From an uncultured delta proteobacterium (GTDB taxonomy: Bacteria > Myxococcota_A > Polyangia > Palsa-1104), in NCBI GenBank assembly GCA_963785725.1, contig CAWAWS010000007.1:640001-704000 (forward strand): DNA of 64,000 nt, written 5' to 3'. Positions 1 to 64,000 of this stretch are shown here, in pieces. A program made the position numbers and the translations under genes. Each line of letters starts with the position of its first letter. Within the stretch, counting starts at the first letter, position 1. The notes below the pieces were generated by a model. The model was not told the origin of the DNA. It ran no database searches and saw only the letters and a program-made list of their open reading frames with translations.

Positions 1-497
1 TGCTGCGCGCCAACAAGGTGGCCGCCGCCAAGCTGCTGCCCGCGCCGCTGCAGAAGTATCTGGAGGAGCGGGTGCTGCCGTCGAGCTGGTATCCGGCCAA
101 GGATCACGTGCAGCTGGCGCGCGTCCTCGCGACCGTCGTGCCGCTCGGCAACGAGCCTTACCACGTGATGGGCCGCGGCGCGGCGCAGCACGATCTCAGC
201 GGCATCTACAAAGCGCGCCTGTACGCCGGCGATCCGATGCGCACGCTGGAATCGGGGCTCGGGCTGTGGCGCACCTATTGCGACAGCGGCGAGATGGCGC
301 TCACGCGCAAAGGCGAGCGCGCGGCCGTGGTCACGCTGCGCGATTACGTCGACGTGTCGCGCGAGATGTGCGGCATCGCCGGCGGTTACGTGGCGGAGCT
401 GGCGGCGTTGGGCGGGGCCAAGAGCGTCGCCCTGCGCAAGCTGTCCTGTCGGCTCGAAGGCGCGCCGCAATGCCAGTGGGATCTCAGCTGGTCCTAA
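1..497 (+). CDS. 5'-truncated myxobacterial DUF2378/V4R-like protein
   Basis: Frame is open from the window start; motifs 'LPSSWYP', 'LWRTYCDSG', 'GGYVAELAALGGA' and C-terminal 'C..EGAPQCQWDLSW' resemble the myxobacterial TIGR02265/V4R-like family. Confidence 0.55.
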   Translation, partial: LRANKVAAAKLLPAPLQKYLEERVLPSSWYPAKDHVQLARVLATVVPLGNEPYHVMGRGAAQHDLSGIYKARLYAGDPMRTLESGLGLWRTYCDSGEMALTRKGERAAVVTLRDYVDVSREMCGIAGGYVAELAALGGAKSVALRKLSCRLEGAPQCQWDLSWS

Positions 498-501
498 GCC
501 G

Positions 502-1494
502 TCAGCTGTCGCTGTCGTCGGGCGCGCCGCCCGAGCGCGCCAGGTCTTGCGGACGAATCTTGGCGGCGTCGAGGCCGCGCACGCGCTTGGTCATCGTCTG
601 CAAGAGCTCGTCGAACGGCGGCGCGGCGCCCTTCATGAACCGCAGCGGATTGACGCGCGCCACGACGAAGGCCTTCAAATACGGGCTCGTCAGCCCCTTG
701 GCCTTCAACGCCGCCACCGCCTCGGCGACGGCGTCATCGAACGTCAACAGCACCTGCGCGCGCCGCTCACGCTCGCCCAAGGCCTCGGACAGCGGCGCCT
801 TCGAGAACGCCTCCACCTTCTTCAGGAACGGCTGATACGCGCCGCCCGACAGCCGCCCGCGCTCGGCGTAGGCGAAGCCGAGCGTGCACAGCGCCGGCTC
901 TTCGAACTCGAGCGCGTATTGCTCCTCGGGAATGTCGCCGCGCAGCCGCGCCAGCTCGCCGTACATGCGATGCACCTCCAGCGACTTCTCACGCAGGTTG
1001 TGCGCCTTCTCGATGTTGAGCGCGAGGATTTGATAGGCCACCGCGGCGTCGGGGATCAGCAGCGCCAAGATCGTCTTCGCGCCCAGCTCCTTCATCGCCG
1101 TCAAGCGGTGGTGGCCGTTCGGCGTCTGATAGCCGTCGCCGACGCGCACGGCGATCACCGGATCGAGGTAGCGCCGCGTGCGATCCATCGCCAGCGTCAG
1201 CTTGCGCACGTGCGCGTCCGACACGTCGCGCTGATAGGGCGTCGGCTCGACTTTGTCGATGGGCAGCGCCGCGAACAGCTGCACGTGCCCGCCGAGCGGC
1301 TCGCGATAGCTGGCCAGGACGCGCCCGCCGTCGGCGACGACCGCGTCCGCCAGCGCCTGCGCCTCGCCGTCGAGCGTCGCCACCGCCAGCTGGTCTGCGC
1401 CGAGCTCGGTGGGCTTGAGCTTCACGCCTTTGCGCGCCCGCGGCTTGCCGCTCTTGGTCTTCGGTCGCGCCGTCCGCTTCTTCGCCGTCGCCAT
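502..1494 (-). CDS. ParB N-terminal (ParB/Srx) domain protein with basic N-terminal tail
   Basis: 'IDKVEPTPYQRDVS', 'YLDPVIAV', 'TPNGHHRLTAM', 'LALNIEKAHNLREK' match the ParB/Srx CTPase-like motif pattern. Confidence 0.7.
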   Translation of the reverse strand: MATAKKRTARPKTKSGKPRARKGVKLKPTELGADQLAVATLDGEAQALADAVVADGGRVLASYREPLGGHVQLFAALPIDKVEPTPYQRDVSDAHVRKLTLAMDRTRRYLDPVIAVRVGDGYQTPNGHHRLTAMKELGAKTILALLIPDAAVAYQILALNIEKAHNLREKSLEVHRMYGELARLRGDIPEEQYALEFEEPALCTLGFAYAERGRLSGGAYQPFLKKVEAFSKAPLSEALGERERRAQVLLTFDDAVAEAVAALKAKGLTSPYLKAFVVARVNPLRFMKGAAPPFDELLQTMTKRVRGLDAAKIRPQDLARSGGAPDDSDS

Positions 1495-1537
1495 GTCGGT
1501 CGCCTGCTCTCTCGTTTGATGATATGTAAGCGCGCTC

Positions 1538-2536
1538 GTGTCTCGGATCCACGACGTGCGCCCCGGCGGTTACGCCTGGTGGTACTTCGATGCGCTCAGC
1601 GATGACGGTCAGCGCGCGCTCAGCGTCATCTTCTTCGTCGGCAGCGTATTTTCGCCCGATTATGCCGCGCGGCTGCGGCGTGGGGAAGTGGCGCGCGCCG
1701 AGGAGCACGTCGCCGTCAACGTCGCCTTGTACGATCGCGACAAGCGGCTCGCCTGGGTCATGAGCGAATATGGCCCGAGCGCGCTCATCGCCGGCGACGA
1801 CGACGGCCCCCACATCGCCACGAGCCGCGTCGAGCGCCTCGCCAACGGCGGTCTGCGCCTGACGTTGCGCGAGCGCACGGCGCCGTTCTTGGTCGCGCTG
1901 ACGGGCGTCGGCACGCCGATCGCGGGCACGATCGAGCTCGAGCCGCACGCGCCGCCACTCGACCCCATCGAGCTCGCCAGCGGCGGCGGTCGCGAGCAGC
2001 ACTGGTGGCAGGCGCGCATGCCGCGCGCGCGGGCCCGCGTCCGGTTCACGCGGCCCGACTGGTCCTTCGACGGCGTCGGCTACCACGACGTCAACCATGG
2101 CGACGGCCGCTTGGAGCGCGCCTTTTCCAGCTGGAGCTGGGCCCGCTTTCACGACGCCGCGCGCACGACCATCCTGTACGCGCTGCACGAACGCGACCGC
2201 CCGGCGCGCGCCCTCGTCGTCGACGCGCGCGACGATCGTCCGGCCATCGTGCAACCGGCGCTGCTCCTGCCCGAAGGCGAGCGCCGCCGCGCGCCGTGGG
2301 GACTGCCGCTGCCGCGCTGGTTCGCGCTCGACAGTGAAGGCGCGACGCTGCGCTGCAGCGTCGGCCGGCTCTACGAGGCGTCGCCGTTTTACGCCCGCTA
2401 CCAGGCCGCGCTCGCCGTGCGCGGTGGCGCCGAGCCGCGCGAAGCCCGCGGCGTCGGCGAGTACCTCGATCTCGACCGCTTCGACTCCCGCGGCATCCAG
2501 TTCCTGCTACGATTCAAGACACGGCGCTCCTCATGA
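1538..2536 (+). CDS. crtC: carotenoid 1,2-hydratase (hydroxyneurosporene synthase)
   Basis: 'GGYAWWYFDALSDDG..LSVIFFVGSVFSPDY', 'GVGYHDVNHG..LE..FSSWSWARF', 'EASPFYARY', 'GVGEYLDLDRF' are characteristic of CrtC. Confidence 0.85.
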   Translation: MSRIHDVRPGGYAWWYFDALSDDGQRALSVIFFVGSVFSPDYAARLRRGEVARAEEHVAVNVALYDRDKRLAWVMSEYGPSALIAGDDDGPHIATSRVERLANGGLRLTLRERTAPFLVALTGVGTPIAGTIELEPHAPPLDPIELASGGGREQHWWQARMPRARARVRFTRPDWSFDGVGYHDVNHGDGRLERAFSSWSWARFHDAARTTILYALHERDRPARALVVDARDDRPAIVQPALLLPEGERRRAPWGLPLPRWFALDSEGATLRCSVGRLYEASPFYARYQAALAVRGGAEPREARGVGEYLDLDRFDSRGIQFLLRFKTRRSS

Positions 2537-3738
2537 CGCTCTCCCTCGTGTTCGCTGGATGGGCGCTTTTGGCGGCCGCCTTTACCGTCGTCGCCATTCA
2601 GTCGACGCGGCAGCTCTATCGTCATTCCCAGCGCGCGCGCACGCTCGGTCGCGCCTGGCCGACGATCGCGCTCGTGCGACCGTGCGAAGGGCTCGATCCG
2701 TCGCTGGCCGAGACGCTGCGCAGCTCGTTCACGGCGCGCTACGAAGGTCGGCGCGCCATCTACTTTTGTATTCCGTCGGTGAATGATCCGGCGTGGCCGG
2801 TGGCGGCGCGCGTGCGCGACGAGCTCGTGGCCGCCGGCGCCGACGTGACGCTGGTGGCGACGGCGATCGAGACGCGCGCCAACCGCAAGGCGGCGCAGCT
2901 GGCCGTCGTCGACCCGCTCCTGCCGGCGGAGGCCAAGCTGCTCGTCATCGCCGACAGCGACGTGCAGCTCGATGACGACTCGTTGCCGTCGCTGGTCAGC
3001 GCGCTGACGGCCGATCCGGAAGCGGGCGCGGCGTCGGCGCCGCCCATCGACGTCAGCGCGCGCACCGCCGGCGATCGCTGGTCGGCGGCGCTGTTGTCGT
3101 CGACGCCGCACGCGCTCTTGGCGCTGGCGGGCCTCTCGGCGCGCTCGGGCGGCGTCGCACTGCTGGCCGGCGCGCTGCTCGCCGTTCGTCGCCAGGCGCT
3201 CGCCGCCGTCGGTGGATTCCGCTCGCTCGAGCCGTACTTGGGCGAAGACTTCGAGCTCGCGCGCCGCTTGCACGACGCCGGCCTGCGCATGGCGACATCG
3301 GCGGCGCCGGCGCGCTTCACCGACTCCGGCCGCTCGCTCGGGCAAGTCGTCGCCCGCTATGCGCGCTGGTCGCTCGTCGTCCGCCGGCAGCGACCGGCGC
3401 TGTTCGCGACCTATGCGCTGCTGCTCGGCTGTACGCCGCTCTTGCTCGTCGCGGCGTTGGCGCTCGTCGCCGCGCGCGCCGACGGCGCCGGCTGGGCGGC
3501 GGCGGCGACGGCGCTCTTGGTCACGACGCGCACCCTCCTGGCGCTGCAGCTGCGCCGGTATTACGCCGTCGCCGGCGGCCCGCTGCGCGCGTTCGGCGCG
3601 ATGCTCGCCGGCGAGCTCCTCATCGTCGCCGGCTCGTCGCAGGCGCTCTGGTCCGCCGAGGTCGAATGGCGCGGCCGCCGCTTCTACGTCGGCGAACGCG
3701 GCGCCCTCGTGCCCGTCGTTCCCACCGACGGGCCATAG
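2533..3738 (+). CDS. membrane glycosyltransferase, ceramide glucosyltransferase/HpnI-like (probable carotenoid glycosyltransferase)
   Basis: 'RPCEG.D..L..TL.S', 'ANRKAAQL', 'VIADSDV', 'LGEDFELARRL', 'RYARW', 'VEWRGRRF'; ATGA overlap with crtC. Confidence 0.75.
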   Translation: MTLSLVFAGWALLAAAFTVVAIQSTRQLYRHSQRARTLGRAWPTIALVRPCEGLDPSLAETLRSSFTARYEGRRAIYFCIPSVNDPAWPVAARVRDELVAAGADVTLVATAIETRANRKAAQLAVVDPLLPAEAKLLVIADSDVQLDDDSLPSLVSALTADPEAGAASAPPIDVSARTAGDRWSAALLSSTPHALLALAGLSARSGGVALLAGALLAVRRQALAAVGGFRSLEPYLGEDFELARRLHDAGLRMATSAAPARFTDSGRSLGQVVARYARWSLVVRRQRPALFATYALLLGCTPLLLVAALALVAARADGAGWAAAATALLVTTRTLLALQLRRYYAVAGGPLRAFGAMLAGELLIVAGSSQALWSAEVEWRGRRFYVGERGALVPVVPTDGP

Positions 3739-3881
3739 TCACGCGCGCCTGCCGCGACTGGCGAACGGCGTCCTCGTTTCCAACGTCTCTCGGCCTTCCC
3801 GTTTTACGTCGAGGTATCGCCGCCGCTCGGGATTTCTGGCCGTAGTCGACCAAGCGAGCTGACGAGTCTGCGGCGGTGCCG

Positions 3882-4460
3882 TCAGCGTCCGCTGGCCGTG
3901 CCGCCCGCGCCCGCGAATTCGTCCGTCGTACAGCCGAGCGCCGCCAGCGCCGCCACCAGCGCGCCCAGCCGCTCGTCCGTCAGCGGCCCCTCAGACGCAA
4001 AGCGCACCTGGCCCGCGCCGTCGGTCAGCACGATCGCGCTGCGATGTTGCGTCAGACCCCAGGTCTTGCGCAGCGTCCCGTGCCAGTCGGCGTAGATCGT
4101 CGTGTTGTGCTTGCGCGCGATGTCCTTCAAATCCGACAGCACCGCGCGCCGCGCCGGCCACCAATTCCACGCCGCCACGTCCGCCACCGCCATGAACTCG
4201 AAGCGTTCACGATTTTGCGGCACGTCGTTGATGCGACCGAGCACCGCGCGCGCATGCTCGTTCTGCGACTGCGCCTCGCGATCCTCGTACAACACCAGCA
4301 TCGGCCGGCCGATCGGCAGCGTGCGCGGCTGCGCGGCGGCGACGTCGTCGATGGCCACCGCGGTCAGCGGCGTGCCCACTTGCGGAAGCGCCCACGCAGG
4401 CGCGGCTATCGAGATGGCGGCGCCGAGAGCGACCACCATCACCCCCCGATATGGCATCAT
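3882..4460 (-). CDS. exported YtfJ-like/thioredoxin-fold protein
   Basis: Signal peptide, then 'LVLYEDRE..SQN', 'IYADWHG.LRK.WGL', 'IVLTDGAGQVRFASEGPL'. Confidence 0.55.
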   Translation of the reverse strand: MMPYRGVMVVALGAAISIAAPAWALPQVGTPLTAVAIDDVAAAQPRTLPIGRPMLVLYEDREAQSQNEHARAVLGRINDVPQNRERFEFMAVADVAAWNWWPARRAVLSDLKDIARKHNTTIYADWHGTLRKTWGLTQHRSAIVLTDGAGQVRFASEGPLTDERLGALVAALAALGCTTDEFAGAGGTASGR

Positions 4461-4472
4461 CCCAGTCTACAC

Positions 4473-5222
4473 GTGGACCAGGCGCCTGCCATCACCGTCG
4501 TCGTCGCTGCCCACAACGAGGAAGCCAGCCTGCCGCGCTGCCTCGGCTCGGTGCGCGCCGCCGCTGCCGACGCCGAGCTGATCGTGGTCGACAACTGTTC
4601 CACGGATGGGACAGCGGCCGTCGCCGTCGCCGGCGGCGCGCGCGTCGTCACCGAGGCGCGGCTCGGCGCCGTCAACGCCAAAGCCGCCGGCGTCAGCGCG
4701 GCGCGCGGCGCCCTCATCGCCGTCATCGACGCCGACAGCACCTGCCCGCCCGATTGGCTGACCAAGATCGCCGCCGCCTTCGCCGCCGATCCGCGGCTCG
4801 TCGGTCTCTCCGGCCCGGCGCGTTATCCGGGCGCGCGCCCGTGGGTCCACGTCGTCATGGCCATCTGGTTCGGCTTCTGGAAGCTCATCCAAGCCGTCAC
4901 CGGCACCGCCTACTACGCCGTCGGCACCAACGTCGCCTTCCGCAAAGACGCCTACCTGCGCGCCGGCGGCTACGACACGAACGTGCTCGTCGGCGGCGAC
5001 GAGGTCGCGCTCTTCCGCCGCCTGCGCCGCGTGGGCCTGACGCGCTACACCGACGCGCTGTGGGTCGACACCGACGCCCGCCGCACCGAAGTCGGCTTCC
5101 TGCGCTTCTTCTTCGGCACCGTGCTCTTGCACTACGTCATCAACTATCCGATCTATCGCTTGACCGGTATTTCGCTGGTCAAACGCTATACGCCCGGCTC
5201 GCGCTTACTGCCGCGTCAGTAG
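4473..5222 (+). CDS. glycosyltransferase family 2
   Basis: 'TVVVAAHNEEASL', 'LIVVDNCSTDGT', 'IAVIDADS', 'GTNVAFRK'; GTG start inferred within the long 3876 ORF. Confidence 0.85.
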   Translation: MDQAPAITVVVAAHNEEASLPRCLGSVRAAAADAELIVVDNCSTDGTAAVAVAGGARVVTEARLGAVNAKAAGVSAARGALIAVIDADSTCPPDWLTKIAAAFAADPRLVGLSGPARYPGARPWVHVVMAIWFGFWKLIQAVTGTAYYAVGTNVAFRKDAYLRAGGYDTNVLVGGDEVALFRRLRRVGLTRYTDALWVDTDARRTEVGFLRFFFGTVLLHYVINYPIYRLTGISLVKRYTPGSRLLPRQ

Positions 5223-5954
5223 ATCGCGGATCACTTTATCGACGACGAAGTTGTGGCCGAGCGTCGGATCCACCGCGATTCGCCGCGCGCCCGCCGGTCC
5301 GACCTCGGGCGGCGCCGCCGAGGTCCCCCAATACGGATGCATGACCGGGTCGGAGGGATAGGTCGTCACGTATTCGATGACGTCGACGCCCGCCGGCGGC
5401 TGCGGATAGCGCAAAAAGCGCGTGCCGATGCCGAGCATGAGCGGCGAGTGCAGCGAATCGACCTCGCTCCACGGCGCAAAGTGCATGCCCGCGAACGGCG
5501 CGCCGATGGTCACCATCGTCAGCTTCACCGCCGGGGCTTGCAGGTAGCCGAGCGCGTGCGCGCCGACCAGCCCGGCCGCCGAATGGGTCACGACGACGAT
5601 CTCGCGCAGCGACGACGGCGGCGACGTCTCGGCCGCGGTCACGAGCGCCGCCAGCTCGCGCGCCGCGCGGTCGATCGAGCCCCACGGCTGCCACCAGAAC
5701 ACGACGAACTCGACGTTCGGCGCCGCTCGCAGCCGCGCCACCGGCGTGTCCCACTCCCAGCCGTAGCCGAGCAGGCCCGGCACGATCACGAACAGCCGCT
5801 CGGTCCCTGGCTTGAGCGGCGGCAGCGTCGGATGTAGGCCCTCGAGCACGCGACAGCTCGGACAGCTGCGCGCGGGCGGCACGATGCAGCCGGCCGTCGA
5901 CAGCGCGAGCAGGACCAGACAGACGCGAATGAAGCGGACGCAAAAAATGGACAC
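5205..5954 (-). CDS. lipoprotein with alpha/beta-hydrolase-like fold
   Basis: Lipobox 'STAGC'; 'VIVPGL', 'VVVTHSAAG' nucleophile elbow, 'VTIGAPFAG'. Confidence 0.55.
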   Translation of the reverse strand: MSIFCVRFIRVCLVLLALSTAGCIVPPARSCPSCRVLEGLHPTLPPLKPGTERLFVIVPGLLGYGWEWDTPVARLRAAPNVEFVVFWWQPWGSIDRAARELAALVTAAETSPPSSLREIVVVTHSAAGLVGAHALGYLQAPAVKLTMVTIGAPFAGMHFAPWSEVDSLHSPLMLGIGTRFLRYPQPPAGVDVIEYVTTYPSDPVMHPYWGTSAAPPEVGPAGARRIAVDPTLGHNFVVDKVIRDLLTRQ

Positions 5955-6001
5955 GATGACGTGATCGCCGAGCCCCGATCATATCGCCGATTGAACGAGA
6001 A

Positions 6002-6745
6002 TTACAGGCGATCGGCGACGGCGCGCAGCACGCGCGGCGAAAACAGCATGCCGACATGGCCGACGTTGGGCACGTGCATGAGCTCGTCGGTCGTCGCCAG
6101 CGCGCCCGCGGCCAGCTGCTCGCGCGTGACGCCGTTGTGCGCCGCGAAGACGCGCGGAAAGACGATGTTGTCGGAGCCGGCGACGATCGACGTGAACTTG
6201 ACGCGCGCCGCCGCGGGCTGTGTCGACCGCAGCCGCGCGATGAGCGGCGAGTCGGGCCGCAGCTCGCGTCCGACACGCGTCGCCACCCAATAGGCGCCGT
6301 ACGTCCCATGATGCGGCGACGACAGCGTGATGCAGCGATCGACGCGCCGCGCGCCGCCGAGCTCCTGCAGGTAACAGCGCGCGACGACGCCGCCGAGCGA
6401 ATGGCACACCAAGTCGATGCGTCCGCCGCGCACGCGCTCCTTCAGGAACTGCTTGAGCGCCCGCGCCGAATGCTCGATGCCGGCCGAGCTCTGATAGTCG
6501 AACGACAAGACCGGCCCGAGCCCGCGCAGCTTGAAGTAGGCCGCCAGCGGCAGCATCGTCGCCCGATTGGCCAGGTAGCCGTGCACGAGCACGATCGTCC
6601 GCTGCTCGGCCAGGCGCGGCGTTTTCTTGCGCTTGCCGCGGCCGAAGCCGAACGGATAGAGCAGGCTGAGCCCGACGAAGGCGGCCACTTCCTTGGCGAC
6701 CAGCTCACGCGCGCGCAGCTGCGAAGGCGGAAGATCGTAAATCAT
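6002..6745 (-). CDS. alpha/beta hydrolase (lipase/esterase family)
   Basis: 'VLVHGY', 'DLVCHSLGG', 'ITLSSPHHGT', 'D..VFP', 'VGHVGML'. Confidence 0.85.
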   Translation of the reverse strand: MIYDLPPSQLRARELVAKEVAAFVGLSLLYPFGFGRGKRKKTPRLAEQRTIVLVHGYLANRATMLPLAAYFKLRGLGPVLSFDYQSSAGIEHSARALKQFLKERVRGGRIDLVCHSLGGVVARCYLQELGGARRVDRCITLSSPHHGTYGAYWVATRVGRELRPDSPLIARLRSTQPAAARVKFTSIVAGSDNIVFPRVFAAHNGVTREQLAAGALATTDELMHVPNVGHVGMLFSPRVLRAVADRL

Positions 6746-6899
6746 GGAGCCTCCCGTGAACCGTCGACGACGTGCGGCTCACAAAGCCAAGATAGGGCAG
6801 GCGGATAATTTTGTCATACGAAAAGTGACAAATAATGTGGATGTCGTACAAAATAGGCGGCTATTCATGGTGCTTGGCAGGCGTCGTGGAAGCGGAGTT

Positions 6900-7949
6900 A
6901 TGATGCGCGCGATGCAGGTCGTGCGAGCCCGACAGGCGCTGGTGCTGGCGGCAGCGCTGATGATGCCGGCGGCGGTCCGCGCGCGCGGCACGTGCGTCGT
7001 TGCCGGCAAGAAGCCGGCGCCGCTCGTCGTCACGGTGGCGCCGAAGGGCGCGACGCCGTTCAAGCTGCGCGTCGACGGGCTGGCGGCGGCGATCGCGACC
7101 GGCGGGCTCGAGCAGCCGGCGGTGGTGACGGTGCGCGCGCCGCTGGCGTTCACGGCGACGATCGCGGCCGACGCCATTCCCGCGCGCACCAAGCGCGCCG
7201 TCGACGCGGCCAGCGGCCTCGCGCATCTGGCGGCGGCGACGGAGAAGCTGACGCTGCACGCCGACGTGCGCGGGTCGCGCGTGGAGGCGGACGTGCGGCT
7301 CGACGGCGTCGAGCTGCGCGGGCTGAATCTACCGTGCGACGCGCTGACGCTCGACGACGTGGCCGCGCCCAAGCCGCAGTTGGTCGATCACGAAGGCGGC
7401 GAGCACGCGTCGCCGGCGGGCAAGCTGCTGCATCTGCGCGCGTCGGCCGGCGGCGGTCCGACGATGGTCGTGGCCGTCGACGATCCGGCGGCGCTCGAGC
7501 TGCACGTGACCGAGCACGACGGTGATTGGACGCGCGTGACGGCGCGCTGGGCCGACGGCACGACGATCGCCGGCTGGGCCGGCGCCGGTGAGCTCGCGGC
7601 GCCGTCGCTGCACGAGGCGCTCGGCGACGCGCTGCACGGCACGGGCGGCAACGGCTGCGCGCTCGGGCCGGTGACGCGCGAGAACGAGCGCATCGTCACG
7701 GCGACGGTGGCGGCGGGCACGGACGTGTTCGCCGCGCGCTATCTGGGCGCGTGGGCCAAGGTCGTCGACGGTCGCGGCTTGCGCGTGCGCGTGCGGCCGA
7801 AGGACGATTGGGTCGAGATCGTCGCTGCGCCGGGCCTGACGAGCGTCGATGAGTGCATCAACTCGACGGTGCTGCTCGACGCGTGGATTCCGCGCGCCGC
7901 GGCGCAGCTGCCGCCCGAAGACGCGACGGCCGCGACCACGAAACCCTAG
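6900..7949 (+). CDS. exported hypothetical protein
   Basis: Coding-like GC3 bias and an N-terminal signal peptide; no family recognised; start chosen after GGAG. Confidence 0.55.
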   Translation: MMRAMQVVRARQALVLAAALMMPAAVRARGTCVVAGKKPAPLVVTVAPKGATPFKLRVDGLAAAIATGGLEQPAVVTVRAPLAFTATIAADAIPARTKRAVDAASGLAHLAAATEKLTLHADVRGSRVEADVRLDGVELRGLNLPCDALTLDDVAAPKPQLVDHEGGEHASPAGKLLHLRASAGGGPTMVVAVDDPAALELHVTEHDGDWTRVTARWADGTTIAGWAGAGELAAPSLHEALGDALHGTGGNGCALGPVTRENERIVTATVAAGTDVFAARYLGAWAKVVDGRGLRVRVRPKDDWVEIVAAPGLTSVDECINSTVLLDAWIPRAAAQLPPEDATAATTKP

Positions 7950-8185
7950 CGCGCCTCGGCTTTCGCGCGCCGTCGGGCCCGTCGCGACCGAGCGTCGCGC
8001 TCGTCGCTGACGACGGTCGCGGCCGGCGAGCTACAGCGGCCGTGTCGGGAAGGCGCGCGCGATGTGCCGTCGCGACGGGCGTCGCAGGCCGGCGGGCTCG
8101 CCGCGTCGCGATCGTTGCCGCCGCCCGTCGCTGCCGCGCGCCATGGCGGGCTCGATGTCGCCGCATGGCGACGATCGTGGCCGCC

Positions 8186-8240
8186 GCGCTCGCTGTCACC
8201 GTCGACGAGCGCTCGCTGTCACCGTCGACGAGCGCTCGCT
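8186..8240. repeat. 23-bp tandem repeat (2.4 copies)
   Basis: GCGCTCGCTGTCACCGTCGACGA twice plus a partial copy, intergenic. Confidence 0.8.
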
Positions 8241-8373
8241 TGGGCAGCAGGCTCGGCGCTGCGGAGTCGCGGCCACACTTGCGCGCCGACTGTGGCGACG
8301 CGTCTACAGCTTTGCCGCGGTCGTGTGCGAATTCTGCAGCGATGTGCAGTGGCGCGTCGCTTGCTGAAGGGCC

Positions 8374-9531
8374 GTGGCCATGAACGTCCGTAATTCCCTT
8401 TCGCGCTTCGCCCTCACCACCGTCGCGTTGGCGGCCGTCACCTCCGGTTGCGGCGGCGGCTCGTCGTCGACTTCGCCGTCGACAGGGACGAACGCGACTT
8501 CGACGACGGGCTCGGCGACCACGAGCGGCAACAGCGGCACGACCTACACCGGCACCGATGGCGGCGGCACGACGACCACGGCGGCGCACTCCGCCCACAA
8601 GCACTGCGCCTGGATCGGCGCCGACACCTTCGCCGCCGGCAAGGCCTCCTTCCTCGCCAACCCCGACTGGTTCGACGCCGTCCATCCCGTCTGGTACAGC
8701 CTGACGCCGGGCGGCGCGCCGCAGGCCGGCTCCTCGACCATCGTCGACGACGCCGACCTCATGGCGGCCGCGCACGCGCACGGCGTCAAGGTCATCCCGC
8801 TCGTCAACGGCAACTCGGTCGATTACATGCGCGCCGCCATGGCCACGCCGGACGCGATCGCCGCGCACGCGCAGACCCTCGCACAGCTGGCGCAGTCGCA
8901 CGGCTATGACGGCCTCGAGCTCGACTACGAGCACCTCTTCTTGGCCACCGATCGCGTGCCCTACAACGCGCTCATCGCCGCCGTCGCGACCGCGCTGCAC
9001 GCGGAGGGCAAGGTGTTGACGCTGGCGCTGCCGGCCATGAGCACCGCCAATCCCGACAGCGCCTACGACTACACGGCGTTGCAGTCGACCGTCGACGTCA
9101 TGCACCTCATGGGTTACGACTTCCACTATCTCGGCGGCGATCACTTGGGTCCGCTCGCGCCCGAAGGCTGGATCAGCGACGTCGCCACCTACGTGCAGTC
9201 GCTCGGTGCGCCCGGCAAATACTCGCTCGGCGTCGCCAACTACGGCATCGGCATGGGCTGGTACGCCGACGCCGCCACGGCCGCCGCGGCCTGCTTGCCG
9301 GGCACGTTCAGCGAGCAGACCGATCACATGACCGTCTGCCCGCTCGGCCATCAAACCGCCGGTCTCTCGCCGCACTGCACGACCGCGCAGGGCGACGTCT
9401 GGTTCGAGAACGCCGACTCCGCCGGGCAGAAGACGGCGATCGCTAAGGCCGCCGGCTTCGGCGGCGTCGCTTACTACACGCTCGGCGACGAGCCGGCCGG
9501 CTTCTTGGACGCGCTCGCCGCTTCGTTCTGA
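8374..9531 (+). CDS. glycoside hydrolase family 18 lipoprotein
   Basis: Lipobox 'VTSGC', Ser/Thr linker, 'HGYDGLELDYEH' (DxxDxDxE variant), 'LMGYDFH', 'VWFEN..S...K...AK..GFGGV'. Confidence 0.85.
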   Translation: MAMNVRNSLSRFALTTVALAAVTSGCGGGSSSTSPSTGTNATSTTGSATTSGNSGTTYTGTDGGGTTTTAAHSAHKHCAWIGADTFAAGKASFLANPDWFDAVHPVWYSLTPGGAPQAGSSTIVDDADLMAAAHAHGVKVIPLVNGNSVDYMRAAMATPDAIAAHAQTLAQLAQSHGYDGLELDYEHLFLATDRVPYNALIAAVATALHAEGKVLTLALPAMSTANPDSAYDYTALQSTVDVMHLMGYDFHYLGGDHLGPLAPEGWISDVATYVQSLGAPGKYSLGVANYGIGMGWYADAATAAAACLPGTFSEQTDHMTVCPLGHQTAGLSPHCTTAQGDVWFENADSAGQKTAIAKAAGFGGVAYYTLGDEPAGFLDALAASF

Positions 9532-9974
9532 GCCAGCTTGCCGCGCAGCCGCTCGACTTCGTTGCGGCTGATCTCCAGCTCCGCCAGCGCCGTCTTCAGA
9601 TCCGTCCGCACCGCCGCCAGCTCCGCGCGCAGATTCTCCTGCGCCGAGCCTGACGACAGCTTGCGATTCTCGAGGTCGCGCTTGGCCAACGTCAGCTCGT
9701 GACCGAGGCGCGACAGCTCTTGCCGCGCCGCCACCAGCTCTTCCATCGCCTCGCGCAGCCCATCGTCGTCAGGCTCGCCGATCGGCGGCGGCATCACCTG
9801 CGGCGGCACGTTCGGTCGCCGCCGCTTCGGCTCTAGCGCGATCACCTTCGCCTTCTTCTTGGCGGCCTTACCGGATTTACCTGACTTGCCCGACTTGATG
9901 GGAATGACCTTGGCTTTGCTTTTCGGCTTGAGCGTGAGCAGCTTGCCGCGCGGCGCCTTCTTGGCCATACGCAC
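9474..9974 (-). CDS. hypothetical protein, Lys-rich N-terminus and coiled-coil C-terminus
   Basis: Coding-like ORF downstream of boxB with heptad-like C-terminus; overlaps the 3' end of the GH18 gene. Confidence 0.55.
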   Translation of the reverse strand: MRMAKKAPRGKLLTLKPKSKAKVIPIKSGKSGKSGKAAKKKAKVIALEPKRRRPNVPPQVMPPPIGEPDDDGLREAMEELVAARQELSRLGHELTLAKRDLENRKLSSGSAQENLRAELAAVRTDLKTALAELEISRNEVERLRGKLAQNEAASASKKPAGSSPSV

Positions 9975-10012
9975 ATCCTACCACGCATGGGCCAAAAATC
10001 GCGTGTTCAGCG

Positions 10013-11429
10013 TTACTGGCGAACGTATTCGTATTCGAACGGCTGGCCGTTGATTCCGCGCGTCGGCGGCGCCACCCAGCCGGCGATCTTGCCCGGCTCG
10101 ACGACGGCGTGCATCAGGGATTCGATGTAGGCGATGTCGCTCGGCGAAGGCAGCCAATCATAGCGGCGCTTCTCGAACTCCTCGGCGCTCATGAGGTTGC
10201 CGTCGATGTCGAAGCGAGTGGCCCGAGTAGATGCCCTGATGGCGATGAAAGCGGCGATTGGGCAAGCGGAAGCGCTCGCGAGCGGCCGGCGCGCTCGAGC
10301 GTGCGGTTCCACTTGTCGACGGCGCGCTGGCAGTCGTCGACGTAGTTGTCGCGCAAGCACCTCGTTCATGGCGGTGCGCAGCGGAATGTCCTTGTCGACG
10401 AGCTTGCCGCCTTCGAGGACGGTCATGCTTGTAGCTGCCGTCGAGCGACCTTGTGGTCTTCGTAGCGCGTCCTCTTTGTAGCGACCTTTCAAGCCGGCGG
10501 CGAAGAAGTCGGCGGCGTTCGACGAGATCTCGCCGCCGAACAGATCCTCCGAGAGCGAGAACCACAAATTGAGATATTTTTGCAGCGTAACCAAATCGAT
10601 TCCGCCCAATTTACGCGACGTCGTCGTTCTGCTTGAGCAGCTCGGCGGTGCGCGTCGACCATGCGATCGACGCCGGTCTCGCCGACGAACATGTGGTGCG
10701 CCTCTTCGGTCAGCATGAAGCGCGTCGTGCGCGCGAGCGGATCGAAGCCCGATCTCGGCTAGCGCGTAGAGCTGATACTTGCCGTCGCGATCGGTGAACA
10801 TGGTGAAGAAGAAGAAGTCGACCCAGTTGGTGATCGGCTGATTGAACGCGCCGAGGATGCGCGGCTTGTCGGCGTCGCCGGAGCGGCGCTCGAGCAGGCC
10901 TTCGGCCTCTTCGCGGCCGTCTTTGCCGAAGTAGGAATGCAGCAGATAAACCATCGCCCACAGGTGGCGGCCCTCTTCGACGTTGACCTGGAAGAGGTTG
11001 CGCATGTCGTACAGCGACGGCGCGGTCTTGCCGAGCAGGCGCTGCTGCTCGACCGACGCCGGCTCGGTGTCGCCTTGCGTGACGATGATCCGGCGCAGCA
11101 TGTTGCGGAACTCGCCCGGCACTTCGTTCCACACCGGCTTGCCCATGTTGTCGCCGAAGCCGATCGTGCTTGTCCGACTCCTGCGGCGTGAGAAAAATGC
11201 CCCAGCGATAGTCCGGCATCTTCACGTAGTCGAAGTGCGCCCAGCCGTCGGTCTCGACGGAGATGGCGGTGCGCAGGTAGACGTCGCGCTCCTGAAAGCC
11301 TTCGGGGCCGACCTGTTTCCACCAGTCGATGTAGTTGGGCAGCCACTGCTCGAGCGCGCGCTGCAGCCGCTTGTCCGACGAGAGCGCGACGTTGTTGGGG
11401 ATCTTTTCGTTGGACAGGATGGCCGACAT
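10013..11429 (-). pseudogene. boxB: benzoyl-CoA 2,3-epoxidase subunit BoxB, broken by multiple frameshifts (decay or consensus errors)
   Basis: BoxB segments in alternating frames: 'EKIPNNV.LS.D.RLQRALEQW', 'VTQGDTEPASVEQQRLLG', 'QVNVEEGRHLWAM', 'FTMFTDRDGKYQL', 'MLTEEAHHMFVGE', 'PPTRGINGQPFEYEYVR'. Confidence 0.85.
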
Positions 11430-13073
11430 CTACGTTCTCCTCCAGTCGAAGCTGGGTCGTTCGGGCTTGCCGTATAGCGAGAGCGCGCCGCGTTCGCCGG
11501 TCGAGTTGGGGCGCGTGAAGATCCAGTTCTGCCAGGCCGAGAGGCGCCCGAAAATTTTCGTCTGCATCGTCTCGGGACCGACGCAGCGGAAGGACGCCTC
11601 CATGCCGGTGAGCGCGTCGGGGCTGATGGTGGCGCGCTCTTCGATGGCCAGGCGCAAGGTGTCGTCGAAGTCGATCTCGTCGGCGAGGACGGTGACGAGG
11701 CCGGCTTCGTCGGCTTCGGTCGGCCCGAGCGGCGCCTGCATCATGGCGGGCAGCTGATCGTCGATGCCCAGCATTTGCAGGCGCGTGAGGCCGTTGGTCG
11801 TCGGCAGCACGGTCGCGTTCAGCTTCGACGCTTGCACCTGCACCGGCCGCTTGGCGTCGTCGAGCATGTAGCGCCGATCGGCGGCGAGCGCGAGCTCCAG
11901 GAGCGAGCCGACGAAGCAGGACTCCGGCTCCAAAATCGCGAACAAGCTGCGCGCCGTGAGGTCGAGGCGACGGAGCACGCGCGCCATATGCAGCGTCACT
12001 TCGCGCACCAGCCAATGCTCGCGGCGGGCGTCGAGCTCGGCGTCGGTCTTGAGCAGCATGTTGCGATCGCCGCGCGTCTTGAGCAGGAAGAGGCCGACCT
12101 CCTCGTAGTTGAAGCGCAGGCGCAAGAGCGCGTCGTCGAGCTCGCGGAAGGCGCGCAGCGGCCACCAGTCGGCGCCGGCGGCGAGGATGGCGTCGATGCC
12201 GCTGACTTCGGCGTCGGGCGCGCGCATGGTGATGGTGGCCGTGCGGTGCGCGCGATCGATGGCGACGTCGACGTAGCGGTAGCGCAAGAGGTCGGCGCTG
12301 ACGTCGGGCGCGAGCGCGTCGAGCACGATGCCGGGGCCTTTTTCGGCGGTCGACAGCGCGGCCAGCCGCTGCGCGCGCTCGTGCACGACGCCGGCGAACT
12401 TCGAGCGCGGCGCCACTTGGTCGACGAGCTTCCACTCGACGGCGCGCTTGCCTTTGATGCCTTCGGCGAGCGTGGCGAAGACGTCGGCGCGGTCGCGGCG
12501 GACGCGGCGCTTGTCGACGACGCGGGTGAGGCCGCCCGTGCCCGGCAAGACGGCGAGCAGCGGCACTTCGGGCAGCGACACCGTCGACGAGCCGTCATCG
12601 AGGAGCACGATCTCGTCGCAGGCGAGCGCCAATTCGTAGCCGCCGCCGGCCGTCGGACCGTTGCAGGCGGCGAGGTAACGCTGACCCGAGTGCGCGCTGG
12701 CGTCCTCGATGCCGAGGCGCGTCTCGTTGGTGAACTTGCAGAAGTTGACCTTGAACGGGTGCGACGAGCCGGCGAGCATGTGGATGTTGGCGCCGGCGCA
12801 GAAGATGCGATCGCGGCTGGAGGTGACGACGACCGCGCGCACCTCGGGGTGCTCGAAGCGCAGGCGCATGACGGCGTCGGCCAGCTCGATGTCGACGCTC
12901 AGATCGTAGGAGTTGAGCTTGAGCGGATAGCCGGGACGCAGCGGATGCTCTTCGTCGACGGCCAGCGCCAGCGTCGCGATGTTGCCGTCGAGCTGCAGCT
13001 TCCAGTGGCGGTAGCGGCTCGGATGCGTCTCGAACGTGATCGGCTCGAGGCCACGATCGTTGGTCGGGTCCAT
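11430..13073 (-). CDS. boxC: 2,3-epoxybenzoyl-CoA dihydrolase BoxC
   Basis: 'FETHPSRYRHWKL', 'LKLNSYDL.VDIEL.DA', 'FCAGANI.ML', 'KVNFCKFTNETR', 'ETMQTKIFGRLSAWQNWIF.RPN'. Confidence 0.92.
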   Translation of the reverse strand: MDPTNDRGLEPITFETHPSRYRHWKLQLDGNIATLALAVDEEHPLRPGYPLKLNSYDLSVDIELADAVMRLRFEHPEVRAVVVTSSRDRIFCAGANIHMLAGSSHPFKVNFCKFTNETRLGIEDASAHSGQRYLAACNGPTAGGGYELALACDEIVLLDDGSSTVSLPEVPLLAVLPGTGGLTRVVDKRRVRRDRADVFATLAEGIKGKRAVEWKLVDQVAPRSKFAGVVHERAQRLAALSTAEKGPGIVLDALAPDVSADLLRYRYVDVAIDRAHRTATITMRAPDAEVSGIDAILAAGADWWPLRAFRELDDALLRLRFNYEEVGLFLLKTRGDRNMLLKTDAELDARREHWLVREVTLHMARVLRRLDLTARSLFAILEPESCFVGSLLELALAADRRYMLDDAKRPVQVQASKLNATVLPTTNGLTRLQMLGIDDQLPAMMQAPLGPTEADEAGLVTVLADEIDFDDTLRLAIEERATISPDALTGMEASFRCVGPETMQTKIFGRLSAWQNWIFTRPNSTGERGALSLYGKPERPSFDWRRT

Positions 13074-13103
13074 GCGATGATCGTTAAGCCATCGAGAAAT
13101 GGG

Positions 13104-13154
13104 CTGCAAGCGCTATAGTGCATAGCGTCGTGGGGCGATTGCAGTATAATGCCG
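13104..13154. promoter_or_regulatory. putative BoxR/BzdR operator sites and divergent promoter
   Basis: TGCA elements at 13105, 13119 and 13140; near-palindromes AAGCGCTATAGTGCAT and TTGCAGTATAATGCCG; TATAAT at 13145-13150, between divergent boxC and boxR. Confidence 0.55.
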
Positions 13155-13170
13155 ATATGCGGTCGCGGTC

Positions 13171-14187
13171 ATGGCAGCGTGTGAGCGAGGGCCGGTTTGC
13201 GCGGCTCGGGGCACTCATGAGCCCGATGGTCGCTACCTTGCTCGGGTCGCAGCAGTCGTTGCCGAGGGTCGAGGGCTCGCCGTGGTCGCGGGCGATGGTG
13301 CGTCGTTGAACCGCGCGTTGACGCGCCGGCCGCCGCGCTCGCCGCTCTTGGCCGGCGTCGGCGCGCGCGTCCGTTCGCTGCGCGAAGCGCAGGGGCTGAC
13401 GCAAAAGACGCTGGCGGAGCGCTCGGGCGTGAGCGCGCGGTTCTTGGCGCAGCTCGAGGCCGGCGACGGCAATATCTCGCTCGAGCGCTTCGATCAGGTG
13501 GCGCGGGCGCTGGGGAGCTCGCCGTCGCAGCTGCTCGATCCGCGGGCGCCCGCCGGCGGCGACGACGAGCGGCAGCGGCTGCGCGCCGTCCTCGGCGTCG
13601 AGCTCGATCGGCGCAGCGCCGCCGAGCTCAACGAAGTGCGCCGCTGGCTCGACGCCCGCTTCGCGCGCCGCACGGCGCCGACCATCGCGCTGCTCGGCTT
13701 GCGCGGCGCGGGCAAGAGCACGATCGGGCCGCGTTTGGCCGAGCGGCTGGGGCTGCGTTTCGTCGAGCTCGACCTGGCGATCGAAGAGGCAGCCGGCCTG
13801 ACGCTCAACGAGATCTTCATGCTGCACGGCGAAGGCTATTACCGCCGGCTCGAGCGCGAGACGCTGCAGGGCTTGCTCGCCGACGGGCAGGGCATGGTCA
13901 TCGCGGCCGGCGGCGGCATCGTCAACGACAAGGAGACCTATCGGCTGTTGCGGCGGCGGGCGGTGACGGTGTGGCTGAAGGCGAAGCCGGAGGATCATTG
14001 GAATCGCGTCATTCAGCAGGGCGATCAGCGGCCGATGGCGCAGCATCCGCACGCGATGGCCGAGCTGCGGGCGCTGTTGGCGGCGCGCGAGCGGCTGTAT
14101 TCGGAGGCCGAGCATGTGCTGGATACGTCGCGCTTCGATGCCGACGGCGCCGTCGACAAGCTGGCGCGCGAGCTCGGCGGCGCATGA
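13171..14187 (+). CDS. boxR: BoxR/BzdR-family regulator (XRE HTH + shikimate-kinase-like domain); start uncertain (possibly TTG 13306)
   Basis: HTH 'LTQKTLAERSGVSARFLAQLEAGDGNIS', P-loop 'LLGLRGAGKSTIG', 'RVIQQGDQRPM'; divergent from boxCB. Confidence 0.85.
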   Translation: MAACERGPVCAARGTHEPDGRYLARVAAVVAEGRGLAVVAGDGASLNRALTRRPPRSPLLAGVGARVRSLREAQGLTQKTLAERSGVSARFLAQLEAGDGNISLERFDQVARALGSSPSQLLDPRAPAGGDDERQRLRAVLGVELDRRSAAELNEVRRWLDARFARRTAPTIALLGLRGAGKSTIGPRLAERLGLRFVELDLAIEEAAGLTLNEIFMLHGEGYYRRLERETLQGLLADGQGMVIAAGGGIVNDKETYRLLRRRAVTVWLKAKPEDHWNRVIQQGDQRPMAQHPHAMAELRALLAARERLYSEAEHVLDTSRFDADGAVDKLARELGGA

Positions 14188-14222
14188 GCGGCGGGTGTGA
14201 GCGGCGTGCCGAGCGGCCGTGC

Positions 14223-14494
14223 GTGAGCGGCAAGCGCGTCGGACGAGTGAGCGGCGAGCGCGTCGGACGAGTGAGCGGCAAGCGCGTCGGACGAGTGAGC
14301 GGCAAGTGCGTCGGACGAGTGAGCGGCAAGCGCGTCGGATCCACGAGCGGTGACGCCTGGGCGGCAAGCGTGTTGGGCGAATGAGCGGCAAGCGCGTTGG
14401 GCGAATGAGCGGCAAGCGTGTTGGGCGAATGAGCGGCAAGCGTGCTGGGCGAATGAGCGGCGAGCGCGTCGGACGAATGAGCGGTGACGCCTGA
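14223..14494 (+). repeat. 24-bp tandem repeat array (~10 copies in two blocks) encoding (M/V)SGKRVGR
   Basis: Unit RTGAGCGGCAAGCGCGTYGGRCGA; no spacers. Confidence 0.9.
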
Positions 14495-14874
14495 GCGGCG
14501 AGGCGTGGCTGCTGCTCACCGCCGTTGGCGCGGCGCCGCTGGCGGCGGTCGGCTGGCTGCGCTGGCGGCTGCGGCCGACGGCGACGAGCGCGCGCGCCGA
14601 TCGGCTGCTCGCGGACGCCGAGGCGCGGATGCGGGCGCGCGACGACGCGGCGCTGCTCGCGCTGTTGGCGGCGGCGCCGCTCGGAGACTCGGCGGTCGCG
14701 CAGAAGCTGCGTGGCGCGGCGAAGAAGCGGCGCTTCAGTGACGTGCAGCAGCATTGGGGAATGCTCTGGCCCGAGCTTGTCGGCGGTCAGCCGCGGCAGC
14801 TCGAGCTGGACGTCGCGATCGAGCTGGGCGCGGCGATCAAGGTGCTCGTCGATCGCCATCCGAAGTCGGGGTGA
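14491..14874 (+). CDS. small membrane-anchored hypothetical protein (CTG start inferred)
   Basis: The frame of ORF 14629..14874 extends back to 14491 with a hydrophobic 'SGEAWLLLTAVGAAPLAAVGWLRW' segment. Confidence 0.5.
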   Translation: MSGEAWLLLTAVGAAPLAAVGWLRWRLRPTATSARADRLLADAEARMRARDDAALLALLAAAPLGDSAVAQKLRGAAKKRRFSDVQQHWGMLWPELVGGQPRQLELDVAIELGAAIKVLVDRHPKSG

Positions 14875-15007
14875 CGCAAGTCGTCGGCGCGTCGCCGCGG
14901 TCGCGTCGTTGCGGTCGCGTCGCTTGCTGCGATGGGCGCTGCGCTGATGAATTGTCAGCCGTGGATCGACGTCGCGAAAGCCGTCAGGGCAGCGTCGGCG
15001 AGGCGTG

Positions 15008-15052
15008 TCCGTTATTGCGGATGAGATACAGAGACATCCGTTATTGCGGATG
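15008..15052. repeat. 16-bp direct repeat TCCGTTATTGCGGATG (each copy a mini-hairpin) duplicating a gene 3' end
   Basis: Copies at 15008-15023 and 15037-15052; the second contains the stop codon of the 15041 gene. Confidence 0.7.
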
Positions 15053-15760
15053 GTCGCTCTCGCGGCGGCTGAAGATCAAGAAATGTAAGGGCGGGGTCGG
15101 TTCGTGCGCGGCCACGTCGACGGTCAGCGTGCGCTCACCGGCTTGCGGATGCCAACCGCGCAGGCGGTAGCGGCCGGGAGCGAGCAGGAAGCTGAAGCGG
15201 CAATTGCCGTTGCTGAGACGCGCGAAATACGGAGTGACGAAGACCCAGCCGACGCCGTTGCGGTCGTCGACGACCTTGACGATGCCTTCGGGGAGCACGA
15301 CGCGGCCTTCGCCGGTGCTCGGTGGGACGGTCGCGAGCAGCTTGTCGTTGGCGAAGAAGCGCAGCGTCACCGGTGAGCGGACGGCGGTGGCGACGTTGGG
15401 ATGCGCGGTGCCGACGAAGGGGGCGCGCGCGAAGTCCCAGTCGATGATGTCGAGCGCGGCGGCGCTGGTCGCGGCGGGCGCGGCCGAGTGCTTGTGCGCG
15501 TGCCTGGACGGCTTCGCCGCGCCGAGCGGCTCGACGACGACGACGACGCGCGACAGGCCGCCGCTGATGTCGGTGCGGCCGCCGAGGTCGACGGGCTGGA
15601 GGTCGCAGCCGGCGTCGGCGAAGTCGGGCACGCGGCCGGTCCAGGCGACGACGCCGCGCAGGCGCGCGACCGCGGCGGCCGGCCGCTTCGCGTGGGCGCC
15701 AGCCGCGGCGGTCTCGGCCGGCAAGGCGGCGAGCAGCAGGAGGGCGAGCACGAGGCGCAC
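15041..15760 (-). CDS. exported protein with carboxypeptidase-regulatory-like/cupredoxin-like beta domains
   Basis: Signal peptide; 'LRGVVAWTG', 'GWVFVTPYFA', 'LAPGRYRLRGWHP..G'. Confidence 0.55.
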   Translation of the reverse strand: MRLVLALLLLAALPAETAAAGAHAKRPAAAVARLRGVVAWTGRVPDFADAGCDLQPVDLGGRTDISGGLSRVVVVVEPLGAAKPSRHAHKHSAAPAATSAAALDIIDWDFARAPFVGTAHPNVATAVRSPVTLRFFANDKLLATVPPSTGEGRVVLPEGIVKVVDDRNGVGWVFVTPYFARLSNGNCRFSFLLAPGRYRLRGWHPQAGERTLTVDVAAHEPTPPLHFLIFSRRESDHPQ

Positions 15761-15879
15761 CGGCCGATTGTATTCGGCTTCGATGACTGATGCTGGACGG
15801 AATGCAGGCCGGCCCGCAACGTCGTGAGCGGCGGACGTAGGCGCGAGGTTGCCGTCGACGGCGAGCGTGGACGAAGGTT

Positions 15880-16163
15880 GACGTCATGACTGCCGCGAGC
15901 GTGGGCGCGAGGGTTGCCGTGGTGAGCGACGTCATGATCGCCGCGAGCGTGGGCGCGAGGTTGCCGTGGTGAGCGACGTCATGATCGCCGCGAGCGTGGG
16001 TGCGAGGGTTGCCGTGGTGAGCGACGTCATGATCGCCGCGAGCGCGGGCGCGAGGTTGCCGTGGTGAGCGACGTATGATCGCGGCGAGCGTGGGCGCGAG
16101 GGTTGCCGTGGTGAGCGACGTCATGATCGCGGCGAGCGCGGGCGCGAGGTTGCCGTGGTGAGC
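15880..16163. repeat. 47/48-bp tandem repeat, 6 copies (higher-order ~95-bp dimer x3)
   Basis: Unit GACGTCATGATCGCCGCGAGCGTGGGCGCGAGG(G)TTGCCGTGGTGAGC starting at 15880, 15928, 15975, 16023, 16070 and 16117. Confidence 0.9.
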
Positions 16164-16457
16164 GGCACGCCTGGCGAAGGTTGACGTGGTGCTCGCCGAG
16201 TGTAGACGATGGTTGCCGTCGAGATCGCCGCGCCGCGCGCCGGCGATCGGTGGACTAAGGTCGCCGGATCCTGAGCTGGGGGCGAACGTCGGCGCTTCGA
16301 GACCGAGCCCGTCATAAACCGCGAGCACCGTTGCGCGCTCCACCGATGGCGGGCACGACGGAGCTCCGGCGCGCGCGGCCACCGGCCGCCCGCGCGCCTC
16401 CGCCGCAAGGCAACCACAAACGAGCGCGGGCGAGCGACTGCGATGATTGATCGGTAA

Positions 16458-17621
16458 TTAGCCGGCAGCGAGCGCGCGCGCGACCGCATCGGCCACGCTG
16501 TCGTCGCCCGGCGGCAGGCGAAACGACTCGGCCGATCCCAACGCGCGCAGCTGTCGCGCCTGCGCCGCGTCGCGCACGCCGACGACGAAGAGGTGCACGG
16601 CGGCGTCCGACGCATCCACGCGCGCCGCCAGCGCCAGCCCATCGCTCGGCTGTCGCCCGACGTCGACGATGAGCGCACGCGCCCGTCCAAGCGACAACGT
16701 GTCGGCGTCGGTCACCACGGCGCAGGCGATCGCGCGTGTCGCCAACGCCGCCACCGCCCGCTCGGCGCGGATCGGATCGAGGCAGAACAGCACGGCCTTC
16801 ACCGTCTTCACGGCCGTGGCCTTCGCCGTCGTGGCCTGCGCGGCCTTGGCGAGCGCCGCGTTTTTGGCTGCCGCAGTCTTGGCGTGCCCGACGGTTTTCG
16901 CGTGCGCCGCGTTTTTGGCCGGCGCAGTCTCGGCGAGCGCGGCGCTTTTGGCGAGCGCCGCGCTTTTGCCATGCCCCGCGGTTTTGCCGTGCGCCGCTTT
17001 GACGGACACATCCGCTTTGACGGCCGCGGTCTGCTTGCCCTCTGCTTTAGCGGACGCTGGGCGCGCGCCGCCCGGCGCCGCTGCCTTTGCGTCCGCCGCG
17101 CCCTTCACGGCCGCGCCCGCCGCGCCCTTCGCGGCTGCGCCCGCCGCGCCCTTCGCGGCCGCGCCCGCCGCGCCCTTCGCGGCTGCGACCGTCGCGCCCT
17201 TCGCGGCTGCGCCCGCCGCGCCCTTCACGGCCGTGCCCTCCGCTTTGACGGACGCCACCGCATGCGCATCCGTCAAAGCGGACACGAGCGCCTTCGGCGC
17301 CACCGCCCGAAAGCTCTCGTCGATCCACTGCTCGACCTCACGCCGCGGCACGTCCTCGGCGACGTTGAACTTCGACGTCACCCACCCGTGCTTGCCCATC
17401 CCGTAGTGCGTCGGCTCGGCATACGGCCGCTGCAACAGCTGCCGCCCCGTCGCCGGCAGCTTCACCGTCACGTACAGCTGCTTCGCATGCACGCCGCAGA
17501 AGAAGAAGATCTTGCCGCGCACCTTCACGACACGATCGCCCCACGGCGCCTCTTCATACGTCTCGGGATAGCCGAGCGCCCGCTGCCGCAGCCGCTGCGC
17601 CAGCGCCTCCAGCTGCTTCAT
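16458..17621 (-). CDS. MmcQ/YjbR-family protein fused to an Ala/Lys-rich repeat linker and a degenerate receiver-like domain
   Basis: 'YPETYEEAPWGDRVVKVRGKIF', 'PTHYGMGKHGWV', 'WIDESFRAVAPK'; AAKGAAGA repeats; ATG overlaps the gnd stop. Confidence 0.75.
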   Translation of the reverse strand: MKQLEALAQRLRQRALGYPETYEEAPWGDRVVKVRGKIFFFCGVHAKQLYVTVKLPATGRQLLQRPYAEPTHYGMGKHGWVTSKFNVAEDVPRREVEQWIDESFRAVAPKALVSALTDAHAVASVKAEGTAVKGAAGAAAKGATVAAAKGAAGAAAKGAAGAAAKGAAGAAVKGAADAKAAAPGGARPASAKAEGKQTAAVKADVSVKAAHGKTAGHGKSAALAKSAALAETAPAKNAAHAKTVGHAKTAAAKNAALAKAAQATTAKATAVKTVKAVLFCLDPIRAERAVAALATRAIACAVVTDADTLSLGRARALIVDVGRQPSDGLALAARVDASDAAVHLFVVGVRDAAQARQLRALGSAESFRLPPGDDSVADAVARALAAG

Positions 17622-19027
17622 TCGTTCCAGTTCGTATGGAACGTGCCCTCGCGATCGAAGCGCTGATACGTGTGCGCGCCGAAGAAGTCGCGCTGCGCCT
17701 GAATCAGCGACGCCGGCAGCCGCTCGCGACGATAGCCGTCGTAATACGACAGCGACGCCATCATCGCCGGCATCGGCAGCCCGTTCTGCACGCCGAGGCC
17801 GATCGCGCGCCGCCAGCCCGGCTGCACGTCGCCCATGTCCTTGGCGAACTGCGGGTCCAGCAACAGGTTCGGCAGATTCGGGTTGTTCTCGTAGGCGTTC
17901 TTGATCTGCCCGAGGAACTTCGCGCGGATGATGCAGCCGCCCTTCCAGATGCGCGCGATGCGGCCGAGGTGCAGATCCCATTCGTGCGTCTTCGACGCCA
18001 CGCGCAAGAGGTTCATGCCCTGCGCGTACGAGCACAGCTTGGCCGCGTACAGCGCGTGCCGCACGTCGTCGACGAGCTGCTTCTTGTCGATGAACGACGG
18101 CGCCGGCTTCGGCCCGAGCAGCACCTTCGACGCCGCGACGCGCTCCGACTTCAGCCCCGAAATGACGCGCGCATCGAGCGCCGACGCGATCGTCTGCACC
18201 GGCGCCGCCAGCTCCGCCGCCTGCTGCACCGTCCACTTGCCGGTGCCTTTGCTGCCCGACTGATCGAGGATGACATCGACCATCGGCTGCCCGGTCAAGT
18301 CGTCCTTCTTGGCCAGGATCTGCGCCGTAATCTCGATCAGGAACGACTGCAGCTCGCTCTTGTTCCAGGCCGCGAAGACGTCCGACAGCTCGCTCGGATT
18401 GAAGCCGCCGATGTTGCGCAACAGATCGTAGGCCTCGGCGATGAGCTGCATGTCGCCGTACTCGATGCCGTTGTGCACCATCTTGACGTAGTGGCCGGCG
18501 CCGCCCGGTCCCATGTAATCGACGCACGGCCCGTCGTCGACCTGCGCGGCGATCTTCGTCAAGATCGGCGCCAGCGCGTCGTACGCCGCGCGATGGCCGC
18601 CCGGCATCATCGACGGTCCCTTGCGCGCGCCCTCTTCACCGCCGGAGACGCCCATGCCGACGTAATTCAGCCCCGCCGCCTCGGCCTCTTTGGCGCGCCG
18701 CTCGGTGTTCTCGAAGAACTCGTTGCCGCCGTCGACGAGCATGTCGTCTTTCTCGAGGTGCGGCTTCAGCGCCGCGATGGTGTCGTCGACGGGCTTGCCC
18801 GCCTTGACCATCATGACGATGCGCCGCGGCCGCTCCAGCGACGCCACGAATTCCTGCGGCGACTTCGCGCCGAAGATCTTCTTGCCCGGGTTTTTCGCGA
18901 CGAACTCGTCCACTTTCTCCGTCGTGCGATTGTAGACGGCGATGGGAAAGCCTTTTTCCTCGATGTTGAGCGCCAAGTTCTCGCCCATGACTGCCAGCCC
19001 GATGAGGCCGATCTTCTGCTTTTCCAT
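17618..19027 (-). CDS. gnd: NADP-dependent 6-phosphogluconate dehydrogenase
   Basis: 'IGLIGLAVMGENLALN', 'GMGVSGGEEGA', 'VKMVHNGIEYGDMQLI', 'LIQAQRDFFGAHTY'. Confidence 0.97.
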   Translation of the reverse strand: MEKQKIGLIGLAVMGENLALNIEEKGFPIAVYNRTTEKVDEFVAKNPGKKIFGAKSPQEFVASLERPRRIVMMVKAGKPVDDTIAALKPHLEKDDMLVDGGNEFFENTERRAKEAEAAGLNYVGMGVSGGEEGARKGPSMMPGGHRAAYDALAPILTKIAAQVDDGPCVDYMGPGGAGHYVKMVHNGIEYGDMQLIAEAYDLLRNIGGFNPSELSDVFAAWNKSELQSFLIEITAQILAKKDDLTGQPMVDVILDQSGSKGTGKWTVQQAAELAAPVQTIASALDARVISGLKSERVAASKVLLGPKPAPSFIDKKQLVDDVRHALYAAKLCSYAQGMNLLRVASKTHEWDLHLGRIARIWKGGCIIRAKFLGQIKNAYENNPNLPNLLLDPQFAKDMGDVQPGWRRAIGLGVQNGLPMPAMMASLSYYDGYRRERLPASLIQAQRDFFGAHTYQRFDREGTFHTNWNE

Positions 19028-20607
19028 CACACGCTCCTGACGTAGGTCGCCGAAAAAGGATGCTTCGCGTCGCCGTTCCGCTTCACGCCGTGATCGGGAT
19101 TGGCCGACATGTGCTCGAGGATCTTGTACACGTGCTCGATGTCTTCGGTCTCGCCGATCGCCGTCGCCACCTCGTCGACGCTGCGCGGCTTGCCGTCGAG
19201 CGTGGCCAAGATCTTCTTCTGAATCGCCAGCACCGCCGCCGCCGCCTTCTTGCCCGCCTCGACGCCCGGCTGATGATAGGCGTTGATGTTGACGAGCTGC
19301 GCATATAGGCCGACCGCGCGTTCGTACAGCGCGATCAAGATGCCGACATTGCGCGCGTCGACCTGCGCGATCGTGATCGTAATCGACTGCCGATCGTTCT
19401 CGTACAGCGCCCGCCGCGTGCCCAAGAGGAAGCCGAGCAAGAAATCGCCCGCGCTCGTGTTCTCCTCGACCGCCAGCGACTTGCCTTTGCGATCGTGCAA
19501 GACCTCGATGAACGTCGCGAAGAAGTTGAGCACGCCCTCGCGCAGCTGCTGCACGTACGCGTGCTGATCGGTCGAGCCTTTGTTGCCGTAGACGGCGATG
19601 CCTTGATGCACGACTTTGCCGTCGAGATCCTTCTCTTTGCCGAGCGACTCCATCACCAGCTGCTGCAGGTAGCGCGAGAACAGCTCCAGGCGATCTTTAT
19701 AGGGCAAGATCACCATGTCCTTCTTGCCTTGTCCGTCGCCGGCGAAGTGCCACATGAGCGCCAGCCACGCCGCCGGGTTCTGCTTGGTCTCGCGATTGCG
19801 CGTCACGGCGTCGCAGTCTTTGGCGCCGTCGAGCAGGGCGCGGATGTCGATGCCCTGCAGCGCCGCCGGCAAGAGGCCGACCGCCGAGAGCTCGCTCGTG
19901 CGCCCGCCGATCCAGTCCCACATGGGAAAACGCGCGAGGAAGCCGCGCTCTTTGGCGTAACGGTCGAGCTCGCTGTCGGCGCCGGTGATGGCGACTGCGT
20001 GCTTGCCGAAGTCGAGCCCGGCGCGCTCGTAAGCCGCCTGCGCCTCGAGCATGCCGTTGCGCGTCTCCTTCGTGCCGCCCGACTTCGAGATGACGACGGT
20101 CAACGTCTCGTCGAGCTTGCCTTCGTAGGCGCCGAGCACGTGATCGAAGCCGTCGGGATCGGTGTTGTCGAAGAAGCGCACGCTCATGCGATCGTGGTTG
20201 GTGCCGAGCGCCGCGTGCACGAACTCGGGCCCGAGCGCCGAGCCGCCGATGCCGATGACGAGCAGCCGCTTGAGCGGCACCTTCTGCCCGGCAATTTTCC
20301 CGGCGTGCACGTCGGCCGCGAACGTCTCGATCTTCGCCAGCGTGTCTTCGATCTCGCGCTTGAGCTCGGGCGTCGGCGCCAAGCTCGCGTCGCGCAGCCA
20401 ATAATGGCCGACCATGCGTTTCTCGTCGGGATTGGCGATGGCGCCTTTCTCGATCGCCTCCATCGCCGCGTAGGCCTTCTGCATCGCCGGCTCCCACTTC
20501 GCGAGGAAGTCGGCGGGAAACTTCATGCGGCTCGGATCGAGGGTGAGCTCGATCGACGGGTTGACGTTCAGGTATTCGCGGTAGCGATCCCACAACGCGC
20601 GCGACAT
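19027..20607 (-). CDS. pgi: glucose-6-phosphate isomerase
   Basis: '[11 protein letters not shown]', '[11 protein letters not shown]', 'WDWIGGRTS', '[10 protein letters not shown]', '[13 protein letters not shown]'. Confidence 0.96.
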
Positions 20608-20692
20608 GTTGGCTCTCCAGTGAGGACGAACAGCATACGACAAACCGAGCGCGACCGCCTGCTCGCGCCGAAGCTGCCGCACATTCGGATGT

Positions 20693-21079
20693 TCAAACGA
20701 GGGCGGCGGTTGCGAACGGCGCCGCGAGCGCCTCGAGCAGCGCCGCCGGACGCAGCGGCTTGCGCAGGAACTGCTCGGCGCCCGCCGCCAACGCCTGCGC
20801 GCGCCACGTCGCCGACGAGTGCGCCGTCAGCATGAGCACGCGCACGTGGCGCGTCGCCCGCTCGCGCTTGAGCGCGCGCAGCGCTTGCAGACCGCTGTCG
20901 CCCGGCAGCGTCCAATCGAGCACGACCGCCGCCAAGTCGTGCGCCTCACGTTGCGCCAGCGCCACCACGCCCTGCGCGTTCGGCCGCTCGAGCACGCGCC
21001 AACCGGCCGCTCGCAACGCCTCCGCATACAGCCCACGCACCGGCGCGTGATCTTCGACGAGGATCACCGTACGCGTCAT
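20693..21079 (-). CDS. stand-alone response regulator receiver
   Basis: 'ILVEDH', '[12 protein letters not shown]', 'LMLTA', 'FLRKP'. Confidence 0.85.
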
Positions 21080-21153
21080 TGCGTCAATGTCTTAAGCGCG
21101 ACGGCGAGCGCGGCAAGCTATGTTATCTTGGTGGTGGGCGGCGGAGGATCTAC

Positions 21154-21549
21154 GTGAGCGCGAGTCGTGAGCAGCTGGGGCGTCCGTTGGTGCTGGTCGT
21201 CGACGACGATCAGACCGTGCAGGAAGCCGTGCGCGAAGAGCTCGACAGCCGCGACTACGAGGTCGTGGTCGCCAGCGACGGTGAAGCGGCGACGCGCCTG
21301 TTGGCCGCGATCCATCCGGACGTGCTCGTGCTCGATCTGCGGCTTCCGCAAGTGTCGGGTCCGATGGTCGCCGCCGGCTTGAACATGCTGCCCGATCGCC
21401 CGCAGGTGCTCATCTGCTCGGCGGTTCCGTATGCGCCCGAGATCGCCAGCGACATCGGCGCCGACGGGGTGCTGTTGAAGCCGTTCGTGCGCGCCGATTT
21501 GCGCGCCGAGATCGAGCGGCTCGTCGCCAAAGCGCGCGCGCAAGCTTAG
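21154..21549 (+). CDS. stand-alone response regulator receiver
   Basis: 'VLVVDDD', 'PDVLVLDLRLPQVSG', 'LLKPF'; GTG after GGAGG. Confidence 0.85.
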   Translation: MSASREQLGRPLVLVVDDDQTVQEAVREELDSRDYEVVVASDGEAATRLLAAIHPDVLVLDLRLPQVSGPMVAAGLNMLPDRPQVLICSAVPYAPEIASDIGADGVLLKPFVRADLRAEIERLVAKARAQA

Positions 21550-21614
21550 CGCCGCGCGCTGCACGAAGTCGCGCCTGATTCGTCGGTCGCCACCAAGCCG
21601 CGACGTCGCGGACG

Positions 21615-21938
21615 CTAATGGAGCCGCGAGCGCAGCTGGGGAATGCTGTCATGCGGCGGCGCCAAGCCGGCGACGTGCACGCCCAGCTTCGGCCGGAGCG
21701 CCAACAAGCGACGGCGCAGCTGCGACGCCGCGCCCGCCGTCAGCGCCAACACCGCCAACGTCACGTTGGCGGCGCGCGCACAGCGCAATCCATCGCGCGC
21801 ACCGACGGCAGTGACCACTGCATAGCCGCGCAACGTGAACAGCTCCGCGTAAATCTCCAGCGCCAAAGGGTCGTCGGCAACGATCAAAACCGACGCGCGA
21901 CGCGTCGCTCGTAATCGCTTCCGATGTTGAATTGTCAC
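21615..21938 (-). CDS. degenerate receiver-like protein (start uncertain)
   Basis: 'VLIVADDPLALEIYAELFTLRGYAVVTA' but lacks the phospho-Asp and the KP motif. Confidence 0.45.
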   Translation of the reverse strand: MTIQHRKRLRATRRASVLIVADDPLALEIYAELFTLRGYAVVTAVGARDGLRCARAANVTLAVLALTAGAASQLRRRLLALRPKLGVHVAGLAPPHDSIPQLRSRLH

Positions 21939-22023
21939 GCTATCGGGATAGGCACCGACGACGATGCCGACAAGCCCGTGTTTGTCGCTTGAACATCTGC
22001 GCAGTGCGATCAATACATATTTC

Positions 22024-25000
22024 GTGCTCGATCGCTTTCACCCCGCGGTCTCGACGTGGTTCCGCGAGCGTTTCGGCGCGCCCACCGAAGCGCAGTCGCG
22101 CGGCTGGGCCGAGATCGCGTCCGGCCGCGACACGCTCATCATGGCGCCGACCGGATCGGGCAAGACGTTGGCCGCGTTCTTGGCCGGCATCGACGCGCTC
22201 GTCCGTCGCGCCGTCGCCGGCGCGCTCGACGACAAGACGCGCATCATCTATGTCTCGCCGTTGAAGGCGCTGGGAGCCGACGTCGAGCGCAACTTGGAGG
22301 CGCCGCTGCGCGGCATCGAGACGACGGCGATGCGGCTCGGCACGTTGGTGCCGCCGATTCGCACGGCGCTGCGCACGGGCGACACGTCGCAGACCGATCG
22401 CGCGCGCATCATCCGCAAGCCGCCGCATGTGCTGATGACGACGCCCGAGTCGCTCTATCTGCTGCTGACGTCGGACAAAGGGCGCGGCGTGCTGGCGGGC
22501 GCGGAGACGATCATCCTCGACGAGATTCACGCGCTCGTCGGCAACAAACGCGGCGCGCACTTGGCGCTGTCGCTGGAGCGGCTCGACGCGCTGGCGGGCA
22601 AGCGGCTGACGCGCATCGGCCTGTCGGCGACGGTGCAAGCGGTCGACGACGTGGCCCGCTTTCTCGTCGGCGCCGACGAGAAAGGCGCGACCCGGCCCTG
22701 TCGCGTCGTCGACGCCGGGCGCAAGCAGCCGCTCGACGTCGCCGTCGAAGTGCCGGAGGAGCCGCTCGGCGCCGTCGCCTCGCGCTCGATGTGGAAGGAC
22801 GTGCATACGCGGCTGTGCACGCTGATTCACGAGCACAAGACGACGCTGATCTTCGTGCCCAGCCGTCGCTTGTGTGAGCGCGTGGCGCACGATCTCGAGG
22901 AGCTGCTCGGCAAGCAAATGGTGGCGGCGCATCACGGCGCGCTGGCCAAGCGGACGCGGCTCGGCGTCGAGCGGCGGCTGCAGTCGGGGCAGCTGCGCGC
23001 GGTGGTGGCCACGGCGTCGCTCGAGCTCGGTATCGACATCGGCGACGTCGAGCTCGTCTGTCAGCTGGGCTCGCCGCGCGCCATCGCCGTCTTGCGCCAG
23101 CGTATCGGTCGCGCCCATCACAGCGTCGGGGGAACCCCCAAGGGGCGCATCTTCGCCATGACGCGCGACGAGCTCGTCGAGTGCGCGGCGGCGACGCGGG
23201 CGATGGTGTCGGGCGCGATGGATCGGCACGTCGATCGCCCGGCGCCCCTCGACGTTCTGTCGCAGCAGCTGGTGGCCGCGGCGTCGACGGGCGACTTCGG
23301 CGTCGACGCGCTGTTCGCGCTCGTGCGCGGCGCCGCGCCCTATGCGCAGTTGCCGCGCGGCGAATTCGACGCCGTCCTCGACATGCTCGGCGACGGCATC
23401 GCCACGCGCCGCGGTCGCTCGGGCGCGCACTTGCACCTCGATCGCGTCAACGGTCGCGTGCGCGGCCGGCGCGGCGCCAAGCTGGCGGCGCTGACGTCGG
23501 GCGGCGCCATCCCCGACAAGGCCGACTACACCGTCGTCGAAGATCCGACGGAAGCGGTCGTCGGCACGCTCGACGAAGACTTCGCGATCGAGTCGATGGC
23601 GGGCGACATCTTCCTGCTCGGCTCGCACTCCTGGCGCATTCGCCGCGTCGAGAACGGCGTCGTGCGCGTCGAGGACGCCAACGGCCTGCCGCCGTCGGTG
23701 CCGTTCTGGAACGGCGAGGGCTTGGCGCGCACGGGCGAGCTGTCGGCGGAGGTGGCGCGGCTGCGCGAAGAGCTGATGGCGCGGCCGGCCGCGGAAGCGC
23801 TGGCGCTCTTGGCCAACGACTGCAAATTGTCGCGCGGCGGCGCCGAGCAGGCCTTGGCCTACGTCGTCGAAGGCGCGCAGGCGCTCGGCGGCGTGCCGTC
23901 GCAGACCTGCGTCATCGCCGAGCGCTTCTTCGACGACGCCGGCGGCATGCAGCTCGTCATTCACGCCCCGTTCGGCGCCCGCATCAACCGCGCGTGGGGC
24001 CTCGGTCTACGCAAGAAGTTCTGTCGCGCCTTCGACTTCGAGCTGCAAGCGGCCGCCTCCGATGACGCGATCTTGTTGTCGCTCGGCCCGCAGCATTCGT
24101 TCCCGCTCGACTCCATCTTCGGCTTCTTGAGCCCGGCGGTGGTCGAGGAGACGCTGGTGCAAGCGGCCCTGCAGTCGCCGATGTGGGAGACGCGCTGGCG
24201 CTGGAACGCGACGCGCGCGCTGGCGGTGCTGCGCTTCACGCAAGGCCGGCGCACGCCGCCTCCGTTATTGCGGATGCGGGCGCAAGATCTGATGGCCTCG
24301 GTATTTCCCGAGGCCGCCGGCTGCCAAGACAACCACGGCGGCGTCATTCGCGAGGACATGGCGCTGCCCGAGCATCCGCTGGTGCTCGAGACGGTCCGCG
24401 ACTGCCTGCAAGAGGCGATGGACTGCGACGGTCTCATCGGCGTGCTCGAACGCATGCGCGACGGGCAGATCCAATGTCTGGCGCGCGACACGGTGGCGCC
24501 GTCGCCGTGGGCGCACGCCATCTTGAACGCCATGCCCTACACGTTCCTCGACGACGCGCCGCTCGAGGAGCGCCGCTCGCGCGCGGTCGGGACGCGGCGG
24601 ACCAAGGGCGATCTCGGCATCGTCGACCGTTCGGCGATCGCATCCGTCATCGCGGAGGCGGCGCCCGATCCGCGCGATCCCGACGAGCTGCACGATCTGT
24701 TGTGCACGATGATCGCGCTGCGACCGATCGATCGTTGGCGCGACTGGTTCGACGCGCTCGTCGCCGCCGGCCGCGCGTCGCCGTTTCGCGGCCGCTGGGT
24801 CGCGACCGAGCGCCGCGCCGTCGCCGAAGCGGCGTGGGCCGACGACGACGCGGCGACGACCGCGCTCGTCGGCGGCTACCTCCTGTCGAGCGGTCCGCTG
24901 ACCGTATCCGCGATAGCGGACGCGCTCGAGCTGCCGTCCGCTAAAGTGGACGTGGCGCTGGCGCGGCTCGAAGCCGACGGTCGGGTGCTGCAAGGTCACT

Positions 25001-26154
25001 TCTCGAACGCCGAGCTGCAAGGCCAGCCGCCGTCGCAAGCGATCGAATGGTGTGAGCGCGGGCTCTTGCAGCGCATGCATCGGCGGACCATCGGCGCTTT
25101 GCGCGAGCGGGTCCGTCCGGTGTCGCCGGCCGATTACATACGCTTCCTCGTGCGCTGGCAGCATGCGATGCCGGGGACGCGGCTGCACGGCGTCGAGGGC
25201 GTGGCCAAGGTCGTCGAGCAGCTCGAAGGGCTGGAGTTGCCGGCGGCGGCGTGGGAGCGCGATATCTTGCCGGCGCGCATTCACGACTATCAGCCGGCGA
25301 TGCTCGACGAGCTGTGTCTGTCGGGCGAGATGGCGTGGGCGCGACTGCGGGTGACGCCGCCCGAAGCCGAGCCGAGCCCACGGGCGCGCGCCGGCGCCAT
25401 CGGCCTGTTCACGCGCGCACACGCCGGCTGGCTCATCGATCCCTACGCGGCGACGGACGCGCCGCCGGCGACGTGGGAGCACTTGTCGCCGCTCGCGCGC
25501 GAAGTGGCGGCGACGCTGCACGCGCGCGGCGCCGCCTTCGTGACCGACTTGGCGGCGGCGCACGGCCGTCCGACGGGCGAGATCGAGGACGCCCTGTGGG
25601 AGTTGGTGCGCGCCGGCGCCGCCACCAGCGACGGTTTCGCCGGCCTGCGCGCGCTCATCGCGCCCCGGAGCAACAAGACGACTGACAAGCCGCGCCGCGG
25701 AGTTTCAGGTCGCTGGTCGCTCTTGCACCGCGATGCGCCGCGCCGCAGCCCCGAGGCCGGCCCGTTCGGCGACGGCAGCCCCGTCGAGTGCGCCTGGACC
25801 TATCTGCGGCGCTGGGGCGTCGTCGTGCGCGCCGTGATGCTGCGCGAGCAGGCGGCGCCGCCGTGGCGCGACCTCGTCGCCGTCTATCGGCGGCTGGAGG
25901 CGCGCGGCGAGATCCGCGGCGGGCGCTTCGTCAGCGGTCTGTCGGGCGAGCAGTTCGCGCTGCCGGAAGCGGTCGAGACGCTGCGCGCGCTCAAAGCCGC
26001 GCCGCTGGCCGCCGAAGAGCTGCGCGTCGCCGGCGTCGATCCGCTCAACCTCGTCGGCGTGCTGACGCCAGGTCCGCGCGTTCCCGCGGTAAACGGCTAC
26101 GAGGTGATTTATCGTAACGGCGATCCGGTCACGGCCGAACGTGGCGTGGCGTGA
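22024..26154 (+). CDS. lhr: Lhr-family ATP-dependent DEAD/DEAH helicase
   Basis: 'APTGSGKTLAAF', 'YVSPLKAL', 'TTPESL', 'DEIHA', 'SLELGIDIG', 'GEIRGGRFV..LSGEQFALP'. Confidence 0.92.
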   Translation: MLDRFHPAVSTWFRERFGAPTEAQSRGWAEIASGRDTLIMAPTGSGKTLAAFLAGIDALVRRAVAGALDDKTRIIYVSPLKALGADVERNLEAPLRGIETTAMRLGTLVPPIRTALRTGDTSQTDRARIIRKPPHVLMTTPESLYLLLTSDKGRGVLAGAETIILDEIHALVGNKRGAHLALSLERLDALAGKRLTRIGLSATVQAVDDVARFLVGADEKGATRPCRVVDAGRKQPLDVAVEVPEEPLGAVASRSMWKDVHTRLCTLIHEHKTTLIFVPSRRLCERVAHDLEELLGKQMVAAHHGALAKRTRLGVERRLQSGQLRAVVATASLELGIDIGDVELVCQLGSPRAIAVLRQRIGRAHHSVGGTPKGRIFAMTRDELVECAAATRAMVSGAMDRHVDRPAPLDVLSQQLVAAASTGDFGVDALFALVRGAAPYAQLPRGEFDAVLDMLGDGIATRRGRSGAHLHLDRVNGRVRGRRGAKLAALTSGGAIPDKADYTVVEDPTEAVVGTLDEDFAIESMAGDIFLLGSHSWRIRRVENGVVRVEDANGLPPSVPFWNGEGLARTGELSAEVARLREELMARPAAEALALLANDCKLSRGGAEQALAYVVEGAQALGGVPSQTCVIAERFFDDAGGMQLVIHAPFGARINRAWGLGLRKKFCRAFDFELQAAASDDAILLSLGPQHSFPLDSIFGFLSPAVVEETLVQAALQSPMWETRWRWNATRALAVLRFTQGRRTPPPLLRMRAQDLMASVFPEAAGCQDNHGGVIREDMALPEHPLVLETVRDCLQEAMDCDGLIGVLERMRDGQIQCLARDTVAPSPWAHAILNAMPYTFLDDAPLEERRSRAVGTRRTKGDLGIVDRSAIASVIAEAAPDPRDPDELHDLLCTMIALRPIDRWRDWFDALVAAGRASPFRGRWVATERRAVAEAAWADDDAATTALVGGYLLSSGPLTVSAIADALELPSAKVDVALARLEADGRVLQGHFSNAELQGQPPSQAIEWCERGLLQRMHRRTIGALRERVRPVSPADYIRFLVRWQHAMPGTRLHGVEGVAKVVEQLEGLELPAAAWERDILPARIHDYQPAMLDELCLSGEMAWARLRVTPPEAEPSPRARAGAIGLFTRAHAGWLIDPYAATDAPPATWEHLSPLAREVAATLHARGAAFVTDLAAAHGRPTGEIEDALWELVRAGAATSDGFAGLRALIAPRSNKTTDKPRRGVSGRWSLLHRDAPRRSPEAGPFGDGSPVECAWTYLRRWGVVVRAVMLREQAAPPWRDLVAVYRRLEARGEIRGGRFVSGLSGEQFALPEAVETLRALKAAPLAAEELRVAGVDPLNLVGVLTPGPRVPAVNGYEVIYRNGDPVTAERGVA

Positions 26155-26269
26155 TCTGCGTCAACTCTCAGTCGCGCACCTGATTCGGACGCCGGCGGAC
26201 CCTGGCAGACATCCGCTTTTAACGACCGTCCGTATAACGGTATAGTTGAACTTTGTGTGACGGTGACCA

Positions 26270-27184
26270 TTGCCTGACCATCTGAAGCTGGTGCATGCCC
26301 CGCGCGCGTCCGAGGAGCTGATCGCGCGCGCGCACGTCTCTGTCGAGGAGTGGCTGCTGCGCGCGCTGCCGACGCGCGATACGCCGCCTTCGCGGCTGCA
26401 CGGCGCCATGCACGACGCGGTGTTTCCCGGCGGCCGGCGCGCGCGGCCGCTGTTGTGCCGGCTCGTCGCCGACAGCTACGGCAAAGGCGACGACGAGCTG
26501 GTGGGGCGGCTGGCGGCGGCCATCGAGCTCGTCCACTGCGCGTCGCTGGTGCAGGACGATCTGCCGCAGTTCGACGACGCGGCGATGCGGCGCGGGCAGC
26601 CGGCCTGTCACATCGTCTACGGGCAGGCGACGGCGATCCTCGTGGGCGACGCGCTGTTGACGCTGGCCTTCGAGACGCTGGCCAACGCGCCGGCGCGGCG
26701 GGCGGCGACGGCGTTTCGGCTGGTGGGCGCGCTCACGTCGGCGACGGGCAGCTCGCACGGCGTCATCGGCGGGCAGGCGCTCGAGCTGGAGCCGCATCCG
26801 GTCGAGCTCGAGATTTACCATCGGCAAAAGACGGCGGCGCTGTTTCGCGCGGCGGCGGCGGGCGCGGCGATTTGCTGCGGCGTCGAGGCCGACGTGTCGC
26901 GTTGGGCGCGCGTCGGCGAGCTCATCGGCATCGCGCTGCAGCTGCGCGACGACATCGACGACGTCGGCGCCAGCGCCGGCGAGATTGGCAAGCCGGTCGG
27001 GCGCGACGCGCTGCTCGGGCGGCCGAACGCCGCGCTGCAAGTCGGCGTCGACGGCTGTCAGGCCAAGCGGCACGAAATCATCGACGCCGTCCGCGAGCTG
27101 CTCGGTCCGCCGACGCCGGAGAACGAGGCGCTGCACCATCTCGTCGAAGAGGTCACACGTCCGGCCGATCGTCGCGTCGGCTGA
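26270..27184 (+). CDS. polyprenyl diphosphate synthase (GGPP synthase/CrtE-like)
   Basis: 'GGRRARP', 'IELVHCASLVQDDLPQFD..MRRG', 'KTAALF', 'LQLRDDIDD'. Confidence 0.88.
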   Translation: MPDHLKLVHAPRASEELIARAHVSVEEWLLRALPTRDTPPSRLHGAMHDAVFPGGRRARPLLCRLVADSYGKGDDELVGRLAAAIELVHCASLVQDDLPQFDDAAMRRGQPACHIVYGQATAILVGDALLTLAFETLANAPARRAATAFRLVGALTSATGSSHGVIGGQALELEPHPVELEIYHRQKTAALFRAAAAGAAICCGVEADVSRWARVGELIGIALQLRDDIDDVGASAGEIGKPVGRDALLGRPNAALQVGVDGCQAKRHEIIDAVRELLGPPTPENEALHHLVEEVTRPADRRVG

Positions 27185-27185
27185 A

Positions 27186-27283
27186 GTCGCCGCTCACACA
27201 TCGCCTGAGCATGCAGTGCCGCGGCCGGCGGAAGTCGCCGCCCGTCGCCGCTCACACATCGCCTGAGCATGCAGTGCCGCGGC
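27186..27283. repeat. 40-bp direct repeat (2 copies)
   Basis: GTCGCCGCTCACACATCGCCTGAGCATGCAGTGCCGCGGC at 27186 and 27244, just after the synthase stop. Confidence 0.8.
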
Positions 27284-27481
27284 GCCGCGGCGTGATTCGA
27301 CCGCGCACAATTCTGCATGCTCGTCGACGGCAGTGACGGGCGCGGCGTGATCGCTTTGCGGACACGCTGAACGCTGAGCGTACGCAGCGCGCGCCGGCCG
27401 CGGCGCGAAGTGCCCGCGCGGCGCGAATCGCGAGCCGGCACGGCCGGTGCTTCAGCTGCGCGCCAATCAGCGGAGGCCCTC

Positions 27482-28783
27482 GTGCACAACTTCGACCAGC
27501 GTTCGACTTCTCATGCAGCTGCGCTCTGGCTCGCGTTCGCCGCGTTTGCCGGCGCCGGCTGCGGCAGCCACGGTGGCAGCAGCGGCAGCGACGCCGGCGC
27601 GGGCGGCGACCTGGCGGCGCCGACCGTCGACGACTGCACGAGCGCGACCGCGCACATCGACAAGATCGTGTGCGCCACCAACGCCTTCTTGGCGACGCTG
27701 ACGACGAGCGAGGCGACGTCGGTCAACCTCGCCTTCACCGACTTGAAGGACCGCACCGAGTGGTCCAACTTGCCGGGCGTGGCGCGACCCGGGCTCATGA
27801 TCAGCCAGTTCAGCAACAGCGCCACCAAGCCGGCGGCGCTGGCGATGATGGCGGTCGTGCTCACGACGGCCGGCTACTCCGACCTCGACGGCGTCATGAA
27901 CGCCGACGACTACCTCGGCAGCATTCAGGGCTCGACCGGCGGCGGGCCCGGCGGCACCGGCGACGGTGGCACCGGCATGATCGGCGGCACCGGCGGCGGC
28001 GGCCCGCCCGACGGCGGCATGACCGGCGGCCCCGGCGGCGGCATGACCGGCGCGGGCGACGCCGGCACGACCACGACCGCCGCCGGCTACTCGGCCGGCA
28101 ATTACACCGTTGCCATCTTCGGCACGCCCTCGGCCACGGGCAATTGGGAGATCATGTTCGGCGGCCACCACATGGCCTACAACATCACGTACCTCGCCGG
28201 CGTCGGCTATCCGGTGCCCAACCACATCGGCGTCGAGCCCAAGGCCAGCTTCACCATCAACGGCGGCACCTACGCGCCTCTGTCCGACGAGAGCGCGGCC
28301 ATGGTCGCGATGTACGCGTCGCTGTCGCCGACCGATCTGGCGACGGCGTACCTGCAAGGCCAGACGTTCGCCGACGTGCTCGTGGGGCCGGTCGAATATC
28401 AGACGGGCTCGTCGGCCGCGGCCAAGGCCAAGTTCCCGACGGGCGCCAACCGCACGGGCGTCCTCGTGTCGAGCCTGAGCGCGGCGCAGCAGGCGCTCGT
28501 GGTGACGGCCATCGAAGAGTGGGTCAACGACTTCGATCCGGCGCTGTCGGCGCAGCTCTTGGCCGATTACACGTCGGCAGCCGCGTTCGCCGATACCTAC
28601 GTCGCGTGGGCGGGCACGCAGTCGGCGGGCGTCGACGTCGACGTCGAGGGCACGTACATGCGCATCGACGGTCCGCGCCTGTGGATCGAAGTGGCGTGCC
28701 AGGGCGGCATCGTCATTCAAGGCAAGACGCACTTCCACACGATCTATCGCGACAAGCAGTACGACTACGGAGCCACGCTGTGA
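27482..28783 (+). CDS. DUF3500-domain lipoprotein (start approximate)
   Basis: Lipobox 'AGAGC'; 'WSNLP', 'Y.VAIFGTPS....W..MFGGHHMAYN', 'YMRIDGPRLWIE', 'HFHTIYRD..DYG'. Confidence 0.8.
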   Translation: MHNFDQRSTSHAAALWLAFAAFAGAGCGSHGGSSGSDAGAGGDLAAPTVDDCTSATAHIDKIVCATNAFLATLTTSEATSVNLAFTDLKDRTEWSNLPGVARPGLMISQFSNSATKPAALAMMAVVLTTAGYSDLDGVMNADDYLGSIQGSTGGGPGGTGDGGTGMIGGTGGGGPPDGGMTGGPGGGMTGAGDAGTTTTAAGYSAGNYTVAIFGTPSATGNWEIMFGGHHMAYNITYLAGVGYPVPNHIGVEPKASFTINGGTYAPLSDESAAMVAMYASLSPTDLATAYLQGQTFADVLVGPVEYQTGSSAAAKAKFPTGANRTGVLVSSLSAAQQALVVTAIEEWVNDFDPALSAQLLADYTSAAAFADTYVAWAGTQSAGVDVDVEGTYMRIDGPRLWIEVACQGGIVIQGKTHFHTIYRDKQYDYGATL

Positions 28784-30138
28784 GCGGCGCCGCCGCCCGC
28801 ACGCTGGCGGTCGCGACGGTGCTGTTGGCCGCCGCGACCGCCGACGCGCACGACGTGCGCGGGACGGCGCTCTTCGTCGACGTCGGCGAGCGCGCCGTCG
28901 CGGCGGAGCTGCGACTGCCGGCGGCGCAGCTGGCGATGGCGACCGCTCAGCGGTCGATCCCGACGCGCGACGCGCTCGACGGCTACATCCGCGCGCATCT
29001 GCAGGCGCGCACGCGCGAGGGCGCGCTCTTTTCGGTCGCGCTCGAGGCGACGGCGGTCGAGCCCACGCCCGACGGGCCGCTCGTCGTCGCGCGGCTCGCG
29101 CTGCGGCCGCCGGCGGGCGCGCCGGCGCGCTTCATCGCGCTCACCTACGACGGCATCGTGCACCGTGTCGTCACGCACAACGTCTACGTCTTCGTGCGCC
29201 GCGACTTGCGGACCGGTCTCCTGGGCGACAAGCCCGAGCTCGCCGGCATGCTGCACTATCAGCAGCGGACGCTGACGATCGATCGCACGGAAGGCTCGTC
29301 GTGGCACGCGCTGGCGGCGATGTTCCGGCTCGGTCTGCAGCACATTGCCGAAGGGACCGATCACCTCTTGTTCCTGCTCATGCTGCTGTTGCCGGCGCCG
29401 CTCGTCGCGCGCGACCGTCGCTGGCGCGAGCCGCGGCCGCGCCGCGACGGCCTGCGCGCCATCGCCGCCATCGTCACCGCGTTCAGCATCGGCCACTCGT
29501 CGACGCTGGTGCTGGGCGCGTTCGGCGTCGTCAGGCTGCCGGCGGCGCCCGTCGAGACGCTCATCGCGGTCTCGATCTTCGTGGCCGCGCTGCACGCCGT
29601 GCGACCGCTGTTTCCGCGGCGTGAGGCGCTCGTCGCCGGCGGCTTCGGCCTCGTTCACGGGCTCGGCTTCGCGTCGGTGCTGACCGGCTTCGGCTTCGAT
29701 CGGCTGACGCTGGCGCAGGCGCTGCTCGGCTTCAACCTCGGCGTCGAGGCCATGCAGCTCGTCATCGTCGGCGTCACGTTGCCGTGGCTGATGCTCATGA
29801 GCGGCAGCGTGGGTTATCGCTATCTGCGCGTCGGCGGCGCGGCGTTCGGCGCGCTGGCGGCGCTGGGCTGGATCGGCGACCGCGCGTTCGGGTGGCAGAC
29901 GCCGATCCCGTCGTGGGTCGAAGCGGTGGCGGCGCGAGCGCCCGCGCTCGCCGGCGCGCTGGCGGTGGCGGCGGTCGTCGTCGTCGGGCGGGCGCGCGCG
30001 GTCGGCCGGGCTGCGACGGCCGCGCGTCGGCAGTCGCGTTCGCGCGGCGTCGCCGTAGCCACCGTCGCGACGAGCGAGCGAGCGGGTCGTCAGGCGGCGT
30101 CGAGGGCGGCGCGGAGCGGGAGTGGGGCGAGGGCGTGA
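28780..30138 (+). CDS. HupE/UreJ-family membrane protein
   Basis: 'LGLQHIAEGTDHLLFL', 'VTAFSIGHSSTL', 'FGLVHGLGFA', 'LLGFNLGVEAMQL'; GTGA overlap with the DUF3500 gene. Confidence 0.85.
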   Translation: MSGAAARTLAVATVLLAAATADAHDVRGTALFVDVGERAVAAELRLPAAQLAMATAQRSIPTRDALDGYIRAHLQARTREGALFSVALEATAVEPTPDGPLVVARLALRPPAGAPARFIALTYDGIVHRVVTHNVYVFVRRDLRTGLLGDKPELAGMLHYQQRTLTIDRTEGSSWHALAAMFRLGLQHIAEGTDHLLFLLMLLLPAPLVARDRRWREPRPRRDGLRAIAAIVTAFSIGHSSTLVLGAFGVVRLPAAPVETLIAVSIFVAALHAVRPLFPRREALVAGGFGLVHGLGFASVLTGFGFDRLTLAQALLGFNLGVEAMQLVIVGVTLPWLMLMSGSVGYRYLRVGGAAFGALAALGWIGDRAFGWQTPIPSWVEAVAARAPALAGALAVAAVVVVGRARAVGRAATAARRQSRSRGVAVATVATSERAGRQAASRAARSGSGARA

Positions 30139-32117
30139 TCGGTCGCGCCCGTGCGTTCGCATTCGCGCGCCCACATGTAGAAGCACGTCGAGTAGGCGAT
30201 CTTCATCCAGCCGCTGACGGACCAATAGAGGTTGACGATCAGCATGCCCCCGAGCGCGCCGATGGCCGGGTGGATGTAGCCGAGCGCGCGCATGACGACC
30301 CAGGCGAGCGGGAAGCAGATGGCGGCGACGATGTACGACGTGATCGACATCGCGACCACGCCCGCGCCGACGCCCGTCGGATCGTGGTCCATGAGCGCCT
30401 TGGAGCGCTTGAAGGCGGCGCCGAAGCTGACGCCTTCGATGACGAGCGCGGGCATGATGACGTAGGTCGCGGTCGTCCAGATGGCGCGCAAGAGGCGCAA
30501 GACGAGGCGCGCGGCGACGTCGTTGCGCTCGCGCGCATAGGTCGCCGCCAGGTCGAGCAGCGCCGAGACGGCGGCGAACGTCATGATGCCCGGCAGCGCG
30601 CGCTTGACCCGCGGCAACGCCGTCTCCATCGTCGCTGCGCCCGTCGTTCCGTAGTCGTACATGAGCGAGCAGGTGATCGAGTTACAGGCGTAATCGATGA
30701 AGTAGAGCAGGAAGCCTTCGACCGCCATGCAGGCATAGAAGCCGTTGCGCGAGTGCACGAAGAACAGCAGCACCGTGAACGCCGCCATCACCGGCGTCGT
30801 CACCAGCACGTCCCACACCAGCGGCTTTACGAGCGTCTTGTGCGTGCGCGCGAGCGTGAAGATCTGCGTCATGAAGGCGAGCGCGCGCGAGAACGATCCA
30901 AACGCGCCCTTCGGCGGCGGCGTGTATGCCTGCGCTGGCGCATTGGCGTGCGCTGCGTTGGCGTTCGGCGGGTTCGTCGCCGACGGCGCGTAGGGCAGCG
31001 CCGCTGGCGCGGCGAGCGGCTGCGCCGCCGGCGGCACGAGCGGCGCTTGCGCCATCATCGTCGGCTGGGTGCCGATGGGCGCGGGCTGCGCGTCGAGCTG
31101 GGCGGTGCGCGGCGCGGGCTTGGGCGTGAGCGGCAGCTGCGGCGCCTCCGCCATCATCGTCGCTTGCTGCGGCGTCGCTTGCTGCGGCGTCGCCTGCGGC
31201 AGGCTCACGAGCGGCGCTTGCGCCATCATCGTCGGCTGGGTGCCGATGGGCGCGGGCTGCGCGTCGAGCTGGGCGGTGCGCGGCGCGGGCTTGGGCGTGA
31301 GGGGCAGCTGCGGCGCCTCCGCCATCATCGTCGCTTGCTGCGGCGTCGCCTGCGGCGGCGTCGGCTGCGCCAGGCTCGGCGACGGCGTCCACGCTTCACG
31401 CGCGGGCGGCTTCGGCGCGGGCGGCGTCGCGCTCGGCGCCATCGGCACCGGCAGCTGCACCGCCGGCATGCCGATCATCGTCCGCTTGGCCGACACCGGC
31501 GCCGCCGGCGCGACGACCGGCCGCGCCCCAACCGGCGCGCTCGACGCGCGCGGCGGCGCGAAGGACGGCGGCGCGCTCGGGTTGGCCGGCGTCGCGATCG
31601 GCGGCAGCGTCGCCGGATCGATCCCCAGCGCCGCCAAATCCGGTGCCGTCATCTGCACGGTGCGGAAGTTCTCCGGCTCCGGCTGCGCCTTGCCGACGAC
31701 GATTCCCGCCGGCGGCGCCGCGGCCGCCGCGTCACGCGCCGCCAACGCCGCGCGCACTTCGGGCGGCAGCTCGGTCGGCATGCGCGTGCGATCGTCGGCG
31801 CCCGCGCGCGGCGTCACGACGTTCGCCAGCGCGCGCAGCCGGAAGATCAGCTGCACGCCGCCGATGTTCAGCTCATCGCCATCCTCGAGCGGCTGCACGC
31901 CATACACGAAGTTGCCGTTGCGCAGCGTGCCCGTCTGCGTGTCGAGATCTTGCACGTGCACGATGCCGCCGCCGTCGACGGTCAGCCGCGCGTGCTGCTC
32001 GGCCGCCGCCCCTTCGACGCGCAGCGCGCAGCCGCCGCCACGCCCAATGATGACCTCCGAACGATCGATCGCAAATGGAGCACGCTGCCCCCCCGAGAAC
32101 TCCAACACAGCCGCCAT
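30090..32117 (-). CDS. FHA-domain protein with Pro-rich repeat linker and C-terminal multi-TM domain
   Basis: 'VIIGRG', 'HARL', 'VQDLDTQTGTLRNG', 'LEDGDELNIG'; 57-aa internal duplication; about 5 TM helices at the C-terminus. Confidence 0.75.
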   Translation of the reverse strand: MAAVLEFSGGQRAPFAIDRSEVIIGRGGGCALRVEGAAAEQHARLTVDGGGIVHVQDLDTQTGTLRNGNFVYGVQPLEDGDELNIGGVQLIFRLRALANVVTPRAGADDRTRMPTELPPEVRAALAARDAAAAAPPAGIVVGKAQPEPENFRTVQMTAPDLAALGIDPATLPPIATPANPSAPPSFAPPRASSAPVGARPVVAPAAPVSAKRTMIGMPAVQLPVPMAPSATPPAPKPPAREAWTPSPSLAQPTPPQATPQQATMMAEAPQLPLTPKPAPRTAQLDAQPAPIGTQPTMMAQAPLVSLPQATPQQATPQQATMMAEAPQLPLTPKPAPRTAQLDAQPAPIGTQPTMMAQAPLVPPAAQPLAAPAALPYAPSATNPPNANAAHANAPAQAYTPPPKGAFGSFSRALAFMTQIFTLARTHKTLVKPLVWDVLVTTPVMAAFTVLLFFVHSRNGFYACMAVEGFLLYFIDYACNSITCSLMYDYGTTGAATMETALPRVKRALPGIMTFAAVSALLDLAATYARERNDVAARLVLRLLRAIWTTATYVIMPALVIEGVSFGAAFKRSKALMDHDPTGVGAGVVAMSITSYIVAAICFPLAWVVMRALGYIHPAIGALGGMLIVNLYWSVSGWMKIAYSTCFYMWARECERTGATDHALAPLPLRAALDAA

Positions 32118-32213
32118 GGGTCGCAATATTACGCTAGGGCGCGAGGTCAGTTCCACTCTCGTCGGTATGCGGCCGTGCGGAATTTTGCGGGTGCGACGAG
32201 TCACACACCGCGT

Positions 32214-33779
32214 TCAGTCGAGCGCGAGCACGAGGCGGCGGACGGCTTCGTCGAGCTCGGGCTCGCTCAGGCCGGCGAAGCCGAGGCGCAGCGTCGGTTT
32301 GGCGCGACCGTCGAAGGCGAAGCTGCGGCCGCTGCGGAATTCGGCGCCGCGGGCGCGGGCGCGTTCGGCCCAGGCGTCGACGTCGACGCCCTCGGCGCGC
32401 GCCCACAACGCCATGCCGCCGGCCGGTCGCGTGAACGTCAGCACGTCGCCCAGCCGCGCTTGCAGCGTCGCCATCAGATGATCGCGCCGCGCGTGATAGA
32501 TGCGGCGCATCCGTCGCGCGTGCCGCTGCAGCTCGCCGTCTTCGATGAGCTCGGCGACGGCGCATTCGACGACCTGATCGCCTTGCCGATCGATGGCGTG
32601 TCGGAGCTCGGTCACGCGCTCGACGAGCGCCGGTGGCGCCACCAGAAAGCCGAGCCGCAGCGACGGCGCCAGAATCTTCGACAGCGTGCCGACGTAGACG
32701 ACGCTCCCGCTCGTGTCGCTCGCCGCCAACGGCAGCACCGGCCGCCCTTCGTAGTGAAACTCGAAGTCGTAGTCGTCCTCGATGATGGCGAGGCGTCGCG
32801 TGCGCGCCAGCTCGAGCAGCTGCAGCCGCCGGCCGGCCGCCAAGCCCACCGTCGTCGGATATTGATGATGCGGCGTCACGTAGACGGCGCGCAGCGGCTC
32901 ACGCGCCGCCAGCGCCGCCAGCGCGTCGACGTCGACGCCGTCGCCATCGACGGGCAGCGGCACGACGCGCGCGCCGGTCGAGCCGAGGGCCGTCCACGCC
33001 GGCCGATAGCCGAGCCCCTCGACGGCGACGACGTCGCCGGGTGCGAGCAGCGCGCGGGCCACGAGGTCGAGCGCCATCTGGCTGCCGCGCGTGATGAGGA
33101 GATCGTCGGCGCCCGCCGCCAAGCCGCGCAAGGCCGACAGCATCGCCGCCAGCGCCACCCGCAGCCGCGCATGGCCGCGCGCGTCGCCGTAATCGAGCAG
33201 CTCGGGGCCGTGTTGGCTGAGCGCGCGACGATAGGCGCGGGCCAAGGGTGCCGTCGGCAAGAGGCGCACGTCGGGAACGCCGCCCGACAGTTGCAGCCGC
33301 CGCGCCGACAGATTCGCCGCTTTGGCGCGCGCGCCCGGCGCCTTGCCGCGCGGCTCGCCGGCGCGCGACCGCAGGCTCGTCGGATAGGGCGCGTCGCCGT
33401 GGCTGGCCGCCTCCAGCGTCGGCTGCGGCAAGAGCGGCGAACGGCGCGCCAGCTCGTAGCCGAGCCGACCCGGCATCGTCGCGCGCGCGCCGCCGCCGGG
33501 CAGTCGCCGCGCTTCGACCTCGGGCAGCGCCGTCGACACGAACGTGCCCGTCGCCTCCGCGGTCGTAATCCACCCTTCGGCCGCCAGCTCGCCGTACGCC
33601 GCCAGCACCGTGTTGCGATGGACGCCGAGCGTGCGCGCCAGCGTGCGACTGCCGGGCAGCGCGTCGCCCGGCCGCAGCCGGCCGCGCCGCACGTCGTCGC
33701 TGATGGCACGCGCCAGCCGCAAGAAGATCGGCTGATCGCCATCGGCCCGCAGATCCACCGCCACTTCCCATCCGCGCAT
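32214..33779 (-). CDS. MocR/GabR-type GntR regulator (HTH + PLP aminotransferase domain)
   Basis: 'LRPGDALPGSRTLARTLGVHRNTV..AY.EL.AEGWI', 'YVTPHHQYPT', 'IIEDDYD', 'GTLSKILAPSLRLG'. Confidence 0.92.
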   Translation of the reverse strand: MRGWEVAVDLRADGDQPIFLRLARAISDDVRRGRLRPGDALPGSRTLARTLGVHRNTVLAAYGELAAEGWITTAEATGTFVSTALPEVEARRLPGGGARATMPGRLGYELARRSPLLPQPTLEAASHGDAPYPTSLRSRAGEPRGKAPGARAKAANLSARRLQLSGGVPDVRLLPTAPLARAYRRALSQHGPELLDYGDARGHARLRVALAAMLSALRGLAAGADDLLITRGSQMALDLVARALLAPGDVVAVEGLGYRPAWTALGSTGARVVPLPVDGDGVDVDALAALAAREPLRAVYVTPHHQYPTTVGLAAGRRLQLLELARTRRLAIIEDDYDFEFHYEGRPVLPLAASDTSGSVVYVGTLSKILAPSLRLGFLVAPPALVERVTELRHAIDRQGDQVVECAVAELIEDGELQRHARRMRRIYHARRDHLMATLQARLGDVLTFTRPAGGMALWARAEGVDVDAWAERARARGAEFRSGRSFAFDGRAKPTLRLGFAGLSEPELDEAVRRLVLALD

Positions 33780-33832
33780 GGTCTAGTCAATATCACCGAA
33801 CTGGAGCTTTCGGCGGTACCAGTGCGTCGGCT

Positions 33833-34951
33833 ATGCAACAGACCATGCGTAGAGAGCGCTTCTTTCGCATGGATGGCGCCGCCGCCGTGCAGCTGCTCGC
33901 CGATTCGGCGGTGGTCCACTTGGCGAGCACCGACGCCGCGGGCGCGCCGATCTTGCGCACGCTGCATGCGGTGGTCGTCGATGGCGCGCTCTCGTTTCAC
34001 GCGGCGCCGGTGGGCGAGAAAGCGGAGACGATCGGGCGCGCGGCCGTCGTCTCGGCCGAGGAGATCGTGGCCACGGTGCCGAGCTACTTCGCCGACCCCG
34101 AGCGCGCCTGCCCGGCGACGACGCTCTATCGCAGCGCGCAGGCGCATGGCGTCGTGACGGCGGTCGAGTCGCGCGCGGACAAGGCGCGCGTGCTGCAAGC
34201 GCTGATGCGTAAATATCAGCCCGAAGGCCGGCACGTGCCGATCGACGTCGCCGAGCCGCGCTTCGAGGAGCTCTACGGCAAGCAGGTCGACGCCATCTGG
34301 ATCGGTCGACTGCCGCTCGATCGCGTCGATGGCAAGAGCAAGCTGGCGCAGAATCGCTCGCCGGAAGAGCGGGCGCGGCTGTGCGAGCACTTGTGGGCGC
34401 GCGGCGAGGTCGGCGACCCGCGCGCGATCGAGCTCATCCGCGCCGCCAACGCCGACATGCCGACGCCCGAATTCCTGCGCTTTACGCCGAGCGAGAGCCT
34501 GGCGTCGCACGGGATTACGCCGGCGGTGACGCTGCACTGCGCGCTCGATGAGCGCGACGTCGCACCGGCGGTCGCGCTCTTGGCGCCGGAATATTGGAAC
34601 GTCGATCGGCACGCGCCCGAGCGGATCGCCGGCGCCTTGCGCGGCTCGTCGGCGTGGGTGGGCGCGCGCGACGGCGCCGGCGCGCTCGTCGCCTGCGCGC
34701 GCGCCGTCAGCGACGGGCACAAGAGCGCGTGGATCTACGACGTCATCGTCGCGCCGGCGTGGCGGCGGCGCGGGCTCGCCAGCGCCGTCATGCGCCTCTT
34801 GCTCGATCATCCGCGGCTGCGCGATGTGGCCACGCAGCTCCTGCAGACGCGCGACGCGCAACCGCTCTATCGCACGCTCGGTTTCGCGGCGGAGGCCGAA
34901 GTGCCGGCCCCGCCTTTTCCACGAACGGCTATGCTCCGCAACCAGAGGTGA
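33833..34951 (+). CDS. pyridoxamine-5'-phosphate-oxidase-like (FMN split barrel) + GNAT acetyltransferase fusion
   Basis: 'SFHAA..GEK', 'ACPATTLYRSAQAHG', 'GKSKLAQN'; C-terminal 'WIYDVIVAPAWRRRGLA..L...LYRTLGF'. Confidence 0.8.
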   Translation: MQQTMRRERFFRMDGAAAVQLLADSAVVHLASTDAAGAPILRTLHAVVVDGALSFHAAPVGEKAETIGRAAVVSAEEIVATVPSYFADPERACPATTLYRSAQAHGVVTAVESRADKARVLQALMRKYQPEGRHVPIDVAEPRFEELYGKQVDAIWIGRLPLDRVDGKSKLAQNRSPEERARLCEHLWARGEVGDPRAIELIRAANADMPTPEFLRFTPSESLASHGITPAVTLHCALDERDVAPAVALLAPEYWNVDRHAPERIAGALRGSSAWVGARDGAGALVACARAVSDGHKSAWIYDVIVAPAWRRRGLASAVMRLLLDHPRLRDVATQLLQTRDAQPLYRTLGFAAEAEVPAPPFPRTAMLRNQR

Positions 34952-34953
34952 CC

Positions 34954-35595
34954 ATGGCGCTCACGCTGTACAGCGACGGGTTCTACATCAGCCCCTACGT
35001 CTTCTCCGTCTTCATCGCGCTGGAGGAGAAGGGCGTTCCTTATCAGCTCGCGACGGTGGCGTTGCAAGAGAAGGCGCAAGAACGGCCGGAATATCGCGAT
35101 CGCGCCATCACCGGCCGCGTCCCGGCGATCGATCACGATGGGTTTTGGCTCGCCGAATCGGCCGCCATCGACAACTATCTCGACGACGCCTTTCCCTTTC
35201 CGCAATATCGCCGCGCGCTGCCGGAGAACATCCAAGATCGCGCCCGCGCTCGCATGGTGCTCGACTGGATTCGCTCCGATCTGCTGCCGATCCGCGAGGA
35301 GCGTCCGACGCATACGATGTTCTACGAGCGCGCCAAGGCGCCGTTCTCGGCCGCGGGTGAGGCCGCGCAGAAGCGGCTGATCGAAATCGCCATGCGCCTC
35401 GTTCCCGAGGGCACGCCGTCGCTCTTCGGCGGCTGGTCGATCGCCGACAGCGATCTCGCGTTCATGCTGCAGCGGCTGATCCTGAACGGCCACGACGTCC
35501 CGGCGCGGCTGCGCAGCTTCGTCGACGCGCAGTGGGCGCGACCGTCGGTGCGCAAGTGGATTGCGCTGCCGCGGATTCCGTACGTCCCGTATTAG
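34954..35595 (+). CDS. yfcF: glutathione S-transferase, YfcF-like
   Basis: 'LYSD..YISPYVFSVFIALEEKG', 'TGRVPA', 'LAESAAI..YL', 'WIRSDLLPIREERPT', 'WSIADSDLA.ML.RL'. Confidence 0.8.
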   Translation: MALTLYSDGFYISPYVFSVFIALEEKGVPYQLATVALQEKAQERPEYRDRAITGRVPAIDHDGFWLAESAAIDNYLDDAFPFPQYRRALPENIQDRARARMVLDWIRSDLLPIREERPTHTMFYERAKAPFSAAGEAAQKRLIEIAMRLVPEGTPSLFGGWSIADSDLAFMLQRLILNGHDVPARLRSFVDAQWARPSVRKWIALPRIPYVPY

Positions 35596-36036
35596 CGGTC
35601 ACGCCGCGCGACATTCCCGCGCGTAATCTCAGACTCGGGCGCGTGTGCTCGTCTCCGACGTCTGCGTTTGGCGGCGAACGTCGGCGCTGCGAGACCGAGC
35701 CCGCGATAAACCATTCGCCACTTTGCGCGCTCAACCGATGGCCGGCTCGATGGAGCGAGGACGGGCGCGCGCACCGCGCGCCCGCCCGTCCTCGCCAATC
35801 CGACAACCGCGCGCCGCGCGTCACCACGGTCCAAGACTGCGCGGCCGCGCCATCGCCCGCGCGCCGCGCAATCTCCCGCACGCCGCAATTCGACCGCGCG
35901 CCGCATCATCCACCGGCCGCGCCGCAATTCGCCACACGTCGCTCGCAGTTGGCCCGCCCAAAATAAAACCGGCGTTCGAAGACGCTCGAACGCCGGCTGA
36001 AAACTCCCGAATGCGGCTTTGGCCGCGACTTCCGCG

Positions 36037-36975
<939 letters not shown>

Positions 36976-37106
36976 GGCGTCCTCCTTGAATAGGCGCGCA
37001 ATCTATAACGCGTTCGCTCTCGCGCGCAATGGCGGCAGCGACGAATGCCGACGAATGATCGGCGGCCGCGCAGCGGCGCGGTCGGACCGCGGCCGAGCGC
37101 GCGGCG

Positions 37107-37224
37107 CGGCGCGACGGTGAGCACGCACGCGCGAGCAGCGGCGGCAGATCTACGGCGCGACGGTGAGCGCGGGCGCGCGAGCCGCGGCGACAAATCTACG
37201 GCGCGACGGTGAGCGCGGGCGCGC
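37107..37224. repeat. duplicated 3' end of the 37196 gene (31 bp x2 plus a 16-bp partial copy)
   Basis: ATCTACGGCGCGACGGTGAGCGCGGGCGCGC at 37148 and 37194; partial copy at 37107. Confidence 0.75.
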
Positions 37225-38698
37225 CGGTCAACGGCGTCGCGGCGATGGTGACGGGCGGCGTCCAGCCGGCGCTGCCGAGCGTCGCGTGGCGCGGCAGGCC
37301 GTCGCCGTCGCGAACGTAGACGACGTCGACGATGCTGCCGCCCGAGCCGGTGACGAGCGCGGCCGGCAGGCTCGTCGTCTCGCCCGCCGACACCGCGACC
37401 ACGGTCGTCCACGCGTCGCCGACGAGCTGCGCGCTATAGAGCGCGCCGTCGCTGCCGTGGTAGACCGCGACCGGCGTGTCGTCGCTGCCGATGGCGAGGA
37501 GCGGCGCCGCGTCGGTGACGACGTAGCAGCTCGCCGGCTGACCGTCGCACAGGCTGTGCACGACGGTCGGCTGGCTGGTGACGAACGAGTACACGTGGTT
37601 GTCGTCGCCGCTGTAGAGGACGTGCACGCTGCCGCCTTGGTCGACGGCGACGGCGGGGCCGCGCGCGCTCGTGTTGCCGGTGAGCGCCGTCGCCGCGCCG
37701 CCGTTCGCCTGCACGATGCCGTCGTAGAGGTTGCCGTCGGTGCCGGTGAACACGGTGTGCACATCGCTGCCGGCGCGGAAGGCGGTAGGCGCGAGCGTCG
37801 ACAAGAAGTTGCCCTCGACGGCGGCGCTGCCGAAGCCGCTGCCGTCGTCGTGTAGCCAGTAGAGGCGCGCGTCGCCGTCGATGTTGCCGCGGAAGACGAC
37901 GTCGGTGGTGGCGCCGCCGACGAGCGCCGGCGGCAACGCCGACGACAACGCGCCGATGGGCGCCGGCGCGACGAAGCCGCTACAGTCGTCGAAGCGCACG
38001 GACGCGAGCGTGGCGTCGTGCTGGCAGAGTACAGCGAAGGGCCGGCCGGCGACGGTCGCGAGCGCCACGTCGTCGACGGCGACGGCCCCCGCGGCGGCGG
38101 GCAGCGCGCTCCAGCCGCCGGCGGCGACGCGCGCCGCGAAGAGGCCGGAGCCGCTCGGCGCCAACAGGTACAGCGTGCTCGCCGCGCCAGCCGGCGCGTA
38201 AGGACAGCGCGCCAGATCGTCAGCCGCCGCGAAGTCGGCGACGATCGCCAAGTCGTGGACGCCCGTCGCCGCCGCCAGATCGACGCCCGTCGCCGCCAAA
38301 TCCGCCGCAGCGAGGTCGACGCCCGTCGCCGCCGCGAGGTCGACGCTCGTCGCCATCGCGAGGTCGACGCTTGTCGCCGTCGCGAGGTCGACGCTTGTCG
38401 CCGCCGCGAGATCGTGCGCGACCGGCGGAGGCGCGAGATCAGCGACCGCCGGCGCCGCCAGATCGTGCGCGCCCGCGGCCGTCGCCAGATCCGCCGCCGC
38501 CAAGTCGCCGCCGACCGCGAGATCCGCTGCCCCGATTCCCGCGAGGTCGCGTGGTTCCGCAGGCGCGGTCAGGTCGGCCGGCACGCCGTTGCCGCCGACG
38601 CCGCTCGCCAAGTCGACGTCTGCCGTCGCTGGCGTCGGCGTGCATCCGGCAGCGATCAGCCCCAGCGTTACGGACAAAACGAAACAGCCACGCGACAT
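37196..38698 (-). CDS. lipoprotein with DLA-repeat linker and probable beta-propeller domain
   Basis: Lipobox 'IAAGC'; many 'DLA' repeats; repeated 'P.L....hhh..G.DG.LY' blades. Confidence 0.65.
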   Translation of the reverse strand: MSRGCFVLSVTLGLIAAGCTPTPATADVDLASGVGGNGVPADLTAPAEPRDLAGIGAADLAVGGDLAAADLATAAGAHDLAAPAVADLAPPPVAHDLAAATSVDLATATSVDLAMATSVDLAAATGVDLAAADLAATGVDLAAATGVHDLAIVADFAAADDLARCPYAPAGAASTLYLLAPSGSGLFAARVAAGGWSALPAAAGAVAVDDVALATVAGRPFAVLCQHDATLASVRFDDCSGFVAPAPIGALSSALPPALVGGATTDVVFRGNIDGDARLYWLHDDGSGFGSAAVEGNFLSTLAPTAFRAGSDVHTVFTGTDGNLYDGIVQANGGAATALTGNTSARGPAVAVDQGGSVHVLYSGDDNHVYSFVTSQPTVVHSLCDGQPASCYVVTDAAPLLAIGSDDTPVAVYHGSDGALYSAQLVGDAWTTVVAVSAGETTSLPAALVTGSGGSIVDVVYVRDGDGLPRHATLGSAGWTPPVTIAATPLTGAPALTVAP

Positions 38699-38793
38699 GG
38701 CCGAGAACGCTACGCCTACAAAATTAGAAACTCAAGTTAGAGTCACGCATTCGCCCGACGACGCGGAGGCCTGTGTATGTCTATATTTGCGGG

Positions 38794-39564
38794 ATGCCCG
38801 CGCCTTCGTTTCGCTGTCTGGTGACGCTGCCCCTCGTGCTGTCGTCGCTCCTGGCGGCAACCTCGGCGCACGCCACGCAATGTCGCGTCGTCGACGGTGG
38901 CTCGCCCGCGCTCGCCGCCATCGACGCCGAGACCCGCCTCGCGTGGCTCGATCGTCGCTTGCGCATCGCGGGGCAGCACGATCTGTTGTGGGCGGCGATG
39001 TGGGGCAGCGTCTACGGCGCGCTCACCGTCGGACAGCTGGCGCTGTGGCCGACGTCGAACAATCACACCGATCGCGCCGAGAAGGTCGTCGGCGCCTCGG
39101 CGTCGTTCATCGGCACGCTGTCGACGGTGATCCTGCCGCCGAAGGCGATCGCCGACGCGCGCTGGTGGGCGCGCCACTACGCGCTCGCCGCCGGTCACGA
39201 CGATCCGTGCGTGCTCGTCAACATCGCCGAGCAGATCCTCGTGCGCGACGCGGCCGACGACGAATTCGGCTCCGGCCCGCTCGTCCACCTCGGCAACTTC
39301 ATCATCAACGGCGCCGCCGGCTTCATCCTCGGCTTCGGCTACGGCGACTGGAAGGCGTGGGGCTACACGACGATCGTCGGCATCGTCGTCGGCGAAGTGC
39401 AGACCGCCACGCGCCCCAACGAGTCGCTCGAGGATTTACGGCGTTATCGTCGCGGCGAGCTCGACGCGCGCGTCGTCGAGAAGGTCCATTGGGCGGTATT
39501 GCCGGTGTTCTCGCACGACAACCTCAGCTCCAGCATCGGCGCGTCCTTCTCGCTCACGTGGTGA
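38794..39564 (+). CDS. membrane hypothetical protein
   Basis: Signal peptide plus several TM segments; ends in 'FSLTW'. Confidence 0.6.
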   Translation: MPAPSFRCLVTLPLVLSSLLAATSAHATQCRVVDGGSPALAAIDAETRLAWLDRRLRIAGQHDLLWAAMWGSVYGALTVGQLALWPTSNNHTDRAEKVVGASASFIGTLSTVILPPKAIADARWWARHYALAAGHDDPCVLVNIAEQILVRDAADDEFGSGPLVHLGNFIINGAAGFILGFGYGDWKAWGYTTIVGIVVGEVQTATRPNESLEDLRRYRRGELDARVVEKVHWAVLPVFSHDNLSSSIGASFSLTW

Positions 39565-39644
39565 CGTCCGCGACGCGCCGGCAGTCTGGCGCGCTCGCTG
39601 CATCCGAGTAAGCCAGCGGCTCTTGCCGCGCGGAGGCTGCGACG

Positions 39645-39854
39645 ATGCGAAAGTGGATGCTGGCGATGAGCGCGGGTTCGTTGTTGGCGCTGGGCGCATT
39701 CGGCTGCTCACACACCGTGGATCAGGCGCGCGCCGACTATCACCAGGACAAGGCCGAGCGCGCCGCCGATCACGGTCTCTACGACAAGGCCGCCCGCGAG
39801 CAGCGCGCCGCGGACATCGACGAGCACAAGGCCGAGGAAGCGCCGCTGCCGTAA
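39645..39854 (+). CDS. small lipoprotein
   Basis: GGAGG RBS, lipobox 'GAFGC', helical acidic/His-rich body. Confidence 0.6.
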   Translation: MRKWMLAMSAGSLLALGAFGCSHTVDQARADYHQDKAERAADHGLYDKAAREQRAADIDEHKAEEAPLP

Positions 39855-39888
39855 CGATCGCGCGGCGCGGCCCGCACGTCCGGCGACG

Positions 39889-40414
39889 TCAGTCGCAGCT
39901 GTCCGTCGGCGCGCACACCGCGTCCGCGGTGCAACAGCGATAGCCGTCGCGACAGCCCGTCGCCGCGCCCGGCGTGCACTTGGCCATGCACAGGTTGAAG
40001 GTGCCGCCTTCGCGCGCGCACATGCTGTCGGTCGGACAGGCCGTGTTCGTGCAGTCGCGCGTGCAGTGGCCGCCGGGAAACTGCACCTTCGTCTTGCCGG
40101 CGCCGACCTGATCGACGCACACCAGCCCGTCGCCGCCGCACTCCGCCGACGTCTTGCACGCGGCGCCGACCAGCGACGCCGGCGCGAGCGGCGCCATGTC
40201 CATCGCCACCATCGGCGGCGGCGGCGGCGGCGGCGCGCCCATCTTGACCGCCAAGTCGTCGACGGAGGCCGCCAGAATCGACGTCGACGCCCGGCGCCGG
40301 CCGGCCCGCCGCGCTACCCGACAGCGCGAGGTCGGGGCCGCCGCTACCGCCTGCCGACGCCACCTGAAACTGGCAGCCCGCCAAGCTCAGCATTAGCCAC
40401 AAGACCGACCGCAT
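39889..40414 (-). pseudogene. Cys-rich lipoprotein split by frameshift(s) near 40260-40310
   Basis: Lipobox 'SLAGC' in one frame; 'MDMAP..VGAACKTSAECGG..FPGGHCTRDC' in another. Confidence 0.55.
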
Positions 40415-40598
40415 GCGCGCTTACAGTGCAATGACGAGACCATCCGTTGCCGTCGTCATTCCAAACGCTTACGCAGCTGGAAGCGGGAGTCGGACGGCGC
40501 GACTGGGAGGCCTACACCTCGCCCCTGCGGCGTCATCCGCGCAGGGCGGCTCGGCGCCGGATCCGAAACAGCGCGCGGCGATCGACGAGCGTGGCGGC

Positions 40599-41273
40599 TT
40601 AGAACGAGCCGAGATTGTGGAAATTCGACGGGACGCCGGACGAGCTCTTCGTGCCCAACAGAACGCCGGCCGTGACCGCGCCACCGACGACGAGCACGCC
40701 GCCGATGATGCCGAGCGCGATCCAGCGTCCTTTGTGCGACGGCTTCTCCGGCGGCGGCGGCGTCACGACGAGGACGGGCGCGACGACCGGCGGCGGCGGC
40801 GCCACGGCCGGCGGCGGCGGCGCAACGACGGCGACCGGCGGCGGCGCCGTCGGCGCGAGCAGCGGCGGCGCCCGCGTGCCCGGCGCCGGCGGCACATCGC
40901 TCGACGGCGACGTCGCGTGCGCGCGCGACAACACGGCGATCCAGCGCTGCACGTAAACTCGCTCGCGCGCGTTCGGCTCCGCCGCCAGATAACGACGGTA
41001 AAACTCCAGCGCCTTGCCGCGCTGACCCGACAGCCGCGCCATCTGCGCGATGTCGTACAAGAACAGCGGCAGCGGCACACAGGCGTAGCCGGCTTCGAAA
41101 TCAGCCATCGCTTGCAGGTAGTTGCCGAGCTTGTGGTGCGCCTGGCCGAGCTCGAACTGCGCTTTGGCCACGCGCTCACCGCCGCAGCCGGGATCGGCCG
41201 CTTCCACGTTCGCCGCCATTCCCAGGAGCACAACGAGCACGAGCACGAGCAAACGCACGGGGCGATGAATCAT
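40599..41273 (-). CDS. myxobacterial TPR protein with Pro-rich linker and C-terminal TM
   Basis: 'AKAQFELGQAHHKLGNYLQAMADFEAGY..P.P.FLYDIAQ..R..G....AL.FYRRYL'. Confidence 0.75.
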   Translation of the reverse strand: MIHRPVRLLVLVLVVLLGMAANVEAADPGCGGERVAKAQFELGQAHHKLGNYLQAMADFEAGYACVPLPLFLYDIAQMARLSGQRGKALEFYRRYLAAEPNARERVYVQRWIAVLSRAHATSPSSDVPPAPGTRAPPLLAPTAPPPVAVVAPPPPAVAPPPPVVAPVLVVTPPPPEKPSHKGRWIALGIIGGVLVVGGAVTAGVLLGTKSSSGVPSNFHNLGSF

Positions 41274-41358
41274 CCGCGCGTGATTATGCGGGATCGATGG
41301 CGGCGGGCGCAAACGCCGTCGCTCGTCGAGCGTGGCTGCGTGCTATAAATAGGTCGTG

Positions 41359-42549
41359 ATGGGTTCGTCTGCTGCACTGCGCGCGTGCGCCTGTTTTGCG
41401 GCCGTGCTCGCGGGCTGCGGCGGCTCGTCGGCGACGCTGCTCGTCGAAGTGGTCGATACCAAGGCCGGCGCCAGCTTCGACAGCCTCGACGTGCACGTCT
41501 ACGATCCGCATGGCGTCGTCGCCTCCACGCACGTCGCCAAAGTGATCCTGCCGGGCGCGCTCGTGGCCAAGCATCTGGCGGACAAGGCGCAGGTCGTGCG
41601 CGTCGTCGTCGCCGGCAACGGCGCGATGCCGGCGCTGGGCGCGGCGGAGACGATGATGGTCGCCGGTGGGCAGGCGACGGCTCAGGTCGATCTCGCGAGC
41701 AGCTTGCAAGACAGCGACGGCGACGGCGTTCCCGACGCCTACGACGACTGTCCCAACGTGCCCGATCCCGATCAGCACAGCACCAACGGCGGCGCGCCCG
41801 GCGACGCGTGCGGCGGCGGCGGCGACATGGCGGTCGGCCTCGATCTCGCGAGCGGCGGCATGGCCGGCGGCGGCGGTGGCGGTGTGGCCGGCGGCGGCGG
41901 CGGCGGCACGACGGCGATCCTCGACATGAGCATGGCGCCGCCCGCCGACATGGCCGGCGTGCTCCTCTTCGACGACTTCACCAGCGACACGCTCGATCCC
42001 AACTTGTGGGTCACGAACGTCGGCGGCGGCGGCAAGGTCACCGTCGCGGGCGGCCTCGTCACCATCAACGCCGGCACCGCGGCCTCGGCCTTCGCCGAGC
42101 TGGTGTCGAAGACGTCGTTCCCCGTCGGTACGACGTTCACGGCGCGGGTCAGCCTCGCCGTCGGCCAGACCTACGACGAAAAGGGCGTCGGCTATGCCAA
42201 TGCGCGGCTGTCGGACGGCTGCGGCACCGGCGAGACCGAAGCGGCGATGATCCGCGGACAGAGCAACATCCTGTTGATCGAGCCCAAGACCAACAATATC
42301 TCGCAATGCGGCGCGTTGAACGCCGAGCAGAACCCGTATCCGGCCGGCTATCGGACGTTCAAGATCGTGCGGTTGAGCTCGAACGAGATCGACTTTTACG
42401 ATGGTACGGCCGCGCAAACGGACACGTTCGCGGTGCCGGGCGGGCTCTTGCCGGCGCGCATCGGCACGTTCACGAGCACGGCCAATCCGGCCGATCTCAC
42501 CGATCCGGTCACGATCATCGTCGACTGGGTGCTGGTCACGCAGAACTGA
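41359..42549 (+). CDS. lipoprotein with thrombospondin type-3 repeat and lectin-like C-terminal domain
   Basis: Lipobox 'VLAGC'; 'DSDGDGVPDAYDDCPNVPDPDQ....GDAC'; 'FDDFTSDTLD..LW'. Confidence 0.7.
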   Translation: MGSSAALRACACFAAVLAGCGGSSATLLVEVVDTKAGASFDSLDVHVYDPHGVVASTHVAKVILPGALVAKHLADKAQVVRVVVAGNGAMPALGAAETMMVAGGQATAQVDLASSLQDSDGDGVPDAYDDCPNVPDPDQHSTNGGAPGDACGGGGDMAVGLDLASGGMAGGGGGGVAGGGGGGTTAILDMSMAPPADMAGVLLFDDFTSDTLDPNLWVTNVGGGGKVTVAGGLVTINAGTAASAFAELVSKTSFPVGTTFTARVSLAVGQTYDEKGVGYANARLSDGCGTGETEAAMIRGQSNILLIEPKTNNISQCGALNAEQNPYPAGYRTFKIVRLSSNEIDFYDGTAAQTDTFAVPGGLLPARIGTFTSTANPADLTDPVTIIVDWVLVTQN

Positions 42550-42601
42550 AGCGCGGCTGCGTTCGGGAGTGGTAGGCTCCTCGCCGAAGGGATTGAGACC
42601 C

Positions 42602-42826
42602 ATGAACGCGAGCTGCTCCACCTGCGCGACGCTGGCCGGCAAAGACCGCTGCCCATTCCACACTCAAGGCGGCCGCAAGCAGCTGTCGACCGTGCCGCCG
42701 CGCGGTGTGGCCGATGCCTGCCCGCAGTGCGGCAACGCCGACGTCGACGTGCTCGACGCCTTCTTCGACACCGAGAACCGCGCCTGGCATCCGCCCTGCG
42801 CCGTCGTCGCGTTGCGCAGCCTCTGA
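42602..42826 (+). CDS. small Cys-rich putative zinc-binding protein
   Basis: 'CSTC', 'CPFH', 'CPQC', 'WHPPC'. Confidence 0.5.
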   Translation: MNASCSTCATLAGKDRCPFHTQGGRKQLSTVPPRGVADACPQCGNADVDVLDAFFDTENRAWHPPCAVVALRSL

Positions 42827-43019
42827 GAAGTCGTTAGCCGCGGCGAGCGCGCGCGCCGTCGCACGTGCACGCCGCGGATGTGGCTGGTCGGCGCTCCGTC
42901 AGGCGCGCCGCGTATGGATGAGGCGCGCCGCGTATGACCGCCGCGCCCGACGCGAACTAGCGCAGTCACGGCGCATTATTCACATTGCCGTTTCGCCGCC
43001 GGGTACCGAAATCCTAGCT

Positions 43020-44504
43020 ATGAGAATTTCCAGACGACGGTTCTTGCGCACGCTCGGCACGGGCGTCGCTGTGGCGTCGGCCGGTTGCGCCGCCAGCGGC
43101 TCGAGCGGCGCGCCCACCACCGACAGCACCGACTCGGCTTCGACGGATGACGTGACCGACAAGCTGCGGGCACCGGCGGCGCGCTGCCGGCAGCCACCGG
43201 CGCGGCTGACCGGCTGTATCGTCCGCCCCGGCGACCCCGACTACGACGCCGCCCGCAGCGACTACAACGGCCGCATCTCGATCGACCCGCGCCTCATCGT
43301 GTTCGCCTGCACCGTCGACGACGTGAGCAACGCCGTGCGCTGGGCGCGCGAGCATGACGTGCCGCTGCGGGCGCGCTCCGGTCGTCACAGCTACGAGGGC
43401 TACTCGCTCGTGCAAGACGGCTTGGTCCTCGACGTCAGCCGCCTCAACGGCATCCAGCACCACGCCGGATCGGGCGTCGCGCGCATCGGCGCCGGCTGCA
43501 CCGTCGCCGACGTCTACGAAGAGCTGTCGCCCCAGGGCGTCATGGTCCCGCTCGGCTCCTGCAACTCGCTCGGCCTCGCCGGGATGACGCTCGGCGGTGG
43601 CGTCGGCCTGTCGGGCCGGCAATACGGCCTCACCTGCGACGTCGTGCGCGCCATCGACCTCGTCACCGCCGAGGGCCAGGTCGTGCGCGCCACCGCCGCG
43701 CTCAACCCCGATCTCTTCTGGGCGCTGCGCGGCGGCGGCGGCGGCAATCTCGGCATCGTCACCGGCTTCGAGATGACCACGCATCCCGCGCCCGACGTGT
43801 CGACCTACTCGGTGAGCTGGCCGATCGACGACTTCGCGGCGGTCATGAGCTTCTGGCAGGGCTGGGCGCCTTACACCGATCCGCGGCTGTTCACCATCAT
43901 CAGCGTCAGCGCTCAGTCGGTCTCCTCGGTGGGGCAGCTCAACGGCCCCGCCAGCGAGCTGCAGAACCTGCTCTCGCCGCTCTTGGCCGTCGGCTCGCCC
44001 ACCAATCTGCAGGTGCAGTCGCTCAGCTTCCTCGACGCCGCGCGCTCGTTCGGCGACGACGACGCCGCCGCGCGACCGAAGTTCAAGAACTCGTCGGCCT
44101 ACGTCGTCACGCCGCTGTCGGACGCGGCGCTGGCGGTGATCGTGAACCAGGTGACCCACGCGCCCGGGCCCAGCAACACGATTCAATTCGATTCGTTCGG
44201 CGGCGCCATCTCCAGCGTCGCCAGCCACGCCACCGCCTTTTTTCATCGGCAGGCGATCTGCGACCTGCAGATCGAGTCCTTCTGGCAGAACGACAGCGAC
44301 GAGGCCGGCAATCGCGCGTGGGTGCACCAGACGCGTCAGGCGTTGGCGCCGTACACGAGCGGGGCGTACGTGAACTATATCGACGCCGACATCGTCAACT
44401 TCGCGACCGAGTATTACGGCGGCAATTTGTCGCGGCTTTCACACGTCAAGCACGCGTGGGATCCGACCGGGTTCTTCAGCTTCCCGCAGGCGATTCCCGG
44501 CTGA
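43020..44504 (+). CDS. Tat-exported FAD-binding oxidoreductase (berberine bridge enzyme-like)
   Basis: 'SRRRFLR' Tat signal; 'RSGRHSYEGYS', 'GLAGMTLGGG.G', 'NPDLFWALRGGGGGN.GIVT', 'YVNY.D', 'K..WDP...F'. Confidence 0.88.
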   Translation: MRISRRRFLRTLGTGVAVASAGCAASGSSGAPTTDSTDSASTDDVTDKLRAPAARCRQPPARLTGCIVRPGDPDYDAARSDYNGRISIDPRLIVFACTVDDVSNAVRWAREHDVPLRARSGRHSYEGYSLVQDGLVLDVSRLNGIQHHAGSGVARIGAGCTVADVYEELSPQGVMVPLGSCNSLGLAGMTLGGGVGLSGRQYGLTCDVVRAIDLVTAEGQVVRATAALNPDLFWALRGGGGGNLGIVTGFEMTTHPAPDVSTYSVSWPIDDFAAVMSFWQGWAPYTDPRLFTIISVSAQSVSSVGQLNGPASELQNLLSPLLAVGSPTNLQVQSLSFLDAARSFGDDDAAARPKFKNSSAYVVTPLSDAALAVIVNQVTHAPGPSNTIQFDSFGGAISSVASHATAFFHRQAICDLQIESFWQNDSDEAGNRAWVHQTRQALAPYTSGAYVNYIDADIVNFATEYYGGNLSRLSHVKHAWDPTGFFSFPQAIPG

Positions 44505-44632
44505 CCGCAGTCGCGCGAGCGCATCCGTCGAACGAAGGAAGCCGAGCGCCGCCGGTGCGCACGCGCCGGATATGGCGTGGACGCCGACGGCGACGCAGAG
44601 CGCGAACCGGCGACGGCAACAGCGAGGCGGTC

Positions 44633-44647
44633 TTACATGGTGGCGAT
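44633..44647 (-). repeat. distal att-like copy of the icd 3' end (reads I-A-T-M-stop)
   Basis: TTACATGGTGGCGAT versus icd CTACATATTGGCGAT; the following ~35 bp resemble the sequence after the 46876 core. Confidence 0.7.
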
Positions 44648-44771
44648 GCCTGGCGCGCCTTCGCGGCTCGCCGCGTTGGCAAGTGGCGACGGCCCTCCGA
44701 CGGCAGCTTCAACGATCAGCAGTGTCGGTTGCCGTAAAGCCGCGACGCCGCGGATTGGATATGGGGTCGAT

Positions 44772-45278
44772 ATGGCGCTGCTGGCGCTGGTGCTCGTCGC
44801 CGCCGGCTGCACGTCACCCGCGGCTGCGAGGGTCGCGGCGAGCTCGGAGGTCGCGCCCACCGACAACCCGGTCATCGCCTGGCGCGTGACGGCACCTGCG
44901 AGCGCAGCGGGCGAATCGTTCATCGGCGCCGACGCACAGCTGTGGTCGGTGTCGCCCGAGTGGCCGGGGCCGTACGTCGACACGTTTGGGCTGACCTTCG
45001 AGCTCGACGACGCGTGGGGCTTTCGGTTCGACACGCCGCGCGCCGGGCTCGTCGTGGCCGCGACGGTGGACATCGCCGGCGCGCTGCTCTTTGCGACGAT
45101 GGGCCGCGGCGCCGAGCTGCGCACGTGCGTCGCGTGGACTGGAACCTATGGCGTCGTGTCGGACGTGCCTGCGTGGTCGGTGCAGATCGACGCGCGCTCG
45201 ACGGACTGTCCGGGCGTCACGATCAGCGGATCGTGGTGGGGATGGCTGGCCGACGCGGATGGCAACGCGGCGCAATGA
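44772..45278 (+). CDS. uncharacterised lipoprotein, paralogue of 47042..47596
   Basis: Lipobox 'VAAGC'; C-terminal 'SDVPAWSV.I.A..C.GV.ISGSWWG'. Confidence 0.65.
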   Translation: MALLALVLVAAGCTSPAAARVAASSEVAPTDNPVIAWRVTAPASAAGESFIGADAQLWSVSPEWPGPYVDTFGLTFELDDAWGFRFDTPRAGLVVAATVDIAGALLFATMGRGAELRTCVAWTGTYGVVSDVPAWSVQIDARSTDCPGVTISGSWWGWLADADGNAAQ

Positions 45279-45423
45279 GCCCGATGGCGCGACGGCTCGT
45301 ATGACCTTCACGGCCGGGGCTTGCGCGCGCGATTTTGGCGGTCGTGCAAGCCTCGCGAAGCCGGCGCGCGAGCTCATGTCGTGGCTGACGGACCGGAATT
45401 CGGACGCGTTTCAGCGTGATATA

Positions 45424-45855
45424 ATGGCCTCCCCGATGATCCATATCAACGACCGGTACTGGCCCATCATCGTGTTCCGCTTTTCCGGGCAAATCACGAT
45501 GGAGGAGCTGGAGCGATACCTGACGTGGCAGGACGCGATGGTGGCGCGCCGCCTGCCCAACGCGTCGCTGGTGGTGACCGAGAACCTGCGCATGTGGGAG
45601 ATGCCTTTGCTGCGGCGGCAGGCTGCGTGGCTCAAGGAGCACGAGCCGCTCCTGCGCAAATACAGCCTCGGCGTGGCGCTGGTGATCACCTCGCCGGTGG
45701 TGCGCGGCATGCTGAAGGCGCTCATGTGGATGCAGCCGATGCCGCAGCCGCACATCGTGTGCGGCACGACGGAGGAGGCGCTGCGGTGGCTGTGCGATCG
45801 CTTCCGCAGCGAGCACATCGAGCTGCCGGCGAGCTTGCCGTCGACGCTGAGCTGA
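45424..45855 (+). CDS. STAS/SEC14-like hypothetical protein (myxobacterial type)
   Basis: 'WPIIVFRF.G..T', 'R..QAAWL', 'GVALVITSPVVRG.L.AL.W', 'EEALRW'. Confidence 0.6.
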   Translation: MASPMIHINDRYWPIIVFRFSGQITMEELERYLTWQDAMVARRLPNASLVVTENLRMWEMPLLRRQAAWLKEHEPLLRKYSLGVALVITSPVVRGMLKALMWMQPMPQPHIVCGTTEEALRWLCDRFRSEHIELPASLPSTLS

Positions 45856-46253
45856 GCCGCGCACCTCGCCTCAGACCAGCTGGCGTCGGAGCTGGCCCGA
45901 GTGTCGTTCTACGTGACCGACGCCAGCGTGGCGAGCCTCGACGAAGAACGCCGACGCCGCGCTGCCCACGTGCGCCGTGGCGATGACGGCGCCGATCGCA
46001 TTCACGGGCGCGAACGTCTTCGGCGTCGGCCCGATCACGGGGTGCAGCGACACACGATGGGACGGCACCGAGGCTCCGTTTCAGCCAGGGTGACGTCATC
46101 GGCGCGATTGGGAATCTGACGTCAACGCGCACGGCGACGATGGCAGCGCGGGTGCGGGGCGATGGTGGCGGCACGTGTACACGGCAACAGTTAGCGCGCG
46201 CCCGCCGGGCCCAGATCACAGTGCGCGCCCGCGCCTCCTGCTACATTCGTTCA

Positions 46254-46679
46254 ATGGACGGACCTCCTGTCTTGTTCTGGGCTGTCCTCGCCGCGATCGG
46301 CGCCTTCAACGCCGTGGTCGTCGCCGTTAAGCTCAACCGAACGTTTGTCTGCCCACAGTGCGGGGAAGTGACCAAGACGTGGCGGCTGCGCGCGTACTAC
46401 CCCGAAAATTCGCCGTTCAGTCGCCGAGCCAACCCTTTCGTCCGCTGCCTGCACTGCAAGAAGGTGATTGACCTGCGCGAGGCACCAAGCCCATCGAGGC
46501 CGCCGCCACGGCTCCTGGCCGCGCATGGTCCGCAAGTCGTCGGCGCGCCGTGCGCGGTGTGCAAGGATCGCATCATTCTCGATACCGAGGCGGCGCCGTG
46601 CGCAATCTGCGGCCGGCCGGTCCATCTCGCTTGTCTGCCACACGCGCACGACGAGGACGCCAGCCCTTATCGCGGCTAA
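46254..46679 (+). CDS. membrane-anchored double zinc-finger protein (zinc ribbon + RING/C1-like)
   Basis: N-terminal TM; 'CPQC..CLHC'; 'CAVC.x12.CAIC...VHLAC'. Confidence 0.6.
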   Translation: MDGPPVLFWAVLAAIGAFNAVVVAVKLNRTFVCPQCGEVTKTWRLRAYYPENSPFSRRANPFVRCLHCKKVIDLREAPSPSRPPPRLLAAHGPQVVGAPCAVCKDRIILDTEAAPCAICGRPVHLACLPHAHDEDASPYRG

Positions 46680-46804
46680 CCAGGCAGGCGCGACGTGCCT
46701 GACTGGATATGTCAGCGAGCGCGACGTGCGATGACGGGGTTGATGTCGTGGCGAGATGGTGGAGACGAGCAGCTGGCGAGCGGCTCGATCCTGGAGTAGT
46801 CGCA

Positions 46805-46876
46805 GCCGGCTACGCGAGAACGGTAACCGTGTGAAAAAGCGAGGAAGACGGACGATGTCGTCTACATATTGGCGAT
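46805..46876. repeat. att junction: ~72-bp imperfect direct repeat of 55809-55881 with a 19-bp exact core TCGTCTACATATTGGCGAT (46858-46876)
   Basis: Direct alignment with the sequence spanning the icd stop codon. Confidence 0.9.
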
Positions 46877-46984
46877 ACCGTGGGCGTCTCCGCGGGTTGT
46901 CGCGCTGGCAACCGACGGCACTTCACCGACGAGAACAGAGCGCAGGCATCGCGCGCGCATCGACTCGCGGAGTATGCCGACGCC

Positions 46985-47013
46985 TCGAAAATGGATACCG
47001 GGCGGATACGGCC
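46985..47013. repeat. putative integrase arm-type sites
   Basis: TCGAAAATGGATAC-N5-GGATACGGCC, matching 55783-55811; GGATAC copies 11 bp apart. Confidence 0.7.
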
Positions 47014-47041
47014 TTCGTAGCCTCGATGCGACGGTGCGCTC

Positions 47042-47596
47042 GTGAGCCCTGTCTGCCCGCACTGCAACACGATCATCGTGTGCCGTGTCTGCGCGGCGCG
47101 CGGGCGCCACGTCAGGCTGAATGCACTGCCGGCGCTGCTGGTGGCCATGCTGGCGTTCGGCGGCGCCGGCTGCACCGCTCCCGCGGATCAGGTGCTCGCG
47201 CCCGCTGCCGTGAGTGCCGCGCCGCTCCCCACGTGCGCGATGGCCATGACCGAGCCGATGGTGCTCAACGGAACGCAGTTCTACGACTCGGGCAGCTTCG
47301 AAGACTGCGGCTACTCCTGGAACGATGCCGGCATCGTCGAGGTAGGCTTCTCGGCCGCGCCCAACGGGTTGATGGTGCTCGTCGACATCTCGCGCGCGGT
47401 GGCCACGCCGGGCAACACCTACGACATCGGCTCGGGCGCCGTCTCGGTGGCGACGGGATTGTATGCGCCTTGCCACGGCGTGGTGACGTGGGAGAGCGAC
47501 GTGCCCAACTGGGCGGTGTCAGCGAGCGCCACTTGCGACGACGGCGTCGACGTCGTCGCGAGGTGGTGGGGGCATCGGTACGTCGGGAACGAGTAG
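47042..47596 (+). CDS. uncharacterised lipoprotein, paralogue of 44772..45278 (start uncertain)
   Basis: Lipobox 'GGAGC'; C-terminal 'SDVPNWAVSASATCDDGVDVVARWWG'; possible N-terminal CPHC/CRVC extension. Confidence 0.65.
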   Translation: MSPVCPHCNTIIVCRVCAARGRHVRLNALPALLVAMLAFGGAGCTAPADQVLAPAAVSAAPLPTCAMAMTEPMVLNGTQFYDSGSFEDCGYSWNDAGIVEVGFSAAPNGLMVLVDISRAVATPGNTYDIGSGAVSVATGLYAPCHGVVTWESDVPNWAVSASATCDDGVDVVARWWGHRYVGNE

Positions 47597-47855
47597 CAGC
47601 ACGGCGAATGACGGGGAGCGTGACCGTCGAGCCTGGGCGGGCGTGGCGGCTCGAACTGGACATGGCGTGCGTCGAGAATTCGGTGATCAGGCTGTAGCGT
47701 CGGAGATCGACAGCAGCAGCGTCTCAGCGGCGTGCCCGGTTGCGGCTCGCGGTCACAGCCGAGGTGCGACAAAACGCCGCAGATGGCGACTGTTCTGATG
47801 CGCTAAATTGGAGAAACGTGCGTGCCGTGCGACGGTGGTGGCGGATGGAGTGCGA

Positions 47856-48725
47856 GTGAAGAGAAATCAGATTCCTTCACCTAGGCGTCGATCGTTTTTG
47901 ACGTCAGAGCGAATGGGTGTCCTGGTTGCTGCGGTTGGCCCCACCGTGGCGGCCGGGGCCGCCGTCTTTAAAGCAATAGCCGACGGCAAGAGTTCCTTGG
48001 CTGCCGTGCAGGTTGACGCCTCGAAGACCGCGGCAGAGGCCTCCGCGACAGCGTCAGCGAAGATTACCGACGCCTACTCTTGGATCCTTTGGCCGGCCCT
48101 AGGGGCACTGATCTGGACGATCGTCGTCGCGCTCTACAAGTTCGTGGTTGCCACTTCCAAAGACCGCGAGCACGAAGAGCTGCAGAGCCCGAAGCCGTTA
48201 CTAGGTCCTTTGCACGTTCTTCACGAGCAGATAAGACTTCGAAAGAACCTGCAGGATAGTGCTGATGACAGGCGCAAATTCCGCGCGACGCTCTACCGGA
48301 TCGACGGCGAATATCACGAGCAATGCGTGTCGTACGTTGGGTACTCCTCGCACGACCCCAAGCGAGTTCCCGGGCCGAAAAGGCGCTGGCCGAACGCATG
48401 CGGGTTAGTGGGCAAGGCCATACGGCTTGAGGAAATCGGTCCCCTGCATGCTGTTGTGGGACAGACGATCGATACTGCCGACCAGTTCGTACAGCACCTG
48501 ATGGACAGCTACGGCTATACAAGGGAACAGGCGGAATCCTGCGAGAAAATGCGCATGTCATCCCTGGTCATTCCGATCGTCGACGCATCGGGACCGACAG
48601 GTAAGCCCATCGGAGTCATGTACTGCGATTCCTCGGAGCGCAATTTCTTCGACAAGGACACCCAGGAGCTGGCACTGGCATCTGCCATGGGCATGGCCAA
48701 GTTGATCAATGTCCTGTATAGCTAA
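47856..48725 (+). CDS. 2TM + GAF-like domain protein
   Basis: Two hydrophobic segments; GAF-like 'CGLVGKAI' and 'SSLVIPIVD....PIGVMYCDS.ERNFFD'; atypical low-GC codon usage; GTG after GGAG. Confidence 0.7.
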   Translation: MKRNQIPSPRRRSFLTSERMGVLVAAVGPTVAAGAAVFKAIADGKSSLAAVQVDASKTAAEASATASAKITDAYSWILWPALGALIWTIVVALYKFVVATSKDREHEELQSPKPLLGPLHVLHEQIRLRKNLQDSADDRRKFRATLYRIDGEYHEQCVSYVGYSSHDPKRVPGPKRRWPNACGLVGKAIRLEEIGPLHAVVGQTIDTADQFVQHLMDSYGYTREQAESCEKMRMSSLVIPIVDASGPTGKPIGVMYCDSSERNFFDKDTQELALASAMGMAKLINVLYS

Positions 48726-48740
48726 CAAAGGGAGCCCATC

Positions 48741-48932
48741 GTGAAAAAGTTGATCGTTGGGAAGGAAGTGGTTTCCGAGCCGGGCGCGGGAATCAAGATC
48801 ACGGCGCTCAAGCTCTCGGCCTTCGCACAGGAAGGGCTGAGCACGCATGGCGTCCGCATCCGTGTTGGCGATGAAGACTCCGCACCGATCGTCCTGCAGC
48901 AGCCGCAGCCCTCTGTAGCCGTCGAAGAATAG
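48741..48932 (+). CDS. 63-aa hypothetical protein co-oriented with the GAF gene
   Basis: Strong AGGGAG RBS; starts 15 bp after the GAF stop. Confidence 0.55.
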   Translation: MKKLIVGKEVVSEPGAGIKITALKLSAFAQEGLSTHGVRIRVGDEDSAPIVLQQPQPSVAVEE

Positions 48933-49008
48933 CTCCTCCGAAGCAGATCCTCACCGGGGCCACTTCGTGTAGTCCACCGGGTGCCAGCAGGTCGCGCGGC
49001 CGGTTCCA

Positions 49009-49278
49009 CTAGTACTCGGCCCATCGCCAAAACCACAGCGGGCGTCGTTCCTGTGTCGCCTCGTCGCCGCCCAGGTCGTGCACCTTGCCGAGAGCGATCG
49101 TGCGCGCCTTGCCTTCGAACGGTGGCCAGTCACGCTCGGTGCTCACCTGGCGCGCGACAGAGGTCGCCCAGTATTCTCCGCGACAGCCGGCCGTGGACAT
49201 GAGCGCGCCGGCCGACGCCTGGCCGCCGCACGCCTCGCAGGAGATCTCAGCGTCGTTACAGGTCGCGCACGTCGCCAT
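49009..49278 (-). CDS. small CxxC-CxxC protein (possibly 3'-disrupted)
   Basis: 'MATCATCNDAEISCEAC'; GGAG upstream. Confidence 0.4.
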   Translation of the reverse strand: MATCATCNDAEISCEACGGQASAGALMSTAGCRGEYWATSVARQVSTERDWPPFEGKARTIALGKVHDLGGDEATQERRPLWFWRWAEY

Positions 49279-49300
49279 CGACTGATCGTACACTCCGACC

Positions 49301-49429
49301 ATGGCGAAGCAACCGACCGACCTGATGCCGTTCGCGCCCGACGAGATCGAGCTCTTGCGCGCCACGTGCGGCGAACTGCCGGCGCAAGACGAGCGGCGCC
49401 GACTGCTCGCAACGTTCGACCACCCATGA
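49301..49429 (+). CDS. 42-aa ORF translationally coupled to the HEPN gene
   Basis: MAKQPTDLMPFAPDEIELLRATCGELPAQDERRRLLATFDHP*; ATGA overlap at 49426-49429. Confidence 0.45.
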   Translation: MAKQPTDLMPFAPDEIELLRATCGELPAQDERRRLLATFDHP

Positions 49430-50235
49430 TCACCTATGAGCAAGCAAGACCACTAGTATTCGCGGTCCTTAGGGAGCATCCACAGGGACAGCATGCGAAC
49501 GTCGTTGAGAACGTGTTGCATCGAGTTCACCAGTCGTCACCGGTGCAGCGGCTGGAAAGGCGACCTGCGAGCGTCAACGCGGGCGAGGAGCAGCAGGTAG
49601 AAGAAATCGTCCGTCAGTTGATGTGGAGAATGTTGATAGACGGCGTAATTGTCTTCGGCCTCGATGCGGTTAACAACGCGTGGCCGTTCTATAGCGTTAC
49701 CGAATATGGCAAGAAGGTCGTCGCGGGGGAGACGGCCCAACCCTATGATCCGGAAGGCTTTGTTGCCTATTTCGTCCAGCAATGTCCAGGAGCGGACGAT
49801 GTCATCCGCGAATACTTCATCGAAGCCGTGACATGCTTCAACAGCGGGTGTCATCGTGCATCGGTCATCATGCTGGGAGCGTCGTCGGAGCGATTAATTC
49901 AGAATTTGAAAGAAGCGACGGCGTCTAGCATGCCAGAAGCTCAGCGTGAAAAGTTTCGGAGGGACTGCGGCTCGAAGATAAGCAAGGTGTTTCAGACGAC
50001 CAAGGGCCGCTTGGACTACAGCGTGAGCCAAGGTTTGCTCTCCGCCCCTCACGATGAGACGGTGTCATCCACACTTCCGGCGGTTTTCGACGTGCTGCGA
50101 CGGTCGCGGAACGATGCTGGTCATCCAACAACGCCAGCTCCCATCGATCGAGATACGGCATTCATCAACCTGCGGGTGTTTGTTGAGTACGCTCGAAGGG
50201 TATTGCTCCTCGACGCGAGCATTCGCGCGGTCTGA
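49426..50235 (+). CDS. wHTH + HEPN-like protein (Abi/Ymh/DUF4145-like; candidate RNase effector)
   Basis: 'LMWRMLIDGVI...FYSVTEYG' wHTH-like; 'EAVTCFNSG.HRASVIMLG..SE' and RxxxxH motif 'RNDAGH'. Confidence 0.7.
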   Translation: MITYEQARPLVFAVLREHPQGQHANVVENVLHRVHQSSPVQRLERRPASVNAGEEQQVEEIVRQLMWRMLIDGVIVFGLDAVNNAWPFYSVTEYGKKVVAGETAQPYDPEGFVAYFVQQCPGADDVIREYFIEAVTCFNSGCHRASVIMLGASSERLIQNLKEATASSMPEAQREKFRRDCGSKISKVFQTTKGRLDYSVSQGLLSAPHDETVSSTLPAVFDVLRRSRNDAGHPTTPAPIDRDTAFINLRVFVEYARRVLLLDASIRAV

Positions 50236-50384
50236 GTCGCAAACTTTCGGTCCGATAAGCGGCTGCTACTCGTCGAGCATGGACGAGAGCTGCGGGAAGT
50301 TGCGGGCAACGATCGGCAGATGAACCGTCGCCTGCGACATCGTGTCGCATGGGCGCCGACGTCGCCAGATGGCATTCTTGAGCG

Positions 50385-50579
50385 ATGACTCGTCAAGAGT
50401 GGTTCCTGCAATACCAGATGGAGATGAGCATGCGGATGGCCGCGCAGAATGGCCGGCTCCTTCCCGAGCAGAGCGCCTTGGTTGCGAAGGCCGCGGAGTT
50501 CGTGTCATCGGGCGATTCCAACCCGCCCAAGAGCTTCGACGCATGGACCGCTGACTTTGACCGTTGGCGGAAGCGCTGA
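50385..50579 (+). CDS. small hypothetical protein
   Basis: 64-aa ORF with protein-like composition inside the island. Confidence 0.35.
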   Translation: MTRQEWFLQYQMEMSMRMAAQNGRLLPEQSALVAKAAEFVSSGDSNPPKSFDAWTADFDRWRKR

Positions 50580-50661
50580 TGCTGGACGCGCGCGCAGCGG
50601 CAACGTGTCGCAGGCGAAGTGCGTGGTCCGGTGCGATGATTCGACACGGGAGGTGGCGAGC

Positions 50662-50958
50662 ATGGCCGAGCTTGGTATTCCAGGGGTGGCAACGCCGACG
50701 GGACAATTTGAGGAGATTTGGGTGGCAATAGCTGTCGGCGCTTGCTGGGGCGCCTATGCGGCCATGGTCGCGGCAGTCATCCAATCCAAGGCGAGAATGT
50801 CGCCGGACGTGCGCCGCGGAAAATTCTCGATCATCGCCTCGCAGATCGGCGGGCGTTTGCCGGATGGTCGCGTGAAGCAGGAATTCAAGAAACAGATAGA
50901 CGCTGCGCTCGCGGATATCGAAAAGTTTACAGACCGCGACGTCACCGACGAGGCCTAA
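50662..50958 (+). CDS. small single-TM hypothetical protein
   Basis: GGGAGG RBS; hydrophobic 'IWVAIAVGACWGAYAAMVAAVI'. Confidence 0.45.
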   Translation: MAELGIPGVATPTGQFEEIWVAIAVGACWGAYAAMVAAVIQSKARMSPDVRRGKFSIIASQIGGRLPDGRVKQEFKKQIDAALADIEKFTDRDVTDEA

Positions 50959-50965
50959 TTATCGC

Positions 50966-51841
50966 TCACACCGTTCGCACGACCCAAGGCCCGACGCTCG
51001 GCACCGTCTCGATCGCGACGAGCCCCGACACCGACGCCAACGTCGACACCGACCCGCCATAGAACGTCAACCCGCCGCCGGTGAACCACGCCTCACCATT
51101 AGCGGCGACGGCGAGCGCGTACGTGTTGGGATCGGGCGTCGTCGTCGGCGTCGAGTATCCGACGAGGCCCGCGACCGCGCGCGCCGTCGACGGGTACACG
51201 CTCCCGCCGGAGTTGATTGTCGTACCGTCGGTCGTAATGACGCCGGCCGTCCACCCCTGGCCGATGCCACTGTTGAACAGCACGGTCGCGCCGGGCACGG
51301 CGTCGGCGAGCGTCGCGAGCGTCAACGTCATCGAGCCGAGCGGCACTGATACTGGCGGCCCGAAGTAGCCGTCGACGTACGAGTAGACGTTTGCGCCTGC
51401 GGGGAGGCCAGTGGCGGTGTAGGGTGCGCGCGGCGCCAAGGGCGGGATCGTGAACGTGGCGCCGAGCGGAAAAGTCGTGTTCTGAAACGACAGCGTCGTC
51501 GGCGTGCCCGTAATCGCCAACGTCCACACCGGGAGATTCGGCGAGAACAATGACGACGTGAATGGCCCTTGGACTGAGCCGCCGTCGACGGTGTAGCTCG
51601 CCGCCATCATACCGATAGGCCCGCCAGTGGCGATGGTGACGACAATCGTGTGATTGCACGTCGCCGGCACGAGCTGGCCTGTCCCCGGCGCGCCGTAGAA
51701 CGAGAACATGCCGCCGCTATTCGCCGCCGATTGCCAGCCCGGGAACTGCGCGTTGAGCTGCGCCAGCAGCGCCGAGGGCAGCAGCACACAGGGAGTCGTC
51801 GACGCGAGCCCGGTTCCGCCGGGAACGATGCGGTAGCTCAC
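50966..51841 (-). CDS. Gly/Thr-rich beta protein, possible phage structural/tail protein (may be 5'-truncated)
   Basis: Composition and 'VVTIATGG.IG....SYTVDGG' resemble virion beta-sandwich proteins. Confidence 0.45.
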   Translation of the reverse strand: MSYRIVPGGTGLASTTPCVLLPSALLAQLNAQFPGWQSAANSGGMFSFYGAPGTGQLVPATCNHTIVVTIATGGPIGMMAASYTVDGGSVQGPFTSSLFSPNLPVWTLAITGTPTTLSFQNTTFPLGATFTIPPLAPRAPYTATGLPAGANVYSYVDGYFGPPVSVPLGSMTLTLATLADAVPGATVLFNSGIGQGWTAGVITTDGTTINSGGSVYPSTARAVAGLVGYSTPTTTPDPNTYALAVAANGEAWFTGGGLTFYGGSVSTLASVSGLVAIETVPSVGPWVVRTV

Positions 51842-52501
51842 GTTTACCCCGACGTAGGCGGCCCGCCGGTCAACGTCGATCGGTGGCCTGACACGCAGGC
51901 CAAGAACCGCGCTTTTGCAATCTTCGAGCGATTGAGCGTGGCGACCTTCGACGGGACCGAAGCAGAGCGCGACGGGGTGCCATACCTGCGATTCACGCCC
52001 GAGGCGCAAGAGCTGTTTAACGTCTGGTACGGCGACCTAAGAAATCAGCTCTACCGGGGCAACGACGAATCGGTCATCACCGCGCACCTGTCCAAGTTTA
52101 GCAGCCTCATGCCGTCGCTGGCGCTGATCTTCCATCTAGCCGACGGCGCGTGGGCTGACGCGGTCGGTGGCGCTGTCAGCGGTGGCGCCGCTGCGCTCGC
52201 GGTCCGCTGGTGCGCGCTACTCGAGGCGCACGCACGGCGCGTCTACCAAGTCGTTACAGAGCGAACACAAGGCGCCGCGCGCCAACTCGCGGCGAAGATT
52301 CGCGCAGGCAAGCTGCTCACCGGCTTCACATTGCGCGAGATCCAGCGCAAGGACTGTTCGGGGCTCATCGAACACGACGACGTCGATCGCGCGCTCGGGT
52401 TGCTGGAGGAATACGGTTGGCTGAGGAGCTATAGCGTCGCAACGGGCGGTCGCCCAACGACGCGTTACTCAATCAACCCAGCATTGCCGGTGCAACTGTG
52501 A
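51842..52501 (+). pseudogene. C-terminal fragment of a DUF3987/YfjI primase-associated helicase-like protein
   Basis: 'VYPD....VDRWPD..AK.RA..IF', 'LRFTPEAQELF..W', 'AHLSKF.SL.PSLALIFHL', 'LEAHARRVY', 'GGRPT..Y.INP'; N-terminal half absent. Confidence 0.7.
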
Positions 52502-52533
52502 AACGAGTTGTGCTCCATCTCGCCGGCGACGCA

Positions 52534-53130
52534 CTACAAGCAACCAGGCTGATCGGGGCGAGGAATCGTGACGAGCGGGATCTTACCGACGATCTTGGAT
52601 ACGTCATTGAACAGGTGGTGCAGGCCGAAGACGGCAAGGACGACGACGGCCTTTGCATCCGATTCGGTTCGCTCGAGCGTTCCGAAAGTGCTCGCGCCGC
52701 CGACGTCCTTCATGACGAGGTCGAGGTACTGGTACAGCTTCTCAATTCGAGCAAACGGTTTGTCGGTAGTGACGTCGATGTTGACACGATGGGCGAGTTG
52801 ATTCCGAAGATCACGCAATCCGTCAAGCGCGTCCGCTTCGAGCGTTCGGATGATGCCAACAAGGCTCGCAAGCTGAATGCGCGCCGAGAATGTGCCGACC
52901 GGAGCGTTTGCGTTGCCGTCGAGACCCAAGAATTTCTCAATTGCTTTGGGCTCTCCGACGAGGCGTTGCGCAAGCATTTCTGCCAGCGCTGCATCGAGAC
53001 CAGCGCCGCCAATGATGACGGCTTCGCGCACGCTGAGTCGTTGCATCTCGTTGATAGATTCCATTGCGGACAACCCATCGGCCCCGGCGAAAAAGGGCAT
53101 GACATCCGTCGACCATTTTTCCATTCGCAT
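52534..53130 (-). CDS. MtlR/MltR-like HEPN-fold protein
   Basis: 'REAVIIGGA.LD..L..ML', 'PVGTFSARI.LA..VGII', 'LRDLRNQLAH'; AAGGAGG RBS. Confidence 0.7.
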   Translation of the reverse strand: MRMEKWSTDVMPFFAGADGLSAMESINEMQRLSVREAVIIGGAGLDAALAEMLAQRLVGEPKAIEKFLGLDGNANAPVGTFSARIQLASLVGIIRTLEADALDGLRDLRNQLAHRVNIDVTTDKPFARIEKLYQYLDLVMKDVGGASTFGTLERTESDAKAVVVLAVFGLHHLFNDVSKIVGKIPLVTIPRPDQPGCL

Positions 53131-53291
53131 CGCTGCCTCCTTCGAAATCTTCGCACGTATCCGAATAGGTCAGCGACGGTGAATGCAAATTATACTTGCA
53201 TTGAAAAACATTTATTGCTAGGTGTATTGGTAAGATGACTGCCAGAAATGTTTCCGGGACGGCGGCAGCGACGGTAAAGTTAGGACCGTCG

Positions 53292-53504
53292 ATGCCTCGT
53301 AAACCTAAGCGCGTCAAAGCTGGCGCCACAGGGACCGTGCACCTGTCCTTCATCGTTGAAGCTGACCTCGTGCGCGTCGTCGACGAAGAGTCAGAGCGCA
53401 TGAAGGCCGAGGACGACTACGGCCGTACCGTGAGCCGCACTGATACCGTGCGGTCGCTGATCAAAGACGGCCTAAAGTACCGCGCCGAAAAGCGCGGCAA
53501 GTAG
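53292..53504 (+). CDS. ribbon-helix-helix-like DNA-binding protein
   Basis: 'VHLSFIVEADLVRVVD...VSRTDTVRSLIKDGL'. Confidence 0.6.
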   Translation: MPRKPKRVKAGATGTVHLSFIVEADLVRVVDEESERMKAEDDYGRTVSRTDTVRSLIKDGLKYRAEKRGK

Positions 53505-53510
53505 TTTCTC

Positions 53511-53620
53511 GCCGTCGGCCTCCCGACGGCTATAGCACCTCGCGACTCACTTCAAGTCGCGAAAATAACTGCGCCCGTCGATCCCCTTTCAGCTTGGCGG
53601 CGGAAGGGACGGACGGGCGC
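53511..53620 (+). promoter_or_regulatory. three consecutive stem-loops (structured leader/terminator region)
   Basis: GCCGTCGG/CCGACGGC, TCGCGACT/AGTCGCGA and GCGCCCGTC/GACGGGCGC. Confidence 0.55.
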
Positions 53621-53634
53621 GAAGGAGCAAGCCC

Positions 53635-53790
53635 ATGCTATGCACAGGCTACAGCTACGTCAATGTTTCAGAGGTCCCTCCCGTCGACGAATTTGAAGAC
53701 GAGCCCACGCGCCCCGATCTGCTCGCGGCGCTGCCGATGGCGGCGATCGTATTCGGCGCGGCGAACGACGACGCGGTCGTGCGCTCGTGA
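53635..53790 (+). CDS. 51-aa hypothetical protein
   Basis: AAGGAG RBS; MLCTGYSYVNVSEVPPVDEFEDEPTRPDLLAALPMAAIVFGAANDDAVVRS*. Confidence 0.45.
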   Translation: MLCTGYSYVNVSEVPPVDEFEDEPTRPDLLAALPMAAIVFGAANDDAVVRS

Positions 53791-53801
53791 AGGTGGCTCA
53801 A

Positions 53802-54080
53802 ATGAGTCGCCCTTGCGACATGACGGCGCTATCGCTCCACGTCGAGCGGGCCCACGCGATCGTCGACCTACTCTACGAGAGTCTCGTCGATTCGTCTGCC
53901 GTCGGACTGGAGACGACGCGATCCCTCGACGCGATCGGCGCGCTGCTTGGCTATGCAGAAGACGAGCTGGCGCGACACGCGCAGGACGAACTCGCGAAGG
54001 ACGCGGCAGCGGTGGAGGCGGAACAAGCGCGGGTTGAGGCCCACATCGCAGCAGAGCGCAAGCGCCAGGTGCGCCGATGA
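53802..54080 (+). CDS. helical hypothetical protein
   Basis: AAGGTGG upstream; ATGA overlap with the next gene. Confidence 0.5.
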   Translation: MSRPCDMTALSLHVERAHAIVDLLYESLVDSSAVGLETTRSLDAIGALLGYAEDELARHAQDELAKDAAAVEAEQARVEAHIAAERKRQVRR

Positions 54081-54499
54081 GCGCACTCGAGATCATGCTT
54101 GTGGCCATGCCCGACATGGCTCGTCTCGTGACGAAAAACACCTGGGAACGGCTCAGCTATGTCTTTCAGGTCGACGGACCGTCCGATCTGCACCGCAAGA
54201 TCAAAGAGCATCAGCCGGACATTGTCGTGCTCGACTGGCGGATCAGCGGCAATACGTGGCGCGTCATCGACGAGGTACCGACCATTGTCTCGAAGACGGC
54301 GACGCATCCGCTCGTGATTTTTGTCGGAGGCAGCAGCAACGAAAGCGTTGACCGTGAAGCGGCGCGCCGCTGCTGCTATGACGTCGTCGGACTTACCGAT
54401 AATTCCAATTGGGCGTCTGAAGTCGCCCAAGCCATCGGGTGCGCAGCTCAGAACCGTTGGCGGGCGTCCGACGGGACGCACGAATGGACCTTGCACTAG
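54077..54499 (+). CDS. receiver-like domain protein
   Basis: 'HQPDIVVLDW', 'PLVIFV', 'REAARRCCYDVV'. Confidence 0.55.
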   Translation: MSALEIMLVAMPDMARLVTKNTWERLSYVFQVDGPSDLHRKIKEHQPDIVVLDWRISGNTWRVIDEVPTIVSKTATHPLVIFVGGSSNESVDREAARRCCYDVVGLTDNSNWASEVAQAIGCAAQNRWRASDGTHEWTLH

Positions 54500-54561
54500 T
54501 CACCGAGCGCGCCGCACCAGCTCGGGCGGCGCCGCTTTTACCTTTTGCAGGGAGCCGATTC

Positions 54562-55782
54562 ATGGGCGATGAGCCGAAACCGAAACGCGGCGATCGTGGC
54601 ATCGTCCGCCGCCGCGGCCACTTTTATCTGCGCTACGTCGACGTCGACGGCGTGCGCCGCACGAAGCTCGCTCGCGGTGTCACCACAATCGTCGACGCGC
54701 GCGCCGTGCTCGCCAAGATCGAGGAGCGCGTCACCAAGGGGCTCGTCGGCATCGAGGAGCGCACCGAGGAGACGCGGCAGCGCGCGACGCTGACGATCCG
54801 CGAGCTCTTCGACAAGTTCATGACCGACTACTCGCCGCCGCGCGTAAAGAACCTCGACGAGTATCGCAACCAGACGCGCAGCGTCTTCAGCACGCGCGTC
54901 CTGCCAACGCTCGGCTCGCGGCCGGCGGTGAGCCTGACCAACCGCGACGTCGAGCGGCTGCGAGACGGCCTCATCGCCGACACCTACGCCGCCGGCTCGG
55001 TCGCCTGGACAATGGCGCGGCTATCGAAGCTGTACGCCTGGGGCAACGCGCAGAAGCTGATCGACTGCCGCAGCCCCGTGACTGGCGTCGAGTATCCGGT
55101 CGCCCTGAGCCTGCTCGACTACCTGCGCCGCGAGGAGGTGACGGCTCTGCTCGGCTGGCTCGACACCAACGAAGCCAAGCTCGAGGCGCGCACGCTGCAG
55201 CAGGTGCGCCCGATGATCTGGACCGGCCTCTACACCGGCCTGCGAAAAGGCGAGCTGCTCGGCTTGAGGTGGATCGACGTCCACCTCGACGCGATGCGCA
55301 TCGACGTGAACCGCTCCTACCTCGGCCTACCGAAGTCGGGCAAGCCGCGCTACCTGCCGCTGCACCCTGACCTGGCGCCCATCCTGCGCGCGTGGCGTGA
55401 GCGCCAGACGCAGCTGCAGGCCGCAGAGGACAGCGGGCTTGTGTTCCCCGCCCACTACCCCGGCGAGGGCTGGAAGATGGGCGAGAGGCGCCACACGTTC
55501 GGCCTGCGGCAGTGGCTCAAGTGGGCCGGCTGCCACGTACCCAAGCGGCGGCCGTGGCACCTCCTGCGCCACACGTTCGCGAGCCACTTCATGATGAGCG
55601 GCGGCAACGTGCTGACGCTGCAAAAGCTGCTGGGACACAGCCGGCTCGAGACGACGCTGATCTACGCCCACCTCGCGCCCGACCACCTGGCGAGCGAAGT
55701 GGCGCGGCTGACCTTCGCGGCGAAGGCTGCTACCGTCGACAGCATAGAGGAGCAGCGGCGCCTGCGCGCCGCCGGTGGATAG
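54562..55782 (+). CDS. tyrosine recombinase/phage integrase with N-terminal arm-binding region
   Basis: 'TGLRKGELLGLRW.DV', 'PKSGK.R', 'WHLLRHTFASH', 'LQKLLGHS...TT.IYAH'; catalytic R-K-H-R-H-Y set intact. Confidence 0.95.
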   Translation: MGDEPKPKRGDRGIVRRRGHFYLRYVDVDGVRRTKLARGVTTIVDARAVLAKIEERVTKGLVGIEERTEETRQRATLTIRELFDKFMTDYSPPRVKNLDEYRNQTRSVFSTRVLPTLGSRPAVSLTNRDVERLRDGLIADTYAAGSVAWTMARLSKLYAWGNAQKLIDCRSPVTGVEYPVALSLLDYLRREEVTALLGWLDTNEAKLEARTLQQVRPMIWTGLYTGLRKGELLGLRWIDVHLDAMRIDVNRSYLGLPKSGKPRYLPLHPDLAPILRAWRERQTQLQAAEDSGLVFPAHYPGEGWKMGERRHTFGLRQWLKWAGCHVPKRRPWHLLRHTFASHFMMSGGNVLTLQKLLGHSRLETTLIYAHLAPDHLASEVARLTFAAKAATVDSIEEQRRLRAAGG

Positions 55783-55811
55783 TCGAAAATGGATACAGGA
55801 TGGATACGGCC
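55783..55811. repeat. putative integrase arm-type sites
   Basis: TCGAAAATGGATAC-N5-GGATACGGCC, matching 46985-47013. Confidence 0.7.
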
Positions 55812-55862
55812 GGCTACGCTAGAACAGTAACCGTATGAAAGGAGCGAGGAAAATGGACGATT

Positions 55863-55881
55863 TCGTCTACATATTGGCGAT
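55863..55881. repeat. att core overlapping the icd stop codon
   Basis: TCGTCTACATATTGGCGAT, identical to 46858-46876. Confidence 0.9.
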
Positions 55882-57075
55882 GATGAGGTCGCCGAACTCG
55901 CTGCACTTCACTTCGCGCGCGCCTTCCATCAAGCGCGCGAAGTCGTAGGTCACCGTCTTGTTGCCGATGCTCGTCTCGAGGCCCTTCAAGATCAGCGTCG
56001 CCGCCTCGTTCCAGCCGAGATGCTCGAGCATCATGACGCCCGAGAGCACGACCGAGCCCGGGTTGACCTTGTCCTGGTCGGCGTACTTCGGCGCCGTGCC
56101 GTGCGTGGCCTCGAACACGGCGTGGCCCGTCTTGTAGTTGATGTTGCCGCCGGGCGCGATGCCGATGCCGCCGACCTGCGCCGCCAGCGCGTCGGACAAG
56201 TAGTCGCCGTTCAAGTTCAGCGTGGCGATGACGTCGAAGTCTTCCGGCCGCGTCAACACCTGCTGCAGCGTGATGTCGGCGATGGCGTCCTTGATGACGA
56301 TGCCTTGCGGCAGCTTGACCCACGGGCCGCCGTCGAATTCGACGCCGCCGAACTCCCTCTTCGCCAGCTCGAAGCCCTAGTCGCGGAAGGCGCCCTCGGT
56401 GAACTTCATGATGTTGCCCTTGTGAACCAAGGTGACGCTCTTGCGCTTGTGGCGAATGGCGAACTCGATGGCGGCGCGAATCAAGCGCTCCGAGCCTTCG
56501 CGCGAGACCGGCTTGATGCCGATGCCCGACGTGCCCGGGAAGCGGATCTTCTTGACGCCCATCTCGTTCTCGAGGAACGCGATGACCTTCTTGGCCTCGG
56601 GCGACTCGGCGGCCCACTCGATGCCGGCGTAGATGTCCTCGGTGTTCTCGCGGAAGATGACCATGTCGACCTTCTCGGGACGCTTGACCGGCGACGGTAC
56701 GCCGGTGAAGTAGCGGACCGGGCGCAGACAGGTGTAGAGGTCGAGCATCTGGCGCAAGGCGACGTTCAACGACCGGATGCCGCCACCGACGGGCGTCGTC
56801 AACGGTCCCTTGATGCCGACCTTGTACTTCTTGAAGGCTTCGACGGTGGCGTCGGGCAGCCAGTTGTTGGTCTGCTTGAACGCCTTCTCGCCGGCGAGCA
56901 CTTCGAGCCACTGAATCTTGCGCTCGCCTTTGTAGGCCTTCTCGACGGCGGCATCGAAGACGCGCACGCTGGCGCGCCAGATGTCGCGGCCGGTGCCGTC
57001 ACCCTCGATGAACGGGATGGTGGGACGAGACGGGGTCTTCACGGTGCCGTCGGCGGCAACCTCGATCGTATCCAT
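55867..57075 (-). pseudogene. icd: NADP-dependent isocitrate dehydrogenase interrupted by one in-frame TAG at 56377-56379 (nonsense mutation or base-call error)
   Basis: '[12 protein letters not shown]', '[21 protein letters not shown]', '[18 protein letters not shown]', '[17 protein letters not shown]', '[12 protein letters not shown]'. Confidence 0.92.
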
Positions 57076-57228
57076 GAGTGCGACTCCTTTACGTTGACGC
57101 GGAGCCGGCATCTTACGGCGGTCGGCTTTGTTTGCAACCCCGAGCTAGAACGCCGAACGGTTTGAATGCCGTGCCCGCGCAGTCCGTAAATGCGCGTCGC
57201 AGTAGGCGGTGCAGCGGTTCGGGCGGGC

Positions 57229-58557
57229 TCAGGGCGTGTTGAGGAGCACCGAGACGGTCGTGCCGCTGCTGCCGCAGACGACGTCGGGATAGCCATCGCC
57301 GTTCAAGTCGGCCACGATCGGCGTGTAGCAGCCGTCGAGCACGTTGGTCGTCGCCGGCGCCTCGTAGCTGCCGCCGTGCGCGATCGAGACGGCGACGACG
57401 GGCGCCTCCGTGCCGCCGTTCGCGCAGTCGTCGGTGCAGCCGTTCGTCGTGGTCAAGACGTCGGTGGCGCCGTCGCAGTTGAAGTCGGCGAGGGCGACGG
57501 CGATGGGCAGATCTTCGACGTCGAGCTCGCTGCCGGTCGTCGGAAACGCCGGGACCTTGCTCGAGCCGCCGTTCTTGAACGACCAGACGACGCCGCTCTG
57601 GCTCGACGCCTGCGCAATGACGATGTCGAGCAGGCCGTCGTGGTCGTAGTCGGTGAGCAGCGGTGTGCTGCCTTGGAAGACGGTGCCGGACATCATGGTC
57701 GCGTCGTACGCGAGCGTCGTGATCGAATAGCCGGCGGGCGGCGCCGAGAGCAGCATCGACAGGTCCTCGGCGTCGGCATCGTAGGTGATGAAGTCGGGCG
57801 CGCCATCGCCATTGAGGTCGCCGGCGGCCGCCGACGTCGAGCCGATGCCGGCCGCGACCAGGCTGCTCTTGGCGAACGCGCCGGTCCCGTCGCCGGCATA
57901 GAGGTACATTTTGTTGCCGCCGAAGAGCGCCAGGTCGACGTCGGTGTCGCCGTTGAATTTGCCGATGAGCGGGAAGAAGTCGGCCTGCGCCGGCAGCGCC
58001 ACCGCGACCGCGGCGGCGAACTTCACCGCGCCCGGCTTGCTCTGGTTGACGTAGACGTCGACGACGGCGTTGGTGCCGTCCCAGCAGGCGATGACGAGAT
58101 CGTCGAGCCCGTCGCCGGTGAGGTCGCCGACGGCCATGTTGTTGGGCGTGGCGCAGCTCTTGATCGGCGAGGAAGCGTCGAGGGTGAAGGTGCCGTCGCC
58201 GCCGCCGCGGAGGATGCTGAAGCTGTTGCCGGTGTAGTTGGCGCTGACGATGTCGGGCTTGCCGTCGTGGTCGATGTCCGACAGCGCGGTCTCGAAGGGC
58301 TCCCCGTCGACGACGCTGGGCTGGGTGACGGTAAACTTGACGCTGCTGGTGGGCGTGCACACGCCGTTGTCGCTGCCACCGCCGCCGGCCGAGCCGCCAC
58401 CGCCGGCCGCGCCGCCACCGCCGGCCGCGCCGCCACCGGCCGAGCCGCCGCCGCCGCCGCTGCCGCCGCCGTGGCTCGTGCCCATGAGGTCGTGGCCGTC
58501 GTAAATGACCGAGCAGCCTGCCGTTGCGAGGACGAGGCCGATCGCCAGCGCGCGCAT
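57229..58557 (-). CDS. FG-GAP/VCBS repeat lipoprotein
   Basis: Lipobox 'ATAGC'; repeated 'D.NGDG.PD' motifs. Confidence 0.85.
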   Translation of the reverse strand: MRALAIGLVLATAGCSVIYDGHDLMGTSHGGGSGGGGGSAGGGAAGGGGAAGGGGSAGGGGSDNGVCTPTSSVKFTVTQPSVVDGEPFETALSDIDHDGKPDIVSANYTGNSFSILRGGGDGTFTLDASSPIKSCATPNNMAVGDLTGDGLDDLVIACWDGTNAVVDVYVNQSKPGAVKFAAAVAVALPAQADFFPLIGKFNGDTDVDLALFGGNKMYLYAGDGTGAFAKSSLVAAGIGSTSAAAGDLNGDGAPDFITYDADAEDLSMLLSAPPAGYSITTLAYDATMMSGTVFQGSTPLLTDYDHDGLLDIVIAQASSQSGVVWSFKNGGSSKVPAFPTTGSELDVEDLPIAVALADFNCDGATDVLTTTNGCTDDCANGGTEAPVVAVSIAHGGSYEAPATTNVLDGCYTPIVADLNGDGYPDVVCGSSGTTVSVLLNTP

Positions 58558-59303
58558 CAGAAGCGCACCCCGTTGCCCGCGAACGCCACGCGCGCCGGCG
58601 TCGTCGCGGCCGCGTGCTGCCCGTGATGGCGGGTCTCGACGACGGCCATGATCACCGTCGCCACCGCCGCCGCCGCCGTGACGCCGATGAGCACGTCCGT
58701 CGCCACCGCCGTCGACTTGAGCCCGCTGATTTGCGCCCCCGAGCAGCCGGCCGCCGTCGCGCCGCAGCCGCTCTTCAGATCGCCGTGATGCACGACCGTA
58801 TACGACCCGACGCCGATGGCCGCGATGCCGGCGAGCCCGGTCGCGCCCACGAGCGCCCACGTGTACTTCAGCTTCGGCTTGTCACGCTGCGGTGCCGGCG
58901 CGACGACGACCGGCGCCGGCGCCACGACCGGCTCCGCCGCCTTGGCCAACGCCGCTTTTTGCCGCTGCTGCTCCTCGTCGCGCGCTTCCAAGGCGTGAAT
59001 GCGATCTTCGACTTTGGCCTTGTCGTCGGCTTCCGGCTTCTCGATCAGGTATTGGCGCAGGAGCAGGCTCGCCGGCTGGAAATGCTCGAGATGCTCCTCG
59101 CACGCCGCCATGTTGAAGTAGAGCGCCGGCGAGTGGGACAGCGAGTGGGCCTGCTCGAAGTCGTGCAGCGCCACGTCGTACCGGCCTTGATCGTAGGCGT
59201 CTACACCGGCGTCGAAGTAGGCCTTGGCCTTGGTCATCGTCTCGCGATCGGCCCAGGCGGGCGCGGCCACGCAAAGCAAGAGCAGTGCGGCTATGGGCTT
59301 CAT
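58557..59303 (-). CDS. myxobacterial TPR protein with C-terminal TM segments
   Basis: 'AKAYFDAGVDAYDQGRYDVAL..FEQAH.L..SPALYFNMAAC.E'. Confidence 0.75.
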   Translation of the reverse strand: MKPIAALLLLCVAAPAWADRETMTKAKAYFDAGVDAYDQGRYDVALHDFEQAHSLSHSPALYFNMAACEEHLEHFQPASLLLRQYLIEKPEADDKAKVEDRIHALEARDEEQQRQKAALAKAAEPVVAPAPVVVAPAPQRDKPKLKYTWALVGATGLAGIAAIGVGSYTVVHHGDLKSGCGATAAGCSGAQISGLKSTAVATDVLIGVTAAAAVATVIMAVVETRHHGQHAAATTPARVAFAGNGVRF

Positions 59304-59506
59304 CGAGTGGCCTCGCAGAGATCGGGGTCGCGACATCGTATCCTCGAACGGTGCTACGCCGCAATTGCGTGAATCATCCGGCATGGTCGACTGACCCCTT
59401 GCGATTTCGTCGGCCGGGGTTGATTGACACCATCGAACAGGTCGCCCAACACACCTAAAACGGCTGAAACGAGGACTTACGCGGCTCGCTAAATGCCGCT
59501 ACGCGT

Positions 59507-59522
59507 CGGCATGATTCTGGCT
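59507..59522 (+). promoter_or_regulatory. possible sigma-54 (-24/-12) promoter
   Basis: CGGCATGATTCTGGCT = GG-N10-GC, about 13 bp before the kinase ATG. Confidence 0.35.
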
Positions 59523-59534
59523 CTAGCGCGGGAC

Positions 59535-60818
59535 ATGTCGGTTGCCAGCGCGCACTCGGGACGTGGAGAACGCCTCGATCGTTATGAGCTCCTCGAGCCC
59601 ATCGGTCGCGGCGGCATGGCCGAGGTCTTTCGCGCCCGCATGCAGTCGCTCGGCGGTTTCGAGCGCGACGTCGCCGTCAAAGTGCTGCTGCCGCAATTCT
59701 CCAGCGAGCCGGAGTTCGTCGACATGCTGCTCGACGAGGCGCGCATCGCCGGATCAATCGTGCATCCGTGCGTCGTGCAGGTGCTCGACGTCGGGCGCGC
59801 GGGCGAGACGTTCTATCTCGTCATGGAGCTCGTCGAAGGCATCGATCTGCGTACGATCGCGCGCAGCGTGCCGTCGGGCATGTTGCCGCTGCCGATGGCG
59901 CTGTACATCGTCGGCGAGGTGCTGCGCGGCCTCGGCGCCGTGCACGCGGCGGTCGACGATCGCGGCCGGCCGCGCCAGATCATCCATCGCGACGTCTCGC
60001 CCGCGAACGTGCTCATCGACGATTCGGGCGCGGTGAAATTAGGCGACTTCGGCATCGCCCACGCGTCGGGGCGGCTGACGCGAACGCGCGTGGGCTTGGT
60101 CAAAGGCAAGTCGCGCTACATGGCGCCCGAGCAGCTGACGGGTAAGCCCGTCGATCATCGCGCCGATCTGTACGCCGTCGGGGTCACGCTGTTCGAGGCG
60201 CTGCTCGGCGACGTCGCGCGCGAGTCGTCGTACGCGACGCCTTACGGCCCGATGTTCACCTGGCCGCGGGTGCTGCCGCCGGCGCGCGTGCCGGCCGACG
60301 TCGCCGCGCTCTTGCAGCGCGCCGTCGTCGACGATCCGCGGCAGCGCTTCGCCGACGCGGCGCTGTTTCGCCGCGCGGTGATGGCGGCGCTGGCGCAGCA
60401 CGCGCCCGGCTACGACGCCGAGGCCTTGGCGCACGATCTCAAGCGCCTGCGCGGCGAACGCTCCGACTTCGACAACGACGTCGAGACGCTGTGTGAGTCG
60501 CCCGACGTCGCCACGACGCGCAGATCGCGGCCCAAGCTGGCCGCGCTCGCCGACTCGGGTCCACTGCGCGTCGCGGCGCCGTCGCATGTCGCCGTCCGCC
60601 CGCGCACTGCGACGCCCATCGCCGCGCCGAGCTTGTACGACGACGATCCCGCCGACGGCCTCTTCGCCGTCGCCGAGCGTTCGGGCGGCTATCGCGCGCT
60701 GCCGTTCGCGCCGTCGTCGGCGCTGCGGCTGCCGCGCTCGCCGTCGGCGCGTTGGCTCGTGCTCGCCGTCTCGGGCGTGCTCACGGCCTTGGCGATCGCC
60801 GCCGCCATCGCCTTCTAA
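59535..60818 (+). CDS. Ser/Thr protein kinase with C-terminal TM
   Basis: 'IGRGGMAEVF', 'VAVK', 'IIHRDVSPANVL', 'VKLGDFGIA', 'YMAPEQ'. Confidence 0.93.
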   Translation: MSVASAHSGRGERLDRYELLEPIGRGGMAEVFRARMQSLGGFERDVAVKVLLPQFSSEPEFVDMLLDEARIAGSIVHPCVVQVLDVGRAGETFYLVMELVEGIDLRTIARSVPSGMLPLPMALYIVGEVLRGLGAVHAAVDDRGRPRQIIHRDVSPANVLIDDSGAVKLGDFGIAHASGRLTRTRVGLVKGKSRYMAPEQLTGKPVDHRADLYAVGVTLFEALLGDVARESSYATPYGPMFTWPRVLPPARVPADVAALLQRAVVDDPRQRFADAALFRRAVMAALAQHAPGYDAEALAHDLKRLRGERSDFDNDVETLCESPDVATTRRSRPKLAALADSGPLRVAAPSHVAVRPRTATPIAAPSLYDDDPADGLFAVAERSGGYRALPFAPSSALRLPRSPSARWLVLAVSGVLTALAIAAAIAF

Positions 60819-60852
60819 CCCGCGGCCAGCCGATCACGCTCGACGTAAATCC

Positions 60853-61890
60853 CTACTGGCACTTGACGTTCGACAACGTGCCGCCGCCCGAGACGGTGTC
60901 GTCGCAGCCGACGACGTTGCCGGTGGCGGCGGCGTCGGCGATGTTGACCGCGAAGTGCGGCGCTTTGATCTGCGCGCTGTTGCCGTGGAAGACGTTGTTT
61001 TGCCCCCAGCCTTTGACGGCGACGTGAACCTGAAAGCCGTCGGTGAGCGAGTCGACGCCGACGTTGTCCGCGAGCGTGTAGCCGTTGCCTTTGACGTCGA
61101 CCCACGAGTCGGCGAAGTTCTGTCCCGACATGCCGGTGCCGTCGAAGTGGTTGCCCTGAATGACGCCGCCGCTCGTGCCTTCTTTGATGTCGATGTTCTC
61201 GGCGCCCGTGTGATCGATCATGTTGTCGAGGATCTGGTTGTCGTCCGATTTGTCGGGCCCGCCGCTCCAGTTCGACTGCGCGCTGCCGATGTAAACGCCC
61301 TCGCCGAAGCCCGGTGACTCCTGCCCGGTGTAGCTGACGTGCGAGCCCTGCAAGATGTTGTGCGTGCTGGCGGCGCGGAAGTGAACGCCCTCCTGTTCCG
61401 TTTTCTCGACGGTGAGCCCGGTCAGCACGTTGTCGCTGGCGCCGTCGAGCACGATCCCCTTCTCGCCACCCGAGACGGTGAAGCCGGACAGCACCCAAAA
61501 GCTCGCCTGCACGTGCACGCCGTAGCCGCCGCTCGCTTGCAAGACGGCGTTGCTGCTGCCGCAGAGCGCGATCGGCAGCTTCGACGTGCCCGACTTGGCG
61601 GCCACGAAGTTGCCCTTGTAGGTGCCGTCGGCGAGCTGGATGAGCTGGCCCGGCTTGGCGGCGGCGAGCGCCGACTTCAGCTGCGCCGCGGTCGACACGT
61701 CGGTGACGCCGCTCTTGGCGTACGCGCTGCAACTGCTACTGCTGCTACCGGTTCCGCTGCCGCTGCCCTTGTGCTGCGCGGCGCTGTCGTCGCCGTCGGG
61801 CGCGTCGGCCGGCGCGCAGCCGGGCGCCACCAGCAGCGCCGTCGAGATCGCGAGCGTACGAACGAAATGGCCGAGCCGAGCTGTGCGCAT
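60853..61890 (-). CDS. right-handed parallel beta-helix (pectin-lyase-fold) lipoprotein
   Basis: Lipobox 'VAPGC'; 'AKPGQLIQLADGTYKG', 'EGVHFR', 'GEGVYIG', 'AENIDIKEGT'. Confidence 0.8.
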   Translation of the reverse strand: MRTARLGHFVRTLAISTALLVAPGCAPADAPDGDDSAAQHKGSGSGTGSSSSSCSAYAKSGVTDVSTAAQLKSALAAAKPGQLIQLADGTYKGNFVAAKSGTSKLPIALCGSSNAVLQASGGYGVHVQASFWVLSGFTVSGGEKGIVLDGASDNVLTGLTVEKTEQEGVHFRAASTHNILQGSHVSYTGQESPGFGEGVYIGSAQSNWSGGPDKSDDNQILDNMIDHTGAENIDIKEGTSGGVIQGNHFDGTGMSGQNFADSWVDVKGNGYTLADNVGVDSLTDGFQVHVAVKGWGQNNVFHGNSAQIKAPHFAVNIADAAATGNVVGCDDTVSGGGTLSNVKCQ

Positions 61891-61954
61891 GAGGTCCTCC
61901 TGTGGACGGCAGGAGGAGCCAGCAGCGCGCCCTTCGTAGCACTCTTTTTTGCGA

Positions 61955-63052
61955 TTATTTCGTGGTGCCGGCTTGGTAGTGCGCTTGGACGCGGCTCAGC
62001 GGCAGCGCCATCGCGTAGACGGCGACCTCATCGATGACGCCGTTCCAGCCGAGGGCGCCCGAGCCGTCGTTGAAGGCGCCGCCGATGCCGAGCCCGCTCG
62101 TGGTCGCGTCGCCGTGAACGACGTCGCCGCTGTTGCCGGCCAGCATCGTGTCGAGCGCGCCGTCGATCCACAGATTCATGGCCGGCGACGCGCTCTCGTC
62201 ATAGGTGCCGACGATGTGATAGGCCTGCCCGGTCGCGATGGTGGCCGCGCTCGTGATCGTCGCCGCCGTCGTTTTACCGCCTGCGTGCACGTAAAACACG
62301 ACGTGATTGTCGGTCAGCATGAACGAGTAGACGGGCACGACCTTGCCGCCGCCGTAGTCGTATTGCAGCACGGTCGCGCCTTCGTTGCCGCCCGCCGACT
62401 GCAGCCACAGCTCGACCGACAGCGCCGTCTTGGGCGCGAGCGCGACACCGGCGGCGCGCACGCTGTTGCCGGCCACCGCCGCGCCGCCGGGAAAGCCGGC
62501 CGCGCCGTCGGCCGTCGCCGCTGAGTCGGCGAGCGGGCTCGGCTGATGCCGCGTGACCGAGGCGCCATAGGCGCCGTCGAGCCCGCCGGCCGAGTCGACC
62601 GCTGTCGTGCCCGTCGCTTCGCCCAAGTGGTAATAAGCGACCGGTGAATCGGCGAGCACGACGCCGAAGTAGTCGCCGCTCGCGATCCCGCCGTCGCCGT
62701 TTGGCGACGCCGCGCAGTCGAGCGCGGCGTCGACGACGTGATGCGGCGTCACCATCACGCTGCGCGCGGGACATTCACCGACGGCGAGCTGATTGCGCAG
62801 CGGCGTCGCCGTGAACGTGACGTCGCCGATGTCGGGGCGAAACGTGGCCACGAGCTGCAGCGTCCAGTCGCTGCCGCCGGGCGCTGGCTCGACGTGCGTG
62901 ACCGTGCCGAGCGGGCCCGTCGCGGTGATGCTGACTTGGTCGGCGACGACGCTGCCGTGGATGGCGAGCTGCACGCCGGTCGTGTCGTCGCAGCCGCACA
63001 GGCCGATGACGGCGGCGCAGACGATGAAGCCGTGCTTAATGACGATAGACAT
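61955..63052 (-). CDS. LamG/concanavalin-like domain lipoprotein
   Basis: 'VLADSPVAYYHLGE..GT.A.D', 'LSVELW', 'YHIVGTYD', 'GVIDEVAVY..AL..V.AHY'. Confidence 0.8.
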   Translation of the reverse strand: MSIVIKHGFIVCAAVIGLCGCDDTTGVQLAIHGSVVADQVSITATGPLGTVTHVEPAPGGSDWTLQLVATFRPDIGDVTFTATPLRNQLAVGECPARSVMVTPHHVVDAALDCAASPNGDGGIASGDYFGVVLADSPVAYYHLGEATGTTAVDSAGGLDGAYGASVTRHQPSPLADSAATADGAAGFPGGAAVAGNSVRAAGVALAPKTALSVELWLQSAGGNEGATVLQYDYGGGKVVPVYSFMLTDNHVVFYVHAGGKTTAATITSAATIATGQAYHIVGTYDESASPAMNLWIDGALDTMLAGNSGDVVHGDATTSGLGIGGAFNDGSGALGWNGVIDEVAVYAMALPLSRVQAHYQAGTTK

Positions 63053-64000
63053 CGAGCAGGCCCGTCTGTCCGACGACCTTGTTCAGCTCGGCCGGCTTGT
63101 GGCTCGCCACGTGCGTGTTGCCGCCGTGATGCGCGTGGCGCGTGGAGTCGGCGCGCGGCGGATTGCGCGGCGCCGGCGCGCTCGCCATCGGCGCGCTCGC
63201 CGGCGGCTCGGCGGTCGCGGCGACGGTCGCCGGCGCGCTCGCTGTGACGGCCATCTCCAGCTCGGCGCTGGCGAGCCGATCGGGCGCGCTCGGCGCGTCC
63301 CAGCCGCTCGCCGCCGCCGGTCGCAACCTGCCGTCGCCGTAAGCGTTCGCGCCGATGGCCAGCGTCGGCTCGGCGATCGGCGGCCGCGCCATCGTGCCGA
63401 CGAGCAGCATCACCGCCAGCGCCGCCGCGCCGCCGGTCGCGATGACGAGCGGGCGCAGCCGTCGCGCCCGCGGCGGCGTCACGCGCGTCGCCGAGGCGCT
63501 CGGCCACTCGACCGCCGGCCGCGGCGGCGGCGACGGCTCGGCGATGCGCTCCTTCACGAGCGCGACGCTCGCGTCGGTCGACCACGGCGTCCGCACCAGC
63601 TCGCGCGTAAGGTCGCGCTCGAAGTCGCCGGCGCTGCGATAACGCCGCGCCGGATCGGCCGCCAGCGCCTTCATGACGATCGCCTCCAGCGCCGGCGTCA
63701 CGTCGGGATTCCACTGCGACGGCGACGGAATCTCGCAGCGCATGTTGAGCCAGATGAGCTGCCCCTCTTCGCTCGCCTCGAACAGCCGCCGATGCGTCAA
63801 CAGCTCGAACAAGACGACGCCGGCCGCAAAAATATCGACGCGATGATCGTAGCGACCGGGACGCAGCATCTCGGGCGCCATGTAGCCGAGCTTGCCCTTG
63901 ATCTCGCCCGAGCGCGTCCGCGCGATGCCGCGCGCCAACGCCGCTTTGGCGACGCCGAAGTCGAGCAGCTTCACCGTGCCGTCGCGCTGGACCATGACGT
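63036..64000 (-). CDS. Ser/Thr protein kinase, 5'-truncated by the window edge
   Basis: 'VKLLDFGVAK', 'KGKLGYMAPE', 'DIFAAGVVLFE'; TM and extracellular tail. Confidence 0.9.
   Translation of the reverse strand, partial: VMVQRDGTVKLLDFGVAKAALARGIARTRSGEIKGKLGYMAPEMLRPGRYDHRVDIFAAGVVLFELLTHRRLFEASEEGQLIWLNMRCEIPSPSQWNPDVTPALEAIVMKALAADPARRYRSAGDFERDLTRELVRTPWSTDASVALVKERIAEPSPPPRPAVEWPSASATRVTPPRARRLRPLVIATGGAAALAVMLLVGTMARPPIAEPTLAIGANAYGDGRLRPAAASGWDAPSAPDRLASAELEMAVTASAPATVAATAEPPASAPMASAPAPRNPPRADSTRHAHHGGNTHVASHKPAELNKVVGQTGLLDVYRH

Follow-up and report, generated by a model that had tools for sequence, protein, structure and literature searches.

Likely repeated integration of related genomic islands into the last codons of icd in an uncultured soil myxobacterium

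The end of icd, the gene for isocitrate dehydrogenase, occurs three times in the 64,000-nucleotide stretch of DNA analysed here (the window), which raises the question whether mobile elements have entered the last codons of this gene one after another. Very probably, related integrative islands are arrayed in tandem at the last four icd codons, namely an element, E1, a remnant, E2, and likely a third member, and this array likely arose through repeated site-specific integration. The main features of the locus are:

55867..57075, minus strand: icd, NADP-dependent isocitrate dehydrogenase, the target gene, ending in IIANM*
56377..56379, minus strand: in-frame TAG within icd, likely assembly error
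55863..55881, minus strand: icd-side attachment site, 19-bp identity block with a predicted 7-bp overlap at 55873-55879
46858..46876, minus strand: middle site, hybrid junction E2/E1, IANM*
44633..44647, minus strand: distal site, IATM*
46877..55866: element E1, 9.0 kb, 62.9% GC compared with 67.9% for the genome
54562..55782, plus strand: tyrosine integrase, convergent with icd; the longest ORF starts at 54439
44648..46861: remnant E2, 2.2 kb, without integrase

As the sequence-only reading had described, the terminal icd codons are found in direct orientation on the minus strand at 55867-55881 (IANM*), 46862-46876 (IANM*) and 44633-44647 (IATM*), and a 19-bp exact repeat links 55863-55881 to 46858-46876, with only these two copies in the 8.9-Mb genome. 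A looser icd-tail motif, [CT]TACATnnTGGCGAT, is likewise present in exactly three copies genome-wide, all at the three sites. The middle site matches the icd site at 89% over 73 bp (blastn against the genome, E 2e-19), while the right flanks of the middle and distal sites match at 72% over 72 bp and can be aligned to about 135 bp, with a local score of 54 that was reached by none of 500 shuffles. Sequence divergence among the sites increases with distance from icd. The proposal that the middle site is a hybrid junction of two related elements is borne out by its combined likeness to the arm on the icd side and to the right flank of the distal site.

Both halves of icd are matched by PF00180 and PRK07006/TIGR00183 (Pfam, NCBIfam), and the alignment with E. 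coli Icd runs end to end. The in-frame TAG is probably an assembly error; Trp occupies this position in all 33 other locus records, and contigs of close strains have a Tyr codon there (three of four runs). Derivation of the TAG from a Trp codon was abandoned in view of the Tyr codon in these contigs. The heptamer TGGCGAT, shared by all three sites, had been put forward as the recombination overlap, but it occurs 15 times per strand in the window, which is not significant, and dyad symmetry favours a shift by 2 bp (5 of 27 for the TGGCGAT window versus 15 of 27 for the window 2 bp over). This symmetry, itself suggestive only, makes CGCCAAT the more likely overlap.

E1 is flanked by a 19-bp direct repeat with IANM* at either end, and icd is restored. 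Its integrase matches PF00589 (E 5.5e-23) and phrog_1, has a weak N-terminal SAM-like domain, and retains residues R228, H333, R336, H359 and Y368 in the alignment. With an integrase at one end, a flanking repeat that restores the target and both arms, E1 can be classed from its sequence features as a putative tyrosine-integrase genomic island. Excision of E1 is predicted to yield a 9,005-bp circle and to leave the Icd protein unaltered. Neither an E1 circle nor an empty-site joint appeared among the matches listed for contigs of five runs; as these contigs come from other strains, this lack is not evidence of absence. The idea that the islands have replaced the icd C-terminus was overstated, since excision of E1 would keep IIANM* and excision of E1 together with E2 would give IIATM*. 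With the protein either unchanged or altered at one terminal residue after excision, the C-terminus is restored and not meaningfully replaced, and the regulation of Icd should not be affected.

The arms next to the attachment sites carry a doubled motif:

55783..55862, plus strand: short arm of E1, doublet GGATAC-N5-GGATAC at 55791-55807, 77 bp from the predicted core
46877..47013, plus strand: long arm of E1, doublet at 46993-47009, 130 bp from the predicted core
44648..44776, plus strand: long arm of E2, degenerate doublet at 44757-44773, 123 bp from the core
46805..46857, plus strand: short arm of E2, truncated and lacking both the arm doublet and the integrase gene

The doublet GGATAY-N4-6-GATAYGG has three copies in the genome, all within element arms, at -77, +130 and +123 bp from the predicted core, and the doubled motifs are candidate arm-type sites on both arms of E1. 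Of 401 genomes of the class, only the present one shows the combined pattern of arm and icd end, and the arm pattern had no matches in viral contigs. Among the 48 closest homologous loci, 3 have comparable doublets with 11-bp spacing 3' of the integrase. No IHF consensus was detected near the att sites. The doubled arm motif did not figure in the sequence-only reading, nor did the arm-like left flank of the distal site or the in-frame stop in icd.

The E1 cargo and the genes of E2 comprise:

47042..47596, plus strand: E1 lipoprotein-like family marker gene, directly behind the E1 long arm
47808..48725, plus strand: membrane-anchored GAF-domain protein (PF01590, E 3e-5)
49426..50235, plus strand: 269-aa ORF of a widespread unnamed family, weak DUF4145
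50966..52009, minus strand: 347-aa ORF without a known family, sharing part of its span with the DUF3987 fragment on the opposite strand
51650..52501, plus strand: DUF3987 C-terminal fragment (PF13148, E 2e-18, profile positions 241-363 of 364 only)
52534..53130, minus strand: DUF4145/HEPN-like ORF, weak Pfam matches, phrog_22031 (E 6e-8)
53292..54080, plus strand: two small ORFs (53292-53504 and 53787-54080) without family matches
54077..54499, plus strand: receiver-domain-like ORF upstream of the integrase, weak PF00072 (E 0.024)
44772-45278: E2 lipoprotein-like paralogue of the marker gene
45424-45855: E2 SpoIIAA-like gene
45955-46022 and 46690-46762: broken pieces of an E2 marker paralogue
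46254-46679: E2 zinc-finger ORF

The DUF3987 fragment may be a decayed gene of the replication-module type. The ORF at 53292-53504, which has no family match, may encode a small DNA-binding regulator, with a resemblance to ribbon-helix-helix proteins. The E1 marker gene has two homologues, P0122 (83%) and P0123 (68%), and no named family was found for it (Atlas). No excisionase, relaxase or capsid genes and no mating-pair families indicative of an ICE or IME were recognised among the ORFs scanned. Of 16 proteins compared with PHROGs, none matched virion, packaging or primase families; the matches were confined to the integrase, a family of unknown function and a weak DNA-binding match. The 16 cargo proteins included no recognisable defence system, and the two weak PADLOC matches are short.

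The only integrase match in the window is that of E1. E2 has kept both att ends, while its short arm is truncated and its integrase gone. An internal hybrid att and an integrase-less remnant with both att ends are the hallmarks of tandem accretion, to which E1/E2 can be provisionally assigned on these sequence features. In the proposed mechanism, the integrase would bind the two doubled arm sites, located 77 and 130 bp around the 7-bp overlap in the I-A-N-M codons, and recombine a circular element into the icd tail. The element brings its own last codons and stop, so that icd is restored and the site re-created. A newcomer could then enter the re-created site beside icd, shifting older elements outward. 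Newcomers inserting next to icd would result in inter-element junctions flanked by element arms, as seen at the middle site and likely at the distal site. E2, without integrase and short-arm doublet and with broken marker copies, would have decayed by deletion. The remnants may be mobile only together with E1, if at all.

Beyond the distal site, the following features were identified:

44568..44632, plus strand: degenerate sequence resembling a short arm, to the left of the distal site, with a half-intact doublet at 44568-44584
40500..44567: further 4 kb absent from the icd locus of congeners, host-like GC of 69.6%
39779..40445, minus strand: host gene with its upstream sequence, which comes directly after icd in congeners and so forms the far flank of the empty locus

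The left flank of the distal site aligns with the arm at a local score of 29, reached by 2 of 500 shuffles, and the distal site is probably another hybrid junction. A third, older island remnant behind E2 is likely, although the evidence for it is weak, given the 2 of 500 shuffles and the host-like GC of the outer segment. The outer segment (40500..44567) encodes a TPR gene, a thrombospondin-repeat gene, a small ORF and an FAD/BBE oxidase, and is possibly a third remnant or an ordinary insertion. Homology to the congener flank resumes only at about 40445; a host-side attR was not found, nor was a further arm or icd-tail copy in the region of 38-44.5 kb. The array had been delimited at 44568..55881, of which the core holds while the limit has to be given up, as extra DNA runs to about 40.5 kb. 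Where it truly ends on the host side can no longer be made out.

The icd locus is empty in three of four congeners, with two unrelated genes at this position in the fourth. The E1 integrase is present in 0 of the icd 3' flanks of 29 relatives, and no second genome with this integrase at icd was found among these flanks, 338 integrase loci and 401 class genomes. Its two closest homologues, P0001 and P0002 (76-78% identity), group with it in a clade of their own (SH-aLRT 100) in a quick tree of 43 rows selected among the 30 top proteins and 12 loci. P0001 compared with the 401 class genomes gave nothing above 51% outside the present genome, and scans of metagenome, genome and viral contigs for close integrases returned only relatives of at most 48% identity. 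Parts of the array do recur elsewhere. A contig of run X2, from an independent soil sample, covers 55696-55877, that is the integrase end and short arm, with 4 differences, and stops at 55877 without bridging into icd. A contig of run X1 covers the distal site (44227-45281), and the N-terminal extension of P0123 matches the translated long arm, connecting arm and marker gene in an independent sample.

This recurrence bears directly on the origin of the repeats. It is extremely improbable that they are leftovers of local duplication or were created by the long-read assembly of the MAG, a reading that is largely refuted: the assembly does contain other in-frame stops and single-base insertions besides the icd stop, but array parts occur in independent samples, and the copies are accompanied by arm motifs at fixed spacing and an integrase. 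The three sites moreover differ in sequence, being 72-89% alike, and are thus not one duplicated contig piece. Very unlikely, too, is a composite of E1 and E2 (11.2 kb or larger) that was joined elsewhere and entered icd in one step with an internal att. Whole-tandem transfer has been described (PMC5704250), and the order of events is not given by sequence alone; however, the E2 short arm still terminates in a copy of the icd tail that matches icd without a difference over 19 bp, the distal site and its marker gene are found in another strain, and the outer sites have predicted overlaps that disagree at 2 of 7 bases, which speaks against recent movement as one unit.

How far icd targeting extends beyond this tandem is a separate matter. 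A lineage-wide icd-targeting family had been supposed, but icd is found at 0 of 338 integrase loci, all at most 49% identical. This count, together with a tRNA gene near 6 of the 48 closest loci, a tRNA-Leu fragment at one more (by eye) and an AAG (Lys) codon inside the predicted overlap of four of four congeners, would fit an integrase clade that normally inserts elsewhere, for example in a tRNA gene, with icd as a one-off or secondary site. We consider this somewhat unlikely, and it touches the family claim and not the tandem. At least two diverged elements have used the icd site with their own icd stop in the arm, as expected of a primary site, and the compared loci are only 35-49% identical at best while E1, P0001 and P0002 form a separate clade. 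It is decidedly unlikely that this clade of soil Polyangia evolved targeting of the last four icd codons independently of e14 and phage 21. In that case, mismatches in the 7-bp overlap would be tolerated, and integration would consequently rewrite the third-last Icd residue, which is Lys in four of four congeners and Ala here, followed by Asn or Thr depending on which element arrived last; icd would then be an attachment gene chosen convergently across phyla, with a tail written by the element. For the accretion model as initially formulated, repeated integration at the icd 3' end and the hybrid middle site are retained, the lineage-wide icd-targeting family stays a hypothesis, and C-terminus replacement is dropped.

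The array of repeatedly integrated islands is a well-known kind of stacking, based on an ordinary mechanism, at an apparently new target site. Among 1.76 million mapped islands, 43.4% lie in protein-coding genes, and tandem arrays are resolved routinely (PMC12424338). For an uncultured soil myxobacterial lineage, the locus provides an intact integrase together with an attachment site that is mapped precisely, a possible integration tool. It also adds a second case of icd serving as a target, apparently independent and in a host far removed from enterobacteria. No paper on icd integration in myxobacteria appeared among the titles listed in literature searches.

Both e14 and phage 21 are located at icd (PMC12540744) and share with the present system the icd target, a tyrosine integrase, an element-supplied 3' end and a displaced tail on the far side. 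In contrast, the e14 crossover lies at codon 363, 165 bp from the end, whereas E1 uses the E. coli-equivalent codons 413-416, about 50 codons downstream. The E1 integrase has no significant similarity to e14 IntE (best E 0.28), and E1 carries no phage genes, unlike e14 and phage 21. Given the unrelated IntE and a crossover not at codon about 363, classification of E1 as an element of this type was rejected. A phage search for the E1 integrase gave no close full-length match, the best among the matches listed reaching 24-26%.

Tandem accretion with CIMEs and chimeric attI sites is described in PMC5704250, and PMC10111431 reports PICI tandems at fis that are split into 17+3 kb and 15+2 kb parts. 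Like these, the icd array has an intact element at the target end, an integrase-less remnant behind it and a hybrid internal att. It differs in that no conjugation, relaxase or PICI packaging genes were recognised, the outermost host-side att is lost and the host belongs to another phylum. HE-PICI attP sites contain doubled motifs at 81 and 132 bp (PMC10111431). E1 differs from what is described there in motif sequence, in its chromosomal target instead of a prophage late gene and in having no satellite gene set, yet both systems place a pair of doubled motifs, oriented alike, about 80 and 130 bp away from the crossover. The size split of E1 and E2 (9+2.2 kb) is also similar to that of the PICI tandems at fis.

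The last codons of icd occur three times on the minus strand, at the positions that the sequence-only reading had given, and they bound two adjacent elements from now on called E1 and E2:

55867-57075, icd, an E. coli-type NADP isocitrate dehydrogenase gene
55863-55881, minus strand, icd-side site
46877-55866, E1, 9.0-kb element adjoining icd
46858-46876, minus strand, middle site (E2/E1 junction)
44648-46861, E2, 2.2-kb remnant behind E1
44633-44647, minus strand, distal site
47042-47596, 44772-45278, 45955-46022 and 46690-46762, small lipoprotein-like genes of one family, for which databases gave only two homologues

A search of the whole 8.9-Mb genome located the shared 19-bp block only at 46858 and 55863, and the looser stop-Met-x-Ala-Ile motif has three genome copies, all in this region and on a single strand. 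Homology in both flanks of the middle site, as first read, was borne out: 73 bp can be aligned with the icd-side site at 89% identity, and the right flank resembles that of the distal site over about 135 bp with a score unmatched by shuffles (0/500). The repeats are real and far exceed chance.

An empty icd locus was found in three of four congeners, where some 100-150 bp separate the end of icd from a homologue of window 39779-40414; in the fourth, two unrelated genes stand between them. Because congener icd adjoins this homologue, the extra DNA, judged by locus comparison, is about 40.5-55.9 kb of the window, extending 4 kb beyond the limit originally proposed. The E1 integrase was found behind icd in none of 29 relatives (flanks of at most 1.5 kb searched, and of 0.9 kb in a single case). 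Icd ends in IKNM* in all four congeners versus IANM* in this genome. One congener (locus L053, G003) carries a second CATGTAA about 30 bp past its icd stop, possibly by chance or as a scar.

The tyrosine integrase encoded by E1 retains every catalytic residue, and its gene is convergent with icd and 84 bp from the icd stop. E1 has a GC content of 62.9% compared with 67.9% for the genome. The doubled motif GGATAY-N4-6-GATAYGG has three genome copies, found in both E1 arms and the E2 long arm and centred 77, 130 and 123 bp, respectively, from the predicted core. In the attP described in PMC10111431, doubled, co-oriented motifs lie at 81 and 132 bp and are suggested to bind integrase; by analogy we infer that the doublets of E1 and E2 are putative arm-binding sites. 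Of the 48 homologous loci closest to this one, 3 have comparable doublets behind the integrase gene. TGGCGAT, initially put forward as the overlap, is less likely than the 7-mer CGCCAAT between CAT and ATG, where dyad symmetry is best (15/27 flanking matches; next best 9; TGGCGAT 5/27).

Most E1 cargo has no named family; the cargo includes a GAF protein, two weak DUF4145/HEPN-like proteins, a fragment of DUF3987, a receiver-like ORF and small ORFs, and family searches of the ORFs recognised no genes for virions, conjugation or defence. The following ORFs may be singled out:

50966-52009, minus strand, unnamed 347-aa ORF, overlapping the beginning of the DUF3987 frame below, which lies on the opposite strand
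51650-52501, plus strand, truncated DUF3987 frame
48951-49278, small cysteine-rich ORF with a 72% copy elsewhere in this genome (G000:C20:297783-298096)

The 347-aa ORF is placed as if substituted for the 5' part of the DUF3987 gene.

E2 lacks an integrase gene. The doublet in its long arm is degenerate, its short arm ends at 46805, short of the doublet, and it contains two further broken pieces of the lipoprotein-like gene. In both elements a lipoprotein-like gene directly follows the long arm, the paralogues being 26% identical. To the left of the distal site the sequence is short-arm-like (score 29, reached by 2/500 shuffles). This site is therefore probably a hybrid junction like the middle one, and 40.5-44.6 kb may represent a remnant older than E2. 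The latter reading is weak because these 4 kb have host-like GC and host-type genes and a search beyond the distal site found no outer att site. Congeners carry homologues of two cargo genes, 74-76% identical, at other loci.

Related elements also occur outside this assembly, as indicated by contigs from two independent sequencing runs and by a database protein. A run X2 contig matches 55696-55877 with four differences, covering the integrase end and the short arm to the core; it does not bridge into icd. The distal site is spanned by a run X1 contig (44227-45281). P0123, a homologue of the lipoprotein-like protein in another assembly, has an N-terminal extension, ahead of the part shared with that protein, which corresponds to the long arm in translation, doublet included.

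The proposal of a lineage-wide, icd-targeting family found no support among the loci compared: icd was present at 0 of 338 loci with an integrase hit. This count contains redundant records, and 237 of the loci have 600 bp or more behind the gene; in the 48 closest, identity to the E1 integrase is 35-49%. Loci with the closest homologues are mostly recorded as Polyangia or Myxococcales, in line with the myxobacteria-like lineage first suggested. A tRNA gene lies nearby in 6 of the 48 and a tRNA-Leu fragment in one more. Target choice thus evidently varies across the wider integrase clade as sampled here. The E1 integrase forms one clade with P0001 (78%) and P0002 (76%). At least two diverged elements whose arms carry the icd stop have used one site, which speaks for the icd tail as the primary site of this subclade. 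A convergent icd-specific integrase clade that rewrites the Icd tail appears unlikely. The wider integrase family shows strong expansion in one sister family, with as many as 19 copies in a genome (order-level relatives L035-L050, L136-L159), often without an obvious target gene behind the integrase.

The cited precedent of e14 and phage 21 holds for the way of working but not for membership, since e14 crosses over at codon 363, whereas the E1 site is the last four icd codons, and the two integrases share no significant similarity. The E1+E2 arrangement agrees with the tandem accretion outlined in PMC5704250, with E2 as the decayed cis-mobilisable remnant, and PMC10111431 reports tandems of matching size at a protein-coding gene, fis, made up of 17+3 kb and 15+2 kb. 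The structure is real and well formed and its mechanism known; the site and the lineage are new and the integrase is unrelated. The literature searched, to which the TIGER paper and database did not belong, gave no report of icd integration in myxobacteria.

Excision of E1 is predicted to leave the tail as IIANM*, and joint excision of E1 and E2 would give IIATM*. Joint excision is doubtful because the predicted overlaps of the outer sites mismatch at 2/7 bases, breaking the usual rule of overlap identity for recombination (PMC10111431). The difference between Lys in congeners and Ala here sits within the predicted overlap; Ala may have been written by the element, or it may be the host allele, as IANM-like tails are found elsewhere in the order.

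icd is interrupted by an in-frame stop:

56377-56379, minus strand, TAG

Relatives have Trp at this position in 33/33 locus records, and in contigs from three of four runs close strains have a codon for Tyr, which differs from TAG by one base. When 58 genes (75.7 kb) were compared with those of one congener, several single-base insertions and six stop candidates emerged; two of these candidates, the icd TAG among them, look like true mid-gene stops. This pattern suggests residual assembly errors. The icd TAG is likely a base-call error, a genuine nonsense allele being possible. Other conserved genes that, compared with a congener, show single-base insertions or an in-frame stop lie at about 64945-65863 of G000:C37, 283-290 kb of G000:C6 and 211 kb of G000:C14, all contigs of this genome.
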